DNA from: a bacterium
GTDB lineage: Bacteria; Bacillota; Clostridia; Oscillospirales; CAG-272
NCBI GenBank assembly: GCA_963628435.1
Contig: CAVGEY010000008.1
Coordinates: 12,614-76,613 of the forward strand
Reading direction: 5' to 3'
Length of the DNA: 64,000 nucleotides
Below, piece after piece: positions 1-64,000 of the stretch; positions within the stretch are counted from its first letter, which is position 1, and every line of letters starts with the position of its first letter. Below the pieces are notes generated by a model that saw only the letters and a program-made list of their open reading frames with translations, was not told the origin of the DNA and made no database searches. The position numbers were made by a program, and so were the translations under genes.

Positions 1-136
1 ACGCATTATTCGAGGTAAAGCCATATCCTGAGGCATCTTCATTGGCATTTGATACGGTACATGCTCCGATAAACGGGCATATAAACATTGCAAATGCCAA
101 TAACACTGAAATTGTTTGCTTGATTCTTCGTTTCAT
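1..136 (-). CDS. Lipoprotein / secreted protein, N-terminal fragment (gene runs off the left edge)
   Basis: Not in the ORF track because it is too short in-window. ATG at 136-134 lies 6 nt after an AAGGAGA SD (rc of 143-149). Translation MKRRIKQTISVLLAFAMFICPFIGACTVSNANEDASGYGFTSNNA has a basic n-region, a hydrophobic core and a lipobox-like IGAC. It lies directly downstream of the LacI-family gene, so a solute-binding lipoprotein is a plausible inference. Confidence 0.55.
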   Translation of the reverse strand, partial: MKRRIKQTISVLLAFAMFICPFIGACTVSNANEDASGYGFTSNNA

Positions 137-227
137 ATTTTTTCTCCTTATTCTTTATTATCACGAGTTGCTCAAAGCTCATAAGATACATAGACTCAAT
201 CGGCAATATCAGATTCGTCAAAAAGTA

Positions 228-1238
228 TTATCGTGTTCTGTCGCGAACGCTATCTCTTTCACAAATCTCAACCGGTATCAATTCTTTAGAAATCGTGTCA
301 GATTTCAAAGAACCGATAAGCTGACGTACAAGAGTTGACGAAAACTCCGCTCTGCTGAAAGATACGCTTGTAAGACGAGGTGATATTATTTCCGAAAAGG
401 TTAGATTTTCAAACCCCACAACAGAAACGTCCTCGGGAATTCGCAGGCCGCCCTCCCGGAATGCTTTCATAACTCCGTATGCAAACATATCCGAAACACA
501 AACGCAAGCATCGAACTTAACACCGCTTGACAAAATTTTTTTGCCAAGCTCATACCCCTCGGAAACATTCATGTTTCCGAGATTGTTTCCGTAAAAAATT
601 CTGCCGTCTTGTTTTTTTCCTTCAAGTGCATAACGAATGAACGCGTCACGCCGCACATCCAACTCGTAATCTTCGTTGAAACCGTTTGCGTAGATGATTT
701 TTTTGTGACCAAGACGAACAAGATATTCGACAATCTGTCGCATTCCGTCATCATAGTCCAGATCGATACGATTAACCCTGTTTTCGTTAGGCAGCAGATA
801 ATTACCGCAGCAAATTTTGATTTTATTTTCGATCAGATAATCTATGTCGCATTGTTTGACTTTGCCCGGCACAGATGCAAAATAAAGTCCCTCTACCCTT
901 TTTGCGACAATAGACGGAACATATTTTCCAAGATCCAAATATCCACTGCATATCAATGTAGAATACCCGTATGAGAAAGCGGTTTTTTCAAATTCGAGAA
1001 TAATTTCTCCATACATCGGGTTTGTTATGCTATTTGATACTACCATAAATGATTTTGAATGTTTGGTCACCATACTTTGAGCTGCCGCATCCGGAACATA
1101 ATTCAGCTCCTCTATTGCCTGAAGAACCTTTTTTTTCGTTTTTTCGGAAACAGGATGAGAATTATTTATTACGTAAGATACCATAGGCAGCGAGACGCCG
1201 GCTCTTTCCGCCACCATTGCCCGTGTTATTTTAGCCAT
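228..1238 (-). CDS. LacI/GalR-family transcriptional regulator
   Basis: 336 aa. The N-terminal HTH ITRAMVAERAGVSLPMVSYVINNSHPVSEKTKKKVLQAIEELNYVPDAAAQS is followed by a sugar-binding-type core. AAGGAG SD before the ATG. Confidence 0.9.
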   Translation of the reverse strand: MAKITRAMVAERAGVSLPMVSYVINNSHPVSEKTKKKVLQAIEELNYVPDAAAQSMVTKHSKSFMVVSNSITNPMYGEIILEFEKTAFSYGYSTLICSGYLDLGKYVPSIVAKRVEGLYFASVPGKVKQCDIDYLIENKIKICCGNYLLPNENRVNRIDLDYDDGMRQIVEYLVRLGHKKIIYANGFNEDYELDVRRDAFIRYALEGKKQDGRIFYGNNLGNMNVSEGYELGKKILSSGVKFDACVCVSDMFAYGVMKAFREGGLRIPEDVSVVGFENLTFSEIISPRLTSVSFSRAEFSSTLVRQLIGSLKSDTISKELIPVEICERDSVRDRTR

Positions 1239-1534
1239 TTTGCTCCTTTTTTACACGTGTCAAATTTTACATTAGCATTGTAATATAATTGTGCGAATTT
1301 GTCAATAGATTTTCATTAAAATCTAAAAAATTATTGAAATGTTACTATGCAATATGTCTGTATGTGCAAAACCAATCAAAAATTTCCCTGCCGAACTTGC
1401 CTCAGAACAGCTTTTGCCGTACCGCCATCTTACTCAAATACTTCTTACCGCACATTTACCGACTTGTTTTTTATAAATGAAACTATGCGATAAATAAGCG
1501 TTTTTTCATTTTTTCCGTTTTTTTTCAATTTTTA

Positions 1535-1563
1535 TTGAAATTCTAAATAACATGTGCTAAAAT
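1535..1563 (+). promoter_or_regulatory. Sigma-70-type extended -10 promoter of the ABC/TF-like/thioredoxin operon
   Basis: TTGAAA (1535-1540), 17-nt spacer, TGc-TAAAAT (1555-1563). It lies 43 nt upstream of the GTG start, which has an AAGGAGG SD (1593-1599). Confidence 0.5.
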
Positions 1564-1606
1564 TGAGCTTATAAAATTATAATGTACATAAAAAGGAGGA
1601 CTTATT

Positions 1607-3355
1607 GTGAAGCAGACAGAGCAAGGGGATCGCATTGACATAAAAAGCAAGCGCGGAACCTGGAAACGTTTTGCAAAACTTCTCTTAAAATGCCATCTTC
1701 CGTGGTTAAGTCTGATTGCTTATATTGCGGTTTCCGTTTTCTCAATCAACACGGGTGTTGATGAAACGGATTACACCGCGCAGCTGTTTGCCGGAGATAC
1801 CAGTATTGCCCTTGTATCAACTCTTATAGGCGTAATGCTGCTGAATATGCTTTTGTCAAACCTGACCGTATTCTGCAGTAATCTGACAACATCGCAGATG
1901 AATCGTAATATGCGCAGCACACTTACCGAAAAAATTCTGCATCTTCCGATGTCGTTTTTCAAAGAAGGTAATCCCCGTGATGAAATCTACCGTATAGTTC
2001 ACAACAGCATCGTTATCAGCAGCACGGTTATGCTTGTCATTTTGCCGATTGCGTTTTGCTTTTACAAAACCGCCGTCATATTCCTGCGTGTTTTCAAATA
2101 TGATTGGCGTCTGAGTCTTATACTTATTGCATTTATACCGATTCAGATTCTTGTGGCTTTCATTTTCGGAAGAATCAATTTTTCTCTTTCGGAACGCGAA
2201 TCCGGCATCAGTGCGGGACTTACGCACCGTCTTGCCGAAATGATTACAAATATTCCTCTTGCAAAAGCGTTCGCAAAAGAAGATCGCGAAGCTGCGGAAG
2301 GAAAAAATCTTGCCGACCGACTCTACAAAAACACTGTCAAAGGCGGATGGTTCGATCAGTTGAAAGATCTTTCGGAATCGGTAATTTCATTGATACAGGC
2401 CGCAGTTATGGTAATTGTCGGTGCCCTACTTTTAAGAGACGGCAACATAACTACGCGAAACTGGGTTTCATTCTTCATGTTTTCATCAACTTTTTCGGGT
2501 GCAGTATATGAAATACTTATATACTGGAACAACTTGAAGATTATTCAGGGAGGCGGAGACCGTGTTGCGGAAATCATGTATGCCGTCGAGGAATCAAAAT
2601 CGGGTGAGACCGTCGAACATCTGTCGGGAGACATAAAAATTGAAAATGTCGAGTTCGGCTATGAGGAAAACACTTCGGTGCTGAAGAATGTCAATGCTGT
2701 TTTCCCGAAAGGAAGCAGAACGGCCCTTCTCGGAGAAAGCGGCTCGGGCAAAACAACTCTGCTGAATCTGATTCTGCGGATTTATGATCCGAAATCCGGT
2801 CGAATTACCGTTGACGGCAGAAACGTTTCCGATTATACCCTGTACGATTACCGCAGACAATTTGCCATGATTTCGCAAAATGAGATGCTGTTTTCGGGAA
2901 CCGTCCGTGAAAATCTTATTTACGGACATGAAAATACTTCGGATGAAGTTTTGATAGCCGCCGCCGAAAAAAGCGGTGCGTGGGAATTTATCTCAAAGTT
3001 TCCGCAGGGTCTTGATACAAGAATCGACGAATACGGCGGAAATCTCTCGGGCGGACAGCGTCAACGGCTCAGCTTAACACGTGCTTTGCTATCGGACGCG
3101 CCATATCTGATTCTCGATGAACCCGCAGCCGCACTTGATGCAATAGCTACCGAAAATCTCATCAATGTGCTGAAAGAAATAAGCGAAGGACGCACGCTCA
3201 TAGTCATCGGACATACGCCTTCCATTCTTCCCCTTGTCGAAAGGGCTGTGATTTTGGAAAACGGAGCCGTCGCCGCGGAAGGGCCCGTAAATGAGCTTGT
3301 ACGCACAAACAGCTTTCTACGGGCATTTACAGAGGAAAAGGAGGCAGCCGAATGA
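1607..3355 (+). CDS. ABC exporter subunit A (fused permease + ATPase, type-I exporter fold)
   Basis: 582 aa. N-terminal multi-TM domain. NBD with Walker A GESGSGKTT, signature LSGGQRQRLSL and Walker B LILDEP. GTG start behind a strong SD. Confidence 0.9.
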   Translation: MKQTEQGDRIDIKSKRGTWKRFAKLLLKCHLPWLSLIAYIAVSVFSINTGVDETDYTAQLFAGDTSIALVSTLIGVMLLNMLLSNLTVFCSNLTTSQMNRNMRSTLTEKILHLPMSFFKEGNPRDEIYRIVHNSIVISSTVMLVILPIAFCFYKTAVIFLRVFKYDWRLSLILIAFIPIQILVAFIFGRINFSLSERESGISAGLTHRLAEMITNIPLAKAFAKEDREAAEGKNLADRLYKNTVKGGWFDQLKDLSESVISLIQAAVMVIVGALLLRDGNITTRNWVSFFMFSSTFSGAVYEILIYWNNLKIIQGGGDRVAEIMYAVEESKSGETVEHLSGDIKIENVEFGYEENTSVLKNVNAVFPKGSRTALLGESGSGKTTLLNLILRIYDPKSGRITVDGRNVSDYTLYDYRRQFAMISQNEMLFSGTVRENLIYGHENTSDEVLIAAAEKSGAWEFISKFPQGLDTRIDEYGGNLSGGQRQRLSLTRALLSDAPYLILDEPAAALDAIATENLINVLKEISEGRTLIVIGHTPSILPLVERAVILENGAVAAEGPVNELVRTNSFLRAFTEEKEAAE

Positions 3356-5100
3356 AAAAAGAAAAAACTCAAGGCATGTGGAAAAACACATTCGGCCTTC
3401 TCGGACGCTTCCCGATTCCGTGGTATTTATATATTCTTCAGATTCTGCTCGGAATCGTAAGCACGAAAGTTGCCCTGCTCTACATTCCGTATTATTCAAG
3501 TATGCAGACCGGAAATCTCAGCTCGAATGTACTGTTAGGTTATATCGGATATACGGCATTAAATGTTGTCGCAACCATCGCATGTGCAATTCCGACATTT
3601 TTTGCGTCTGCGCTGATTACGCGTGAACTTCAGAAGAAGATGATTGAACATTCTCTGCGTCTTCCGATGAGTTATTACGATGAGCACCGTTCAAGCATAG
3701 TCAGCTGGATATGCAATGACTGCGGCAGTGTAAACGGTCTGATTTCATCAATCTGCAGCTTTTTTACCGGCATAGCTACAGCAGTAATGAGCAGCAGCAG
3801 CATAGGTGAATTGGACAAGTCGATGATTATGCTTGTTCCGTTCGTACTGATTCTTCTTATTCTGTTTACCCTTCTTGAAGGAAAATTGCTGTTTCTGCGT
3901 CAGCGCAGAGAAAAGCGCGCCAACAGTGAACTTACTGCTTATTTTTCCGAACATCTCAGTTATCTTCTCCAAATAAAACAGATGCACACAGAGAAAGAGG
4001 AATTGGCACGAAGCAAAAAAGCAATCGATGATTTTTATCATGCCGATTTGTATCAGCTTCTTTTGACAATGATCGACAACTTCACATCGGGCAGTCTTAC
4101 AAACATTGTGACGATTCTGGTGTTTGTTTTGGGAGTTCCCCTGGTGCGATCGGGTAAATTCGATCTTGCCGGTCTTGCGTCTTTTCAGAGTTACGTACTG
4201 CTTGCCTACAATTCCCTTTCCACGATTCCGTCGACTTATACACAGCTGATGTATTATAACGGCGAACTTTATTATATCGGCGGTATGATGAGCGAAAAAG
4301 AGGAAAAAGTCAAGCGTGTTGCGGGAATAGAATGTGAAAGTGACGATATAAATTTCAGCCATGTCAATTTCGGATACAGCAAAGAGCAGCCGATTTTGAA
4401 AGATGCATCATTTACAATTCCAAAAGGAAAAGTCACACTTCTTGTCGGTCCGAACGGAAGCGGAAAATCGACTGTTTTCCGACTGATTGAAAGATTCTAC
4501 AATCCAATATCGGGCAGAATCTCATACGGTAACCGGAATGTGGAAGAAATTCATCTGGATGAATGGCGTAAAAATATCGCATACGTACTGCAGGAGCCGA
4601 GTCTTTTTAACGGAAGTGTACGCGACAACATCACCTACGGAATGAGCCGTGATGTTACCGATGATGAGGTGGCGGCGGCGGCAAGACTTGCGTACGCCGA
4701 TGAATTTATAAGTGATCTTCCCGACGGGTATGATTTTATAATCGGCGACAACGGTTCTAAGCTGAGCGGCGGTCAGCGTCAGCGTATTGCAATAGCAAGA
4801 GCGATTATGCTGGATCCGTCTTATCTGATGCTTGACGAGGCAACCTGCAACATGGATGTATACAGTGAAAAAGCGGTTACCGATGCACTTCTCAGACTCA
4901 TGAGCGGCCGAACCACAATCATAATATCTCATGATATGCGAATGCTTAACCGTGCCGATCATGTCATCGTTTTGAAAGACGGTGTCGTAGAGGCGGACGG
5001 ATCAAGAGATGAGGTCATTCAAACAAGCGATACGCTAAAGCAGTTAATGAGCAGTAGTTCCAACGACAACGATGTCACAGACGGAAATATTATGGTATAA
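3352..5100 (+). CDS. ABC exporter subunit B (fused permease + ATPase); presumed heterodimer partner
   Basis: 582 aa, the same length as subunit A. ATGA start/stop overlap with subunit A. Walker A GPNGSGKST, signature LSGGQRQRIAIARA, Walker B LMLDEA. Confidence 0.9.
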   Translation: MKKEKTQGMWKNTFGLLGRFPIPWYLYILQILLGIVSTKVALLYIPYYSSMQTGNLSSNVLLGYIGYTALNVVATIACAIPTFFASALITRELQKKMIEHSLRLPMSYYDEHRSSIVSWICNDCGSVNGLISSICSFFTGIATAVMSSSSIGELDKSMIMLVPFVLILLILFTLLEGKLLFLRQRREKRANSELTAYFSEHLSYLLQIKQMHTEKEELARSKKAIDDFYHADLYQLLLTMIDNFTSGSLTNIVTILVFVLGVPLVRSGKFDLAGLASFQSYVLLAYNSLSTIPSTYTQLMYYNGELYYIGGMMSEKEEKVKRVAGIECESDDINFSHVNFGYSKEQPILKDASFTIPKGKVTLLVGPNGSGKSTVFRLIERFYNPISGRISYGNRNVEEIHLDEWRKNIAYVLQEPSLFNGSVRDNITYGMSRDVTDDEVAAAARLAYADEFISDLPDGYDFIIGDNGSKLSGGQRQRIAIARAIMLDPSYLMLDEATCNMDVYSEKAVTDALLRLMSGRTTIIISHDMRMLNRADHVIVLKDGVVEADGSRDEVIQTSDTLKQLMSSSSNDNDVTDGNIMV

Positions 5101-5120
5101 TATGCAAAAAAGGAGTTTTT

Positions 5121-5978
5121 ATGAAATCTTCAATCAATACTCTCACCGATTACAAAAAAGTTCCGATAAATACGGAAATACTTATCACACCCTTAAGCGA
5201 AGGTGAAATTGAAAAGAAAATCCATGCGCTCAGTCGCAGTCGCAAAGAGGTTATTCATCCCGATGTAATTCAAAAAGGCGATGCTGTCGTATTGACACTT
5301 CAGAGTGAAAATTCCCGTTTTAACAAAAAAATGCTTCCGGTTACGGTCGGAAGCGGATTATACGACATAGAGTTTGAGCAGATGATCATCGGTCTCAAAA
5401 GCGGAAAAACCGAAAAGATTCACGCAGCCGACAGTGATATAACCGTTACCGTCCGCTCAATAACACGCACGATTTTCCCCGAGCCGACAAAAGAAGAAAT
5501 TAAGACGCTTGCCGAATCGCTTGATCCTCCGCAGAACTTTTCAACGGTTTCGGAATACGCGGAATATCTGCGGCAAGAACACATACACGATCAGCGCGAA
5601 TCGGCGGTATATGAAATTATGCAGGACATTCTCGACGGAGTGCTGACGACAAGTGACTGGGCATTTGACGAGGGAGAGGTTGACGAACAATACCGTCAGG
5701 GTGTTGCCGAGCTTAATGAGCAGGCAAAACAGGAGTTAGGCAAATCGTACGAAGAGCTGACAGATGATGATATAAAGGCAAATATAGGCCCCGAAAATCG
5801 TGCCGAGCTTGAAAAGCTGATGCACGATAATGCCGAAAGTCTGATTGCATCCGTTCTTTTCTTCGGACATCTGAAAGGTATATCACCCGAAAATCTGAGT
5901 CTTGACGATGAAGGCATCATGGACTATTCGATACTGGAAGCCTATGTTCGCGATATAATTACATACAAGGAGGTATAA
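5121..5978 (+). CDS. Trigger-factor-like chaperone lacking the ribosome-binding N-domain (paralog 1)
   Basis: 285 aa with no signal peptide. The pattern ...QKGDAVVL...VGSGLYDIEFEQMIIGLKSGKTEK...VTVRSITRTIFPEPTKEEIKTL... follows the TF linker, FKBP-like domain and C-terminal arm layout (GD.v.iDf / lGsG.fipgFE..l.G.k.G / v..v....lPel.def). The GFRxGxxP N-domain is absent. Confidence 0.55.
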   Translation: MKSSINTLTDYKKVPINTEILITPLSEGEIEKKIHALSRSRKEVIHPDVIQKGDAVVLTLQSENSRFNKKMLPVTVGSGLYDIEFEQMIIGLKSGKTEKIHAADSDITVTVRSITRTIFPEPTKEEIKTLAESLDPPQNFSTVSEYAEYLRQEHIHDQRESAVYEIMQDILDGVLTTSDWAFDEGEVDEQYRQGVAELNEQAKQELGKSYEELTDDDIKANIGPENRAELEKLMHDNAESLIASVLFFGHLKGISPENLSLDDEGIMDYSILEAYVRDIITYKEV

Positions 5979-5980
5979 AC

Positions 5981-6295
5981 ATGATTCAATATGCAACAGA
6001 TGATAATTTTGACAGTCTGATTTCGGAAGGAATAGTACTCGTAGACTTTTTCGGCAAATTCTGCGGACCATGCAAGCTGGTTGCGCGTGAACTTGAGGAA
6101 ATCGATGACGAACTTCCGTTTGTCAATATCGTTAAGGTAGACACCGATGACTGTCCGAAAATTTCGGAGAGATATCGCATCAGCGGTATTCCGGATCTTT
6201 ATTTCTATAAAGACGGAAAGCTCGTTCATCATGAACTCGGCGCAATCAACGGAGATGCAATCCGTACAATCCTCGGCAAAATACTTTACGACTGA
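5981..6295 (+). CDS. Thioredoxin
   Basis: 104 aa. Active site FCGPCK, cis-Pro motif GIPDL. Start is 2 nt after the upstream stop. Confidence 0.9.
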   Translation: MIQYATDDNFDSLISEGIVLVDFFGKFCGPCKLVARELEEIDDELPFVNIVKVDTDDCPKISERYRISGIPDLYFYKDGKLVHHELGAINGDAIRTILGKILYD

Positions 6296-6364
6296 TAAAA
6301 ACAAACATATAAAACTGTAATTTAGGAGTTAACAACTCTGAAAATAAAAAAAGGAGAAACTATT

Positions 6365-6889
6365 ATGAAAAAAGCACTTACTCTTATTCTTTGCATCGTC
6401 ATGATTCTGTCAATGGCGGCATGCGGCACAACCGGAGAATCCGGTGAGAAAAAAGACACCGACAACTCCGAAATCCTTTCTCAGTTCCCGACAGATCTTC
6501 AGGAATGGACTGCGCAGAATTTTAATGACTACTTCAAAGCAATCGGTCTTTACACAAAAGAAGATTACATTTATGTTCAGGATCACGCGACCTATTATGT
6601 CGGAACATGCATTGACGAATGCGGCGGTTATATGGATGACGCGGGGCTTTACTTCACCGGAGTCTTTATCGTGGATGAAGACAGCACCGAAGGAAACGCA
6701 GCCGAACTTTTGAGTTATGTTAAAGAAAATCGCACATTAACCGAAGAATTCGGAAGCATGACAATTGATCACATGTGCGGACATCTGCTGATTATGGACA
6801 GCTTTACCCAAGATGAGGACTTCTACAATTCTTTTGAGTCGGCTATTAAGGATCTTGTTAAAGCCTTAGGCGCAGAACTCGATTATTGA
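6365..6889 (+). CDS. Small lipoprotein, unknown function
   Basis: 174 aa. Signal peptide with lipobox LSMAAC-G. The mature part is acidic and has three further Cys (TCIDEC, HMC). AGGAGA SD. Confidence 0.7.
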   Translation: MKKALTLILCIVMILSMAACGTTGESGEKKDTDNSEILSQFPTDLQEWTAQNFNDYFKAIGLYTKEDYIYVQDHATYYVGTCIDECGGYMDDAGLYFTGVFIVDEDSTEGNAAELLSYVKENRTLTEEFGSMTIDHMCGHLLIMDSFTQDEDFYNSFESAIKDLVKALGAELDY

Positions 6890-7695
6890 TGAAAAGTCGC
6901 TTATTAAAGTCGGCTCCTTTCGATCATGTAGAACTTCCCTCACTGGAAATCTGCCTTACCGATGAAGAGCTCGGGGATGAAATCAAACGTCATATCACCA
7001 ACGAGCTGCTTTCGCATCGATTCTATCGGACAACCGACAGAATTGAACCGGGCGACATTGCAACAGTAGTGCTAAACGGAAAGAATTTGATTATCAATGT
7101 CGGAAGCGGACTGTTTGACATCGATACCGAAAAAGAATCAGTCGGAAAAAAATGCGGGGATACCATTAAGACCGACAGTATGTCTGCACGTGTTGAAAAA
7201 ATAGAGCGTCTCATTATTCCCTCTCTTACCGATTCGTTTGTAAAAGATCTGAACATCGACGGAATATCCACAGTTCAAGGTTACAAGGACTACCTCGCAG
7301 AGTATTACCGTAATTTCTATTTTGAAAACTACCTGCTGTATTTTGCCATGGAGTTTTTTATGAACTGGATGCAGGCAAGCAAGTGGAGTTTCGACGAAGA
7401 TGAGCTAAGCAATCTGCTCGAAGAGTACCGCGCTATGGAAAAGCGCTATCTCGATGCTCACGATACCTACATTGACGGATCGGAAGAAGAACTTAACGAA
7501 TCTGCACGTGAAAATATGATGGAAACTGTCGGACAATATCTGTATCTTCAATATACAGACCCACAAAATGCTCCGACCGATCTGCATTTTGACGAAGAAG
7601 ACACGATAGAAAAAATACGATCGCTTGCGCTGCGTCCGATGATGGACTTTCTTAAAGACAAAGTTACTTTTACCGATAAGGAGGAAACTTTCTGA
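6889..7695 (+). CDS. Trigger-factor-like chaperone lacking the ribosome-binding N-domain (paralog 2)
   Basis: About 268 aa. The track starts at TTG 6886, but ATG 6889 overlaps the upstream TGA (TGATG). Same layout as 5121-5978: EPGDIATVVL...VGSGLFDIDTEKESVGKKCGDTIK...VEKIERLIIPSLTDSFVKDL. Confidence 0.55.
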   Translation: MKSRLLKSAPFDHVELPSLEICLTDEELGDEIKRHITNELLSHRFYRTTDRIEPGDIATVVLNGKNLIINVGSGLFDIDTEKESVGKKCGDTIKTDSMSARVEKIERLIIPSLTDSFVKDLNIDGISTVQGYKDYLAEYYRNFYFENYLLYFAMEFFMNWMQASKWSFDEDELSNLLEEYRAMEKRYLDAHDTYIDGSEEELNESARENMMETVGQYLYLQYTDPQNAPTDLHFDEEDTIEKIRSLALRPMMDFLKDKVTFTDKEETF

Positions 7696-8342
7696 TGGCT
7701 GTTTCAGTTGCTACCGATCAAAATTTTGACTCCCTTATCGAAAACGGTGTTTGTCTTATAGACTTTTATACGACACACTGCGGTCCGTGTCGTGTTCTAC
7801 TTACAAAACTACTTGAACTTGAGGGAAAATATCCGTTCTTTCGGCTTGTTAAAGTGAATCTCGACAACTGTCCCGAACTTTCAAGGCGTTTTCTGATTGA
7901 GTTTACTCCGACCGTATATCTTTCCAAAGACGGAAATTTAGAGGAATATCGGGGGCTTACCGACAAAAACAGTCTTGCTCACGCATTGGGGGAGCTCTAT
8001 TACGAGGGAATAAACGGAAGAATACCGGCAGAGTTCGAGCCGGACGAAACGGATGATGAAGAACTGACGGATTCGACTGATTCGGAGTCCGAAAATTCAC
8101 CTGTCGACAGCTCGGATAACGCAAAAATCAAACCGATTATTCGATTGAATGAAGACAAAGAAATTGTCGCAAATGTCAAGGCCGGTTTGAAAGCCAAGGG
8201 CGGCTACTGTCCTTGCCGTGTGGAACAATCCCCGGACACAAAATGCATGTGTAAGGAATTCAGAGATCAGATTGCAGACCCCTCTTTCGAGGGATACTGT
8301 CACTGCCTTTTGTATTACAAGGGCTATCCGAAAAATAAATAA
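7695..8342 (+). CDS. Thioredoxin fused to a ferredoxin:thioredoxin reductase catalytic-subunit-like (FTRc) Cys-rich domain
   Basis: 215 aa. Residues 1-105 form a Trx fold with HCGPCR, paralogous to 5981-6295. An acidic linker EFEPDETDDEELTDSTDSESENSPVDSSDN follows. The C-terminus IVANVKAGLKAKGGYCPCRVEQSPDTKCMCKEFRDQIADPSFEGYCHCLLYY carries the CPC...CxC...CHC cysteine set of FTR catalytic subunits. TGATG overlap with the upstream gene. Confidence 0.7.
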   Translation: MAVSVATDQNFDSLIENGVCLIDFYTTHCGPCRVLLTKLLELEGKYPFFRLVKVNLDNCPELSRRFLIEFTPTVYLSKDGNLEEYRGLTDKNSLAHALGELYYEGINGRIPAEFEPDETDDEELTDSTDSESENSPVDSSDNAKIKPIIRLNEDKEIVANVKAGLKAKGGYCPCRVEQSPDTKCMCKEFRDQIADPSFEGYCHCLLYYKGYPKNK

Positions 8343-8355
8343 AGATCCGAAAACA

Positions 8356-8400
8356 ATCGGGACTATCGGCAAAATGCCGATAGTCCCGATTTGAATTTTT
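8356..8400. terminator. Bidirectional rho-independent terminator between convergent operons
   Basis: Perfect 15-bp stem atcgggactatcggc / gccgatagtcccgat (8356-8370 / 8376-8390) with a 5-nt loop. T-rich tracts flank it on both strands. Confidence 0.8.
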
Positions 8401-8420
8401 GTAATTTATCGAATTTTCGC

Positions 8421-10238
8421 TTATGTGAGTAAATCGATTACTTTCAGAACAATATCATCATAATCTGTATCATAGCTTAAAATATCAATCATTTCAAGCT
8501 CGCCGTCTCTCATAACAACCAGCGCATAATTTGTAAAATAACGGTAGCCGTAAATATCGGAAATGATTGCGCGATAGAGATATGCGTCATTTACCAGTTT
8601 TTTTACCGTCAACGGCATTTCTTCCGACGAATATGTAAATGTTTCTCCTTCGGTGAAACTGCGTGACGATGTATAATCGGAAAATTCATCATACATAATT
8701 GTGATCTCATCGCCGTCTTTAAGCTCGGTCATCCGGTCGGTACTGTCATCTCTCGGCGCATAGCCGGAAATCTGCAGTTCGTGAGTGGTTTTATTGTAGA
8801 TAAATTCAAGATTGCACAATTCCCCGTTTACCTTAATTACAGAGGAATACAATGTATAGTTTTCCAACTCACTGATAACCTGACAGTTCAGTATGCATCC
8901 GTTGAATGTAACCCAGTTACCGACAAAGTCAACGGTATATTCATTGCCGTTTTCGATAATGTCGGTATCGTGACCGATGCCCCAGAATTTATATTCCCCA
9001 TTCAAAAGAGCCGCAAAATCGGCACGGTAAAGTGTATACTGCACCGAGCATACGGATTTATCCGATTCCGAGGTGAGCGAAAAAAAGAGTTTTCCGTCTT
9101 TAGCTTCACCGCGATTTATAAATTCGATTTCAGAAACAACACCGTCCGAAAAATAGTCTGCAATATAGTCGGCATAATCCAAATTTGCAACATTTGCAAG
9201 ATAACCGGCGAGGTAAGACTGATCGCCAAGCGGAAAATAAAAACTAAGTCCGCATGCGTCACTTCGGGCATCTCCGTTTCGGGTATAGATACATTCGGAC
9301 AAATCATACTCGATTCCGAGATATTCGGCTACACCGCCGAGATCATAAAGATCGCTTCCGCCATCGTATATACTGCTTGAGCCGAACTGAATCGAATGAT
9401 AGGCTGCCCGTGCAATTTGATTTTTTTCGCCATTCGACAGTTTTTTCAAAATCTGCGAAGATAATTTATTGACAATATCGAATTTAGTGAGATCAACGAG
9501 CGACATCGTATAGTAGTTTTTGTCGGCGTGCTTTTCGGCATATCCGTCAACTGCCTGCTTCAAATCATCGAGGTGAGTCAAAAGCGAGACATAATCCCAG
9601 CCGGATGACGGCTCAAGCTCCTCCGATGCAATCATTTTTTCGGCATAAGGTTCCATCAGGCAGGCGGTCTCATAATTCGCCATCAGGCAGGCGTCAAAGC
9701 CGACAAATGAAAATTTTTTCGTAAGATTCGCGGATTTCATTGCCGAAACAAGCTCGCTCAGACTAAGCAAATCTCCCTTGAAAAGTTCGTCTTTGCATAC
9801 TCCTTTGGCAGAGCCTCCGCCGTGATCCCAAAGAATCACGGCGGTATTTTCCGAAGGATAGTTTTCAAGTCCGAATTTCAGAAATGATGCCAGTGTTTCG
9901 GAACTTCCCATGTTTACCATTGGATTTGACTCGACAAGTTTCAGTTCTTTATCTTCGATGATATAGCGGTTCGAGCGGTCCGACGGGATATCATATTTAC
10001 GCCATGTTTTAGCACCGCCTGTCTGAATGACAACCGTCGTACCTTCGGGAATATCGGCAGCAAGCATTTCGGTAATATTCTTTGTCGCCGCACCGTTTCT
10101 TGTTTCAAGATCGCTGCCGCACATGTAGATGAGCAGTGTAAAGTTATTTTTCTTTTCGGCACATCCGCCGATAATGATTAACGAAACAGTCAATGTAAAT
10201 GCAAGGAGCAGGGATAGTGTTCTCCTATTCGGTTTCAT
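8421..10238 (-). CDS. Clostripain-like cysteine peptidase (family C11) lipoprotein with a beta-rich C-terminal extension
   Basis: 605 aa. Lipobox IIGGC. LLIYMCGSDLE start of the C11 fold. Catalytic His in AVILWDHGGG and catalytic Cys in FVGFDACLMA. Confidence 0.8.
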   Translation of the reverse strand: MKPNRRTLSLLLAFTLTVSLIIIGGCAEKKNNFTLLIYMCGSDLETRNGAATKNITEMLAADIPEGTTVVIQTGGAKTWRKYDIPSDRSNRYIIEDKELKLVESNPMVNMGSSETLASFLKFGLENYPSENTAVILWDHGGGSAKGVCKDELFKGDLLSLSELVSAMKSANLTKKFSFVGFDACLMANYETACLMEPYAEKMIASEELEPSSGWDYVSLLTHLDDLKQAVDGYAEKHADKNYYTMSLVDLTKFDIVNKLSSQILKKLSNGEKNQIARAAYHSIQFGSSSIYDGGSDLYDLGGVAEYLGIEYDLSECIYTRNGDARSDACGLSFYFPLGDQSYLAGYLANVANLDYADYIADYFSDGVVSEIEFINRGEAKDGKLFFSLTSESDKSVCSVQYTLYRADFAALLNGEYKFWGIGHDTDIIENGNEYTVDFVGNWVTFNGCILNCQVISELENYTLYSSVIKVNGELCNLEFIYNKTTHELQISGYAPRDDSTDRMTELKDGDEITIMYDEFSDYTSSRSFTEGETFTYSSEEMPLTVKKLVNDAYLYRAIISDIYGYRYFTNYALVVMRDGELEMIDILSYDTDYDDIVLKVIDLLT

Positions 10239-10255
10239 AACACTCCTTTGCGGTA

Positions 10256-13174
10256 TCAGAAATTATATTCTTCCGCAGGTTTAAGATAATACATACCGTA
10301 ATCAAAATAGTGATCCCAAACAACAGCATGTTGTATGTCTTCCGCCGCACCCGGAAAATTTGCCATCCATGCTATTTGAGCTTTTCTATCCGACTCATCT
10401 GACCAAGTCCATTTTTCATGCTTGTCCAAATATTCCACTCTCCTATATACTCCTCTGTAACCCAAATATTTGCCATACCTCGTTTCGGGAGTGGAATATG
10501 TTTTCATAATATCTGCGGTAAAATATCCAACAGTGCAAAGAGCATACAAATTATTGTCCATTATAATAGGGCGATTTGACCAGTATTCGAAATTTCCGAC
10601 GGTATTATCCAAAAGAATGGGATTTAAGTCGAGCGTTCGGTCTTCGTCCGGATTTACCGACTCCGGATTAACCGCATCACCGAGCAGCTGAAGTTCCTCT
10701 CTGAGCGTTCTTCCCTGCATTCTTTTGAGAAATTCTTTCAGCGCACTTTCGTTATTTACAAACCCCAAGTCGGCGGCGTAATTTGTGAATACTTCGGCAT
10801 AAGTCGTACGGCTGATTGTATAAACGCCCCACTTAAAGCGTTTGCCTGTGGCGTACATATACATTGTATCACGGTTGTGTGAATTCACTTCAAGTTCGGC
10901 CGGATTGTTATTTATGATAGCAAGACATTCGTCTATTATTGTCATTGCAGTTTTTCGGTCTCCGCCTTTTCCGTCTTGTCCGTTAAACTGTGCATACAAA
11001 TCAACATCTGCGGGATCAACACCCAGATAGTAAGACGACAGAAGCATTTTCGCTCTGACCAGATATCCCTGAATAGCGGTGCGGTAATTCCGGCGCAGCG
11101 TAAGCGACTGCGCATCAAAATTGTAGGTTTTCGCGCAGAGAGTGTCAAAGTTAAGAAGTGCATCGTTCTTTTTAAGGGAACTCGGTGTCAGCATTGTTTG
11201 GATATCTTTCAATGTTTCTACGATTTTTGATATGTTACCCGTGTACGCAAGATCCGAGTTAAGATGCTCACGTGTATATATAAGATAGTTGCGATAATAA
11301 TTTTCCCATTGAAGCTGTACATCTTCGGATGATGTACATTTACCGTTTTTATCATAGGTCAATGGGGTAACGGGAGGCGGGTTTTGAGTGTTATACGGTT
11401 TTGCAGTAGAACTGATTCTGCCCTCGCAAAGATCAAGAGAAGTTTCCAGTCTTCCCAGCAGAAGGTCGAAATCCCCTACCTGCTGTGCAAGAGCTTTGAT
11501 GTTCTGCTCTTCGAATTTCTCATAGACGTTATTAAAAGAGGCATTGATTTCATCACGCATATCAACCAAATAATTATAGATTTTATCGAGCTTTGCTTTT
11601 TCCGATTCAATAACCCCAACCATTTCAAGGACATTGTAGATTCCGCTGCCGATTGACACACCTGCCGAAAACAGAGAGCCGACTGTTCCGAATGCCGTAT
11701 TTCCGAAGCCTCCGACAATACCCTTAATAATCTGGACATCGCTGTCACTCAGAGCCTTGCCCATTTCGGAATATGTATAATTACGGCTGTTTTCTTTCTT
11801 TGATGAAGTTCCGCCCCAGTCGCATATCAGCGAGCCCTCGGCAAGAATAACCGTTCCGAAGAGATTCATTTCTTCAACCGAAGCAGAGTCGGACAATACG
11901 GTCAAAACAAGAGTCGAAACAGTGTCCGAATCGCGTGTCAGAGAAGAAATCTCGGCATCCGCAAAATCATCTGCGAAAGAAATCATATTCTCGGAAAGGT
12001 CGGCGGCAAATGTTCCGCCCGAAGCATAAAGTTTAAGCGTAATCGTACAGGTCTTGTTGTTTATTTCGGCATAATCAAACACGGGGTAAAAAGATGCCTG
12101 TGAAATTCCCACCGTGACATCAAGGTCATAACCGCCGTTCAATGCCGTTTTTGCGATAACAAGAGATTTACAGAAAATCGCATCGGCAATATCGTTCGGT
12201 GTACTCTTTCCGTCTACGGTAAAATAAAGAGTACCCGTAGTGTCATCCTTCTTTTCAAAGGCAGTAACTGCGGCTCCGTCAAGCGTAAAGTCCGAAGCCG
12301 ACGGATTTTCGCCGAATGTATCCCAGTAAAGTTTGATGTCAAACGAAGCGGTCCCGTCTTTAACGGCGAAAGTTGTTGAATCAGCCGCTGCCGAAACATC
12401 GTTTACGCCTATGCATACCGATATATCCGAATATCCGTTTTCAAATCCGTCCTTATCAATATAGACGAATCCATCGGTATAACAACCCGACGATTTATTA
12501 TATACAATTTCTCCGGTCAGCTGAAGTGTCAGATTTTTACCGGCAGAGCTTACCGATGCAACCGCCATATTTTCAAATGAACCCGCAAGTGTAATATTCT
12601 CCGTCGTGACACCGGAAGCGAAATTATCGTTTTCCAAAGTCATTGTCAGTTTAATTGTTTTGGTATCGGGGGTAACATTTTCGGTGTCACAGGTAATGTT
12701 TTTTCCGGTACTTACAGACACACATACAGTTACATCCGATTTCTCACCTATTGAGTCAGCGGCAAGCTTTACAATATAGCCCGATACATTGTTTTCGGAC
12801 TCGGCGTCGACGAAAGAAACTTCCAAACTACTGTCGTCTTTTCTGTTTACCGAAGTAATCGTAACACTCGATTCGATAAGCGATTCGGATGTCTCATCGG
12901 TTGTTACGGCATTTTCGGATGCTATGCTATTAAACATTTTATACTCTTCGCTCGCATAGGTGGTAAGTGTGATATCATCGACATCAACGCTTTTTTTGAA
13001 GCTCATACCGCCGAGAGTGACCGTTGTGGTATACACACCGTCTTTGCGGTAATCGACGGATGAAGCGGACACCGTCTTCTCGGTCTGATTTCCGGAGCAG
13101 CCGAAAAGTCCTATGCATGTAGCCGCGCACATCAGCAATGCCAACAACCTTTTACCATAGTCATTGTGTTTCAT
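10256..13174 (-). CDS. Large surface lipoprotein, unknown function (beta-repeat N-half, glycine-zipper segment, helical C-half)
   Basis: 972 aa. Lipobox LFGCSGN and AGGAGGA SD. Residues about 35-470 contain repeated modules of the type ..ENITLAGSFENMAVASVSSAGKNLTLQLTG.. . Residues 482-522 read IIKGIVGGFGNTAFGTVGSLFSAGVSIGSGIYNVLEMVGVI. A coiled-coil-like and Trp/Tyr-rich C-terminal half follows. It ends 17 nt upstream of the C11 peptidase gene. Confidence 0.8.
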   Translation of the reverse strand: MKHNDYGKRLLALLMCAATCIGLFGCSGNQTEKTVSASSVDYRKDGVYTTTVTLGGMSFKKSVDVDDITLTTYASEEYKMFNSIASENAVTTDETSESLIESSVTITSVNRKDDSSLEVSFVDAESENNVSGYIVKLAADSIGEKSDVTVCVSVSTGKNITCDTENVTPDTKTIKLTMTLENDNFASGVTTENITLAGSFENMAVASVSSAGKNLTLQLTGEIVYNKSSGCYTDGFVYIDKDGFENGYSDISVCIGVNDVSAAADSTTFAVKDGTASFDIKLYWDTFGENPSASDFTLDGAAVTAFEKKDDTTGTLYFTVDGKSTPNDIADAIFCKSLVIAKTALNGGYDLDVTVGISQASFYPVFDYAEINNKTCTITLKLYASGGTFAADLSENMISFADDFADAEISSLTRDSDTVSTLVLTVLSDSASVEEMNLFGTVILAEGSLICDWGGTSSKKENSRNYTYSEMGKALSDSDVQIIKGIVGGFGNTAFGTVGSLFSAGVSIGSGIYNVLEMVGVIESEKAKLDKIYNYLVDMRDEINASFNNVYEKFEEQNIKALAQQVGDFDLLLGRLETSLDLCEGRISSTAKPYNTQNPPPVTPLTYDKNGKCTSSEDVQLQWENYYRNYLIYTREHLNSDLAYTGNISKIVETLKDIQTMLTPSSLKKNDALLNFDTLCAKTYNFDAQSLTLRRNYRTAIQGYLVRAKMLLSSYYLGVDPADVDLYAQFNGQDGKGGDRKTAMTIIDECLAIINNNPAELEVNSHNRDTMYMYATGKRFKWGVYTISRTTYAEVFTNYAADLGFVNNESALKEFLKRMQGRTLREELQLLGDAVNPESVNPDEDRTLDLNPILLDNTVGNFEYWSNRPIIMDNNLYALCTVGYFTADIMKTYSTPETRYGKYLGYRGVYRRVEYLDKHEKWTWSDESDRKAQIAWMANFPGAAEDIQHAVVWDHYFDYGMYYLKPAEEYNF

Positions 13175-13293
13175 AAATGTTCCTCCTTTTTTGTTTGAAA
13201 TAGTTTTATTTGGTTTTTTTCATATATCTGTCTATATTATATTCCGTAAACGTTACCAGTCCGTAACCGACACCGATTTTTCGGAAATATATG

Positions 13294-13333
13294 AAAAAGC
13301 CGAAGAGCGGGCATAAATATTCCTGTCTTCGGC
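13294..13333 (-). terminator. Rho-independent terminator after the small ORF unit
   Basis: On the minus strand: GCCGAAGA(CAGG)...(CCCG)CTCTTCGGC hairpin followed by UUUUUCAU. Confidence 0.55.
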
Positions 13334-13344
13334 ATTGTTATTTT

Positions 13345-13452
13345 TCATTTTTCGGACAAGACATAAAAAGATTTAAGAAAAAGCGCAGTACGTCCACGAC
13401 AACAGATAACCGACAATCGATAGACTACGGTGTTGTTCCCTGTCATTGTCAT
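13345..13452 (-). CDS. Hypothetical small protein or leader peptide (35 codons; 33 if the second ATG is used)
   Basis: Minus-strand unit with promoter TTGATA-17-TATACT (13538-13510), GGAGGA SD, ORF MTMTGNNTVVYRLSVICCRGRTALFLKSFYVLSEK and then the terminator at 13333-13294. I recognise no homology. Coding status is unproven. Confidence 0.25.
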   Translation of the reverse strand: MTMTGNNTVVYRLSVICCRGRTALFLKSFYVLSEK

Positions 13453-13638
13453 ATCCTCCGCTTATGTTTTTCAGTGACTTTCGATATGATTCTCGCTTCT
13501 CTTCAGCTGAGTATATCATATTTATCCGAAATTATCAAGCAATTTACGGATAATTTTTTATAGGGAAGAAAAATATTTTACATTTTTTCTTCCGTAACGC
13601 TAAATTAATGAAAGTTTTTTTAATTTTCGCGAAATATC

Positions 13639-13667
13639 TTGATAAATTAAACAAAATATATTATAAT
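13639..13667 (+). promoter_or_regulatory. Sigma-70-type promoter for the LCP-like/glyQS genes
   Basis: TTGATA (13639-13644), 17-nt spacer, TATAAT (13662-13667). Confidence 0.5.
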
Positions 13668-13705
13668 TAAGAAGTTAAACGAAAATTACGAGGGAGTATA
13701 TTAAA

Positions 13706-14746
13706 ATGACCTTTGTCAGAAACTTTTTGATTTCCTTTCTGATTGCATTTATAGTGTTTGCCCCTCTTGCATATTTCGGTCTCAATTATGTGATTGACAG
13801 CGTTGAAGCCGCCGGAAAGCCCGACAGCGAGAACAATAATACCGATGTAAGCAGCAGCGATAATCAGGAAAATATCGATACCGGTGCAGGCTCAATAACG
13901 ATGCTTATGATAGCAAGATCAGACAATCCGGATTACAGTCAGTCGGCCAATATTGAAACGGAAGGCATTGAAACCGAAACTGCCGAAACAGAAGCTGCTG
14001 TAACTCAAAGTCCGGATGAAAATCTGCTTCCGCGTTTACAAAAAGCAAATCCCGAAAAAATCGTCGATTTCGTTACAATAGTAAGCGTCAATACCGACAG
14101 TAAAAAGGCCGTCATTACCGCTATTCCCGGAAATCTCAAGGTCGAGTTCAAAGGTGTTGCGATGAGCCTTTCGGACGCGCTTTACTATGCCGATTTGCCG
14201 GAATATAATGTTGACAAAAATTATGTTGCGGATTTATTCACAAGCTGTACCGGAATTGCAATAGACTGTTACACGTATGTGGAAACATCGGATTTCACCC
14301 GTGCGGCCGATTCACTCGGAAAGTTGACAGTAGATTTTCCCGAAGCGATAACAATTTATGACGGTGCAACAAGATTTTTCCCGAAAGGAGAAAACACCCT
14401 TTCTTCCGCGGATTTGAAATCGCTGATCGGATACGGCAATTACACCAATCCTCTGCTCAAATATCAACTGATATCCGCAATGTGCAAAGCGATACTCAAT
14501 CAAGGCTGTACATCATCAGGCTTTTCGAATTTTGAGCAAACATGGGCCCGCATATCGGTATACATGGATTATGACATAGGAAGCTACACAACGCCGCGTT
14601 CCGCAGCCGAAAAACTGTTTGAATACAGAAACTGCTCTCCGATTATTGTAAATGTCATCGGACAATTTACAACATCGGGCGACAAAAGCTATTTTGAACT
14701 TGACAGAACCAATACGATATCACAAATAAAGCAATACGGATTTTAA
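13706..14746 (+). CDS. Membrane-anchored LytR-CpsA-Psr (LCP)-like protein, divergent
   Basis: 346 aa with an N-terminal TM helix. [10 protein letters not shown]...[29 protein letters not shown]...LSDALYY...[29 protein letters not shown] follows the LCP core order (llG.DsR / sDtimlvsi....k....siPRD / inaAy / idhyv.v.f.gf..lvd.lGGv.v). The conserved Arg positions are replaced (PGN for PRD), and a Glu/Thr-rich insert is present. Confidence 0.35.
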
Positions 14747-14780
14747 CAATTTATTTATTTCACATAAAGGAGTTGACATT

Positions 14781-16202
14781 ATGAAAAATAATGAAAAAAC
14801 AATGGATAAAATCGTTGCCCTCTGCAAAAATCGCGGTTTCATCTTTGCGGGGAGCGAAATATACGGCGGACTTGCCAACACATGGGACTACGGTCCGCTC
14901 GGAGTTGAACTGAAAAACAATGTTAAAAAAGCCTGGTGGAAGAAATTCGTACAGGAAAACCGTTATAATGTCGGACAGGATGCTGCAATTCTCATGAATC
15001 CGCAGACCTGGGTTGCGAGCGGACATCTGAGCGGATTTTCGGATCCGCTTATGGACTGCAAGGAATGCAAGGAGAGATTCCGCGCCGATAAACTCATCGA
15101 AGACTGGTGCAGCGAAAAGTCATATCAGCTGCAAAAACCGATTGATGCTTTTTCACAAAGCGAGATGAAAGATTTTATCGAAGAGAACAATATCCCCTGC
15201 CCGTCCTGCGGAAAACACAATTTTACAGACATAAGACAGTTCAATCTGATGTTCAAGACATTTCAGGGAGTCACCGAAGATGCAAAAAACACCGTTTATC
15301 TCCGTCCCGAAACAGCACAAGGCATTTTTACGAACTTTGTTAATGTTCAGCGTACAACCAGACGCAAGCTTCCGTTCGGCGTATGTCAGATAGGCAAATC
15401 GTTCAGAAACGAAATCACTCCCGGCAACTTCATTTTCCGTGTCCGCGAATTTGAGCAGATGGAACTTGAATTTTTCTGCAAACCCGGCACAGATCTCGAA
15501 TGGTTCAGCTACTGGCGCACATTCTGTAAGAACTGGCTTCTTTCAATTGGTCTGAAAGAGGAAAACATACGTCTGCGCGATCACTCTCCCGAAGAGCTTT
15601 GTTTTTATTCAAAAGCAACGACCGATTTTGAGTTTTTATTCCCGTTCGGCTGGGGTGAACTGTGGGGAGTTGCCGATCGTACAGATTATGACCTTACACA
15701 GCATCAGAATGTTTCCGGAAAAGATTTGACTTATTTCGATCCCGAAACAAATGAGAGATATATTCCGTATGTTGTCGAACCTTCGCTCGGTGTTGAGAGA
15801 AGTGTTCTTGCCGTACTTTGCGATGCATACGATGAGGAAGTCGTAGACGCAGAGAAAAATGACATTCGCTGCGTTCTGCATCTGCATCCGGCTCTCGCAC
15901 CGTACAAGGCAGCGGTTTTGCCGCTTTCCAAAAAGCTCAGTGAGCCTGCTCAAAAAATTTACGATGAACTCAGCAAATACTGGATGGTTGATTTTGACGA
16001 GGCCGGTTCAATAGGAAAGAGATACCGCCGTGAAGATGAAATCGGCACACCTTTCTGCATAACAGTTGACTTCGATACTGTCGGAAATGACGAAAAGGCC
16101 GGCGACAACTGCGTAACTATCCGTGACAGAGACAGCATGGAACAAGTTCGCATTCCGATTGCATCGATTAAAGATTATATCGCAGAGAAAACAGAATTTT
16201 GA
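14781..16202 (+). CDS. glyQS: Glycine--tRNA ligase (alpha2 type)
   Basis: 473 aa. [40 protein letters not shown] and class II aaRS motifs ([25 protein letters not shown]). Confidence 0.95.
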
Positions 16203-16217
16203 CAAATAAAAAACATA

Positions 16218-16254
16218 AGCGGGATGTCCTATCTTTTAGGACATCCCGCTTTTC
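16218..16254. terminator. Bidirectional terminator (glyQS / ABC exporter)
   Basis: Stem agcgggatgtcct / aggacatcccgct (16218-16230 / 16238-16250) with A/T runs on both sides. Confidence 0.8.
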
Positions 16255-16268
16255 ATAATCCGTAAATG

Positions 16269-17984
16269 TTATATTCCGTTAAACTGCGCATTATAAAGAT
16301 TTGCGTAAATTCCGTTTTTCTTCATAAGTTCGGCGTGGCTTCCCTGCTCCTTAATCCCTTCATCATCAATTACCACAATCACATCGGCGTTTTTAACTGT
16401 TGAAAGTCTATGTGCAACAGTAAGCGTTGTTCTGCCCTCGCTTAACCGTTCAAGAGAGTTGACTATTGCCATCTCGGTGTTGCTGTCAAGTGAAGATGTC
16501 GCCTCATCGAGAATAAGAATCGGAGGATTTTTCAAAAATGCTCTCGCTATCGATATACGCTGCTTTTGTCCGCCCGATAGTTTTACTCCGCGTTCGCCTA
16601 TATATGTATCGTATCCGTCACTCAGCGACATAATAAAATCATGTATGCTTGCATTTTCGGCGGCTTTGTATACTTCTTCTCTTGTCGCGGACGGATTACC
16701 GTAAGCAATATTTTCATATATCGTTCCCGTAAAAAGAAATGTTTCCTGTGCTACAATTCCTATATTTTCTCTGAGCGAATCGAGCGTCATATCACGGATA
16801 TCGATACCGTCGATTGTAATTTTTCCGTCTGTAACCTCATAAAATCTCGGTATCAGATTGCATATGGTTGTTTTGCCTGCTCCCGAAGGGCCGACAAAGG
16901 CAAATCTCTTGCCTTTCTCTATATGAAGATTGACGTGATTCAGTACCATGCTTCGGTCATCATACGCAAAACTAACATCGCAGAATTCAATATCCCCTGA
17001 AAGTCTGCCCGCAATCAACGCATTTTTCTTCTCAACCTCGGCTTTTTCTTCCATTATCTCGTTGAATCTGACAAATCCGGTCATTCCGTTCTGATACTGT
17101 TCAACAAAAGAGATAAGTCTCTTTATCGGATTCATAAAGACATTTACAAATATTATAAAGGCCGCAAAATCTCCGACGGTTATCCATCCGAAATAAACGA
17201 AGATTCCCCCGCTGAACATAACAACAAGATTCAGAAAATCGGTCATAAAGGCTGTAACTGCCTGAAATTCTCCCATAACTTTATAAGATTTCGATCTTGC
17301 GTCTACAAATCTTTTATTTGATTTTTCAAATCGGTCACATTCGTATGCTTTATTTGTATATGCTTTTGAAATTCTTATTCCCGACACTGCATTTTCAAGT
17401 ACGGAGTTTACCTCACCGACCTCTACTTTTGTCTCCTTGAATGCTTTTGACAGTGCGAGTCTGCGTTTCATCGTATAAATCAGGAAAACGGGAATAGACG
17501 AAAAAACTATGAGAGTAAGCCATATATTTATCTGTGACATCAGGACAAATGAGCCGACAAACAGCACGGCGGACAGGAAAAGATCTTCGGGACCGTGATG
17601 TGCAAGTTCCGAAATATCGAACAGATCGTTTATTATCCTTGACATTATATTGCCCGTTTTATTATTATCAAAATAAGAGCATGGCAAATCCTGCAAATGA
17701 GAAAAGACTTCCCGTCTCATATCGGCCTGCATGTGAACGCCCATGACATGGCCGTAATAAGAGATAAAATAGTTCAGCCAGATTTTTATGATATATATAA
17801 GCACGGCAATACACGACCAAAGAATAAGCAGCCGTATATTCTTATTCGGTATAAAATCGTTTATCATGCTGCGGGTAATCATGGGGTAAAACAAATCGGC
17901 AACAGCCAAAATCAATGCCGCAACCAGATCGGCAATAAAAACCACCATGTGCGGCTTATAATACTTAATAAATTTTTTTAACAT
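16269..17984 (-). CDS. ABC exporter, fused permease/ATPase (MsbA-like)
   Basis: Walker A GPSGAGKTT, signature LSGGQKQRISIARA, Walker B LILDEA. The track ORF extends to 18047, but that extension covers the ftsZ terminator hairpin. MLKKFIKYYKPHM (ATG 17984) is the likely start. Confidence 0.85.
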   Translation of the reverse strand: MLKKFIKYYKPHMVVFIADLVAALILAVADLFYPMITRSMINDFIPNKNIRLLILWSCIAVLIYIIKIWLNYFISYYGHVMGVHMQADMRREVFSHLQDLPCSYFDNNKTGNIMSRIINDLFDISELAHHGPEDLFLSAVLFVGSFVLMSQINIWLTLIVFSSIPVFLIYTMKRRLALSKAFKETKVEVGEVNSVLENAVSGIRISKAYTNKAYECDRFEKSNKRFVDARSKSYKVMGEFQAVTAFMTDFLNLVVMFSGGIFVYFGWITVGDFAAFIIFVNVFMNPIKRLISFVEQYQNGMTGFVRFNEIMEEKAEVEKKNALIAGRLSGDIEFCDVSFAYDDRSMVLNHVNLHIEKGKRFAFVGPSGAGKTTICNLIPRFYEVTDGKITIDGIDIRDMTLDSLRENIGIVAQETFLFTGTIYENIAYGNPSATREEVYKAAENASIHDFIMSLSDGYDTYIGERGVKLSGGQKQRISIARAFLKNPPILILDEATSSLDSNTEMAIVNSLERLSEGRTTLTVAHRLSTVKNADVIVVIDDEGIKEQGSHAELMKKNGIYANLYNAQFNGI

Positions 17985-18005
17985 TTTTTCGGAAAACCTC
18001 ATAAT

Positions 18006-18044
18006 ACAAAAGAGCGGCCGCCCGCATAAGCGGTAACCGCTCTT
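18006..18044 (-). terminator. Terminator downstream of ftsZ
   Basis: Minus strand: AAGAGCGG...CCGCTCTT hairpin (18044-18037 / 18017-18010) followed by UUGU. Confidence 0.45.
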
Positions 18045-18078
18045 CAATACATTACAGAAATGAATCGATGTTTATTTA

Positions 18079-19170
18079 TTATTTCTTTTTATTGAAGATA
18101 TCGAAAAGCGTGTCATAATCGGCTTTCGGATTCTCTTCTGCGGGTTTTGCAAGGTCATCAATCTTCGGTTTGCTTACGGGTGCCTCTGCTTTTGTTTCCT
18201 CGGCAGCCTCTTCTTTAGCGAAACCGGTTGCAATCACAGTAACGTGTACTTCGTCGTCAAGGCTGTCATCTACAACATAGCCGATGATAACCCGTGCATC
18301 GGGATGTGCCTCATTGGTGATAAGATCGGCGGCAACATCAAGTTCATCCAGTGCGAAATCGCTGGGGCATGTGAAGTTTACAAGTATTCCTCTTGCTCCC
18401 GAAATAGAGGTTTCGAGAAGGGGGCTTGAAATTGCCATCTTCGCTGCGACTTCGGCCTTATCCTTACCCTGTGCGGCACCGACACCCATATGTGCAAATC
18501 CCGCATCCTTCATAACGGCTTTCACATCGGCGAAATCAAGATTGATAAGTCCGTCTTTGGTAACAAGATCGGAAATCGACTGAACGCCGTGTTTAAGAAT
18601 ATTATCTGCCTCGCTGAAAGCGTTAAGAACGGTGATACGGGTTGAAGAAAGCTGCTTCAGACGTTCATTGGGGATGACGATAATAGCATCGACATTCTTG
18701 CTGAGTTCGGCGATACCGGCCTCTGCCTGTGCCATTCTCTTTTCACGCTCGAACTTGAACGGTTTTGTTACAACGGCAACGGTCAAAACGCCCATTTCTT
18801 TTGCTATCTTGGCAACTTTGGGAGCCGCACCCGTACCTGTTCCGCCGCCCATTCCCGCGGTAATGAACACCATATCGGAGCCCTTGATAACGTTTGTTAT
18901 TTCCTCTATATTTTCCTCGGCAGCGGCAGCACCTACTTCGGGATTCGAACCTGCGCCCTGTCCTCTTGTAAGTTTTTCTCCGACAACAACCTTCTCGTCC
19001 GCTTTGGATTTAAGCAGCGCAGCACGATCTGTATTGATGGCAACAAACTGAACCTCGGAGACGCCGCCGTCAATCATACGGTTAACGGCATTATTTCCGC
19101 CGCCGCCAACGCCTATTACTTTGATTTTCGTGGAACAGTCATATTCCATTTCCATTGATTCAAGTGACAT
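18079..19170 (-). CDS. ftsZ: Cell division protein FtsZ
   Basis: 363 aa. [13 protein letters not shown] and the tubulin signature [12 protein letters not shown]. Confidence 0.97.
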
Positions 19171-19319
19171 ATCTTAATCCTCCCGATTTTATCTTGTCAA
19201 AATTTATATTATTTCTTATACAATATTACCTAATTATCATATAATTTTTTGCCCTGTTTTTCAATAGACAGTAGTGAAAATTAACGATTTTTTAACATTT
19301 AATCTTCAAGACAAATCGC

Positions 19320-20144
19320 TTATTCCTCGCTGTCGATTTGCGCTATTCCCTTATCGACATCCGACAGAATAAATGTACCCGTCACATTCGAAGGATAATA
19401 ATCAATCATTTTTTCGGCAAGTTCCAGCTTATCGGCAAAATCGGTATAACTTCCGAACGATAGCCTGATTCTGCCGTCATATACAACCGACAGTTCAAAA
19501 CGGTTTGAAAGATCGATTTCGGTAAGTTTATCAAAGCGTTCCCATTTACGAATGGATGAAAGCGCATCAGCCGTATGGCGGGAATAAAAATCGGAAACAA
19601 ATTCGACCTTTTCGCAGGTGATTGCCTTACCGACCTCCGGAATTTTTATCATCATGACATCGGGGTGATTCTCGATAAGAACATTCTGGTCAACAAAGCG
19701 CTCAAGTACCTTCATTTCGCTGTTTATGAGAAAATATTCTTTATCCATCTCAAAATAGAATGACGGCACCTCTTCGTCGATTTCAATATGAATCTCGGAC
19801 GGAAATTTTATTTCCACGCTGACATCATGAACATAAGAAAGTTTTTTTGTAAGTTTACTTTTTATACTGTTCTCCGAAACAAAAAATATGCTCTGACCTT
19901 TTGATATTCCAGCGGTTTCAAGCAGATTTTCATACGAATAGCAGTTGACTCCATCGATAATAATGGTTTCGACTCTGAAGAAAGAATAGACAATAACCGC
20001 CAAAAAAACGGCGAGAACAGCAACCGCAATACAAACAACCACAGCGGTAGTATAGCCTTTCTTTTTGCTGTTTTGCTCTGTAAATTCGGTAAAAACAGTA
20101 CTTTCACGAGGCGCATATACCGATGTATTATTTTTTTTCTTCAA
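19320..20144 (-). CDS. ftsQ: Cell division protein FtsQ/DivIB
   Basis: 274 aa. Single TM helix followed by a POTRA-like region (VETIIIDGVNCYSYENLLETAGISKGQSIF). Canonical position between murG and ftsZ. Confidence 0.75.
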   Translation of the reverse strand: MKKKNNTSVYAPRESTVFTEFTEQNSKKKGYTTAVVVCIAVAVLAVFLAVIVYSFFRVETIIIDGVNCYSYENLLETAGISKGQSIFFVSENSIKSKLTKKLSYVHDVSVEIKFPSEIHIEIDEEVPSFYFEMDKEYFLINSEMKVLERFVDQNVLIENHPDVMMIKIPEVGKAITCEKVEFVSDFYSRHTADALSSIRKWERFDKLTEIDLSNRFELSVVYDGRIRLSFGSYTDFADKLELAEKMIDYYPSNVTGTFILSDVDKGIAQIDSEE

Positions 20145-20189
20145 TACGTCTCACCTCTTAAAGCCGAAATATTATCTGCGGCTGTGTTA

Positions 20190-21308
20190 TCACTTATCTT
20201 TCACTATCGACAAAAGACCGTTCAAAATAATGCCGTCGGTATCGCCCACGTCAAACTCGGATGCCGATTTACGCATTGATTCGAGTTTATTTTCGTCCGA
20301 CAGAATCTCGGAAAGCTTATCTTCGAGAACATCGGCCGTCAGTTCGGAATCTTCTATAATTACCGCCGCGCCCTTATCTGCCAGCAGTTTTGCGTTTTTA
20401 TACTGCTGATTATTTGTTACATTGGGTGAAGGAATAAGTATTGACGGTTTTGAAAGTGCCGCAAGTTCGGAAAGCGTTGATGCACCGCTTCGGCAAATAA
20501 CAATATCCGCCGCCGCCATACGCACGGGCATATCATAAATATATTCAACAAGTGAAATATTCGGGCATTTATCAAGTCCGAGTTCATCAAATGCTTTTTT
20601 CATTTCCGGATATGCCTTGCCGCCTGTCGCATGCGTAAGGCTGATTTCAGGGTGCTTGGAAATATAGTTCTTCATAAGATCGAGAACAGCATTATTTATA
20701 TGAGCGGCGCCGAGGCTGCCGCCGAAAGACAATATGCTGTACTTTTCCGATTCTGTAAGACGGGTTTCTGATTTCGCTTTTTCGGTTTCAACATTCTTGA
20801 AGCCGTAATCGATAGGCATACCCGAATGAATTATCTTTGCCCTTGAACCGTTAAGGAATTGCCCCGCTGCTTCAAAATTCACGAAAATCAAATCGGAATG
20901 ATTTTTCAACATTTTTACCGCAAAGCCCGGCTCGGCATTAGCCTCATGAAGTGCTACCGGTATATGAAGTCTCGACGCCGCATAACATACGGGAAAGCAG
21001 ACATATCCGCCCGTCCCGACAACCAAATCGGGTTTTATCTGTTTAAGCATTTTTTTACATTCAAGCACTGCAGTTACGGTCTTACGCGCGGTTTTAAGAT
21101 TCTGCAGTGAAAGACTGCGCTTAAGTCCGTATATTTCTATAAAATGAATCGGATAGCCGGCTTTCGGAACAAGTGTGCTCTCCAGTCTGTCCTTAGTACC
21201 GATAAACTCAATCTCACAATCGGGAACATTTCTTTTCAGTATAGAAGCTATGCTTAATGCGGGATTTACATGTCCTGCGGTTCCCCCGCCAGTCATTACA
21301 ACCTTCAT
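20190..21308 (-). CDS. murG: UDP-N-acetylglucosamine--N-acetylmuramyl-(pentapeptide) pyrophosphoryl-undecaprenol GlcNAc transferase
   Basis: 372 aa. MTGGGTAGHVNPAL N-terminal motif and dcw context. Confidence 0.93.
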   Translation of the reverse strand: MKVVMTGGGTAGHVNPALSIASILKRNVPDCEIEFIGTKDRLESTLVPKAGYPIHFIEIYGLKRSLSLQNLKTARKTVTAVLECKKMLKQIKPDLVVGTGGYVCFPVCYAASRLHIPVALHEANAEPGFAVKMLKNHSDLIFVNFEAAGQFLNGSRAKIIHSGMPIDYGFKNVETEKAKSETRLTESEKYSILSFGGSLGAAHINNAVLDLMKNYISKHPEISLTHATGGKAYPEMKKAFDELGLDKCPNISLVEYIYDMPVRMAAADIVICRSGASTLSELAALSKPSILIPSPNVTNNQQYKNAKLLADKGAAVIIEDSELTADVLEDKLSEILSDENKLESMRKSASEFDVGDTDGIILNGLLSIVKDK

Positions 21309-21332
21309 AATAACTTACACTTTCTTTTTTAT

Positions 21333-22637
21333 TTATTTACTTATTCTCGAATATCTCGATATACTCAACAGAATCCCCATTTCGCCCATAAGAATGACAA
21401 GCGACGAACCTCCGTATGAGAAAAACGGCAATGTGATACCCGTATTCGGCAAAACGGCGGTAACGACCATCATATTGAGAAATGCCTGAATTCCGACATG
21501 AGCGGTAATTCCGACAGCCGTTATCGCGGAAAATGTATCGGGTGCCCTTTTGGCAATATAAAGTCCGCGCCAGATAAACGCAAGATAAAGCGAAATAATG
21601 CAGAGCGCACCCACAAAACCGAGTTCCTCGCAAATTATCGCAAAGATAAAGTCATTCTGCGGCTGTGAGACGAAAAGCTGTTTTTGCAGTGACTGACCGA
21701 ATCCTCTGCCGAACAGTCCGCCCGAGCCGACCGCAATAAGTCCCTGCACCGTTTGCCAAGTATCCGACTGAACATCGAAATTTTCGGGATAAAGCCACAT
21801 GTTTATTCTTTTCTGCGCGTATTCGGGCAAGAAAGAAATAACTTCATCGGTAAACGTAAACAGCATTACAATTCCGACTACCGCGGCGATTCCGAAAATA
21901 ATATACCACAGCTTTTTACCGCCGCCTGCCCAAATCACGCTGAGCCCGATAAGTCCGATTATAACCGTTCCCGAGACATGATTTTCAAGGTAAACAAGTC
22001 CGCATACCGAAAGAAGTATCAGACCCGGAATAAATGTGCCGAGAAATGTTGTCTTTATGTAATGCTTCTTTTCATGTATCCGGCGATAGAATTTATCATA
22101 ATAATAGGCGAGCATAAGCACAACCGAGATTTTGGCGGCCTCCGACGGCTGGAAAGTCACTACTTTCAAATCAAGCCAGCGTTTTGCTTCTCCTTCGTTT
22201 GTACCTATTACCAACACAATCAAAAGAAGAAAAATCGAAATCGCGAAAACGACAGGTGTAAATTTTTTGATCACTTTATAATCGAAAAAGCTTACGAATA
22301 TCATAAATGTGAGACCGAGAGCCGCATATAGAATCTGATTTCTGATAAAATGTGCGCTGTCGCCGTATTTGGAGAGCGCATAGGCATAGCTCGCAGAATA
22401 AACCATTGCCGATCCGCATACCAAAAAGAAGAGAATTATCACGAGCATCGGCCGATCGATTTGTCCTCTGACTACTTTAGTCAGCCTGAACGGTTTATGA
22501 TTGGTTTCGGCATCCACCCTAACAAGTCTGTTGCTGTCTTCGGCGAAATCGTCGCCTGTTTCGGAGAACGAATTATTTACTTTTTCGTTATTCATTACAT
22601 TCATAGCACGTAAATTACCCGAAGAATTTCCTTTCAC
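21333..22637 (-). CDS. ftsW: SEDS-family peptidoglycan polymerase FtsW/SpoVE
   Basis: 434 aa polytopic protein. GLPLPFFSYGGSS-type C-terminal motif (GITLPFFSYGGSSLV). Confidence 0.9.
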   Translation of the reverse strand: MKGNSSGNLRAMNVMNNEKVNNSFSETGDDFAEDSNRLVRVDAETNHKPFRLTKVVRGQIDRPMLVIILFFLVCGSAMVYSASYAYALSKYGDSAHFIRNQILYAALGLTFMIFVSFFDYKVIKKFTPVVFAISIFLLLIVLVIGTNEGEAKRWLDLKVVTFQPSEAAKISVVLMLAYYYDKFYRRIHEKKHYIKTTFLGTFIPGLILLSVCGLVYLENHVSGTVIIGLIGLSVIWAGGGKKLWYIIFGIAAVVGIVMLFTFTDEVISFLPEYAQKRINMWLYPENFDVQSDTWQTVQGLIAVGSGGLFGRGFGQSLQKQLFVSQPQNDFIFAIICEELGFVGALCIISLYLAFIWRGLYIAKRAPDTFSAITAVGITAHVGIQAFLNMMVVTAVLPNTGITLPFFSYGGSSLVILMGEMGILLSISRYSRISK

Positions 22638-22669
22638 AAACTTTTTCTGCCGACTTTCGAATTATATTA

Positions 22670-23671
22670 TCACGAATTCAGTCCGAAATAGGCGAGGATG
22701 CAGAAAGCAGCGGTTACAGTCGAAAATACGATTACGATTTTATTCTCACTCCAGCCGCAGCGTTCAAAATGGTGATGTATAGGTGCCATCTTAAAGAGTC
22801 TTTTTCCGTGCGACAGTTTGAAATATCCAACCTGAAGAATATCGGAAAGACTTTCGCAAACATAAATTATTCCCGAAAGAACCAGAATCAAAGGATTATC
22901 AATCATAAAGGCAAATGCGACAACAAGTCCGCCGAGATAAAGCGAGCCGGTATCACCCATAAATATTTTTGCGGGATATGCGTTGTAAACGAGAAATCCG
23001 AGAGTAGCTCCGATGATAAGCGATGCCATAACAACTTCCGACAGTCCACTTCCCTTAAATGCGGCTACCATAAAGAATATACCGACAACAAGTGTTACCG
23101 ACGAGCAAAGACCGTCTATTCCGTCGGTCAGATTAACGCTGTTTACAATACCGGTAATAAGTATAACGGCAAATACATAATAGAAGACGCCGAGATTGAT
23201 TGTTATGTTGACAAACGGAATATAAATATCGGTTGTCAGATATCCGCATATACGCATTACAGCCAAAAAGAGTATGGCAAGAATCAGCTGAAGAAGATAC
23301 TTCTGAGGTGCCGTCAGACCGCCGTTCTGCTTTTTCGCAAATTTCGTCATATCGTCAATTATGCCGATTACCCCGTTCAACAAGGCAAAGATAATGCAGA
23401 CAAGCATTTTACCGATATTTATGTCAAGATTCAAAAATTTTGCGGAAAGAGTTGCCAAAACAAATACGACAAGAGTGGAAAAAATAAAGGTAATGCCGCC
23501 CATTGTAGGCGTTCCTTCTTTATTTTTATGCCATCTCGGCCCGATTTCGAGTATTTTCTGACCCATTTTCAAACTTTTAAGTTTCGGTATTGCAAACCTG
23601 AGGCTGACTGCAGTCAGTATAAATACAGAAAGCACACAAACAACGCAGTATACAATCAAAAATCCGTCCAT
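22670..23671 (-). CDS. mraY: Phospho-N-acetylmuramoyl-pentapeptide transferase
   Basis: 333 aa. NLTDGIDGL, MGDTGSLYLGG and APIHHHFE motifs. Confidence 0.96.
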   Translation of the reverse strand: MDGFLIVYCVVCVLSVFILTAVSLRFAIPKLKSLKMGQKILEIGPRWHKNKEGTPTMGGITFIFSTLVVFVLATLSAKFLNLDINIGKMLVCIIFALLNGVIGIIDDMTKFAKKQNGGLTAPQKYLLQLILAILFLAVMRICGYLTTDIYIPFVNITINLGVFYYVFAVILITGIVNSVNLTDGIDGLCSSVTLVVGIFFMVAAFKGSGLSEVVMASLIIGATLGFLVYNAYPAKIFMGDTGSLYLGGLVVAFAFMIDNPLILVLSGIIYVCESLSDILQVGYFKLSHGKRLFKMAPIHHHFERCGWSENKIVIVFSTVTAAFCILAYFGLNS

Positions 23672-23698
23672 GAAATTTTGAGCCTTCCCTTTGCTTAA

Positions 23699-25099
23699 TT
23701 ATTTTTCATTACTTTCTTCAAGTTTATTGATAATTCTTTCAAGTTTAACGGCACGGCTTGCCTTAAAAAGTATTAAATCAGATTCATCTGTTTTGGCAGT
23801 CAGTGCATTGCAAATATCGGAAACATCATCAATGCAATCAAATGACATTACATTATTCGGATTCATTCCGGATTTAACGGCAGAGTCGGCTATGACATGA
23901 GCATCTTCGCCGAATGTAAAAAGCAGTCCGAGATTTGTTTCTGCGGCATATTTTCCCACCTCCGCGTGTCCCGATACCGAATAATCTCCGAGCTCACACA
24001 TATTGCCGAGCACGGCAACAGATCTGAGATTACGGTTTTCCGACTGACTTTTCAGCACGGAAAGTGCTGCTTTTACCGACTCGGGCGATGCATTATAGCA
24101 GTCTTCGATTATATGGCGTCCGCCCTTTTCGCACATATTCTGTCTCATTCCGACGGTATGATAATTACGAAGGCCGCGTCTTATTTCAAATTCGCCCATC
24201 CCGGCATATATCCCGACTGTATAAGCCATTGCCGCATTCATGACATTATGTTCACCGAATGCGGGAATTACTATACTTTCGATTTTTTCGCCTCTGATTG
24301 TAAGATCAAATGCCGAGCCGTTAATGCCCGAAATGATATTATCGACGAAAACATCACTTTCACGGTTGACTTTGCCCACGTAGCAGGCGCCTTCAATTCC
24401 GGACAGCAGCGGCTCATCGCCGTTAAGTATAATTGCGCCGCCGGGCTGCAGTCCGCACAGTATTTCAAGTTTGGCATCGCGAATGCCTTCTCTTGATCCG
24501 AGATTACCTATATGCGACGTTCCGATATTCGTGATTACGGCAACATTCGGCCTCGCGATCTGAGAGAGAACTCTGAGTTCCCCGAAATGATTCATACCCA
24601 TCTCGATGACCGCAGCGGAAACGCTGTGGTCAAGTTCAAGAAGAGTCATCGGCATACCGATATTGTTATTATGATTTTCCTCGGTTTTCAGTGTTTTGTA
24701 TTTTTCCGAAAGAACCGCATATATAAATTCTTTTGTAGTTGTCTTTCCTATGCTTCCGGTAACGGCAACAGTCAGCGGATTTATCCTTTTTTTATATTCG
24801 CAGGCCAGCTTCCCGAGTGCATCAATGCTGTTTTTGACAACAATAACCGCGGCACTATCGGCGACGGTGATTTCACGTTCGGAAATAACACATGATGCAC
24901 CGTTATTCACAGCAGACATTATAAACTCGTGACCGTCGAAATGCTCTCCGTTTACGGCCAGAAAAAGTGATTTTTTTCTAACATCTCTCGAATCGGTTGT
25001 AATACTTTCGACAGTGAGGTTTCCGTCTCCTATGAGTTTACCTCCTACCGCCTCCGCAATTTCTTTTGCAGTAAGGTTTTCTTTAATTTCAGATGTCAT
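23699..25099 (-). CDS. murF: UDP-N-acetylmuramoyl-tripeptide--D-alanyl-D-alanine ligase
   Basis: Mur ligase P-loop VTGSIGKTTTKE. The track ORF starts at 25129, but ATG 25099 has a GGAGG SD 7 nt upstream. Confidence 0.93.
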   Translation of the reverse strand: MTSEIKENLTAKEIAEAVGGKLIGDGNLTVESITTDSRDVRKKSLFLAVNGEHFDGHEFIMSAVNNGASCVISEREITVADSAAVIVVKNSIDALGKLACEYKKRINPLTVAVTGSIGKTTTKEFIYAVLSEKYKTLKTEENHNNNIGMPMTLLELDHSVSAAVIEMGMNHFGELRVLSQIARPNVAVITNIGTSHIGNLGSREGIRDAKLEILCGLQPGGAIILNGDEPLLSGIEGACYVGKVNRESDVFVDNIISGINGSAFDLTIRGEKIESIVIPAFGEHNVMNAAMAYTVGIYAGMGEFEIRRGLRNYHTVGMRQNMCEKGGRHIIEDCYNASPESVKAALSVLKSQSENRNLRSVAVLGNMCELGDYSVSGHAEVGKYAAETNLGLLFTFGEDAHVIADSAVKSGMNPNNVMSFDCIDDVSDICNALTAKTDESDLILFKASRAVKLERIINKLEESNEK

Positions 25100-25145
25100 T
25101 TTTCGGCCTCCGACCGCATTCTGCCGCATTATTACGCGGTCAATA

Positions 25146-26606
25146 TCAATTATAGCGCAGTTTTATTGATTTTTCAACTTCTTCTTTTTCCGAAAAGGGA
25201 TGCTTGCCGTCTTTTCTGATTTCATAACTTTCGTGTCCCTTACCGGCGATAAGAATAATTTCATCATCCTGAGCATTCATTACGGCATATTTGATTGCCT
25301 CTCGCCTATCGGGAATAACTATATAGCTTTTTGTCTTATCGATTCCGACAAGAATATCCTCTATAATCGAGTTAGGATCCTCTGTTCTGCAGTTATCACT
25401 TGTAATAATCGAAAAATCTGCAAGTTCGGTTGCTATTTTGCCCATAATAGGACGTTTGGTTTTATCTCTGTCGCCACCGCAGCCGAAAAGAACCGTAACC
25501 TTCTGATTCGGATTTTTGGTTTTGAGTACCGAATCAAGCAGTTTTTCAAGAGCATCCGGGGTGTGGGCATAATCTATAATTACAGTGAACGGAAAATCGG
25601 ACGGTGTAATTCTTTCTATTCTTCCGGGTACACCCTCAATTTCGCCGATTGCACGTACTGCCGTCTTTTCGTCAATTCCGAGTTCAAGAGCAAGTGCTAC
25701 CGAACAGAGCGTATTGTAAACGCTGAATTCACCGGGTATCTTGCATTTTATATGAAGATCATCGGATGACCTTCTCTTTATCGTATATGCTATTCCCTTC
25801 ATCGAATCGTATTCGACATCAACCGCGCGGAAATCGGCATCCGTATCTACGGCGGCAGAATAACTTTCGCATATTTTTTTGTTATATGCCGCTCTGACAT
25901 ACTCGTTATCAACATTGAAAACCGCGAGCTTGCTCTGACTGAAAAGTATTTCCTTTGCAAGTGCATAGTTTTCCATTGTTTTATGAAAATCCAGATGGTC
26001 GCGCGTCAAATTGGTATATATAGCTCCGTCAAAGCAGATCGGAGCGACTCTGCCGAGAACGAGTGAATGTGACGATACTTCCATTAAAACGACTTCCACA
26101 CCGCTGTCTCTCATATCGGCAAGAAGCGCATACAGCCGTTCGGGATCGGGCGTTGTCATACCTGCATCAACATCTTTTCCCTTATATGTATTCTTGATTG
26201 TTCCTATAATACCGGTGCAGAATCCGGCATCTTCAAAAATTCTCGAAAGCATATAGGTGGTACTGGTCTTGCCGTTTGTACCGGTAACTCCTATCATTCG
26301 CATACTCGACGCGGGATTTTTGTGATAATTCGAAAATATATATGCGGCAGCAACTCTTGTGTTTTCAACAAGCACATACGGAATTTTACAATTATCGATT
26401 TTGCGCTCGACTATCGCGACAACAGCGCCCGAGTCGGCAGCCTCATTTATAAAAGAATGTCCGTCGAACTTCGTTCCCGAAATACAAAGAAACGCAAAAT
26501 TATCTTTTACAGCTTTACTGTTTCCGGTTACTCCGGATATTTCCATATTTTCGCATCCGTTATACGATACAACATCGGTTCCCACAAACAAATCACTTAT
26601 CTTCAT
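25146..26606 (-). CDS. murE: UDP-N-acetylmuramoyl-L-alanyl-D-glutamate--2,6-diaminopimelate (or L-Lys) ligase
   Basis: 486 aa. VTGTNGKTSTT P-loop. DNPR-like motif region (SDNCRTEDP). Confidence 0.93.
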   Translation of the reverse strand: MKISDLFVGTDVVSYNGCENMEISGVTGNSKAVKDNFAFLCISGTKFDGHSFINEAADSGAVVAIVERKIDNCKIPYVLVENTRVAAAYIFSNYHKNPASSMRMIGVTGTNGKTSTTYMLSRIFEDAGFCTGIIGTIKNTYKGKDVDAGMTTPDPERLYALLADMRDSGVEVVLMEVSSHSLVLGRVAPICFDGAIYTNLTRDHLDFHKTMENYALAKEILFSQSKLAVFNVDNEYVRAAYNKKICESYSAAVDTDADFRAVDVEYDSMKGIAYTIKRRSSDDLHIKCKIPGEFSVYNTLCSVALALELGIDEKTAVRAIGEIEGVPGRIERITPSDFPFTVIIDYAHTPDALEKLLDSVLKTKNPNQKVTVLFGCGGDRDKTKRPIMGKIATELADFSIITSDNCRTEDPNSIIEDILVGIDKTKSYIVIPDRREAIKYAVMNAQDDEIILIAGKGHESYEIRKDGKHPFSEKEEVEKSIKLRYN

Positions 26607-26642
26607 TTTTATGACCGTACCTTTCCTGATTTTACAAATCGG

Positions 26643-28988
26643 TTACCCGCCGAATCCGGAATCTCCGTCGGACTCGTCCAGATAACGGCATGTTATTTTT
26701 ATTACCTCACCGTATTCGGCATTCTCACCGGCGGCAGTTCCCTGTGCAATAACCGTTGCACCCGTTCCGCTCGAATAATTGGCGGCTCCATCGATATAAA
26801 CATTAAATCCGAGTGAATTCAACTGTTTGATTGCAACCGATGCCGACTGTCCGACAACATTCGGTACCGAAACGGTTTCATGTTTTAAGTTATTCTCGGT
26901 ATAAAGTATAATCTTTCCGCTGATGTTTGTGACATACTCTCCGGATGCCGGCGACTGTCCGACTATTGTCTTACCGTTGCCGACTATCTCATACGAGAGT
27001 TTCGACTTCTCGATTTTCTGTTTTGCCTCGTCAACCGTAAGACCGTTATATTTACCTACTTTAACGGCAATTCTTGTCATTTCGTCTTCCGAATAGACTC
27101 GTTCGGTTCCGAGATAGGTAAGTGTCTTTTCGACAACCGATGCAACATAGGGAGCAGCAACATTCGATCCGTATTTGTTCTTTATCTGAGGTTCATCGAC
27201 GATTATGAGAACGCAAATCTGCGGATCGTCGGCGGGCGCCACCGCTATACATGAGCCGACACGTGCGTTTTCGTCTGCGTCGTCCCTCTTCTGAGATGTA
27301 CCTGTTTTGGCGGCGACTCTGTATCCTGCTATATACGCATTTGCAACGCCTTGTCCGTTTGATACACCCTCGCGCAGAACTTCCATAATCGATTTACTTA
27401 CTTCCGAGCTGATAACCTGTCTTTTGGTTCCGGAATCGAACGATTTGACAATTTTTCCGTCTTTGTCGGTCATTGCGCTAACTACATGCGGAGTAACGAG
27501 ATATCCGCCGTTTGCGACAGAACAAATTGCGGTTATCTGCTGAATCGGAGTCGTCTTGAAAGTCTGACCGAAACTGTAGCAGGCAAGCTCTACGGCATTC
27601 AGCCCCGACTCTTTAACATACAGACCGCTTGCCTCACCCGGCAAATCTATACCTGTTTTTGATGTATATCCGAAAGCCTCGAAATATTTATAAAAGTTTT
27701 TCGAGCCTACTCTTGCCGCAACCTGCATTATAGTCGGGTTGCATGAAGCCTGGAGCTGTTTGCTGAATATTTCGGTACCGTGTCCGCCCGCTTTATGACA
27801 TGAAATTGATTTTCCCGCAACGGTAAGTCTTCCCGTACAGGTGAATTGATCATTAAAGCTTACAACCTTTTCATCAAGTGCCATTGCGGTTGTAATAATC
27901 TTGAAAGTCGAACCGGGCTCGTAAAGGTCATTCACGGCCTTATTATTCCACATTTTATATACGAGAGTCCAAAAATAATCGTTTTTTGCTTCTTCTTCGG
28001 TTTTGCCGTCCTCTTCTTGAGCGTCATATTTCCAGCTGCTGTAAAGATCGGCAAAATTTTCGGTTAATGTGTAGGGATCATTCAGGTCGAAATTCGGATA
28101 TGTTGCCATCGCGTAGATTTCACCGTTTGACGGATTCATCACTATTCCGGTAACACGTTCCGCGGCCTGCGATTCTGTATATGTCAGTTTAAGTTGTTCC
28201 TCGAGGATATTCTGAATCGTAATATCAATCGTCGAAACGAGATTCAGTCCGTCCTCGGGTTCGGTATACATATTGTATTCCGAAGGAAGACTTTGACTTT
28301 GTGCGTTTTTGTTTGAAATATATCTGCCCGGCGTGCCTGTCAGATATTCGTCATATTTAAGTTCAAGACCGATAAGTCCGCCGTCTGTTCCGGTAAGACC
28401 TATAACAGATGCGGCAAGAGAGCCGTACGGATAGTAACGTTTCGTTGTAGCCTCAAGATAAACCTGAGTGACGAAACCGTTTTCCTCTATTATTTTACGA
28501 ATGGCTTCGGCTGTATCGACATCCACATTTTTTTCAATGGTGATATCTTTTCTTGTGCTGTATTTATTTATCTGCGAAATTATACTGTCTTTATCGAGTC
28601 CGGCAGCCTCGGCAAGTTTTTCGGCGACAAGTGCTATCTGTTCATCGGCGCACATTTTCTTTCCGTCTTCGATTTCATCGGCCTTCATACCGCTTTTCTC
28701 TTCGAATTTCGAGCTTCCCTCTTTTATTATATCGGAAGGAGAAACAAAAAGTCTGTATGTGGTAACATTTGTGGCAAGAGCGACCATGTTGCGATCGTAA
28801 ATCTGACCTCTTTCCGCAGCAACCGTCGTTTCCTGCTGAATATTATCGATAACCTTGCTTTGATATTCGTCGTAACGCGTAATCTGAAGATTAAAAAGCT
28901 TTGCGACAAGTATACCGCACATTACAAGCATCACAATCATGAATGTTATGCATCGATAGTCAAGCTCACGCATTTTCTTTTTTTCCAT
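26643..28988 (-). CDS. Class B penicillin-binding protein (FtsI/SpoVD-type) with two C-terminal PASTA domains
   Basis: SxxK = GSTFK, KTG = AKTGTS. PASTA repeats (..VGKYNGLTVDEAKQKIEKSKLSYEIVG.. and VPNVVGQSASVAIKQLNSLGFNVYIDG). The track ORF starts at TTG 29030. ATG 28988 (MEKKKMREL..) is the likely start. Confidence 0.92.
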   Translation of the reverse strand: MEKKKMRELDYRCITFMIVMLVMCGILVAKLFNLQITRYDEYQSKVIDNIQQETTVAAERGQIYDRNMVALATNVTTYRLFVSPSDIIKEGSSKFEEKSGMKADEIEDGKKMCADEQIALVAEKLAEAAGLDKDSIISQINKYSTRKDITIEKNVDVDTAEAIRKIIEENGFVTQVYLEATTKRYYPYGSLAASVIGLTGTDGGLIGLELKYDEYLTGTPGRYISNKNAQSQSLPSEYNMYTEPEDGLNLVSTIDITIQNILEEQLKLTYTESQAAERVTGIVMNPSNGEIYAMATYPNFDLNDPYTLTENFADLYSSWKYDAQEEDGKTEEEAKNDYFWTLVYKMWNNKAVNDLYEPGSTFKIITTAMALDEKVVSFNDQFTCTGRLTVAGKSISCHKAGGHGTEIFSKQLQASCNPTIMQVAARVGSKNFYKYFEAFGYTSKTGIDLPGEASGLYVKESGLNAVELACYSFGQTFKTTPIQQITAICSVANGGYLVTPHVVSAMTDKDGKIVKSFDSGTKRQVISSEVSKSIMEVLREGVSNGQGVANAYIAGYRVAAKTGTSQKRDDADENARVGSCIAVAPADDPQICVLIIVDEPQIKNKYGSNVAAPYVASVVEKTLTYLGTERVYSEDEMTRIAVKVGKYNGLTVDEAKQKIEKSKLSYEIVGNGKTIVGQSPASGEYVTNISGKIILYTENNLKHETVSVPNVVGQSASVAIKQLNSLGFNVYIDGAANYSSGTGATVIAQGTAAGENAEYGEVIKITCRYLDESDGDSGFGG

Positions 28989-29032
28989 CAAATCACCGCC
29001 TAAATCAACCGCATAAAGCGGCCGCAACAACG

Positions 29033-29071
29033 CAAAATTGAGAGTACGGCAAGTATCATGCCGTTACTCTC
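29033..29071 (-). terminator. Intra-cluster stem-loop (possible attenuator/terminator between ftsL and the PBP gene)
   Basis: 12-bp stem with one bulge (29040-29051 / 29059-29071), followed on the minus strand by AAUUUUG. Confidence 0.3.
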
Positions 29072-29104
29072 AAAACTTGCCTATAATTCTTAATTACAAT
29101 TTAG

Positions 29105-29707
29105 TTATCTGCCGATGGCATTCCATGTTCTTACAAAAGAATCATAGATTGCCGACAGGACAGTGCCGAAAAAGCCGTCGAGAATTTCGTCATCCGACTC
29201 ATATACGTCAACCTTTTCATTTTCGTCGCCGTTTATGTAGACCTGTTTAAGGCCGGATTCTTTTATCATGCCCGAACTCTGAATATACTGTTCGACTGCC
29301 AGCATATCGAGCTTTGATTCGAGCTGCGAGTTCAAATCGTCTCTTTCTTTTTTCAGCGATGTCAGGTCATCTTTCAGCTCGGATATTTTCATCGATGTTT
29401 CGCTTATCTCTACTCTGCTCTGAACTACCATAACAAGCATTACGGCAAACAACATACAGAGTATCACAGCGCCGATAACAGACTGCTTTCTGCTTTTGGA
29501 CTTAACCGCGCGCTCTTTAATCTTCTTTTCGCGTTTTTTCGCAGGCTCGATTTTCCTTGATGTTGCATCCGATATAACAACCGGGTTATTGTCGCCGTAT
29601 CTGTCTCCGACATCTATGGAGTCCACTTTTTTTCCGTGTTCGGTGTCATCATATTTAATTTTGGAAAAATCAAGATCGACATCAATATTTTTTTCGGATT
29701 TTGACAT
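29105..29707 (-). CDS. ftsL: FtsL-like cell division protein (septum formation initiator type)
   Basis: 200 aa. Basic N-terminal region, single TM helix (VIGAVILCMLFAVMLVMVV), then a coiled coil (ISELKDDLTSLKKERDDLNSQLES). Canonical slot between rsmH and the PBP gene. Confidence 0.7.
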   Translation of the reverse strand: MSKSEKNIDVDLDFSKIKYDDTEHGKKVDSIDVGDRYGDNNPVVISDATSRKIEPAKKREKKIKERAVKSKSRKQSVIGAVILCMLFAVMLVMVVQSRVEISETSMKISELKDDLTSLKKERDDLNSQLESKLDMLAVEQYIQSSGMIKESGLKQVYINGDENEKVDVYESDDEILDGFFGTVLSAIYDSFVRTWNAIGR

Positions 29708-29723
29708 TCTGTGAACTCCTCCT

Positions 29724-30656
29724 TTATATTTTTTCGATTATTCTCAGTTTTGCGCTTCTTGATCTCGGATTCACTTCCAGCTCGCCCTCCGAAGGGAGAA
29801 TCGGCTTTTTGTTGATTATTCTGATTTTGGGTTTATTGCCGCACACGCATATCGGAAAAGACGGAGGGCATGTACAGCCCTGTGCGAGCGAAGCAAAGGT
29901 ATGCTTGACAATTCTGTCCTCGAGTGAATGAAAGGTAATCACGGCAAGTCTTCCGCCCGATGAAAGTCTTTCTGTCAAACTGCGAAGTGTCGGCTCTATT
30001 ACGGCAAGTTCGTGATTGACCTCAATCCTTATCGCCTGGAAACTCTTTTTTGCGGGATGATGTCCGACAGCCGCAACCTTCTGCGGAATTGCGGATTTTA
30101 TTATATCCACAAGTTCGAATGTCGTTTCAATCGGATGCAGACCGCGTCTTTCAACGATTGCCCCGGCAATTTGCGGTGCGAACGATTCTTCCCCGTAGCT
30201 GTATAAAACTCTTTTCAGCTCATCCACGCTGTAATTATTCACCACATCATAAGCGGTAAATTCCGAGCGTTCATCCATTCTCATATCGAGCGGCGCATCA
30301 TATTTGTATGAAAATCCTCTTTCGGGTGTATCAAGCTGATATGATGACACCCCGAGATCGATTATCGCGCCCGATATGCTCTCTATCGAAAGTTCGTCGA
30401 GAATATTTCCGATATTTTGAAAATTATCATTGACAAAAACGGTTTTATCGGCGTAATCGCGAAGTCTTTCCTTTGCGGCGGAAATCGCGGTCATGTCCTG
30501 ATCGATTGCAACAAGACGCCCGCTTTTAATTCTCTTCACTATCTCAAGGCTATGCCCGCCTCCGCCTGCCGTACAATCGACATACACTCCGTCGGAGATT
30601 TTAAGACCGTCGATGCACTCATGAAGCATAACCGAATAATGGTTAAACTCTGTCAC
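29724..30656 (-). CDS. rsmH: 16S rRNA (cytosine1402-N4)-methyltransferase
   Basis: FNHYSVMLHECIDGL...VYVDCTAGGGGHS. The track ORF starts at TTG 30674. GTG 30656 (MTEFNHYSVML) fits the family N-terminus better. The exact start is uncertain. Confidence 0.93.
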   Translation of the reverse strand: MTEFNHYSVMLHECIDGLKISDGVYVDCTAGGGGHSLEIVKRIKSGRLVAIDQDMTAISAAKERLRDYADKTVFVNDNFQNIGNILDELSIESISGAIIDLGVSSYQLDTPERGFSYKYDAPLDMRMDERSEFTAYDVVNNYSVDELKRVLYSYGEESFAPQIAGAIVERRGLHPIETTFELVDIIKSAIPQKVAAVGHHPAKKSFQAIRIEVNHELAVIEPTLRSLTERLSSGGRLAVITFHSLEDRIVKHTFASLAQGCTCPPSFPICVCGNKPKIRIINKKPILPSEGELEVNPRSRSAKLRIIEKI

Positions 30657-31089
30657 TGTCTTCTCTGCTTTCAAGCAGCGAACGTATACCGTCTATATCC
30701 ATTTGAGCGTTCTGTTTATCGAACAACTCTTCATCCCACATTTCGACATAATCGAACGCGCCCGAACTTACGACATTTTTTTTCAGTCCGGCAAAATCGC
30801 GATATTCCGCAGGAAGTGCGATTCTTCCCTGCGCGTCTACCGGCAGCTCTTCGGAGTTCGATCCGAGCCATGAAATCATTTCGCCCGCTTTGACTTTGGG
30901 CAGTTTGCTTACCGTTTCGGTCATATAACTGTCAAAGCCTTCCTTGCTGTAAATCCTTATGCATCGGCCGGTAAGAGATTTGGTTACGAATATGCGTTCG
31001 CCGAGTTTCTTCAAAAATTTAGATGGAATAAAAACGCGGTTTTTTTCATCTATTGTGTGCCGCTGCTTGCCTATTAACCACTCTGCCAC
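30643..31089 (-). CDS. mraZ: Transcriptional regulator MraZ
   Basis: LIGKQRHTIDEKNRVFIPSKF and a second DxxGR-type repeat (VDAQGRIALPAEYR). The track ORF (to 31197) runs over the promoter. GTG 31089 follows a GGAGG SD by 8 nt. ATG 31110 is an alternative start. Confidence 0.9.
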   Translation of the reverse strand: MAEWLIGKQRHTIDEKNRVFIPSKFLKKLGERIFVTKSLTGRCIRIYSKEGFDSYMTETVSKLPKVKAGEMISWLGSNSEELPVDAQGRIALPAEYRDFAGLKKNVVSSGAFDYVEMWDEELFDKQNAQMDIDGIRSLLESREDSDRV

Positions 31090-31168
31090 CGCATTTTCCT
31101 CCACTTTCATATTTAACAAGTGTATCTTATATGTTTTTTTATTGTATTTTGCTCCACCTGTTGAGTTA

Positions 31169-31197
31169 ATTATAATATACCCGCCGGTTGTTTGCAA
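31169..31197 (-). promoter_or_regulatory. Promoter of the dcw cluster (upstream of mraZ)
   Basis: Minus strand TTGCAA (31197-31192), 17-nt spacer, TATAAT (31174-31169). Confidence 0.55.
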
Positions 31198-31298
31198 TAT
31201 TTTTTTTATCGATTTGACGAAATCGGCGTTTTTTTGTTGCCGAAATGAACACTCATTTAATCAGCGAAAAAAGTTATTGAACAAATGTTCTTTATTTT

Positions 31299-31370
31299 GC
31301 AAAAACAAAAAAATCGCCTGCTCATACACGTGTACGGTTTACCGATTCACGTTATATGGCAAGCGATTTT
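31299..31370 (-). terminator. Terminator downstream of coaD
   Basis: Minus strand AAAATCGCTTGC ... GCAGGCGATTTT long-range stem enclosing a CCGTACACGTGTA sub-hairpin, followed by UUUUUUUGUUUUUG. Confidence 0.45.
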
Positions 31371-31389
31371 ATTCTTGAAAGAAAATTTT

Positions 31390-31845
31390 TTACAGAAGTT
31401 CAAGCACCGACTCGGGAACATATTTTGACAAATCCCGCCCGTATTTAATCATCTCACGCACCGCTGTTGATGACAGATGCATATATTTCGGAGATGATGG
31501 CAAAAGAAGAGTTTCAATCGGAGCAATGCTTTTATTTATGCAGTCGATTTGATACTCGTAATCGAAATCGGCAGCTGTTCTTACTCCTTTTACGATGGCA
31601 TTTATCCGATTTTTTACGGCATATTCGGCGACAAGACCGTCGCAAACATCAACCGTAACGTTCGGGAACTGTTTGCAGTAAGTCTCAACCATTAAGCGGC
31701 GTTTATCAATACCGTACATGTATTTCTTTTCGCTATTAACGGCAATGCATACGGTTACGCTGTCAAAAAGCGCGGCGGAACGGGATATTAAATCGGCATG
31801 TCCGAGCGTAATCGGATCGAAACTGCCGGCTATCATTACTTTCAT
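31390..31845 (-). CDS. coaD: Phosphopantetheine adenylyltransferase
   Basis: 151 aa. MKVMIAGSFDPITLGHADLI (T/HxGH motif). Confidence 0.95.
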   Translation of the reverse strand: MKVMIAGSFDPITLGHADLISRSAALFDSVTVCIAVNSEKKYMYGIDKRRLMVETYCKQFPNVTVDVCDGLVAEYAVKNRINAIVKGVRTAADFDYEYQIDCINKSIAPIETLLLPSSPKYMHLSSTAVREMIKYGRDLSKYVPESVLELL

Positions 31846-31900
31846 TTTATGACCATGCCTTCCTTTTTAGTTTGGAACTGTATGCCGATTCATGCCGATT

Positions 31901-32467
31901 TTAATCGGCGGCATCTGTATTTTTTCCGTTTTGAAGCAGTGTGATATACACTCTTCCGTATTTTGCAAATCTTTTAACCGTCATATCATCACGTACAATC
32001 GGCTCTTTTTCATCCGATTCGCAAACTATGAGAGCGGCGGGTGCGAGCATATCGGCGCGAACAAGGCGGTCTATGGCGTCGGGAATGATTTTTTCCGCAT
32101 AGGGAGGATCGAGAAAAACTATATCAAATTTATCTTTTGAAGCAAGTGATTTTATCAGTCCCTTATAGTCGGACATGATTACGCGTGCCTTATCTTCAAA
32201 CTTTGTTTTTGCAACATTAGCTCTTATAATTTCTATCGCGCCTTTATCCGAATCGGATATAACGGCGTTTGATGCTCCTCTCGACAGTGCTTCAAGCGCA
32301 AGCTGCCCGCTGCCGCCGAACAAATCGAGTATACGCGCGCCGTCCAAATCAAAGTTGATCATCGAGAACACGGCCTCTTTCACTCTCTCAGCCGTAGGAC
32401 GTGTTACATCATCCCCTTCGAGTGTCTTAAGTTTCATTCCTTTGGCAATTCCCGTTATTATTCTCAT
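31901..32467 (-). CDS. rsmD: 16S rRNA (guanine966-N2)-methyltransferase
   Basis: 188 aa. LDLFGGSGQLALEALSRGA SAM motif and FLDPPY. Confidence 0.9.
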   Translation of the reverse strand: MRIITGIAKGMKLKTLEGDDVTRPTAERVKEAVFSMINFDLDGARILDLFGGSGQLALEALSRGASNAVISDSDKGAIEIIRANVAKTKFEDKARVIMSDYKGLIKSLASKDKFDIVFLDPPYAEKIIPDAIDRLVRADMLAPAALIVCESDEKEPIVRDDMTVKRFAKYGRVYITLLQNGKNTDAAD

Positions 32468-34308
32468 TATAGGTTTCCCTTCTGTTTTTTATCATCAAGA
32501 TGAAAATATGAATATATTGCTTCGGCATCCGATTTCGAAATGCCTTTTGCGGCAGAGAGTTCTTCGATTTCGGCATTTGATATGGAGTTTATCGTTCCGA
32601 ATGACAGCAAAAGAGTTTTCGCTTTTGACGGGCCTATACCCTTGATATTTTCGAGTTTGGAATGTGTAACCGTCTTACTTTTCGCCTTTTTCATATTCGA
32701 AATCGTAAAACGGTGAACCTCTTCCTGTATTTTATATATCAGCACAAAAACAGATTGCTCTCTCGCGATGCTGATTTCATTTTCTCCGTCGGTAAGTGCG
32801 CGCGTCTTATGAAAATCATCTTTGACCATACCGAAAACAGGCACATCCACATTATGCTCGGCAAACAGCGATTTCACCACCGAAACATGACCTTTGCCGC
32901 CGTCAAGCAGGTAAAGATCGGGCAGCGGACTTTCGTCGCAATGCGACAGGCGCCGTTCGAGCGCCTCGCGCATTGATTGGTAGTCATCCTGAACAGACGT
33001 CGATTTGATTTTATAAGTTCGGTAGGCACTCTTTTTGAATTTGCCGTTCTGAACAGAAATAATTCCGGCAGTGATATTGTCATTGCCGAAGTTCGAAATA
33101 TCTATAGACTCGATATTTTCGGGGACAACTTCGAGTCCGAGCATAGAGGCGAGTTTAACCAAAACATCGTTGTCTTTCTCGCTGTCGGCAAGATACTGCT
33201 TTGCGTGCAGTGCGGCATTTTCGGTTACGATATCGCAAAGTGCGCGCAGTTCGCCTTTTTTCGGAGTTTTTATCGATATGCGTTTCCCTGCATTTTGCGA
33301 CAGCAAATCGGACAGTACCGATACCTGATCTTCTTCGACCTCAAATCCGAGCAAAACGGTTTGCGGGATATACTCGCGAATTGAATAAAGTCGTGCAATG
33401 AGCGAAATCATCGCCGATGTATCCGCTATTTTATCGGCGGAAAATATAAAATTATCCGAATCGATAACCGCTCCTTCGCGAACATAGTAGACAGCAAGAC
33501 ACGAGCACATTTCCGATGAAAACAGCGAAAAAACATCATATTCGGTATCCGGATTTCCTACTATTCTCTGCTTTTGACGAAGCATTTCGATTGATTTGAT
33601 TCTGTCGCGGTAACGGGCGGCGGCTTCGAACTGCAGGTTTTCGGAAGCGTAATTCATCTTATCAGCGAGCAGCTTCTCGGTACGGCTCAAATTGCCGCGG
33701 AGAAAAGAAATAATCTCATTAAAGCGTTCCTTATATTCTTCCGACGAAAGGTTGCCGCTGCATGGAGCGCAGCACTGACCGATGTGGCTGTATATACACG
33801 GGCGCGTTTTTCCGATATCACGCGGAAAGCTGAGTTTACACGCGGGGAGCATAAAGATTTTTCTTGCGGTTTGCAGTATATTCCATGCAATTGTACTGCC
33901 CGAATAGGGGCCGAAATATCTGCATTTGTCTGACGCGCGCTTTCTGGTTATCGATACGGTTGGATATTCGTCATCAACCGATACCTTTATATACGGATAG
34001 CTTTTTGCATCCTTGAGAAGGATATTATATTTCGGTTTATGAAGTTTTATAAGCTGATTTTCAAGCACGAGTGCCTCGATTTCGGTATCTGTCAGCATAT
34101 ATTCGAAATCGTAAACGGATGCGACCATACGGCTTGTTTTAATATTTTTTTCCGAATCGGTAAAATACTGAGTAACTCTGTTTTTAAGCGATTTTGACTT
34201 GCCGATGTAAACAATTTTATCATCGGCGCCGTGCATGATATATACACCCGGCGATGTCGGAAGTCTGTTTGCCTTTTCTCTCAGCTCATCAACGGTTTTC
34301 TTATCCAT
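32467..34308 (-). CDS. uvrC: Excinuclease ABC subunit C
   Basis: 613 aa. GIY-YIG N-terminus (GVYIMHGADDKIVYIGKSKSLKNRVTQYF), a UVR domain and a C-terminal HhH region. Confidence 0.96.
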   Translation of the reverse strand: MDKKTVDELREKANRLPTSPGVYIMHGADDKIVYIGKSKSLKNRVTQYFTDSEKNIKTSRMVASVYDFEYMLTDTEIEALVLENQLIKLHKPKYNILLKDAKSYPYIKVSVDDEYPTVSITRKRASDKCRYFGPYSGSTIAWNILQTARKIFMLPACKLSFPRDIGKTRPCIYSHIGQCCAPCSGNLSSEEYKERFNEIISFLRGNLSRTEKLLADKMNYASENLQFEAAARYRDRIKSIEMLRQKQRIVGNPDTEYDVFSLFSSEMCSCLAVYYVREGAVIDSDNFIFSADKIADTSAMISLIARLYSIREYIPQTVLLGFEVEEDQVSVLSDLLSQNAGKRISIKTPKKGELRALCDIVTENAALHAKQYLADSEKDNDVLVKLASMLGLEVVPENIESIDISNFGNDNITAGIISVQNGKFKKSAYRTYKIKSTSVQDDYQSMREALERRLSHCDESPLPDLYLLDGGKGHVSVVKSLFAEHNVDVPVFGMVKDDFHKTRALTDGENEISIAREQSVFVLIYKIQEEVHRFTISNMKKAKSKTVTHSKLENIKGIGPSKAKTLLLSFGTINSISNAEIEELSAAKGISKSDAEAIYSYFHLDDKKQKGNL

Positions 34309-34350
34309 ACAATCACATAATCTTTTCTTTCAACCGAATGGTTAATTCTT

Positions 34351-34386
34351 AAAAAAAGCAGACCGCATGGACTATATGCGGTCTGC
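34351..34386 (-). terminator. Rho-independent terminator of ptsH
   Basis: 11-bp perfect stem gcagaccgcat / atgcggtctgc (34358-34368 / 34376-34386), followed by a 7-U run on the minus strand (34357-34351). Confidence 0.85.
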
Positions 34387-34411
34387 TGCTGCAATTAACA
34401 AATTTTCTACT

Positions 34412-34675
34412 TTATTCCTCACAGCCGTTTGCTATAAGCTCGCAAAGACCATCAAGAGCCTCATTTTCATCAGAACCGTCAGCCGACAGTGTAACTACAT
34501 TATCTTTGACAATACCGAGAGAAAGCACACCGAGAAGACTTTTTGCATTCACACGTCTGTCACCTTTTTCAACCCATATAGTGCTTTTATACTTGTTAGC
34601 CTTCTGAATAAAAAAGGTTGCCGGTCTTGCGTGAAGACCTACCGAATTATTTATCTTAACCTCGCGAGTAATCAT
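34412..34675 (-). CDS. ptsH: Phosphocarrier protein HPr
   Basis: 87 aa. Active-site His in VGLHARPA and regulatory Ser in NAKSLLGVLSLG. Confidence 0.95.
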   Translation of the reverse strand: MITREVKINNSVGLHARPATFFIQKANKYKSTIWVEKGDRRVNAKSLLGVLSLGIVKDNVVTLSADGSDENEALDGLCELIANGCEE

Positions 34676-34813
34676 TGTTTAGCCCCTCTTCTCCTGAATT
34701 ATATACATTTTATCAGTACACAGTTTTCATTATTATATCAACTTTTTAAGTTAAAATCAATAGTTTTAGGCTGATTTTTTTCAAAAAAACATTTTTTGAC
34801 AATTTGCTCAAAT

Positions 34814-35359
34814 TCATGAGATTCCGGTAATCAAAATAGTGTATTTTTGCTCTTTTGCGGATATTTCCATTGTCATTCCGACAGCGATTTTCGTGGTTCC
34901 GCAGAAATAAAATCCGCTTTCTCTGCTTATTCCGACAAGTGTTGCGCCCGCCCTGATAACTTTATGTTCCGAATCGACTGCTCTGATAAACTCATCAAAC
35001 CTTGTCGAATCTTCATATACGGTTGAATTTACAATCATCTTTTCCGAATCTTTTATCTCGAAAAGCGACAGACTGCCTATCGAGCTTCCGTCAATGTAAT
35101 ATTCTGCATCGGCGTCAAATTTATCGGCGGTTTCGGCATCTATATCACAGATTACAAACTCAATTTCCGCTCTGTCGTTTGACATCGCATTATTCAGCAG
35201 ACTTACAATCCTGCCCCTGAAAAACAGTGAAATCACCGACAGAATGATTATTACGATAATCAATAGGTCAACAAGATTTCTTTTATAGCCTTTTCTTCCC
35301 TGTTTACCCTGAAAATCCGGTATTTGTTCTTTTTTTATTTCAGTTCGTTCCAACTGCAA
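34814..35359 (-). CDS. Membrane-anchored DUF4330-like protein (paralog B)
   Basis: 181 aa. N-terminal ..KRNLVDLLIIVIIILSVISLFF anchor, then a beta-rich domain with YIDGSSIG...GTTKIAVGMTMEI. Family assignment is from recalled consensus only. Confidence 0.45.
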   Translation of the reverse strand: MQLERTEIKKEQIPDFQGKQGRKGYKRNLVDLLIIVIIILSVISLFFRGRIVSLLNNAMSNDRAEIEFVICDIDAETADKFDADAEYYIDGSSIGSLSLFEIKDSEKMIVNSTVYEDSTRFDEFIRAVDSEHKVIRAGATLVGISRESGFYFCGTTKIAVGMTMEISAKEQKYTILITGIS

Positions 35360-35936
35360 TCACTCCTTTCTCCGTGCTGTCTTCGATAAGATCGTCATCG
35401 TCGCACTCTTCTATCGAGACAACCTGTGAAGGAAATTCGGATTTTTTAGTCGAGCAGTTCAGCGATGAACCCGATTTCAAAATCGCACCGCCGACGGTAT
35501 AGCCGTTTTCGGTATCCGTGCCTTTTGCCTCAACGGTAATAAACAGATCTATGACACCGGGATATGCCGCATAGATAACCGAACCCTGCGTGTCCACAAG
35601 TCCGGTTGACACCTTATGATCTTTATATGTTACGGCGGTGACCTTTCCCACGGCAGTACCGTCTATATAAAAGTCATCTCCGACCGAAATAAAGTCGCAT
35701 ACAGCTTCTTTTCCCGACGGTTCAGCCGAGAAATATGTTGTGTCTACTCCCTCGATTTTCAAGACAAACGACAGGTTTACACTTTTTCCGTCTTTTTCCC
35801 ATATAAGTTTGAAACGTTCAAAACCGCCGAAAATCAAAACAAGCAAAAAATATATGAGCGATACGGCAATTAAAATAAAGCAGGCAAGAGCAACCGCGTC
35901 GGCTACTCCGTATTTTTTTTGCGTCTTACCCTTCAT
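35340..35936 (-). CDS. Membrane-anchored DUF4330-like protein (paralog A)
   Basis: 198 aa with an N-terminal TM helix. SVGDDFYIDGTAVGKVTAVTY...YPGVIDLFITVEAKGTDTENGYTVGGAILKSGSSLNCSTKK...VVSIE matches my recollection of the DUF4330 pattern. Acidic tail. 20-nt overlap with the next gene. Confidence 0.45.
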   Translation of the reverse strand: MKGKTQKKYGVADAVALACFILIAVSLIYFLLVLIFGGFERFKLIWEKDGKSVNLSFVLKIEGVDTTYFSAEPSGKEAVCDFISVGDDFYIDGTAVGKVTAVTYKDHKVSTGLVDTQGSVIYAAYPGVIDLFITVEAKGTDTENGYTVGGAILKSGSSLNCSTKKSEFPSQVVSIEECDDDDLIEDSTEKGVIAVGTN

Positions 35937-35983
35937 AGCCTTTAACCTTTCATATTTAATAAAATCATTCTGCGCAAGCCGAA

Positions 35984-37990
35984 TTATCGGTTCAAATTTA
36001 TTTCACTTTGGAATGCATCCGATTCAATATCGGCAGATACCGACTCCTCTTCAAGACGACGTTTTATTGCAAGCGATATTCCGACAGATGCAAGAAAGAG
36101 ATATGTGCATACAGATGAATCAAATACAAACACACCGAGACCGCAGACGATGACCGAGAAAACCGCGCAGCAAACGGCGCAGAATCGATTTTTTGTATTC
36201 TGTCCTTCTCTTATCCTCTCATAAAATGACAGAACGGCGCGCAGATACAAAAGAACAACCAATGCGAAGAAACAGAATCCTATTATCCCGGTAGTCGCAA
36301 AAAGATAAACATACAAACTGCCTGTGGATTCGCTGCCGAGCGTCAGCCCTCCCGTAACCATTGAATACGTTTTTTCAAGCAATTCAGACGAAAGTCCTAT
36401 TCCGCTTATCGGGTTGATGCGCGCAACCGCAAGCGAATTTTTCCATATTTCGGTAAATCTCAAAAAGGAATTGTCGGTAAAAAGCAGCACCGATAAAATC
36501 TTATTCGATATCGTTTCCGGCAAAAACGGAAGCAAAATCGGGCATGATACCAATGCAAACAGCACCCATGCGAACATCTTTCTGTATGCAATCGCGGTAA
36601 ATATAAAAAATGTTACTATAAGTGATATTGCAGCCGTTTTGGATCCCGTAAGAACAAGCGCGGCAATCTGCACCGAGAGTGAAAATACCGATGCAAATAC
36701 CGATATTTTTTTTGTAAAAGAGAGTGACAGTGTAATGAAAAGTGCGAGCAGCAGATAAACGGCGAAATGTTCCTGAGTTTTGAAAAATGACGTGATGCCG
36801 ATTTCCTTACGTATCGCCGCGCAAACAATTCCGTATGCGGCCGCAACAGTTGCGGATGCGAAAAAAGCGGTCTGGAATTTATCAAGCCATTTAGAATAGC
36901 AGAGCATATTTTTGCACAGGAAATAAACACAGACACACGACAAAAGAAAAACCATTCTGCTCCCTTTTCCTTCGGCATCGGTAAAAAATTCACCCAAAAT
37001 CAGATAGATAAAATAAGATACAATCACAAAATCTATCAGCTCGAATTTCACAGCTCTTTTCCCTACGGCAATTTTCGCGATATAGGAGATTGCCGTCAAG
37101 AAAACGAGTGTGCATAACAGGGCGGCAAAAATATCGGATGTTTCCGAAAAAGGAATCGCAAATCCGAATATGAGAAGTCCCGCCTCCGGTGTACGTATTA
37201 TGCAGGAAATAGCGCAAAACGCGATAAAAAGCCAAACAACATTCAACAAACTGAGTTTGAATGTAAGCATTCCGAGCAGAATTCCGACAAAAAATGACAC
37301 AAAGTTTGCCCGTTTGCCGATTTTGTCATCCACTTTTATTTCATTTTCGGCAGGATTGTCTTCGACGCCCATCAGCGGTGTGAATACATAATGACCGATT
37401 CTGCTTGTCATCACATATTCATATATCGAAATATTGCCTTTTGTCAGCATGGGAACCGACACGACTATTAAAACAAGACCGTTGCAGAGCAGGTATATAA
37501 GTTCGGCAGACTCGCCGACAAGCAAAAACTTTGCCATCTGAATAATGACCGAAACGAGAGTCATCGACAATATCAAAAGTCCTATGGACGACGCCGACAC
37601 ACGCGGTATATCCGTGACTTTTTCGGAAATTACCGACATAATACGGTTTTCATATATTGCTTTTCTCAGACGTTTGCTCACAGGCTGTCTAATTGTGGAA
37701 GCATTATAAATGACAAGATTCTCGTCAATCTGCTCTGTTCCGATTTCTTTTTTGGGGTGGTATTTCGATTTATAATGTTTACGATGCCAATCGGTGATAA
37801 TTCCGGTCACACAGGATTTTTCGGCTTTTTCCTCAAATTTATCATATGATGAGAAATATTTGCCGAAAAAACTGTTTTGATACAGTTTCAGGGCAATACC
37901 GTCAAAAAAACCGCAAATCAAGCCCCATACGGTAAAAGTCGAATTCGGGCTGTCTTTCCGTTTTCTGCTTTCGGCATTTCTTATTTTCAA
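35984..37990 (-). CDS. Polytopic membrane protein, O-antigen ligase/polymerase (Wzy_C)-like
   Basis: 668 aa. Cytoplasmic N-terminal region of about 130 aa, then at least 10 predicted TM helices. LTGSKTAAISLIV resembles the Wzy_C core motif. Confidence 0.45.
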   Translation of the reverse strand: MKIRNAESRKRKDSPNSTFTVWGLICGFFDGIALKLYQNSFFGKYFSSYDKFEEKAEKSCVTGIITDWHRKHYKSKYHPKKEIGTEQIDENLVIYNASTIRQPVSKRLRKAIYENRIMSVISEKVTDIPRVSASSIGLLILSMTLVSVIIQMAKFLLVGESAELIYLLCNGLVLIVVSVPMLTKGNISIYEYVMTSRIGHYVFTPLMGVEDNPAENEIKVDDKIGKRANFVSFFVGILLGMLTFKLSLLNVVWLFIAFCAISCIIRTPEAGLLIFGFAIPFSETSDIFAALLCTLVFLTAISYIAKIAVGKRAVKFELIDFVIVSYFIYLILGEFFTDAEGKGSRMVFLLSCVCVYFLCKNMLCYSKWLDKFQTAFFASATVAAAYGIVCAAIRKEIGITSFFKTQEHFAVYLLLALFITLSLSFTKKISVFASVFSLSVQIAALVLTGSKTAAISLIVTFFIFTAIAYRKMFAWVLFALVSCPILLPFLPETISNKILSVLLFTDNSFLRFTEIWKNSLAVARINPISGIGLSSELLEKTYSMVTGGLTLGSESTGSLYVYLFATTGIIGFCFFALVVLLYLRAVLSFYERIREGQNTKNRFCAVCCAVFSVIVCGLGVFVFDSSVCTYLFLASVGISLAIKRRLEEESVSADIESDAFQSEINLNR

Positions 37991-38052
37991 AGCATTTCAC
38001 CCCTTTCAGCTGAATTTTACAATCGGACACAAAATATAGTCGGTCACCGAGC

Positions 38053-38727
38053 TTATATTAGGTCGGGACGGTTCTTTTTTGTAAGCTCAAGCGACGCGCG
38101 TTTTCTCCAATTTTCTATTTCGGAATGATTTCCGTTTTGAAGGACTTTCGGCACCTCGACTCCGTGAAAAACAAGCGGCCTTGTATACTGCGGATACTCA
38201 AGTTCTCCGCTCATAATGCTTTCTTTTTCAAAACATTCGGGCGCGGCGAGCACGCCGTCAATCATTCTTGCCATTACATCAATGAGAATGCACGCCGGAA
38301 TTTCTCCTCCGGTCAGAACATAGTCACCGATCGAAATTTCCTCGTCAACTATCTCGTCTATGACTCTTCGGTCTATTCCCTCATAATGTCCGCAAAGTAT
38401 AATCAGATTATCAAAATCAAGAAGTTCGGCCGCATGGCGCTGAGTTAAAATTTTGCCCTGCGGGGACATATACACGCAGTGACAGCTTCCTTCGATTGTT
38501 TTGCGTACATTTTCAAAGCAGTTATAGACGGGCGGTGCCGCCATCAGCATTCCTTTTCCGCCGCCGTATGGCGTATCGTCTACTCTTCGGTGCTTGTCGT
38601 TCGAAAAATCTCTTATGTCGTGAGTACGGACATTTATAAGTCCCGATTTTTTTGCTCTGCCGATTATGCTTGAGTCGGTTATATATGAGATAAGTTCGGG
38701 AAAGAGCGTCAAAACATCAAAATTCAT
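38053..38727 (-). CDS. trmD: tRNA (guanine37-N1)-methyltransferase
   Basis: 224 aa. MNFDVLTLFPELI..., DDTPYGGGKGMLM. Confidence 0.96.
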   Translation of the reverse strand: MNFDVLTLFPELISYITDSSIIGRAKKSGLINVRTHDIRDFSNDKHRRVDDTPYGGGKGMLMAAPPVYNCFENVRKTIEGSCHCVYMSPQGKILTQRHAAELLDFDNLIILCGHYEGIDRRVIDEIVDEEISIGDYVLTGGEIPACILIDVMARMIDGVLAAPECFEKESIMSGELEYPQYTRPLVFHGVEVPKVLQNGNHSEIENWRKRASLELTKKNRPDLI

Positions 38728-39236
38728 TAAAACATTCCCTCTATCGGATTAACATAAACACCGTCGGTCAGGTCAACTCTGTCTATAAATTCGCCGACGG
38801 CGGGAAACAAAAACTTGCGGTTATCGAACGATGTAATCTCATATATGTCGGATGCACCGTTATTGATTACATCGGTAATTTTCCCGTAAACTCTTCCGCT
38901 TTTCGCATCGATAACCGAGAGACCGAGCAAATCGGCGATATAATATGATCCTGCGCTCAATGCAGGAAGATCGGCTCTGTCGGCAAACAGGAATTTCTCT
39001 TTGAAAGTTGCCGCAAACTCTCTCGAATCGATGCCGACAAGATGCACAAGCAAAACGTTCGGTTTATAGACCGATTTCTTATTCATTTTGTACTCGCGGT
39101 ATTCGTTTTTTTCTTTCAAAAAAACCCTGTCAATACCGATAAAGACCTCCGGACTGTCGCAAAGACAGTATACCGTCATGTCGCCCGAAATTCCGTGAGT
39201 ATTTTGTATCTTTCCTATTTCAAGATATTTTTTCAT
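38727..39236 (-). CDS. rimM: Ribosome maturation factor RimM
   Basis: 169 aa. EIGKIQNTHGISGDMTV N-terminal motif. Directly upstream of trmD (1-nt overlap). Confidence 0.9.
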   Translation of the reverse strand: MKKYLEIGKIQNTHGISGDMTVYCLCDSPEVFIGIDRVFLKEKNEYREYKMNKKSVYKPNVLLVHLVGIDSREFAATFKEKFLFADRADLPALSAGSYYIADLLGLSVIDAKSGRVYGKITDVINNGASDIYEITSFDNRKFLFPAVGEFIDRVDLTDGVYVNPIEGMF

Positions 39237-39252
39237 ATACCTTCCGCCGATT

Positions 39253-39789
39253 TCATTTGTTTTTTTCGGTTAACACGCCGACTATCTCGCATATATAAAC
39301 ATAATGGTAATCTTTCAGGGGATAGCACTTACCGTCAACCGCCTCATCAATCATATTTTCGGGTTTGATTTTATCCTTGTAAATCTTTTTCAAAAGATAT
39401 ATTTTTTCGGCTTCTTCAACGCTGTAAAAATTGCCGTATTTAAGCTGTGTAAAACCGCATTCTCCGACTTTATCGGTATCGCGGCCGCTTTTTGTCCCGC
39501 AGAGGCTCAGCTTATCTCTGTATTTTTCGTCAAAAACCGCCGCAGTGAGAAATTCCGACTTATCAATCAGTCCGTTTGTGTATCTTTGAGGCCTTACAAA
39601 CAGAGTGCATACCGGCTTACCCCAAAGAACGCCCATCATTCCCCAGCTTGCGGTCATTAGGTTTGTCTTTCCTTTTTCGGCATCTTCGCATCCTATCAGC
39701 AGCCACTTTTTTCCTATCTCGGTAAAAATACCGAAATCATCGTTCGCGGGATCTATTTTCTCAAATTCAAACAAATTGTTGTTATCCAT
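39253..39789 (-). CDS. Flavin reductase-like domain protein
   Basis: 178 aa. NLMTASWGMMGVLWGKPVCTLFVRPQRYT and CGTKSGRDTDKV motifs typical of the flavin reductase-like (flavoredoxin) fold. Confidence 0.7.
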   Translation of the reverse strand: MDNNNLFEFEKIDPANDDFGIFTEIGKKWLLIGCEDAEKGKTNLMTASWGMMGVLWGKPVCTLFVRPQRYTNGLIDKSEFLTAAVFDEKYRDKLSLCGTKSGRDTDKVGECGFTQLKYGNFYSVEEAEKIYLLKKIYKDKIKPENMIDEAVDGKCYPLKDYHYVYICEIVGVLTEKNK

Positions 39790-39942
39790 ACTCTCCTCCT
39801 GTAATGCCGCACAAAACCGGCGTTTTGCAAACCCATATTTGATGACGGTTAAATATCAAAAACGAGAATTTTCATATTTTATTTTTTTCGAGGATATTAT
39901 ATACTTTTTTCCCTATTTCGTCAATAGATTTTACTAAATTGC

Positions 39943-39971
39943 TTTACATTTGATTTTGTTTATGTTATAAT
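39943..39971 (+). promoter_or_regulatory. Extended -10 promoter of yybS-gdpP-rplI-dnaB
   Basis: TTTACA (39943-39948), 17-nt spacer, TGt-TATAAT (39963-39971). Confidence 0.5.
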
Positions 39972-40032
39972 ACTAAATAATTGCGGCTTAGGTAAAGGCA
40001 GAAATCAAGTAAGTATCAAAGGAATTTACCGT

Positions 40033-41091
40033 ATGGAACACACAAACGAAAACAATATGCCGAAGATTCCGTCTCAAACAGTCTCGTATATATTTTTGAT
40101 TATAGCGATGGCAATAGGTGCCCTGTCCGGAATTGTCGGAGCAAATTTGATTTTCAACATCATAGCGATCACGCTTGCATCTGTTTCTTTTCTGTCGCTT
40201 TCCCGCGCAAGCATAAAACGGATACTCGTTATGGCCGCCGCTTCGCTGTTGGTATCAACCGCGATTTCGGCATCGGTATGTCTGATTATAAGCGGAAAAT
40301 TTGTATTTTCATCGCTGTCATCGGCAATATATGCCCCGGTGGCTCTTACTGTTGCCTTATCGGTTTACAAACTGAAAACGCGTCTTTTTACCGAAACGAT
40401 TTCAACCGTTATACTGTTTTTGCTTTATATTGCTCTGCTTGCCGCAGTTATATTAGATTTATACGGCAAAATCGATTTGTCGGTATTTAATCAGCTTGAG
40501 TCCGACATCAAAAATTATCTCAGTGAGGTCATATCCGCCGTTAATCAGTCATATATTGAGGCAGGGGCAACTCAGCTCATCGGAGAGAGCGAATCCGAAA
40601 ATTTTATAAGCAACATTTTAATATACTTCAAACTGTTTTTGCCGAGCATCTTTTTTCTCATGTCGATGGTTACCGTTCATATCTCAACCGGAATTTTCAG
40701 ACGGATACTGCTCGGATTCTACTTCGGAAAAATTCATCTGTCCGATTGGTATCTCTATCCCAGCGTAACATCGGCAAGCGTATATCTGATTTCGATTGTG
40801 GCTGTTACCGTATTTGAGACTGTCGGTATGTTTTCGGAATCGTCGATAATCACGGCATTTGTTTTCGGATTCGGAAATCTTGCACTTATCACTCTCATTC
40901 CGTCATGCTCGCTCGGCTTCCGGCAGGTTATCGCAAACATCAAAGCGCGTCGCCCTCAAACAATATTTTCGATAGCGATACTGATTATGGTTCTCTGCTG
41001 CAATCCCGCTCTTTTGCCGATTTTCCTTGCAATATCCGGTTCGGTAAACTTTTTGACATCGGTATATACGGCAAAAAAAAGCAGGCAATAA
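40033..41091 (+). CDS. yybS: YybS-like membrane protein (DUF2232)
   Basis: 352 aa polytopic protein. The position immediately upstream of gdpP-rplI-dnaB matches the conserved Firmicutes yybS-yybT-rplI-dnaC block. Confidence 0.7.
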   Translation: MEHTNENNMPKIPSQTVSYIFLIIAMAIGALSGIVGANLIFNIIAITLASVSFLSLSRASIKRILVMAAASLLVSTAISASVCLIISGKFVFSSLSSAIYAPVALTVALSVYKLKTRLFTETISTVILFLLYIALLAAVILDLYGKIDLSVFNQLESDIKNYLSEVISAVNQSYIEAGATQLIGESESENFISNILIYFKLFLPSIFFLMSMVTVHISTGIFRRILLGFYFGKIHLSDWYLYPSVTSASVYLISIVAVTVFETVGMFSESSIITAFVFGFGNLALITLIPSCSLGFRQVIANIKARRPQTIFSIAILIMVLCCNPALLPIFLAISGSVNFLTSVYTAKKSRQ

Positions 41092-41155
41092 AGCATATCG
41101 AAACTCGCAAACCGATACAATAAAATTACAATAAGTCGAAAGGACAAACCGGCAC

Positions 41156-43192
41156 ATGAAAAAAAAGCTGCAAGATCTGTTAAAGCCATATTCCGCGCGG
41201 CTGCTCCTATTGATTCTTCCGGCAATTTTTGCACTGATAATTCTTCAATATCTGACCGCAAATTCCGACAGTGATGCGGGCAGAACAACGGCATTCATTC
41301 TTACGGCATTCATTTATGTAATCACCGTACTCATTTTATTCGGGTTAACCGACAGAATCGTCAAAAACAATAAAAGCATACCCGATATTGCGAAGAAATA
41401 CAATCCGAACGTAAATGCCCTTCTCTACAATTCAATCAGTTCTCCGATTGTCGCCTGCGATCCGCATGGCGTAATCAGATGGGGAAACAAAGCATTCAGG
41501 GATATTTCGGACAAAATAAGTCCGAAGGTAAGAAAATTTTCGGATGTTGCAGATGTCGGAATCGATCAGGTCAAATCGACCATAGACGGCGGCAAGGAAT
41601 GTCTTCTGACCGTGGACGGCAGAAATTACCGAATCGAAGGGCGTCTGCTTGACAGCGGCGACGAGTCTTTGTATATTACGGTATGGTATGACGTTACCGA
41701 AGCGGAAAAGAGGAAAAACGAATTTGAAGAAAACGACGCTCTTGTCGCATATATTTTCATTGACAATCTGGAAGAACTTTCTCAAATCGAAAAAGACAAT
41801 TTCGGATTTGCCACCGCAGATGCCGAGCGCATACTTTTTGACTGGGCGGCAAGTATAAATGCGGTGCTCGTAAATTATGAGCGCGACAAGTTTATTCTCT
41901 TCTACAAGGCAAAATACCTGAAATCGTTTATCGATGACAAATTCGAGATACTCGACAGAATCCGCGACATCCGTGTAGGTTCCAACTATCTGCCGATTAC
42001 CATATCAATCGGAACATCAAATGTCGGCAGCAGCTTTAAGGAAAAGCGTGACAATGCATATTCGGCGCTCAGATTCGCTCTTGCCAAGGGCGGCGATCAG
42101 GCTATTGTAAAAACCGACAAATTCAGCTATTTCTTCGGAGGAATGACAAAAACATCGCAAAAACGTTCCTCGGTCAAATCGCAGACAATCGCGCGCGCTC
42201 TGTCGTCCTATATTTGTCAGGCATCCAATGTGCTTATTATGGGTCACCGTAATCCGGATTTTGACAGCATCGGCTCCTGCGTGGGAATTGCCCGTCTGTG
42301 CATGTATATGAAAGTTCCATGCAACATAATAATCGACAAAAATTCGGAAAATATAGCAAAATGCTTCACTCTTCTTGACAGCCTCGACGAATACAAAAAG
42401 ATATTTATATCGTCAATGCAGTCGGTAAATTACATAAAAGACAATACCCTGCTTATTATCTGCGACGTAAACAACAAACTGCAATTCGAAGTTTCGGACA
42501 TTGCCGAACGGATAGGCAATGTTGTTTACATCGATCATCACAGACAGACCGCCGAATTTACCACAACACCGATGCTCTCATATATTGAGCCGTCGGCATC
42601 ATCTGCCTCCGAACTTGTATCAGAAATTCTCGAACAGGTTGACGACAGACTGCTGAGGCCCGAAGAGGCCAATTTAATGTATGCGGGGATAGTTCTTGAC
42701 ACGAAGCACTTTGTTATCAATACGGGTGTCAGAACATTTGAAGCCGCAAGATATCTGCGCAGTCTCGGCGATCCGACGGCAACTCAGGAACTTTTCAGAA
42801 CAAGGCTTGACGAAATGGCGAGAGAATCGCGGTTCAAAATCGACGAAAAGCCATACCGTGACCGCATAATGATTGCCAAGAACGATTATTCGGACAATGT
42901 CGATTCCGATATAACCATAGGCGCAAAAATCGCAGACCGTCTGCTGACCATAGAAAACATCGATGCAACATTTGTAATTATGCGGCTCGGGGGCGGATTC
43001 AGAATCTCGGCAAGATCAACGGGTGAGATAAATGTGGAAACGATACTTCGGCGTCTCGGCGGCGGAGGACATTTCAATGCGGCAGGAGCTCAAGCCGACG
43101 ATGCTACCGACATAAACGAGGTTACCGACAAGCTTTTGGCATCAATTGACAAATTCATCGATGAAGAGCTTAACAAGATAGAAAACAGCTGA
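41156..43192 (+). CDS. gdpP: Cyclic-di-AMP phosphodiesterase GdpP
   Basis: 678 aa. Two N-terminal TM helices, a PAS-like region, a degenerate GGDEF region, DHH motifs (MGHRNPDFDSIGS, IDHHR) and DHHA1 GGGGH. Confidence 0.92.
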   Translation: MKKKLQDLLKPYSARLLLLILPAIFALIILQYLTANSDSDAGRTTAFILTAFIYVITVLILFGLTDRIVKNNKSIPDIAKKYNPNVNALLYNSISSPIVACDPHGVIRWGNKAFRDISDKISPKVRKFSDVADVGIDQVKSTIDGGKECLLTVDGRNYRIEGRLLDSGDESLYITVWYDVTEAEKRKNEFEENDALVAYIFIDNLEELSQIEKDNFGFATADAERILFDWAASINAVLVNYERDKFILFYKAKYLKSFIDDKFEILDRIRDIRVGSNYLPITISIGTSNVGSSFKEKRDNAYSALRFALAKGGDQAIVKTDKFSYFFGGMTKTSQKRSSVKSQTIARALSSYICQASNVLIMGHRNPDFDSIGSCVGIARLCMYMKVPCNIIIDKNSENIAKCFTLLDSLDEYKKIFISSMQSVNYIKDNTLLIICDVNNKLQFEVSDIAERIGNVVYIDHHRQTAEFTTTPMLSYIEPSASSASELVSEILEQVDDRLLRPEEANLMYAGIVLDTKHFVINTGVRTFEAARYLRSLGDPTATQELFRTRLDEMARESRFKIDEKPYRDRIMIAKNDYSDNVDSDITIGAKIADRLLTIENIDATFVIMRLGGGFRISARSTGEINVETILRRLGGGGHFNAAGAQADDATDINEVTDKLLASIDKFIDEELNKIENS

Positions 43193-43237
43193 TTTATTGT
43201 ATAATAAATAATCTGCAAAAAAAGAAAGAGGAGCAAA

Positions 43238-43687
43238 ATGAAAGTAGTACTTACTCAGGATGTGAAATCACAGGGAAAAAAAGGTGACATTGTAAATGTG
43301 TCCGACGGCTATGCGCGCAATTTTCTTTTTCCGAAAAAACTCGCCGTTGAAGCCGATTCAAAGATAATAAACGAGCTGAAAAGCAAAGCGGATTCGCAGA
43401 AGTTCAAAATCGAAACCGAACGTGCCGAGGCGGCGGCTCTTGCGAAAAAGATTGACGGTATGATGATTGATTTTGCCATTCCGTCCGGAAGCGATACCAA
43501 GCTTTACGGTTCTGTTACATCAAAAGAGATTGCCGAAAAAGTTTCAAAAGAGTGCGGTGCCGCAATAGACAAGAGAAAAGTCGTTCTCGATAAACCCATT
43601 AAAACATACGGAATTTACACGATAGACATAAAGCTGTATACCGATATATCGGCAAAAATCAAAATCGAAATCCACAATGTAAAATAA
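43238..43687 (+). CDS. rplI: 50S ribosomal protein L9
   Basis: 149 aa. [36 protein letters not shown]. Confidence 0.97.
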
Positions 43688-43708
43688 AATCGAAAGGCGT
43701 GCATTTTT

Positions 43709-45040
43709 ATGGCTACCGACAGCATGAGAAAGCTTCCGTTTTCATTGGAGGCAGAACAGTCAGTGCTCGGCTCGATTCTTATCGATCCGGAGTCGCTTAA
43801 CGAAATAGCGACAATTATTACTGCCGACGATTTTTATCTTTCAGAGCACAGAGAGATATATTCGGCAATGCAAAAGCTATTCCTTCAAAGCCGTCAAATC
43901 GATCCTGTCACCCTGATGGATGTGCTTGTAAAAAACGACGTATATGATTCCGAACAATCAAAGAGCTACATTCACACACTCGTCGAAACAGTTCCGTCAA
44001 CGCAGAATGTTAAAGATTATGCGACGATAATCCGCGACAAAAGTCTGCTCAGACAACTTATAAAGGTTGCGGAAGAAATATACGAAGATGCATACGCCGC
44101 ACAGGATCGCGCATCCGACATTATAAATCAGGCGGAAGCCAAAGTATTTGAAATTGCTCAAACAAAAGAGCAGCATGATTTTACTCACATTAAAGATGTA
44201 ATTCTGTCCACCTACCGCCAGATTAAGGATGTTGCCGACAACAAAGAGGATGCAATAGGAACAAAGACCGGATTTTCGGTTATTGACAACATACTCATCG
44301 GAATGGGAAAAAGCGATCTTGTACTCGTCGGAGCACGCCCCGGCATGGGTAAAACATCGCTTGCGCTTAACATTGCGACAAATGTAGCAAAGCAAAGCGG
44401 CAAGGCAGTATGCATATTCTCGCTCGAAATGTCAAAGGAAGAGCTTGTATCGAGAATGCTGTCATCCGAGGCACTGATTGAAAGCAATGTTATGCGCAGC
44501 GGTATGCTTTCAACTGAAGACTGGTCAAAACTTTCGGTTGCGACATCCATGCTTGCCGATACGGAAATTTACATTGACGACACAACGAATATAACTGTAA
44601 CCGGAATGAAATCGAAACTCAGAAGGATGAAAAATCTGGGGCTTGTCGTAGTTGACTATCTCGGACTGATGAATTCCGACCGAAGAATCGAAAACCGCGT
44701 TCAGGAAGTAGCCGACATTTCGAGAAATCTGAAAATCATGGCAAAAGAACTTCATGTACCCGTGATTTGCTGTGCGCAGCTTTCACGTGGTCCGGAAAGC
44801 AGAACAGACAAGCGTCCTATGCTTTCGGATTTGCGTGATTCGGGTGCAATCGAGCAGGATGCCGATGTCGTTATGTTTATCTATCGCGATGAATATTACA
44901 AAGACGATCCCGAAAAGCAGAACACCGCGGAAATAATCATCGCAAAAAACCGTCACGGCGGAACCGGACGGGTTGATGTGGGATGGTTCGGAAAATACAC
45001 CAAATTCACCACACTTGAAAACAGAGAGGAACCGAATTGA
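43709..45040 (+). CDS. dnaB: Replicative DNA helicase
   Basis: 443 aa. LPFSLEAEQSVLGSILIDPE, Walker A GARPGMGKTS, and SRGPESRTDKRPMLSDLRDSGAIEQDADVV. Confidence 0.96.
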   Translation: MATDSMRKLPFSLEAEQSVLGSILIDPESLNEIATIITADDFYLSEHREIYSAMQKLFLQSRQIDPVTLMDVLVKNDVYDSEQSKSYIHTLVETVPSTQNVKDYATIIRDKSLLRQLIKVAEEIYEDAYAAQDRASDIINQAEAKVFEIAQTKEQHDFTHIKDVILSTYRQIKDVADNKEDAIGTKTGFSVIDNILIGMGKSDLVLVGARPGMGKTSLALNIATNVAKQSGKAVCIFSLEMSKEELVSRMLSSEALIESNVMRSGMLSTEDWSKLSVATSMLADTEIYIDDTTNITVTGMKSKLRRMKNLGLVVVDYLGLMNSDRRIENRVQEVADISRNLKIMAKELHVPVICCAQLSRGPESRTDKRPMLSDLRDSGAIEQDADVVMFIYRDEYYKDDPEKQNTAEIIIAKNRHGGTGRVDVGWFGKYTKFTTLENREEPN

Positions 45041-46506
45041 TGAGTGGGCACTCAATCAATCCAACCGAAAAAAAAGTTTTCGACTTTATAAAATCCGAGC
45101 GTATGCTTGACGGATGCGAATCGGTTGCGGTAGGGCTTTCGGGAGGTGCCGACTCGGTCGCTCTCCTTCATATTTTATCGCTTTATTGTTCGAGATGCGG
45201 TATTAAAGTCTATGCTTTTCATGTCCATCACGGAATTCGCGGAGACACGGCCGACCGTGATCTCGAATTCTGCCAAAAGCTGTGCCGTGACAGAAATATC
45301 GGATTCGGATTTATTCGGCTGGATGTTCCCGCCGCAGCAGCAAAGTGCGGGCGGGGCATCGAAGAAGTTGCCCGCGATATGCGATATGCGGCACTGGAAG
45401 AATTTCGTGTCGAAAACGGTATTGACAGAATCGCCGTTGCGCATCATGCAGATGATAATCTTGAAACGCTTATATTCAATCTTGTACGCGGATCGTCATC
45501 AAAGGGCGGATGCGCCATTCCTCCGATACGCGGAAAAATAATACGTCCGCTGCTGACAGTTACAAAAGAGGAAGTTCTCGACTATATCAAATCATGCGGT
45601 TTGGAATATGTTACCGATGAGACGAACTTTGATGAATCATATACAAGAAATTTCATACGCGCGCAGATAGTTCCGAATCTGAAAAAAATCAATCCGTCGG
45701 TATGCGAGGCGGCAGGTCGTTTTACAGAGTCACTGCGTACCGACTGCGATTATCTGGATAAGCTCGCAAGAGCTTATATCGGTGAAAATTCTTGTGCTCT
45801 GCTGTCATCTCTTGACGATGCGATTCTATACAGATTGATAAACCAAAAATACTCGGCAGTCAGCTGCGGCACACGTTTATCAAAATGTCATCTTGACGCG
45901 ATAAGTTCGCTGATAAGAAATTCAGCCGACAGAAGTTCACTTAATCTGCCCGGCGGCATTACGGCACGGATATGTGACGGTGAGCTTCGTTTTACATCGG
46001 ATAATCGGTGCGGGGACTGCGAAATTTGCGGATTTTCACCTTATCTGCAAGAACTTAATCTCGGTGAAAACTATATAAAACAGGCAGACGGATTTATCTG
46101 TTTATGGAACAAAATCGGCCCCGAAGAAGAAAAAATAATTGAGGAAAAACAAAATATTTACAAATTGGCAATACACAAATCATTTGCATTTGATAGAATA
46201 CCAAGCGGTGGTCTGAAAGTGAGATCAAGACTTGACGGCGACAGAATCAGATTCGGAAACATGACAAGAAAAGTCAAAAAACTGTTCTGCGACGGCAAAA
46301 TACCATTAGGGATGCGTTCGGTTTATCCGATTATAACCGACGGCGAAGGAATTTTATGGATTCCCGGTTTTCCGGCAAGGGATGGTATGACTGTGAATGA
46401 TAATGCACGCGGTGACTGCCTTACGGTATACTGTTTCTTTTTCCGTAAATCTGAACACGACTCTGCAATGACAGACAATACCCCAATAAAACGGAGGAAA
46501 TTATGA
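45040..46506 (+). CDS. tilS: tRNA(Ile)-lysidine synthetase
   Basis: PP-loop GLSGGADSVALLH. ATG 45040 overlaps the dnaB stop (TGATG); the track starts at TTG 45037. Confidence 0.92.
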   Translation: MSGHSINPTEKKVFDFIKSERMLDGCESVAVGLSGGADSVALLHILSLYCSRCGIKVYAFHVHHGIRGDTADRDLEFCQKLCRDRNIGFGFIRLDVPAAAAKCGRGIEEVARDMRYAALEEFRVENGIDRIAVAHHADDNLETLIFNLVRGSSSKGGCAIPPIRGKIIRPLLTVTKEEVLDYIKSCGLEYVTDETNFDESYTRNFIRAQIVPNLKKINPSVCEAAGRFTESLRTDCDYLDKLARAYIGENSCALLSSLDDAILYRLINQKYSAVSCGTRLSKCHLDAISSLIRNSADRSSLNLPGGITARICDGELRFTSDNRCGDCEICGFSPYLQELNLGENYIKQADGFICLWNKIGPEEEKIIEEKQNIYKLAIHKSFAFDRIPSGGLKVRSRLDGDRIRFGNMTRKVKKLFCDGKIPLGMRSVYPIITDGEGILWIPGFPARDGMTVNDNARGDCLTVYCFFFRKSEHDSAMTDNTPIKRRKL

Positions 46507-48617
46507 AGGGAAACCTAAAAAAAGTTATTATTTATCTTCTTGTATTTACTTTTTTTGTTTTTGCCGCTTATTATCTTCTCGGAGACAGCGGTGAAAAGGT
46601 TACATACAAGGATATAGTAACTTACTTCCACAACATTAAGAGTAATGACGAAAATGCGATATCTGTTAAAGAGTTCGTGCTTGACGATCAGAACAAACTG
46701 ACTGTATTACTTTCAAACGGTGAGAAAATCAGTTACACAATTCAGGACCGCAGCCGCTTTTATCAGGACTGCTACAACGACTATATCTTTGATGAGTACG
46801 GCGATCCTCTGATAGATTTTGATATAAAGGAACCTACCACTTATCCCGCGTGGCTTTCGCTTTTACCCTACATAATCGTTATAGTGGCCATATTGGCGCT
46901 GTTTATCTATGTATTCAGAGAAGCGAGCGGCGGAAAAGGCTCAAAAATCAACAATTTCGGCAGAGCAAGAGCCAAAGTTTCCATTTCAGGCGACAAAAAC
47001 AAAGTAAGATTCGCCGATGTTGCGGGCGAAGACGAAGAAAAGCAGGAACTTCAGGAAGTCGTCGACTTTTTGAAGGACCCAACCAAGTTTACGAAACTCG
47101 GTGCCAAAATACCTCACGGTGTGCTTTTGATGGGCCCTCCCGGTACGGGCAAAACACTTTTGGCGAAAGCGGTTGCCGGAGAGGCGGGAGTTCCCTTTTA
47201 CTCAATTTCGGGATCCGATTTTGTGGAAATGTATGTCGGTGTCGGCGCATCACGTGTACGCGACCTTTTTGAGACGGCGCGAAAAAATCCCGCTTCAATA
47301 ATCTTCATAGACGAAATTGACGCGGTCGGACGCCACAGAGGCGCCGGTCTCGGCGGAGGTCATGACGAAAGAGAGCAGACGCTTAACCAGCTTCTCGTTG
47401 AAATGGACGGTTTCAGCGGAAACGAAGGAATTATCGTTATGGCAGCCACCAACCGTCCCGACATTCTCGATCCCGCGCTTCTCCGTCCCGGACGTTTTGA
47501 CAGACAGATTACAGTCAATTATCCCGACCTTCGCGGAAGAGTTGAAATTCTTAAAGTACATTCAAAAAACAAACCATTTGAAAAAGATGTGGATCTTGAA
47601 GTAATTGCACGCGGTACTCCCGGATTCACGGGTGCCGATCTTGCCAATCTGCTCAACGAGGCTGCTCTTCTGGCAGCGCGCCGTGGAAAAAATCTTATCG
47701 GTATGAACGATATCGAAGATTCCCAGATGAAAATCATGGTCGGAACGCAGAAAAAGACACTTCATATAAGTGAAGAAGAAAAATACAAAACCGCAATACA
47801 TGAAGCAGGTCATGCGGTTGTAAGACATCTTCTTCCCGGTCTTGATCCGGTACATCAGATTTCGATAATTCCGAGCGGACGCGCACTCGGCTACACTCTC
47901 TATCTGCCGGATGACGACAAGACGAGCGAATACAAAAACGAGCTTAAAAACGAAATCGCTTCCCTGCTTGCGGGACGCGTTGCGGAGGCGGTCTTCTTTA
48001 ACGATATATCGGGCGGCGCATCCAATGACATCAAACGTGCAACCGAAATCGCACGCAAGATGATAACACAGCTCGGTATGAGCGACAAACTCGGTCCGAT
48101 TCAGTTCGGCTCTGGCCATACCGAAGTGTTCCTCGGACGCGAACTCAGCGACGAGCAGAACTATTCAGAGAGAACCGCATCACTGATTGATGAAGAAATT
48201 CACAGTATAGTAAGCAGCGCATATTCGGTTGCCGAAAACATCATAAACGAGCACAAAGGAAAGCTTGAGTCTATTGCAAAATTCCTTATAAAGAATGAAA
48301 CAATGGACGAAAACCAGTTCAATGCTCTTATGGACAACGATCCCGAACCCACTATGGAAGAGCTCGAAGCTATGATGGATGAGAAACGCAAGAAGAGCAT
48401 TGCGGAAAACAAGGCGGAGGAAGAACGCAAAAAGCATGAGGCAGAGCTGAAAAAAGCTGAAGAAGAACAGCGGATGCGCGAAGCTGCAGCGAATTTCGGT
48501 CAGCCCGGTGATTCTTCAGATGGCGGCGAAAGTGATAACAGCGGCGATGACGTCACACAATCGGATGACAATCGTGATTCAAATAATTCCGACAACAATT
48601 TCTTTTCAGACCGCTGA
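46503..48617 (+). CDS. ftsH: ATP-dependent zinc metalloprotease FtsH
   Basis: 704 aa. [13 protein letters not shown], second region of homology and the HEAGHA zinc site. Acidic/Ser-Asp-Asn-rich C-terminal tail. ATGA overlap with tilS. Confidence 0.97.
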
Positions 48618-48636
48618 TACAACCTTATAGTCAGAC

Positions 48637-48670
48637 AAAAATCCGGGATAAAATAATCCCGGATTTTTTA
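48637..48670 (+). terminator. Rho-independent terminator of ftsH
   Basis: aaaaatccggga / tcccggattttt stem (48637-48648 / 48657-48668) plus a T-run. Confidence 0.8.
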
Positions 48671-48767
48671 TATGATTTTATTTAATCTATTTGTTTACAT
48701 TAACATATTGATTTGAGCAGAGATTTATGATAAAATACAAGGCGGAAAATATGAAAGGAGCAAAAAG

Positions 48768-50444
48768 ATGGTAAAGAAAAAGGGGCTGAAGAAAATTCTG
48801 CTGTCGGTATTTTCGATACTGCTGTTGTTTATTCCCACATATCTCGCTGTTGACGCTTATTTTTCGGCCAAAGATGAGCCGGTTGATAAAAATTCGGTAT
48901 CTTCACTTGAATTTTGCGACTTAAACAATAAAACGACGAGTTATGACAAATCGACAGACGAAGGAGCAAAAATAATCGACATTCTGATGAATGTCCATTC
49001 TACCGCAAGAGTCTGTTCTTCTCTTCCGGATGAGCTTGAAAATGCCGATTATATCTCGGTAATTTATCACAGCTACGATCTTTCAAGCGAATACAAATAC
49101 TACTTTTCATCCGCGAAGCCCAGCAGCAGTTACTATGTTGATAATGATGGCAATGTATACCATATTGACGCATCGGCGGCAATATCTTTTCTTGACAGTG
49201 ATTTTTCGGCCAGTCTTTATGACGGATCGGAAATGCCTGTTCTTCTTCTGAATGAGTGTGAAATATATCCAGCGTCAAGCGGTTGGTCATACCAAAGCTA
49301 CAGCGGTCTTATTCATAATGTGCTGCCTAAATACATTGAAGATGAAAACAGCATAAGCTGCTCATACAGACAGTTCTGTCTTAAATTTGACAGAACTCCG
49401 AATGAAACATCTATCAAAGTTACAGATACCGCAGGAGACGAGCTTTATTCGGGAAATTTGGAAAATCTGACAGAAACGGATTTTTTCAGAAAAAATATTA
49501 AATCAAACTGCACTCTCACTGTTGACATCACGGCAAAATGGGACGGCATTTACGGTTCAAATGCCGGAGGAGAGGTGAGTTACAAACTCACCGTCGATTT
49601 TATCTTCGATCCCCTCGCATCATTCGCACTCGGAGAAGAGTCAATAGAATCGGGAGAATTTGTTGTTTTATCCGGAAAGTATATTGATGTAGAAGATATA
49701 GCGGCCGTAAACGTGTCGGTAAGTCCGGAAATAGACTTTGACGCGACATTTTTCGTAGACGGTGAATACATAAGAACAATAATTCCGTTTACGCTAACCG
49801 ACAAATCCGAATCACAGGCATATACGATAACAGTAAATTACCACGATGTCAAAACCGAACTTCAGCTTAACGTTATGCCTTCAACCGCGAAAAACAAGGT
49901 CAGAAAATACAATTACAAAAATGTAATTGATATGTCAACCCGTTCGGAAGAAAATTATGCGGCATTTGTCAATTTAATTAAAAATCTGCCGTATGAAAGT
50001 GAAATCTATTTTTCCGGAGAGTTTTTGATTCCCGATGAAAGTCAAAACAGAGCAAGATTCGGCGATACCGTAAATAACGGTACCGAGTCGCAAAAGCACC
50101 TATCCAACGGCATAGCATGGGTATGCTATAAAAATCAGCCTGTTTACGCCACGAACAAAGGAAAGGTCATTTATGTCGGGGAAACCATAATGGGCGGAGT
50201 CACAATAGTGATAGATCACGGTCTCGGTCTGCGCTCGGTATATTACTGTCTTGAAAAGTCAACCGTAACCGTAGGCGACATTGTGGAAAGCGGCTCGCAA
50301 ATTGCAACCGGCGGAGGAAACAAAGGTTATACCGATGATCATACCTGCTATTTCGAATTATGGGTTAAAGGTACGCCGGTATCATATTTCCCTCTTATAA
50401 GCGGCGGAAGAAACGGCAAGATTGTATTCGGCGACATCAGCTGA
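48768..50444 (+). CDS. Membrane-anchored protein with a C-terminal degenerate LytM/M23 domain
   Basis: 558 aa with an N-terminal TM helix. The C-terminal ..KHLSNGIAWV..GKVIYVGETIMGGVTIVIDHGLGLRSVYYCLEKSTVTVGDIVESGSQIATGG..DDHTCYFELWVKGTPV follows the M23 fold order. However, the HxxxD Asp and the HxH histidines appear substituted. Confidence 0.65.
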   Translation: MVKKKGLKKILLSVFSILLLFIPTYLAVDAYFSAKDEPVDKNSVSSLEFCDLNNKTTSYDKSTDEGAKIIDILMNVHSTARVCSSLPDELENADYISVIYHSYDLSSEYKYYFSSAKPSSSYYVDNDGNVYHIDASAAISFLDSDFSASLYDGSEMPVLLLNECEIYPASSGWSYQSYSGLIHNVLPKYIEDENSISCSYRQFCLKFDRTPNETSIKVTDTAGDELYSGNLENLTETDFFRKNIKSNCTLTVDITAKWDGIYGSNAGGEVSYKLTVDFIFDPLASFALGEESIESGEFVVLSGKYIDVEDIAAVNVSVSPEIDFDATFFVDGEYIRTIIPFTLTDKSESQAYTITVNYHDVKTELQLNVMPSTAKNKVRKYNYKNVIDMSTRSEENYAAFVNLIKNLPYESEIYFSGEFLIPDESQNRARFGDTVNNGTESQKHLSNGIAWVCYKNQPVYATNKGKVIYVGETIMGGVTIVIDHGLGLRSVYYCLEKSTVTVGDIVESGSQIATGGGNKGYTDDHTCYFELWVKGTPVSYFPLISGGRNGKIVFGDIS

Positions 50445-50470
50445 AAAGATTTTCAAAAGGATAATCATCA

Positions 50471-51310
50471 ATGAAATCAGATAAAGCAAAAAAATCATTT
50501 TTTTCTTCTGCCGATATACCGAGATTTATTCATTCAATGCTTTTCGGTGACAAGCTATCTTCGGTATTCACAATTATTGCTGTACTTTTTCTCCTATATT
50601 ACCTGACTGTGGGCATTTTTGTCGGGTTTAATATATCGATTTTGTTTGTTTGGCCTTTCTTTTCATTATGCATTGTCGGCTACCTTTTCATCAGGAAACT
50701 TTCAAAAGAAAGAATTATAAAGATACCGAAGCCGATAATAATTCTTTTCAGAGTATTTATCTGTATATGTTTTGCGGTTTTCTTGACGGTTGAGTGTATG
50801 ATATTCGGCGGCTTTGTATCCGATGCGCCGAAATCATGCGACTACATCATTGTACTCGGAGCACGCGTTTCGGGGACAAGACCGTCGCTGGCGCTCAAAT
50901 ACAGAATCGATGCGGCATACGAATATCTTTCCGAAAATCCCGAAACGATTTGCATCGCGACCGGCGCAAAAGGAAATGACGAGATTATAAGCGAAGCAAG
51001 CTGCATCAAAAACGAGCTTATTAAATCGGGTATCGACAGCGACAGAATAATTATCGAGGAGAAATCGCTGTCAACATCCGAAAACATCTACAATAGTTTT
51101 GAGATTATAAGGGACACAAATGCAAGGGTTGCGATAGTCAGCAGCAATTTTCATGTGACAAGAGGAAAGGCTATTGCGAGAAAATGCGGACTGAAAAATG
51201 TATACGGCATTTCGGCGCCGCTTCCGTCGATACTTCTTCCCCACTATCTTGTGCGTGAATTTGTTTCGATTGTTGTTGACACGGCATACGGAAACACAAA
51301 ATTTGTATAA
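50471..51310 (+). CDS. DUF218 (YdcF/SanA/ElyC-like) membrane protein
   Basis: 279 aa. N-terminal TM helices, then DYIIVLGARVSGTRPSLALKYRIDAAYEYL...ATGAKG...EASCIKNELIKSGIDSDRIIIEEKSLSTSENI. Confidence 0.75.
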   Translation: MKSDKAKKSFFSSADIPRFIHSMLFGDKLSSVFTIIAVLFLLYYLTVGIFVGFNISILFVWPFFSLCIVGYLFIRKLSKERIIKIPKPIIILFRVFICICFAVFLTVECMIFGGFVSDAPKSCDYIIVLGARVSGTRPSLALKYRIDAAYEYLSENPETICIATGAKGNDEIISEASCIKNELIKSGIDSDRIIIEEKSLSTSENIYNSFEIIRDTNARVAIVSSNFHVTRGKAIARKCGLKNVYGISAPLPSILLPHYLVREFVSIVVDTAYGNTKFV

Positions 51311-51313
51311 AAA

Positions 51314-51343
51314 ATATGGGTTCTTACGAACCCATATTTTTTT
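51314..51343. terminator. Bidirectional terminator (DUF218 gene / recR)
   Basis: atatgggttc / gaacccatat stem (51314-51323 / 51328-51337) with A-runs and T-runs on both sides. Confidence 0.75.
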
Positions 51344-51941
51344 AGTTTATTTCACGTCTTCCGTCAAGTGCTCTGAACAAGGTTACTTCATCAGCATATT
51401 CCAAATCAGCTCCGACGGGGATGCCGTAAGCAAGACGTGTGATTTTAATTTCAAACGGTTTCAAAAGTTTAGTCAGATACAATGCAGTCGCTTCACCCTC
51501 GATTGTAGGGTTTGTGGCAATAATTATTTCCTTGATTTCTTCATTATTGACTCTTGAAAGAAGCTCCTTGATTTTGAGCTTTTCGGGGCCGATACCGTCT
51601 ACGGGAGAAATTACTCCGTCAAGCACATGATATCTTCCGTGATAATCGCGCACGCGTTCAACAGACATCACGGCACGCACATCTTCGACGACGCATATTA
51701 TCGGATCGCGTTTCGGATCACTGCATATTGAGCAGAGATCTCCCTCGCATATATTATTGCAGATGCGACACCTTTTTATGAGTTTTTTTGCATCGGTAAT
51801 CGCCGAACAAATTTCAAGTGCCTTATTCTCATCCATATTGAGCACCGCAATAGCATAACGGGTGGCTGTTTTGCGTCCGACTCCCGGCAGCTTTCCGAAC
51901 TGCTCGATCAGTTTTTCAAGCGGTAAAATATATTCGCTCAT
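51342..51941 (-). CDS. recR: Recombination protein RecR
   Basis: 199 aa. LIEQFGKLPGVGRKTATRYA HhH motif, a Cys4 zinc finger (CRICNNICEGDLCSIC) and a Toprim domain. Confidence 0.96.
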   Translation of the reverse strand: MSEYILPLEKLIEQFGKLPGVGRKTATRYAIAVLNMDENKALEICSAITDAKKLIKRCRICNNICEGDLCSICSDPKRDPIICVVEDVRAVMSVERVRDYHGRYHVLDGVISPVDGIGPEKLKIKELLSRVNNEEIKEIIIATNPTIEGEATALYLTKLLKPFEIKITRLAYGIPVGADLEYADEVTLFRALDGRREIN

Positions 51942-51945
51942 TTTA

Positions 51946-52302
51946 TCAATACAAGCCGCCGAACCCGGGCAAATTCATATTTCCGGTTATCTGGGACATA
52001 GCGGCCTCATTTGTGCTTTCAACCTTCTTTATCGCCTGGTTAACCGCCGCAACAATAATATCCGAAAGCGTTTCGATATCATCGGGATCAACGATATCGG
52101 GAGACAAATCTATCGAAAGAATTTCCTTCTTACCGTTTATTTTTACGGTTACGGCACCGCCGCCTGCCTGAACTTCATACTCTGCCGCATCAAGTTCAGC
52201 CTGCTTTGCCTCCATATCCGCCTGCATTTTCTGTGCCTGTTTGAGCATACTCTGCATATTTCCGGGACCTTTTCCCATTCCTTCCGGCAATCTTGACTTC
52301 AT
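51946..52302 (-). CDS. ybaB: Nucleoid-associated protein YbaB/EbfC
   Basis: 118 aa. NMQSMLKQAQKMQADMEAKQAEL...GGGAVTVKINGKKEILSIDLSP. Confidence 0.93.
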   Translation of the reverse strand: MKSRLPEGMGKGPGNMQSMLKQAQKMQADMEAKQAELDAAEYEVQAGGGAVTVKINGKKEILSIDLSPDIVDPDDIETLSDIIVAAVNQAIKKVESTNEAAMSQITGNMNLPGFGGLY

Positions 52303-52327
52303 AAATCATCTTCCTCTTCTTTTTTTA

Positions 52328-53914
52328 TTAAAATAAATCATCGTAATTATCTTGTTTTTTTTGCTTTTTGTTTACGGCAAGCTTTACTTCGCTGAATTTG
52401 TCCCCGTATGAGGCAACAAGCGACATTATTGCCTCCGGCACCTTTTTATCGGTTAACAGCATTTTTGCAAATTCGTCATTCAGGTTGATTATCAGCAGAT
52501 CGCCGCCCGATATCTCGGCAGTGGCGTTTATGAGAAAGGATGCGGCGCCTTTATCTACTTTGCCGAAATTTTCGGTAATATTCTGCCAATTCTCATAAGG
52601 CTTTTTTTCGGCTGCTTTATCGTTTTCGTTCGTTTCGCTTTGCTTTTCGGCCATCCCGATTTTATTATCGGATTCGGCCCTACTTACCGAATTCGGTTTA
52701 TTTTCATCTGCGGAAATTTTGATCGGTATCTTTACTGTTCCGCCTGCCGCAAGCTGAGTCAGTTTTTCATCAAGTGCATCAATCCTTGCCGAAAGTGCCT
52801 CATTCGAATCTTCGGATGTATCATTACACATCCGAATAAGAAGCATTTCGGCGGTAATTCTCTTATCGGCCCCGCGATTTATCGAAATAAGCGCCGATTC
52901 AATAAGTTTGGAATGATAAACCATTGTTGAATAGCGCATCATAGCCGAAAGCGCACTGATATCCGAAAGTTCATTATCCGAAACATCGAGTATATCTTTT
53001 GACACTGCGGAGGCTTTTGTAACATTCATTGCCTTCTGAACCATCATATCCCTGTAAAACTGTGCAAGATCATTCAGATAGACGGCAATATCGCGTGATG
53101 ATTTATATACCGATGAAATCTCTTCGAGCAGAATTTTGGGCTTTCTGTCTATAATCGCGCGTACCGATCTGACTATATTTTCTCTGCCGACCGCCCCCGA
53201 CACGCTGCTGACTTTTTCGGACGTAATCTCCGCTCCGTCTGCGGCACAGAGCTCCAGCATACTTATCGAGTCCCGCATTCCTCCCTGAGAAAGTCTGGCT
53301 ATAAGTCTTGCTCCGTCGGTTGTAAGTTTTATGTTTTCTTTTTCCGCAATGAATTCAAGGCGCGACACAAGTTTATCGGTTGGAATACGTCTGAAATCAA
53401 AGCGTTGGCATCTCGAAATAATTGTTGCCGGAATTTTCTGAATTTCGGTTGTTGCAAGAATAAAAATAACATTAGAAGGCGGTTCCTCAAGTGTTTTCAG
53501 CAATGCATTGAAAGCACTTTCGGATAGCATGTGAACCTCGTCGATAATATAGACACGCGTGCCCATCTCGGACGGAGTATACAAAACCTCTTCACGTATA
53601 TCGCGAATATAGTCGACGCCGGTATTGCTCGCGGCATCCATTTCAAGGACATCGAGTGATGTTCCGGAATCGATTGCAAGGCAGGAATCGCATTTATTGC
53701 ACGGATTGCCGTTTGAAAGATTCTTGCAGTTAGCGGCCTTAGCCAATATCTTCGCGCATGTTGTCTTGCCGGTTCCGCGTGATCCGCAGAACAGATAAGC
53801 ATGACTGAGTTTACCGTTTGCCGCTTCATATTCGAGGACTTTGGTTATATGGTCCTGACCGACAACATCGGTAAAAACAGCGGGTCGCCACTTCCGATAG
53901 AGTGCCTGATGCAA
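52328..53914 (-). CDS. dnaX: DNA polymerase III subunit tau (gamma/tau)
   Basis: HQALYRKWRP..., GSRGTGKTT, Zn module CNKCDSC. The track ORF starts at GTG 53965 inside the SRP RNA. TTG 53914 follows a GGAGG SD by 7 nt and gives the family-typical N-terminus M-HQALYRKWRP. Confidence 0.93.
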   Translation of the reverse strand: MHQALYRKWRPAVFTDVVGQDHITKVLEYEAANGKLSHAYLFCGSRGTGKTTCAKILAKAANCKNLSNGNPCNKCDSCLAIDSGTSLDVLEMDAASNTGVDYIRDIREEVLYTPSEMGTRVYIIDEVHMLSESAFNALLKTLEEPPSNVIFILATTEIQKIPATIISRCQRFDFRRIPTDKLVSRLEFIAEKENIKLTTDGARLIARLSQGGMRDSISMLELCAADGAEITSEKVSSVSGAVGRENIVRSVRAIIDRKPKILLEEISSVYKSSRDIAVYLNDLAQFYRDMMVQKAMNVTKASAVSKDILDVSDNELSDISALSAMMRYSTMVYHSKLIESALISINRGADKRITAEMLLIRMCNDTSEDSNEALSARIDALDEKLTQLAAGGTVKIPIKISADENKPNSVSRAESDNKIGMAEKQSETNENDKAAEKKPYENWQNITENFGKVDKGAASFLINATAEISGGDLLIINLNDEFAKMLLTDKKVPEAIMSLVASYGDKFSEVKLAVNKKQKKQDNYDDLF

Positions 53915-53955
53915 GATAACACCTCCGATACAAAAAAATAAAGGACATAAAATAA

Positions 53956-54228
53956 GACCATACACCGCTTCTCGAACATTTTATATATGCGGTAAAAGAG
54001 TCTCATGCTCCAAACAGGCAAACCCGTGGCACACCGACGTACCCGCTTAATGCTGCTTGGTTCCCCACCTGACATGGTTCACGGGCGTCGATTGCACAGG
54101 ACCCATCCTTCAACACACAAGAACTCGGTGCAGACCATACACAAAAAGCCCTCAAAGACGGAAACCACCCCTGCTGTAGCGGATTGCAGGTAACAAGGCA
54201 CCGCTATCTCCCCGGCCGGTATGGCCCT
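53956..54228 (-). ncRNA. ffs: Signal recognition particle RNA, long (Bacillus-type, Alu-domain-containing) form
   Basis: The minus-strand transcript contains the Alu-domain sequence GGGGAGAUAGCGGUGCCUUGUUACCUGCAAUCCGCUACAGCAGGG, close to B. subtilis scRNA as I recall it. It also has the domain IV motif CAUGUCAGGUGGGGAACCAAGCAGCAUUAAGCGGG (GGAA tetraloop, AGCAGC). The 5' GGCCAUACC pairs with the 3' GGUGUAUGGUC. It is located immediately upstream of dnaX, as in Firmicutes. Ends are approximate. Confidence 0.85.
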
Positions 54229-54293
54229 ATTTTATATCCTTTATTTTGTTTTAGTCCGACCGACTGTTTACACTCGGTCGCGATTCTATCGGT

Positions 54294-54322
54294 ATTATAT
54301 CACATTTTGCCCGATATTTCAA
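54294..54322 (-). promoter_or_regulatory. Promoter of the SRP RNA precursor
   Basis: Minus strand TTGAAA (54322-54317), 17-nt spacer, TGa-TATAAT (54302-54294). It lies about 65 nt upstream of the mature 5' helix, consistent with precursor processing. Confidence 0.5.
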
Positions 54323-54397
54323 GAGTATCCCGCAATTTTATTTGATAAATTTACCGTTTGTTCAGATATCAATCTATTTTCTGAATTGAGAGCAGAA

Positions 54398-55504
54398 TTA
54401 CTTTGAAATCATTTTCAGGTAGGCGTTGATGAATCCGTCGATTTCTCCGTCCATTACCGCCTGAATATTAACCTCTTCATAGCCAGTTCTGCCGTCTTTT
54501 GCAAGTGTGTACGGCATAAAGACATACGAACGTATCTGTGCGCCCCATTCGATATTTGCCTTGATTCCCTTTATATCGTCGATTTTCTGAAGATTCTGCT
54601 GTATTTTGATTTCCATTAGCTTACTTTTCAGCATGTGAAGAGCTGTTTCCTTGTTTTGCAGCTGGCTGCGTTCGGTTTGGCAACCCACAACAATTCCGGT
54701 TGGTATATGAAGAATTCTGATTGCGGAATCGGTTTTATTTATGTGCTGTCCGCCCGCTCCGCTCGATCTGTGCGCCGTTACTTCGATATCCTCCGGGCGT
54801 ATCTCGACAGAGCCGTCATCTTCAAGTTCGGGCATAACCTCAACCGATGCAAATGATGTCTGGCGCCGTCCCGATGCATCAAAAGGAGAGATACGAACAA
54901 GTCGGTGTACTCCGTTTTCGCTTTTGAGAAATCCGTATGCATTATCGCCGTTTATGCTTATGGTTGCGCTTTTTATACCTGCCTCATCACCGTCGAGCCA
55001 ATCAACAAGCTTTACTTCAAATCCATGTTTTTCACCCCAGCGCGTATACATTCTGTAAAGCATCATTGCCCAGTCCTGTGCCTCTGTTCCGCCCGCTCCC
55101 GGATGGAATGTGAGTATCGCGTTGTTCGAATCATACTCTCCGGTCAAAAGCGCGGAAATACGCATTGTCTCGGCTTCGCTTTCAAGAGCTGTCTGCTCAT
55201 CAAGAACTTCCTGTGTAAACGATTCATCATTTTCCTCGATGGCGAGCTCGGCAAGTGAAATGGCATCTTCAAGGCGCGATTTGAGCGAATTATAATCGTC
55301 AATTTTCTTTTTCAGCTGTTTGATTTCCTGAAGAATTTTGCCTGATTTTGACGCGTCCGCCCAGAAATCGGCCTCGTATGTAATACGTTCGAGTTCCTCT
55401 GCTTTTTTTTCGGCGTCTTCGATATGAAGCGAATTATAGAGTTCGCCGACATCGTCACGCAGAGATTTTAATTTTAATTTTGATTCCTCAAGCTGTATAA
55501 TCAT
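54398..55504 (-). CDS. prfB: Peptide chain release factor 2 (single continuous ORF, no programmed frameshift)
   Basis: 368 aa. SPF tripeptide (RISPFDASGRRQTSF) and GGQ (SSGAGGQHINKTDSA). Confidence 0.95.
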   Translation of the reverse strand: MIIQLEESKLKLKSLRDDVGELYNSLHIEDAEKKAEELERITYEADFWADASKSGKILQEIKQLKKKIDDYNSLKSRLEDAISLAELAIEENDESFTQEVLDEQTALESEAETMRISALLTGEYDSNNAILTFHPGAGGTEAQDWAMMLYRMYTRWGEKHGFEVKLVDWLDGDEAGIKSATISINGDNAYGFLKSENGVHRLVRISPFDASGRRQTSFASVEVMPELEDDGSVEIRPEDIEVTAHRSSGAGGQHINKTDSAIRILHIPTGIVVGCQTERSQLQNKETALHMLKSKLMEIKIQQNLQKIDDIKGIKANIEWGAQIRSYVFMPYTLAKDGRTGYEEVNIQAVMDGEIDGFINAYLKMISK

Positions 55505-55550
55505 CTGTCTGTTTATTCCCTTCAGCCGAATTTACATCGGCAACATTGTT

Positions 55551-56324
55551 TCAGCTATATTTAATTTTGCTGCAGTCAAAAATATCTATATTGATTTTCT
55601 CACCGGCGATATGATTTTCAATCATATTCTTCAGCTTTTCAAGTACCGGGTTCTCGGTATGGAAATGTCCTGCCAAAATAACATTCAGCCCCATTTCACG
55701 GGAATCAAGAAGCGAATTATAGTCCATTTCCCCGGTAACATAGCTATCGGCGCCCGATTTTAATGCCGAAATCACATAATCCTTACCCGCTCCGCCGAGC
55801 ACGGCAACACGGTGGATTCTGTTTCCCGCATCCGATACCGTAACATTCGGGCAGTCGAGACGCTCTTTTACTACATTTGCAAACGCATCAAGATCCGACG
55901 GCTTTACATACCCGATTCTGCCGATTTTCTCTCCGTCGGGGCCGAATGGCTCGGCATCGGTAAGACCGAGCTTTTCCGCAAGAGCATCATTTACTCCTCC
56001 CGAAGCGGCATCAAGTCTTGTATGAAAAGAAAATGCCGAAATACCGTTTTCGGTAAGCCGGACAAGTCTTTTGCCGACATAATCGAGAGCAGACAGGCCT
56101 TTAATCGGTCTGAAAACAAGCGGATGATGCGAAATTATCACATTCATTTGATTCTGCTCGGCATAATCTATCGCTTCACTTGTTATATCAAGCGTAAGAA
56201 GAATTCCGCTGACCGTTCTGTCTGCATCCGGCATGCACATTACTCCGTCGTTATCCCATTCACAGCTGAGAGACGGCGGTATCAGGCTGTCAAGCAGTTT
56301 ATATATTTCATATACCGTACTCAT
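55551..56324 (-). CDS. Nif3-like dinuclear metal centre protein (YqfO family)
   Basis: NVIISHHPLVFRPIKGL and C-terminal AGHFHTE motifs. The track starts at TTG 56339. ATG 56324 (MSTVYEI..) follows a GGAG SD and lies 2 nt after the trmK stop. Confidence 0.88.
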   Translation of the reverse strand: MSTVYEIYKLLDSLIPPSLSCEWDNDGVMCMPDADRTVSGILLTLDITSEAIDYAEQNQMNVIISHHPLVFRPIKGLSALDYVGKRLVRLTENGISAFSFHTRLDAASGGVNDALAEKLGLTDAEPFGPDGEKIGRIGYVKPSDLDAFANVVKERLDCPNVTVSDAGNRIHRVAVLGGAGKDYVISALKSGADSYVTGEMDYNSLLDSREMGLNVILAGHFHTENPVLEKLKNMIENHIAGEKINIDIFDCSKIKYS

Positions 56325-56326
56325 TT

Positions 56327-57043
56327 TTACTCCAAGCAAAGCATTTCGAGACTGCCGATAAGTTCTGATATTTCATCTGTGTTTTGGCCCGTTGTCTTTA
56401 ATCCGTCCGCTTTGTTTCTGAGAGGTCTTATGTTCATTCGAACAAAATTTCCAAGCAACGCGCTCTTCTTTTTTATGTTTATCGGCCCGATAAGTTTTTC
56501 CGCTTCTGTTAATTCATACGTCTCACCGGTATACTCGGCAACGATTATCTGATATATTTTACGACTGTTTTCCATGACGAGATCCTCATCCGCTATGCGA
56601 AACCCGTTTTTCGAAAGATAGGCGCGCAGCAAGTCGGCATGCGTCATCGGTTGAAGAATCAGTCTCACATTCCGAGAATGTATATAATCACACTCGCTTA
56701 TTATCGATGAAATAAGCTCGCCGCCCATACCGCAAATGAATATATCGTCGGGAGTGAAATTCTCCACACCGTGCAAACCGTCTGTCAAAAGAGTCTGTAT
56801 TTTCGATTCGAGTCGATATTCGGATATATTATCCGACGCTCGCGACAATGGGCCTGTTTTCACATCGCACGCGACGGCGGATGACGAAATACCGTTCGAT
56901 ACAAGATATATCGGCAAATAGGCATGATCTGTGCCTATATCGGCGATTTTTTTACCGTAACGGGCATATTCCGCAGCCTTCATAAGTCTCGGCGTTAATG
57001 AAATGCCCTTCTTTTTTTCATTATCTTTTTCTGTCATTTTCAA
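56327..57043 (-). CDS. trmK: tRNA (adenine22-N1)-methyltransferase
   Basis: 238 aa. IADIGTDHAYLPIYLV motif. The trmK-nif3 pairing is as in Bacillus yqfN-yqfO. Confidence 0.85.
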   Translation of the reverse strand: MKMTEKDNEKKKGISLTPRLMKAAEYARYGKKIADIGTDHAYLPIYLVSNGISSSAVACDVKTGPLSRASDNISEYRLESKIQTLLTDGLHGVENFTPDDIFICGMGGELISSIISECDYIHSRNVRLILQPMTHADLLRAYLSKNGFRIADEDLVMENSRKIYQIIVAEYTGETYELTEAEKLIGPINIKKKSALLGNFVRMNIRPLRNKADGLKTTGQNTDEISELIGSLEMLCLE

Positions 57044-57099
57044 AGAAATCGGCTGTCATGATTCAGCATTTGACTACTGACAAAGACAGCCTTGCTCTT

Positions 57100-57303
57100 T
57101 TACTTTTTCTCGCTCAGGTAATCATTGATTTTTTTGACAAGCGCATCGGCGTCGGTATCATGAACCGCGCACGCCATCTCGATGCTTTCGCCTCTTGATG
57201 CGGGGCAACCGAGACAATGCATTCCTATCTCGAAAAAGAACTGTGCGGTTTCGATATCAAAATCAAGCACATCACCGATAAGTGTTTCTTTGGTAACTTC
57301 CAT
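57100..57303 (-). CDS. DUF1858 / hybrid-cluster-protein-associated redox disulfide protein
   Basis: 67 aa. LIGDVLDFDIETAQFFFEIGMHCLGCPASRGESIEMACAVHD with a CxxC motif. Confidence 0.75.
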   Translation of the reverse strand: MEVTKETLIGDVLDFDIETAQFFFEIGMHCLGCPASRGESIEMACAVHDTDADALVKKINDYLSEKK

Positions 57304-57376
57304 ACTAATACCTCCTGCCGCTCAAAATCGGCGTTTTCCCGTCATTTTAACGGCATTTTTCTCATATAACTGTATT

Positions 57377-57405
57377 ATTATAGCTTATTTCGGTTTGTCT
57401 GTCAA
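57377..57405 (-). promoter_or_regulatory. Consensus sigma-70 promoter of the DUF1858 gene
   Basis: Minus strand TTGACA (57405-57400), 17-nt spacer, TATAAT (57382-57377). Confidence 0.6.
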
Positions 57406-57430
57406 TGGAAAAACAAAAAGAATATCTTTT

Positions 57431-57475
57431 TTTTACAAAAAATCGGAGCCGACGTCAAAGCTTCGGCTCCGTTTT
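57431..57475 (-). terminator. Terminator of the VTC-DUF4956-cyclophilin operon
   Basis: cggagccga / tcggctccg stem (57444-57452 / 57463-57471), followed on the minus strand by AUUUUUUGUAAAAAAAA. Confidence 0.75.
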
Positions 57476-57477
57476 CA

Positions 57478-58299
57478 TTATGCCATTTTTTCGGAAAGTT
57501 TTTCTCCGCCGAGTATATGAAAATGAAGATGTTTGACACTTTGGCAGGCATCTTCTCCGCAGTTTGAAATTACACGATAACCGTTTGTTATTCCGGCCTT
57601 CTCTGCTATATGCGGTATCTTTTCGAAGATTTTCGCAATCACATACGAATTATCCTCGTTTATACCGTCAACGCTTTCGATATGTCTTTTCGGTATGACA
57701 ACCACATGAACGGCAGCTTGCGGGTTAATATCCTTAAATGCAAGCATATATCCGTCCTCGTATACCTTTGTCGACGGAATGCTGCCTGAAATAATTTTGC
57801 AGAAAATGCAGTCGGGTATTTCATCCGGAACAAGGTACATCTCTTCAATAACAACTTTTTCAAGCGGACGGTCGTTATAATCGGTTCTGCAGTCCGCTAT
57901 CTTATCCACAACATCCATACCTTCGACAACCTTACCGAATGCCGCATACTGTCCGTCGAGATAAGAGCAGTCTTCCTGGCAGATAAAGAACTGAGAAGAG
58001 GCGCTGTTGAAATTTTGAGAGCGCGCCATCGATATCGTTCCGCGCTTATGTTTGAGCATATTATTCACGCCGTTGGCACTGAATTCGCCTTTAATCTTTT
58101 TCTGATCCGGTGATCCCATGCCCGTGCCTGTCGGATCCCCGCCCTGTATCATAAATCCCTTAATTACACGGTGAAAAATCAGATTGTTAAAAAAGCCGTC
58201 CCTAACCAAAGATTCGAAATTGGCAACCGTTTCCGGCGCATCTGACGGACTGAGTTCGATTTTAACCGTTCCGTAATTTTTAACATTCATTACTATCAT
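57478..58299 (-). CDS. Cyclophilin-type peptidyl-prolyl isomerase fused to a HIT (histidine triad) domain
   Basis: N-half VANFESLVRDGFFNNLIFHRVIKGFMIQGGDPTGTGMG...ISMARSQNFNSASSQFFI. C-half CIFCKIISGSIPSTKVYEDGYMLAFKDINPQAAVHVVVIPKRH...HLHFHILGG. There is no stop between the halves. The track starts at GTG 58308. ATG 58299 follows an AGGGGG SD. Confidence 0.85.
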   Translation of the reverse strand: MIVMNVKNYGTVKIELSPSDAPETVANFESLVRDGFFNNLIFHRVIKGFMIQGGDPTGTGMGSPDQKKIKGEFSANGVNNMLKHKRGTISMARSQNFNSASSQFFICQEDCSYLDGQYAAFGKVVEGMDVVDKIADCRTDYNDRPLEKVVIEEMYLVPDEIPDCIFCKIISGSIPSTKVYEDGYMLAFKDINPQAAVHVVVIPKRHIESVDGINEDNSYVIAKIFEKIPHIAEKAGITNGYRVISNCGEDACQSVKHLHFHILGGEKLSEKMA

Positions 58300-58314
58300 A
58301 TCGGACACCCCCTG

Positions 58315-59007
58315 TTATGCGAAAAATTTGTTTTTATCCTGAGACATACAGTATATCAAATCGTGCGAAATATCGCCGATCGATGAAATCGACAATACCG
58401 ATGCAATTTTAACCGATTTGATAACAACATCGGTAAGCGGTCTATTGCTGCTGTTAACGCCGACGGCGGCAATTTTATCCACGACATCCATTCCGTCGGT
58501 AACACAGCCGAAAGCCGCGTACTGTCCGTCAAGATAGGTGCAATCCGCCTGACAAATAAAGAACTGAGAAGACGCGCTGTTATAATTTTGGGAACGTGCC
58601 ATTGATATTGTTCCGCGGACATGACTTATACGGTTCTTCACACCGTTTTCGCTGAATTCGCCTTTTATTGTTTCCTGATCGGATGAGCCGTAGCCTGTAC
58701 CCGTCGGATCGCCGCCCTGTATCATAAAGTCGTTTATAACGCGGTGAAAAATCAGACCGTTGTAAAATCCGCTGTTCGCGAGTTTGACAAAGTTGGCAAC
58801 CGTTATGGGAGCCTCATCGGCATACAGCTCCAGTGATATTTCGCCGTAGCCTTCAATTTCAATTATGGCATAGGTTTTATCTCCGAAATCATTCGAATAC
58901 GGACTCATAAAATTGTCATCCGATGTTTCGGACTCATTTGTGCATCCGGAAAAAATGCCGACAATCGCAATAACCGAAATCAAAAGGAATATTGCTGTTT
59001 TTTTCAT
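58315..59007 (-). CDS. Cyclophilin-type peptidyl-prolyl isomerase, lipoprotein
   Basis: 230 aa. Lipobox IFSGC. VANFVKLANSGFYNGLIFHRVINDFMIQGGDPTGTGYG. A roughly 30-aa C-terminal tail has no recognisable similarity. Confidence 0.9.
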   Translation of the reverse strand: MKKTAIFLLISVIAIVGIFSGCTNESETSDDNFMSPYSNDFGDKTYAIIEIEGYGEISLELYADEAPITVANFVKLANSGFYNGLIFHRVINDFMIQGGDPTGTGYGSSDQETIKGEFSENGVKNRISHVRGTISMARSQNYNSASSQFFICQADCTYLDGQYAAFGCVTDGMDVVDKIAAVGVNSSNRPLTDVVIKSVKIASVLSISSIGDISHDLIYCMSQDKNKFFA

Positions 59008-59011
59008 ATAT

Positions 59012-59689
59012 TTATTCCTCGGATGTAAATACGTAATTCTGAATCATTATATTCAGATTTCCGTTCAATGCGCGCAGGCTGTCGAGAAATTCTTTTTGAT
59101 TGACATTTTTCTTAGGTGTTATAACAAATGAAAGTTCGAACATTGTTCCGAAATTACTCGATTTTACCTTAACGTTTTTCCAATCGGAAAGATATTTTGA
59201 AAAAACCTCATCGAATACACCGACGTAATTGAGACTTTCGGGAATTGTTATCTTAAGCATAAAACGTTCGGTACGCGGAACCGCAAAACCGATAAGGCTG
59301 AGTACGATTGAAATTAAGCATACTGCAGCCGAAAGGATGATTGCGGCAACCACAAAGCCCATACCTGCGGCAAGTCCGGCACCGAGAGCGGCAAAGACAA
59401 ATGTCAAATCCTTCGGATTGCTTTGTGTCGTTCTGAATCTGATGATTGCGAATGCGCCGCTGAGTGTAAGTGCAACCGCCCAGTTTTTATTCACAAGCAG
59501 AACTATAACTCCGATAATGACGGGAAGAATCGCAAGCGATACGGCAAGACCATTGGAATAGCCGTCTTTTCTGTTTACAAACATATACACAAGTGCAAGC
59601 ATAACGCCGCAAAGCAGCGATACGCCCATTATGGCAAGAAGGATAAGCACCGTGAACTGTCCCGTGATGATACTTTCGATATTAAACAT
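59012..59689 (-). CDS. DUF4956 membrane protein
   Basis: 225 aa with four or five TM helices. AFAIIRFRTTQSNPKDLTFVFAALGAGLAAG matches my recollection of the DUF4956 core. Soluble C-terminal domain. Follows the VTC-domain gene after 3 nt. Confidence 0.65.
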   Translation of the reverse strand: MFNIESIITGQFTVLILLAIMGVSLLCGVMLALVYMFVNRKDGYSNGLAVSLAILPVIIGVIVLLVNKNWAVALTLSGAFAIIRFRTTQSNPKDLTFVFAALGAGLAAGMGFVVAAIILSAAVCLISIVLSLIGFAVPRTERFMLKITIPESLNYVGVFDEVFSKYLSDWKNVKVKSSNFGTMFELSFVITPKKNVNQKEFLDSLRALNGNLNIMIQNYVFTSEE

Positions 59690-59692
59690 TTT

Positions 59693-60448
59693 TTATTCCT
59701 CCGATTCAATATGATCAATGGCTTTTTTGCCTTTTATCCGATATTCGTATTCTTTTCCGTATTTTGAAAAACTGCTGTTGAAAATATTATTTTGCGACAG
59801 AAATCTCGCAAGCCAAAGCGGCATTGCATTCGGAATTTTGATTTCCATTAAAAGTTTGCCTTCGGGCAGAATTTCATCACCGTCGGTACCGTATTCGAAT
59901 GTTGGATTTTCCCGTCTCACCCTTATATTTCTGTCAAATGTAAGACGAAGTTCCTTATCTTCTTTTCCGAACATTGCCATACGGTCATACGCTATAAAGA
60001 CTGCGGGAGCAAGTCCGGGATAGCGTTTGAACATCTGCTCGATTTCATAGGCGACCTGAACATTCAGGTATGAGTTGTCGGCAAGTTTGGGAGCGTGTCC
60101 GGTTTCGGTAAATTCGAGCGCCTCCCCGTACCGCATCTCGACACGTCTTTTGGTAACTATTCCCTTATATTTCTGCTTAATTTCGAAAAACACCTTAGCA
60201 TCGTTATCTTTCGGCGGAAAATAAGAGCGAAGCCGCAATTTTTCTTTATACAAAGGCTGATCGGTGGATCTGCCTATGAGAATATTGTCGGGCGTATCAT
60301 AATACACATTAAGAAGGCCGTATACTTTCTCGTCGACACAGTATCTGTCAAAAGTCATATAATCGGTAAGAAAATCCATAAGCATTCTGTACTGATCATA
60401 GGTAACCAGAAACTTTTTTTCATACCTTTTGAAAACGGTAATCGCCAT
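59693..60448 (-). CDS. VTC-domain (polyphosphate-polymerase-like, triphosphate tunnel fold) protein
   Basis: MAITVFKRYEKKFLVTYDQYRMLMDFL...GLLNVYYDTPDNILIGRS...YKEKLRLRSY... The track ORF (to 60631) overlaps ttcA and its terminator. ATG 60448 follows a GGAGGA SD. Confidence 0.7.
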   Translation of the reverse strand: MAITVFKRYEKKFLVTYDQYRMLMDFLTDYMTFDRYCVDEKVYGLLNVYYDTPDNILIGRSTDQPLYKEKLRLRSYFPPKDNDAKVFFEIKQKYKGIVTKRRVEMRYGEALEFTETGHAPKLADNSYLNVQVAYEIEQMFKRYPGLAPAVFIAYDRMAMFGKEDKELRLTFDRNIRVRRENPTFEYGTDGDEILPEGKLLMEIKIPNAMPLWLARFLSQNNIFNSSFSKYGKEYEYRIKGKKAIDHIESEE

Positions 60449-60537
60449 AATTGCCCGTCCTCCCCTCTTACTGCAATTGTGTTTGATATTATAAAATGCC
60501 TTTATGAACTGCGTATGAATAATTAGCTTTTTATGAC

Positions 60538-60572
60538 AAAAAAACTGCAAAAATAACGGGATATTTTTGCAG
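60538..60572 (-). terminator. Rho-independent terminator of ttcA
   Basis: ctgcaaaaata / tatttttgcag stem (60545-60555 / 60562-60572), followed by a 7-U run on the minus strand (60544-60538). Confidence 0.75.
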
Positions 60573-60611
60573 TTTTTAATGCTTTTTAATTTTCTGTTCT
60601 CTTTATCGGAT

Positions 60612-61337
60612 TTATTCTTTATACCCGTCAAGCCCCGATTTTTCTATTGCCTTAAAAACCCTATGCTTTAGTCCGTCGTTTTCTCTGTCGAGTGTATTCA
60701 GAAAGTTCTTGTACTTTTCGCGATCGGTATGTTTATCCTCGGGGCACAGGCTTTTCGTTACGGGAAGCTCATTATGTCTTACAAAATACATAATATCGCT
60801 CTCGGACGTCATCACAAGCGGACGGATTACCGTAATGTCGCGGCGGTCAAGATAGGTAACGGGAGAAAAAGTTCCGAGACGTCCCTCGTTAAACAGATTC
60901 ATAATAAATGTGTCAAGCACATCGTCATAATGATGGCCGAGTGCAAGCTTATTACATCCCATTTCTTTTGCGCTCTGATGAAGGATTCCCCGCCTCATAC
61001 GCGAGCAGAGTGAGCAGGGATTGCTCTCTTTTCTTTCCTCGAAAATAATCTTCGCGAGTTCGGTTTTGACAATCCGAAACTCAATTCCGGCATCGGCAAA
61101 AAAATCGGTGATTTTCGAGTAATCCGTCCCGTCGAATCCCATATCAACCATAATCGCGCATATATCATATTTTTTCGGATAAAAACGACGCATTTCGGAC
61201 AATGCGCAGGCGAGTGTAATTGAGTCTTTTCCGCCGGATATTCCCACGGCGATTTTATCGCCTTCTTCTATCATCTGATATTTATCAACGGCGTGGCGTA
61301 CTTTTGAAAGAATCCGTCTTATTTTGATACATTCCAT
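60612..61337 (-). CDS. ttcA: TtcA-family tRNA 2-thiolation PP-loop ATPase
   Basis: 241 aa. PP-loop GISGGKDSITL and CSLCSRMRRG Cys motif. Confidence 0.85.
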   Translation of the reverse strand: MECIKIRRILSKVRHAVDKYQMIEEGDKIAVGISGGKDSITLACALSEMRRFYPKKYDICAIMVDMGFDGTDYSKITDFFADAGIEFRIVKTELAKIIFEERKESNPCSLCSRMRRGILHQSAKEMGCNKLALGHHYDDVLDTFIMNLFNEGRLGTFSPVTYLDRRDITVIRPLVMTSESDIMYFVRHNELPVTKSLCPEDKHTDREKYKNFLNTLDRENDGLKHRVFKAIEKSGLDGYKE

Positions 61338-61375
61338 ATAATGTCCCCGACAGTAACAAAGCCCGCAACGGCTTT

Positions 61376-62632
61376 TTATGCTTTTTCTTTTTGATATTCG
61401 AGAATCCGCTCTGCGGCTTTCATTATGCCGTAGCGGCCGCTTTCGTAGGTCAGCCCGCCCTGAAGAAAAATCGTATACGGAGGTCTTATCGGACCATCTG
61501 CCGAAAGTTCGATTGACGCGCCGCTTGTAAATGTTCCCGCAGCCATTATCACATTATCCGAATAACCGGGCATTGCCCACGGAAGAGGAGTTACGTGTGC
61601 GTCGACAGGACTTCCCTCCTGTATTCCTTTACAGAAGGCACACATAGCCGCCTCACTTCCGAGCGATATTGACTGAATTATATCATAACGCGGTTCATTA
61701 TAGTGAGGATTTACCGAATATCCGAGCTTTTCGAAAACATACGCCGCAAGCATTGCCGTTTTAACCGCCTGAGCGACCGTATGCGGAGCATAGAACAATC
61801 CTTTATATATATTCTTATTCTGCCCGATTGTGGCACCGACTTCAAGTCCCACGCCGACAGAGGTAAGCCGATAAGAGCAAAGTTCGACCGCCCTTGCGGT
61901 TCCCGCTATATAGCCTCCGCAATCGGCCATGCCGCCGCCCGGATTTTTGATAAGCGATCCCGCAATCAAATCGGCGCCGACTGCGGTCGGTTCAGCCGAT
62001 TCGGTAAATTCACCGTAGCAGTTATCCACCATCACATAAGCATTTGAGCGTTCTTTAACATATTTTACAACCTCGCCTATCTCGCCGACCGACAAGGTAG
62101 GTCTGTTAAGATATCCTTTCGATCTCTGAAGAAAGACGACCTTGACTTTATCCGACAACGCCTTGCCGATTTTATCAAAATCAATCTTCCCGTCATCGGT
62201 AAGATCTATCTGCTTATATTCAACGCCGAAATCGGCAAGCGAGCCGTTGCCGGGGGTGCCCGAAATTCCTATGACTTCTTCAAGCGTATCATACGGTTTT
62301 CCGGTAACCGACAGCAGAATATCTCCGGGGCGAAGAAGTCCGTAAAGCCCGATTGAAAGCGCCTGCGTTCCGTTGACAATCTGATGACGGACAAATGCCG
62401 CCTCCGCCGAAAAAACATCGGCATAAATTTTATCGAGTTTTTCTCTTCCGGTATCGTCATAGCCGTATCCCGTCGAACTGCCGAAATCCGCCTCGGCTAC
62501 CTTATGTTCCGCAAAAGAGGTCATTACTTTCGCGGTATTATCAAATGCAATGCGGTCGACTTCGGCAAATTCATCGGCGAGTTCGGTCTCCGCCTCTGTT
62601 ACAAGTTCTTTAATTTCATCCGTAAAATTCAT
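61376..62632 (-). CDS. YnbB / aluminium-resistance family PLP-dependent enzyme (Met gamma-lyase-like)
   Basis: 418 aa. ...GSSTGYGYDDTGREKLDKIYADVF... and the family hallmark GSLIKNPGGGMADCGGYIAG. Confidence 0.85.
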   Translation of the reverse strand: MNFTDEIKELVTEAETELADEFAEVDRIAFDNTAKVMTSFAEHKVAEADFGSSTGYGYDDTGREKLDKIYADVFSAEAAFVRHQIVNGTQALSIGLYGLLRPGDILLSVTGKPYDTLEEVIGISGTPGNGSLADFGVEYKQIDLTDDGKIDFDKIGKALSDKVKVVFLQRSKGYLNRPTLSVGEIGEVVKYVKERSNAYVMVDNCYGEFTESAEPTAVGADLIAGSLIKNPGGGMADCGGYIAGTARAVELCSYRLTSVGVGLEVGATIGQNKNIYKGLFYAPHTVAQAVKTAMLAAYVFEKLGYSVNPHYNEPRYDIIQSISLGSEAAMCAFCKGIQEGSPVDAHVTPLPWAMPGYSDNVIMAAGTFTSGASIELSADGPIRPPYTIFLQGGLTYESGRYGIMKAAERILEYQKEKA

Positions 62633-62652
62633 TGGTACAAACCTTTTCTTTT

Positions 62653-64000
62653 TTATTTCAGTTTATTAACTTCGGATTTGAAGAAGCGTCCGCGTTCTTC
62701 GAAGTTTTCAAATGCATCGAAGCTGGCCGATGCGGGTGACAGAAGCACAACATCGCCGGGAGTCGATATTTTTTGTGCAAGCCGCACTGCTTCGCCGTAA
62801 TCGTTGACATCATACAGTGCGGGATGTCCTTCACTGTAAAGCGGGCTTTCGCAGATTGCCGCTTTGATTTTAGGCGCGGTTGTGCCTGCCAGAATGACCG
62901 CCTTTGCTCTTTCACACATCGGTGTTCCGAGAACATCATACGGAATATGTTTATCATATCCGCCACAGAGAACAATCAGCTTTTCTTTATAGGAATTAAG
63001 TGCGGCGATTGTCCGCGTCGGACTTGAGTCTATTGAGCTGTTGTAATATCTTACTCCGTTAAGTTCACGCACAAACTCGTTACGGTGTTCAACACCCGGA
63101 AATGAAGTTGCAACTTCTTTAATTATTTTGGGAGTTACAACAGAGAGTGTTGCGGCAATCGCTGCCATATAGTTTTCGACATTATGTCTGCCGGGAATCA
63201 TTATATCCGAGCTTTCGATTATTCTGTTATTTTCAAAATAAATCGACCCGTCTTTCTCATAGACGAAATTCCGGCAGTTGTCGGGGATTCTCTTTGACGA
63301 GAAATACACACATCTGCCTTTCGCGAGTTTCGCCGCATCCCTTGTTATGTCATTTTCATAATTCAACACCGAAAGCGAAGTTTCGTTTTGATAGCGCAGA
63401 ATATTGAGCTTTGCGTCGATATACTCATTCATATCGGTATGCCAGTTAAGATGATTCGGCGTAATATTGGTAATCACGGCGACATCGGGAGATTTACGCA
63501 TTGTCTGAAGCTGGAAAGAGGAAAGCTCCACAACCGCAACATCATCGGCAGTCATCTGATCTACCAGCGGAAGCAGCGGTCTGCCGATATTTCCTCCGAG
63601 AAAGACCCTTTTCCCTGCCGCCTCGAGCAATTTCGATATAAGAGTTGTTGTTGTCGTTTTTCCGTCGCTGCCTGTGACGGCAATAATTTTGCAGGGGCAA
63701 AGTTCGAAAAATTCGGGCATTTCACCGGTAAGAACAGCACCGGATTTTACTGCATCGGCTATCGCGGGCAGATCCGGCCTTATTCCGGGTGCGCGGAAAA
63801 TCACATCCGCCTCGATTTTATCGAGATAGTGTTCGCCGAGCACAAGCCCGACACCTTTTTTCTCGAGCTCGTCGGCATACCCTCCGAGAGCGGCGCGTTC
63901 CTTCTTATCATAAACGCAAATTTTGGCGCCGAGTGCGAGAAGCATATCGGTTACCGGTTTATTGGTGATTCCGATTCCGAGTACAGCCACTCTTTTTCCT
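62653..64000 (-). CDS. murD: UDP-N-acetylmuramoylalanine--D-glutamate ligase (5' end beyond the window)
   Basis: VTGSDGKTTTTTL P-loop and the N-terminal Rossmann ..GKRVAVLGIGITNKP.. . The reading frame is open to position 64000, so the GTG at 63990 in the track is probably internal. Confidence 0.9.
   Translation of the reverse strand, partial: GKRVAVLGIGITNKPVTDMLLALGAKICVYDKKERAALGGYADELEKKGVGLVLGEHYLDKIEADVIFRAPGIRPDLPAIADAVKSGAVLTGEMPEFFELCPCKIIAVTGSDGKTTTTTLISKLLEAAGKRVFLGGNIGRPLLPLVDQMTADDVAVVELSSFQLQTMRKSPDVAVITNITPNHLNWHTDMNEYIDAKLNILRYQNETSLSVLNYENDITRDAAKLAKGRCVYFSSKRIPDNCRNFVYEKDGSIYFENNRIIESSDIMIPGRHNVENYMAAIAATLSVVTPKIIKEVATSFPGVEHRNEFVRELNGVRYYNSSIDSSPTRTIAALNSYKEKLIVLCGGYDKHIPYDVLGTPMCERAKAVILAGTTAPKIKAAICESPLYSEGHPALYDVNDYGEAVRLAQKISTPGDVVLLSPASASFDAFENFEERGRFFKSEVNKLK

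Follow-up and report, generated by a model that had tools for sequence, protein, structure and literature searches.

An undescribed, conserved clostridial gene module joining a heterodimeric ABC exporter to trigger-factor-like proteins, thioredoxins and a lipoprotein

Dedicated helpers for exported clients have well-known precedents. PceT is a trigger factor (TF) homologue that lacks the N-domain and is dedicated to one exported client, and HasA is secreted through an ABC exporter in a SecB-dependent manner. The nearest bacteriocin kind, the glycocin/pediocin-type clusters (glycocin F gccA-F, sublancin sunT/bdbA/bdbB and pediocin pedC/pedD), devotes a regulator, an exporter and thioredoxin-family proteins to a cysteine-containing exported peptide. 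CydDC, in turn, is a heterodimer of two TMD-NBD halves of ~580 aa each with a redox link. The locus described here lies in a 64-kb window (the whole stretch of DNA that was analysed) and draws together a predicted ABC heterodimer, a cytoplasmic TF-like putative holdase that should be unable to dock on the ribosome, a thioredoxin (Trx) and a surface lipoprotein as an apparently invariant core. Judging from the sequences compared, this core is shared by many Clostridia of the gut and rumen. A literature search turned up no published account of a system like this, as the earlier sequence-only reading of this DNA had supposed, and we regard it as a conserved “hold, reduce, translocate” module that had not been described before.

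Seven genes (Table 1), all co-directional and tightly packed at 1607-8342 between a promoter-like site and a hairpin, appear to form one real operon. The GTG start of g1 is preceded by AAGGAGG, and the g1/g2 junction is an ATGA overlap; gaps of 20, 2 and 69 nt follow at g2-g3, g3-g4 and g4-g5, while the g5/g6 and g6/g7 junctions are both TGATG overlaps (the g6 ATG lies at 6889, and the ORF listing offers an alternative in-frame TTG at 6886). The seven-gene operon proposed by the sequence-only reading was confirmed at every coordinate, overlap and gap. Its extended -10 promoter was also recovered, as a consensus match only, with 10 of 12 consensus positions matched and the TG present. The hairpin that it had placed behind g7 is there too, although with a stem of 17 pairs rather than 15; as a predicted terminator, again by consensus match only, it has nine G-C pairs among the 17 and a moderate T-run 3′ of the stem. 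This predicted terminator sits between convergent genes and may therefore be bidirectional, and a divergent LacI-family gene adjoins the promoter-like site at the other end.

Table 1. Coordinates of the operon's genes, domains and putative transcription signals, numbered along the window.
Feature	Position	Strand	Remark
Sigma-70-type promoter-like site	1535..1563	+	TTGAAA-17-TAAAAT, extended -10 TG; ~45 nt upstream of g1
g1, ABC half-transporter 1 (TMD-NBD, 582 aa)	1607..3355	+	type-IV exporter fold
g2, ABC half-transporter 2 (582 aa)	3352..5100	+	presumed heterodimer partner of g1
g3, trigger-factor-like protein 1 (285 aa)	5121..5978	+	FKBP-like domain and TF C-terminal arm domain
g4, thioredoxin 1 (104 aa, CGPC, cytoplasmic)	5981..6295	+	
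g5, lipoprotein (174 aa)	6365..6889	+	lipobox LSMAAC
g6, trigger-factor-like protein 2 (268 aa)	6889..7695	+	paralogue of g3
g7	7695..8342	+	thioredoxin 2, acidic linker and short FTR-like domain
g7 N-terminal domain, thioredoxin 2 (HCGPC)	7695..8006	+	
g7 linker, acidic low-complexity, ~44 aa	8007..8138	+	GINGRIPAEFEPDETDDEELTDSTDSESENSPVDSSDNAKIKP
g7 C-terminal domain, short FTR-catalytic-chain-like	8139..8342	+	CPC-x9-CxC-x15-CHC; predicted [4Fe-4S]/disulfide module
Terminator-like hairpin	8355..8391	+	17-bp stem, loop of 3

The module was followed through 20 distinct, diverged loci from Oscillospiraceae, Lachnospiraceae and others. Gene order recurs in all 20 while the flanking genes change completely. 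Two independent assemblies (L003 and L004) contain the identical operon. The thioredoxin gene lies immediately 3′ of the TF-like gene in 18/18 loci, the ABC pair stands directly upstream of the TF-like gene in 18 of 19, and the linkage is intact even where the TF-like members are only ~25% identical to g3; in L030 the order is rearranged and the same gene set is kept. Conservation of the ABC-ABC-TF-Trx arrangement, set beforehand as a refutation test, was thus found across clostridial families. The layout of two TF-Trx pairs, correctly described for the window, proved to be optional among relatives, occurring in five of ten loci.

The products of g3 and g6 are, by profile and predicted fold, TF relatives that consist of an FKBP-type PPIase and a C-terminal arm and that would lack the ribosome-binding domain, which bears out their original assignment. 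Against NCBIfam tig (TIGR00115), g3 gave an E-value of 9e-12 and aligned to tig positions 107-336 only, and the scores of both proteins (44.5 bits for g3 and 15.7 for g6) are under the equivalog cut-off of 180.2. The g6 product matches trig_like_plasma (NCBIfam) at 5.6e-10, likewise under cut-off, and is 30% identical to g3 (E 7e-14). An AlphaFold (AF2) model of g3 reached a pLDDT of 97.6, and trigger factors filled the top eight Foldseek places (E 4e-11 to 1.5e-5), with FKBP domains next in rank. The g3 protein begins at the linker ahead of the PPIase domain and has no signal peptide; the ribosome-binding N-domain with its GFRxGxxP signature is absent from both g3 and g6, with no GFR motif in either sequence and no such domain in the model. 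With clustering at 50% identity, the family of g3 comprises 807 representatives; the best 150 of these 807 are all 124-330 aa long, with every member sampled among those 150 found in an ABC/Trx context. Only three close clusters of g3 itself occur among 5.8 billion. Orthologous second copies, equivalent to g6, are encoded in L009, L011, L013 and L014.

The thioredoxin calls for g4 and g7 were correct. Both match Pfam Thioredoxin (PF00085; E 7e-22 and 77.8 bits for g4, E 1e-16 and 61.2 bits for g7, cut-off 23.5), although under the TrxA equivalog cut-off of 96.8 (81.7 and 51.3 bits, respectively). They share a CGPC active site and a conserved IPD/PTV cis-Pro region, and the g7 thioredoxin domain is 39% identical to g4. 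The CxxC motif is kept in every Trx orthologue, those of g4 reading C-G/V/I-P-C. We therefore take g4 to be a dedicated cytoplasmic thioredoxin, predicted to be translationally coupled to g3, with a second copy in g7. This second thioredoxin, Trx2, has neither a signal peptide nor a TM segment in its sequence and is fused to a predicted ferredoxin-dependent Fe-S domain, so it probably also acts in the cytoplasm. Stand-alone Trx2 orthologues of 102-104 aa are encoded in L009, L011, L013 and L014, and the acidic linker of g7 is missing from orthologues.

The C-terminal part of g7, with its cysteine pattern CPC...CMC...CHC, would be a short relative (hereafter mini-FTR) of the catalytic chain of ferredoxin:thioredoxin reductase (FTR), forming a [4Fe-4S]/disulfide module, in keeping with the Fe-S reductase-like domain first noticed there. 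It scores 17.3 bits (E 0.005) against Pfam FeThRed_B (PF02943), under the gathering cut-off of 22; however, all 28 aligned members of the mini-FTR family match FeThRed_B (best 8.6e-9), and a precomputed PF02943 assignment is attached to many homologues. Residues C31, P32, C33, C43, C45, C61, H62 and C63 are invariant in these 28, the window domain included. The family profile matched no FTR chain in the PDB by sequence, and the loci showed no gene for an FTR variable subunit. Stand-alone homologues of ~65 aa, 70-84% identical, form at least 1206 clusters, and the window domain is 70% identical to a free 66-aa gene product that ends the L001 operon; no covalent Trx fusion occurs among the 120 best homologues. 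The fusion is peculiar to this genome, the domain normally being a free protein of ~65 aa. Three other loci (L009, L010 and L014) encode instead an FFTR flavoenzyme, whose best PDB matches are 6GNC, 6GNA and 6GND (E 1e-85, as against 1e-37 for ordinary thioredoxin reductases, or NTRs), 6GNC being FFTR2 of C. acetobutylicum (PMC8469568). It has CATC and lacks the NAD(P)H motifs, the second GxGxxA and HRRxxxR, whose absence marks FFTRs (PMC10880999). A mini-FTR or FFTR reductase is present in five of nine loci, and these predicted ferredoxin-dependent enzymes appear to be interchangeable, as a fused mini-FTR in the window, a free one in L001 and an FFTR in L009, L010 and L014.

The two ABC subunits, 28% identical to each other, each carry ABC_membrane and ABC_tran (Pfam). 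In g1 the Walker A, LSGGQ, Walker B-Glu and H-loop motifs are canonical, as is the ATP site of g2, and both NBDs remain canonical across all orthologues; those of g1 are 44-58% identical in all loci. The closest structural relatives are the ABCB-type exporters BmrA, Sav1866 and MsbA, with P-glycoprotein also resembled, and no specific equivalog model is matched at cut-off. The pair is best described, from its sequences, as a heterodimeric type-IV exporter of generic kind, in which both ATP sites are predicted to be canonical. Identity as a peptidase-containing ABC transporter (PCAT) was considered and rejected, as neither subunit has an N-terminal C39 peptidase domain: the TMD starts near residue 30-58, and matches to bacteriocin_ABC and NHLM begin at model position ~165-195, past the peptidase domain.

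The lipoprotein, g5, has orthologues in 16/16 readable loci, and every source annotates it as “hypothetical protein”. Its mature domain is modelled by AF2 with pLDDT above 90; no PDB fold was matched (best E 0.72), the fold is not that of a binding protein, and no Pfam family was hit. No cysteine pair is conserved across g5 orthologues, three of which are without the non-lipobox cysteine at a semi-conserved position. Given neither a conserved cysteine pair nor a recognisable fold, its role is a guess, and the same cysteine evidence makes it a poor redox client, contrary to its earlier nomination as one candidate client. Its place between the two TF-Trx pairs holds in the window and is not fixed elsewhere, g5 lying after the second pair in L009.

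Regulation differs between the window and its relatives. In most relatives an AgrC-type kinase and a LytTR regulator are encoded upstream, and ABC1 is preceded by a canonical LytTR box that consists of two 9-bp repeats ATAGACAAN, a 12-bp spacer and then a -10 box; the box was found in all seven loci with the upstream kinase and regulator (L009-L014 and L018). A LytTR-regulated operon was rejected for the window, where no box precedes g1 and no histidine kinase (HK) or response regulator (RR) homologue occurs within the 64 kb. The window genome appears to have lost, or never had, AgrC/LytTR control, with a plain sigma-70-type promoter-like site in its stead. A gene for an M16C (PreP-like) peptidase is present in four of ten loci (L001, L009, L010 and L014), always adjoining the reductase gene, and is absent from the window. 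AgrC/LytTR control, FFTR and the M16C peptidase are features of relatives that are not visible in the window. Neither a precursor-peptide gene nor any conserved small ORF or cysteine-rich product that might be the client was found in or beside any locus.

Taken as a whole, the module probably serves to carry a peptide or protein that contains cysteine across the membrane, and the scheme “hold unfolded, keep reduced, export” is plausible. Our preferred reading, offered tentatively and at somewhat short of an even chance, is a dedicated hold-reduce-export operon for a cysteine-containing peptide or small protein. The TF-like protein would bind this substrate after translation and hold it unfolded, while thioredoxin would keep or make its cysteines reduced and would itself be recharged by ferredoxin via the mini-FTR fused to Trx2 (elsewhere via a free mini-FTR or FFTR). 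The ABC pair would then move the unfolded chain across the membrane, and the lipoprotein might act on it at the outer face. We lean towards export because the type-IV exporter fold almost always exports. In relatives, the AgrC-type histidine kinase and LytTR response regulator would switch the operon on via the LytTR box, and in four loci the M16C peptidase would trim or clear the peptide. Several points count against this reading. Peptide-export loci normally include a precursor gene, and none is conserved here; M16C/PreP-type enzymes are degraders of unstructured peptides, not leader peptidases; and neither ABC subunit has a C39 domain. Moreover, nascent cysteines should stay reduced anyway in the cytoplasm of a strict anaerobe, so that a dedicated thioredoxin and reductase fit an oxidised incoming substrate better.

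Such a substrate is the premise of a sense-capture-reduce-degrade scheme, conceivable yet on balance unlikely, in which the module would neutralise or consume an external disulfide-rich peptide, be it a bacteriocin, host defensin or dietary cystine-rich peptide. An AgrC-type kinase would sense the peptide, the lipoprotein would bind it at the surface and the ABC pair would import it or expel its fragments; ferredoxin-recharged thioredoxin would open the disulfides, the TF-like holdase would keep the chain unfolded and the M16C peptidasome would degrade it. This would account for the in-cluster catalytic reductase (mini-FTR or FFTR, 5/9 loci), the constant position of M16C beside it, the absence of a precursor gene, sensor-kinase control and the invariant lipoprotein (16/16), which is reminiscent of immunity lipoproteins of the LanI type or of binding proteins. 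However, importing type-IV ABC transporters are rare, g5 is without a binding-protein fold, AgrC-type kinases mostly sense self-made peptides, M16C is found in only four of ten loci and not in the window, and the window operon has no kinase or regulator.

We consider it improbable that the operon exports a reductant or cofactor in the manner of CydDC, with thioredoxin reducing a low-molecular-weight disulfide and the ABC pair exporting a thiol or haem that keeps the cell surface reduced, the TF-like proteins being accessory or regulatory. The ABC subunits do match CydD/CydC models at E 1e-61 to 1e-70, the presence in the operon of a thioredoxin system fed by ferredoxin implies sustained electron flux, and gut anaerobes use extracellular thiol shuttles. 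Yet the CydDC-type link drawn by the sequence-only reading is not specific: with 236 (CydD) and 206 bits (CydC) for g1 and 225 and 179 for g2, both NCBIfam equivalog cut-offs (435 and 329 bits) are missed widely, and MsbA, HepA, HlyB and TAP models score the pair as well or better. No cytochrome bd (cydAB) genes were found in the window flanks or any related locus, and a CydDC orthologue was rejected on these grounds. Nor do the ABC TMDs, compared across orthologues, contain a conserved cysteine pair for electron relay, and the idea leaves no role for M16C or for a polypeptide holdase invariantly coupled to thioredoxin (18/18).

Oxidative-stress proteostasis, in which TF-like holdase, thioredoxin and M16C would repair or clear oxidised cytoplasmic proteins and the ABC pair would export the resulting peptides, is also given a low probability. 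Its model is mitochondrial Mdl1, proposed to export peptides alongside PreP. The 292 bits of ABC2 (g2) against the TAP-type peptide transporter model are in line with this, as is the co-occurrence of M16C with the reductase. FFTR/Trx pairs in Clostridia are stress-response systems, and the C. difficile trxA2-trxB4 (FFTR) pair has both a two-component system and an ABC transporter as neighbours (PMC10880999). Set against this, control is by an AgrC/LytTR pair, which is no known redox sensor, the invariant surface lipoprotein is left without a role, and a module as rare as this (three close g3 clusters among 5.8 billion) is accessory, not housekeeping. Finally, an ordinary multidrug exporter with merely adjacent TF-like, thioredoxin and lipoprotein genes, as variable flanks and a pair that resembles BmrA, Sav1866 and P-glycoprotein without reaching a specific equivalog might suggest, is highly improbable and contradicted by conservation across the 20 loci, where order survives wholly changed flanks and ~25% TF-like identity, successive genes overlap or almost touch at their start and stop codons, and rearranged L030 retains the gene set.

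Comparison with known systems places the hold-reduce-export reading in context. By domain layout, g3 and g6 are like PceT/RdhT, which are also TF homologues without the N-domain, encoded with the machinery they serve and, like the present proteins, presumed to keep hold of a single client ahead of its translocation across the membrane; the partner here, however, is an ABC transporter with thioredoxin, not the Tat pathway, and no rdhA/rdhB-like or Tat-signal client gene was found in any locus examined. With glycocin/pediocin-type clusters the module shares a regulator of the LytTR family, an ABC exporter and either one or two proteins of the thioredoxin family, and the L030 thioredoxin gives a weak PedC-like Pfam match. 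Unlike g1/g2, however, the ABC exporters of those clusters carry a C39 peptidase domain, and their thioredoxin-like proteins are extracytoplasmic or membrane-anchored oxidases, whereas cytoplasmic CGPC thioredoxins with ferredoxin-dependent reductases are predicted here; precursor, glycosyltransferase and immunity genes are lacking in the present module, which has a TF-like protein that those clusters do not. CydDC resembles g1/g2 in its halves and redox link, but g1/g2 are far under its cut-offs with no cydAB nearby, and neither a TF-like nor a thioredoxin gene partners CydDC. As in the clostridial FFTR/Trx and plant/cyanobacterial FTR/Trx systems, a dedicated thioredoxin would be reduced by a ferredoxin-dependent enzyme: the FFTR of L009, L010 and L014 is closely related to C. 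acetobutylicum FFTR2, and the g7 C-terminal domain retains the six cysteines of FTR together with the histidine of CHC, although it is ~65 aa rather than ~110 aa long, has no variable subunit and, unlike the 120 best homologues, is fused to thioredoxin. Lastly, SecB/HasA offers the likeness of an ABC exporter that needs a cytoplasmic anti-folding chaperone for secretion competence; HasA secretion uses a Gram-negative three-component T1SS and a general chaperone, whereas in the present module the exporter is a heterodimer of Gram-positive type, accompanied by a dedicated TF-like chaperone as well as a thioredoxin and a lipoprotein.

The seven plus-strand genes of the sequence-only reading, g1 to g7, were all matched in position by an ORF listing, as was the equal length of the first two products, and their junctions were read directly in the sequence. 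Its promoter-like site was recovered by a consensus scan. The hairpin placed behind the operon is present as well, although it had been given as 15 bp at 8356–8390 and the scan extends it slightly. From the packing of the genes, g1 to g7 are predicted to be co-transcribed. Operon and flanks recur together in two independent assemblies (loci L003 and L004), so the 215-aa fusion of a thioredoxin to a ferredoxin:thioredoxin reductase (FTR)-like domain encoded by g7 is not an assembly artefact. No island-like anomaly is seen in GC content, and no Rfam element, riboswitch or leader RNA was found in the 370-nt region upstream of g1. The long intergenic region between a LacI-family gene and g1 contains an 18-nt direct repeat, AAATGTTACTATGCAATA and AAATGAAACTATGCGATA, at 1337–1354 and 1475–1492 (138 nt apart), which might act as paired operators for the LacI-family regulator encoded divergently. 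Two genes, for a lipoprotein and a lipoprotein-like protein, converge on the operon; since L003 and L004 are the only related loci that share them, they are probably unrelated to the module.

Features of the operon, its surroundings and related loci (window positions unless another locus or a protein is named)
Feature	Location	Strand	Remarks
Promoter-like site TTGAAA-17-TAAAAT, extended TG	1535–1563	+	consensus scan
g1, ABC half-transporter (ABC1)	1607–3355	+	GTG start after AAGGAGG; 582 aa
g2, ABC half-transporter (ABC2)	3352–5100	+	ATGA overlap with g1; 582 aa
g3, trigger-factor-like	5121–5978	+	20-nt gap after g2
g4, thioredoxin (Trx1)	5981–6295	+	2-nt gap after g3
g5, lipoprotein	6365–6889	+	69-nt gap after g4
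g6, trigger-factor-like	6889–7695	+	TGATG overlap with g5
g7, Trx2–FTR fusion	7695–8342	+	TGATG overlap with g6
FTR-like domain	g7 residues 149–215	+	free ~65-aa protein family and PF02943
Hairpin, 17 pairs	8355–8391	+	consensus scan
605-aa lipoprotein, clostripain-family (Peptidase_C11) domain	8421–10238	-	convergent with operon
972-aa lipoprotein-like protein, no Pfam match	10256–13174	-	convergent with operon
LytTR-box-like matches	10908, 31046, 37563, 42332, 43124, 43565		3-mismatch pattern scan
Region with inverted repeat, L009	6270–6460		over proximal LytTR repeat
Region with inverted repeat, L010	2080–2190		over proximal LytTR repeat
Region with inverted repeat, L011	2060–2170		over proximal LytTR repeat
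Region with inverted repeat, L012	265–475		over proximal LytTR repeat
Region with inverted repeat, L013	2165–2300		over proximal LytTR repeat
Region with inverted repeat, L014	6395–6530		over proximal LytTR repeat
Region with inverted repeat, L018	955–1105		over proximal LytTR repeat

Genome scans, metagenome scans, one of them based on 22 closer family members, and context look-ups yielded 20 distinct loci, drawn from Oscillospiraceae, Lachnospiraceae, "Eubacterium" and "Ruminiclostridium" MAGs, and rumen and gut metagenomes. In tblastn maps, with tallies restricted to loci where the relevant sequence was readable, a thioredoxin gene lies immediately 3′ of the trigger-factor (TF)-like gene in all cases (18/18), an ABC pair immediately upstream of it in 18 of 19, and a g5-like lipoprotein gene is always encoded (16/16); a second TF–thioredoxin pair occurs in five of ten. 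The sole exception to the ABC rule, L030, is rearranged as TF–Trx–lipoprotein–ABC–ABC–second lipoprotein–LytTR, and in L009 the lipoprotein gene is placed 3′ of the second TF–thioredoxin pair. Flanking genes are wholly different from locus to locus, and the linkage is kept by TF-like members only ~25% identical to g3. The arrangement is thus conserved in related genomes, and its persistence amid differing flanks rules out chance adjacency and excludes the view of the genes as unrelated neighbours.

The TF-like proteins g3 and g6 are paralogues (30% identical) that match TF models only below threshold; g3 scores 44.5 bits against 180 with the NCBIfam model tig, aligning to positions 107–336 only. 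A single-sequence PDB search with g3 returned no relevant chain, and fold comparison was used instead. An AlphaFold2 model of g3, built on an 87-sequence alignment (pLDDT 97.6), had trigger factors as all of its best eight Foldseek matches in the PDB (E = 4e-11 to 1.5e-5), with FKBP domains ranking next. Together with the tig coverage, these matches identify g3 and g6, by predicted fold, as TF PPIase-plus-arm proteins without the ribosome-binding domain, as had been proposed; neither has a signal peptide. A word-indexed homologue search with g3 found only three clusters, and the family came into view only with an exhaustive HMMER profile search: of 807 representatives at E ≤ 1e-3, 366 reach 1e-10 or better and 66 reach 1e-30 or better. 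The top 150 range in length from 124 to 330 aa, so that no full-length TF is among them. Because the family comprises hundreds of 50%-identity clusters, and an ABC pair and a thioredoxin adjoin every member sampled, the module is widespread in gut and rumen Clostridia, where its components are annotated only generically or as hypothetical.

Both g4 and the N-terminus of g7 are classical CGPC thioredoxins, as first read, and are 39% identical to each other. A third cysteine, in a D-x-C-P motif (residue 58 of g4 and 59 of g7), is invariant in all Trx1 and Trx2 orthologues and corresponds to Cys62 of human Trx1. The Fe–S reductase-like domain reported on the second thioredoxin belongs to a family of at least 1206 clusters of free ~65-aa proteins (mini-FTRs), 70–84% identical, some named "ferredoxin thioredoxin reductase catalytic beta chain" and many carrying PF02943. 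The window copy itself scores 17.3 bits against the PF02943 cut-off of 22 bits, and PDB searches with the domain alone and with a 28-sequence FTR profile gave no relevant chain. With sequence alone too weak in the PDB, family-wide Pfam scanning was used instead, in which all 28 aligned family members matched PF02943 (best E = 8.6e-9); the CPC, CxC and CHC motifs are invariant in the aligned members. None of the best 120 homologues is fused to a thioredoxin, the closest one looked up and another abundant member being solitary genes, and the fusion is peculiar to the window. It offers a ready-made tool for asking whether mini-FTRs reduce thioredoxin.

Elsewhere, the reductase is a separate gene product. 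The last gene of the L001 operon encodes a free mini-FTR of 66 aa, with 70% identity to the g7 domain, and L009, L010 and L014 encode, in place of a mini-FTR, a flavoprotein of 291–301 aa. Its best PDB relatives, by a wide margin, are 6GNC, 6GNA and 6GND at E = 1e-85, where ordinary thioredoxin reductases reach 1e-37; 6GNC is the FFTR2 of C. acetobutylicum, a flavoprotein reductase, and 6GND its complex with Trx2 (PMC8469568). The CATC motif is kept, and both the second GxGxxA and HRRxxxR, which are the criteria separating FFTRs from NADPH enzymes (PMC10880999), are absent. With a mini-FTR in the window and L001 and an FFTR-like flavoprotein in the other three loci, two unrelated predicted ferredoxin-dependent thioredoxin reductases are interchangeable in the module, which is the strongest argument for thioredoxin turnover as part of the module's function and for a cytoplasmic site of action of the thioredoxins. 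The fusion of Trx2 to a predicted ferredoxin-dependent Fe–S domain, and the reductase genes within the cluster, likewise place the thioredoxins in the cytoplasm, and the idea that they are exported cargo of the adjacent TF-like chaperone was rejected on these grounds.

Each subunit of the ABC pair consists of ABC_membrane and ABC_tran domains, and the two are 28% identical. The Walker A, LSGGQ, Walker B Glu and H-loop His motifs are canonical in g1, g2 and every orthologue, which suggests that the presumed heterodimer has two catalytic ATP sites. No NCBIfam equivalog cut-off was approached: the MsbA, HepA, LssB/HlyB, TAP and CydD models all score 225–300 bits against cut-offs of 435–875, and the CydDC-type link drawn by the sequence-only reading was accordingly not upheld. 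The PDB relatives are ABCB1, ABCB4, BSEP, BmrA, Sav1866 and MsbA, and a C39 peptidase domain is absent from both subunits. There is no conserved cysteine pair in the transmembrane domains of the orthologues, and a DsbD-like electron relay through the transporter was rejected on this ground and because nucleotide-binding-domain and P-loop cysteines common to most ABC1 orthologues are replaced in the window. Most ABC1 orthologues (from L001, L007, L009, L011–L014 and L018) carry a Walker A-loop cysteine (GxSGCGKT) and another three conserved cysteines in the nucleotide-binding domain; at these positions (residues 364, 380, 438 and 530) window g1 has A, S, I and T. The cysteines could point to a redox control of the transporter that operates in relatives and was lost in the window.

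The lipoprotein g5 has no Pfam family and is annotated "hypothetical protein" in its sources. Its mature domain gave a confident structural model with no PDB neighbour (best E = 0.72). The suggestion that it is the client failed with respect to redox, and was dropped, as no pair of cysteines is conserved among its orthologues, three of which also lack a semi-conserved cysteine. In L030 the ABC pair is flanked on either side (2181–2669 and 6204–6677) by a g5-like paralogue, secreted or a lipoprotein, and the two share a Y..G..LYWWDL motif. A hidden precursor or pheromone gene was also sought and rejected. Masking known genes, an all-against-all tblastx found no conserved small ORF in the loci; no small ORF with an RBS precedes ABC1, the regions upstream of the kinases contain no gene that is AgrD-like or rich in cysteine, and the small ORFs of L030 include no AgrD-like, conserved or cysteine-rich candidate, with the proviso for each search that very short, fast-evolving peptides could escape.

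In seven loci (L009–L014 and L018), a histidine kinase of AgrC type (SPOB_a and HATPase_c_5 domains with a multi-TM N-terminus) and a LytTR response regulator are encoded directly upstream of ABC1; the regulator of L030 lies downstream. All seven intergenic regions contain two 9-bp direct repeats (consensus ATAGACAAN) 12 bp apart, which is textbook LytTR-box geometry; a T-rich stretch and then a -10 box come after them. The proximal repeat lies within a conserved inverted repeat, GCACGATAGACA...CTATTGTGC, that is followed by a T-run, and this could serve as both the regulator binding site and the terminator of the kinase–regulator transcript. Its stem is unusually conserved across loci whose proteins are only 30–60% identical. 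The window has the divergent LacI-family gene instead, with no LytTR box before g1 and no kinase or regulator homologue in its 64 kb. Six LytTR-box-like matches occur elsewhere in it at three mismatches, against 0.61 expected from shuffles; the three at 42–44 kb, inside the coding sequences of a GdpP-like DHH phosphodiesterase, rplI and dnaB, were judged compositional chance.

A PreP-like M16C peptidase of ~960 aa (M16C_assoc and PreP_C domains) is encoded in L001, L009, L010 and L014, always adjoining the reductase gene; it overlaps the latter in L010 and lies directly 3′ of the lipoprotein gene in L001. Together with the Trx2–mini-FTR fusion, the absence of this peptidase and the lack of AgrC/LytTR control set the window apart. 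The L001 copy is split into ORFs of 163 aa (5358–5849) and 803 aa (5837–8248) that are jointly full-length, a frameshift that reflects either a pseudogene or a MAG assembly error. In L009 only, a DUF4253 protein (263 aa; 13990–14781) is encoded between the lipoprotein and FFTR genes.

Common to all readings is a post-translational holdase with its own ferredoxin-fed thioredoxin, genetically attached to an ATP-driven transporter and a surface lipoprotein; beyond this, we infer function, client and direction. The simplest substrate for a TF-like protein and a thioredoxin would be a cysteine-bearing polypeptide. Our favoured reading, plausible but tentative, is that such a substrate would be kept unfolded by the TF-like holdase, kept or made reduced by the thioredoxin and translocated by the ABC pair, more likely outward, because type-IV transporters are exporters in nearly all cases. 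In Firmicutes, ABC systems under LytTR control typically export peptides, and HasA/SecB provides a precedent for an ABC exporter that depends on an anti-folding chaperone.

The main rival, which seems rather unlikely, reverses the flow, so that an external disulfide-rich peptide would be sensed, captured, reduced, held and degraded. Such a scheme better explains a catalytic reductase in an anaerobe and its pairing with the M16C peptidasome, which digests unstructured peptides only, as well as the invariant lipoprotein and the missing precursor gene, but the ABC pair would then have to import through an exporter fold or else to export the fragments. It is unlikely that the module is a categorically different, new kind of ferredoxin-powered closed-circuit machine for the reductive capture and destruction of disulfide-rich peptides. 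Here, a membrane kinase would sense the external peptide, the novel-fold lipoprotein would capture it, the exporter-fold ABC heterodimer would carry it inward or expel its remains, the holdase–thioredoxin pair would reductively unfold it, and the M16C peptidasome would destroy it. If true, such a machine would be the bacterial equivalent of reductive retro-translocation and degradation, and could serve in defence against defensins or bacteriocins or in the harvest of cystine-rich peptides in the gut. CydDC-like export of reductant or haem and a role in stress proteostasis are possible, weaker rivals that leave invariant components unexplained.

Should the favoured hold, reduce and translocate mechanism be right, it would represent a new accessory-protein logic for ABC transport, with holding and reduction before translocation, and would give abundant ~65-aa mini-FTRs and short TF homologues their first physiological role. 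Moreover, it would point to a cysteine-containing signal, toxin or nutrient that these anaerobes sense through AgrC/LytTR.

The feature is real, conserved and unannotated, with a testable mechanism, and can be described as an accessory-protein-assisted ABC translocation system. Its parts are all of known kinds, namely an ABCB-type half-transporter pair, a TF fold, thioredoxin, FTR and FFTR, M16C and AgrC/LytTR. This combination, already suspected of being new, is not described in the literature searched, whose incomplete coverage makes absence weak evidence; within the same coverage, searches for clusters of TF-like, thioredoxin and ABC genes and for FTR-like proteins in Clostridia gave no relevant result. 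No description is known of an ABC exporter that has both a dedicated trigger-factor chaperone acting independently of the ribosome and a ferredoxin-driven thioredoxin system of its own. The likeness to PceT is limited to the idea of a TF without its N-domain. The nearest parallels are the glycocin and pediocin clusters, which likewise combine an ABC transporter, a thioredoxin-family protein and LytTR, but their redox proteins have a different topology and direction, and their transporters a different domain structure; they carry precursor genes and lack a TF-like protein, whereas the module is the reverse on both counts.
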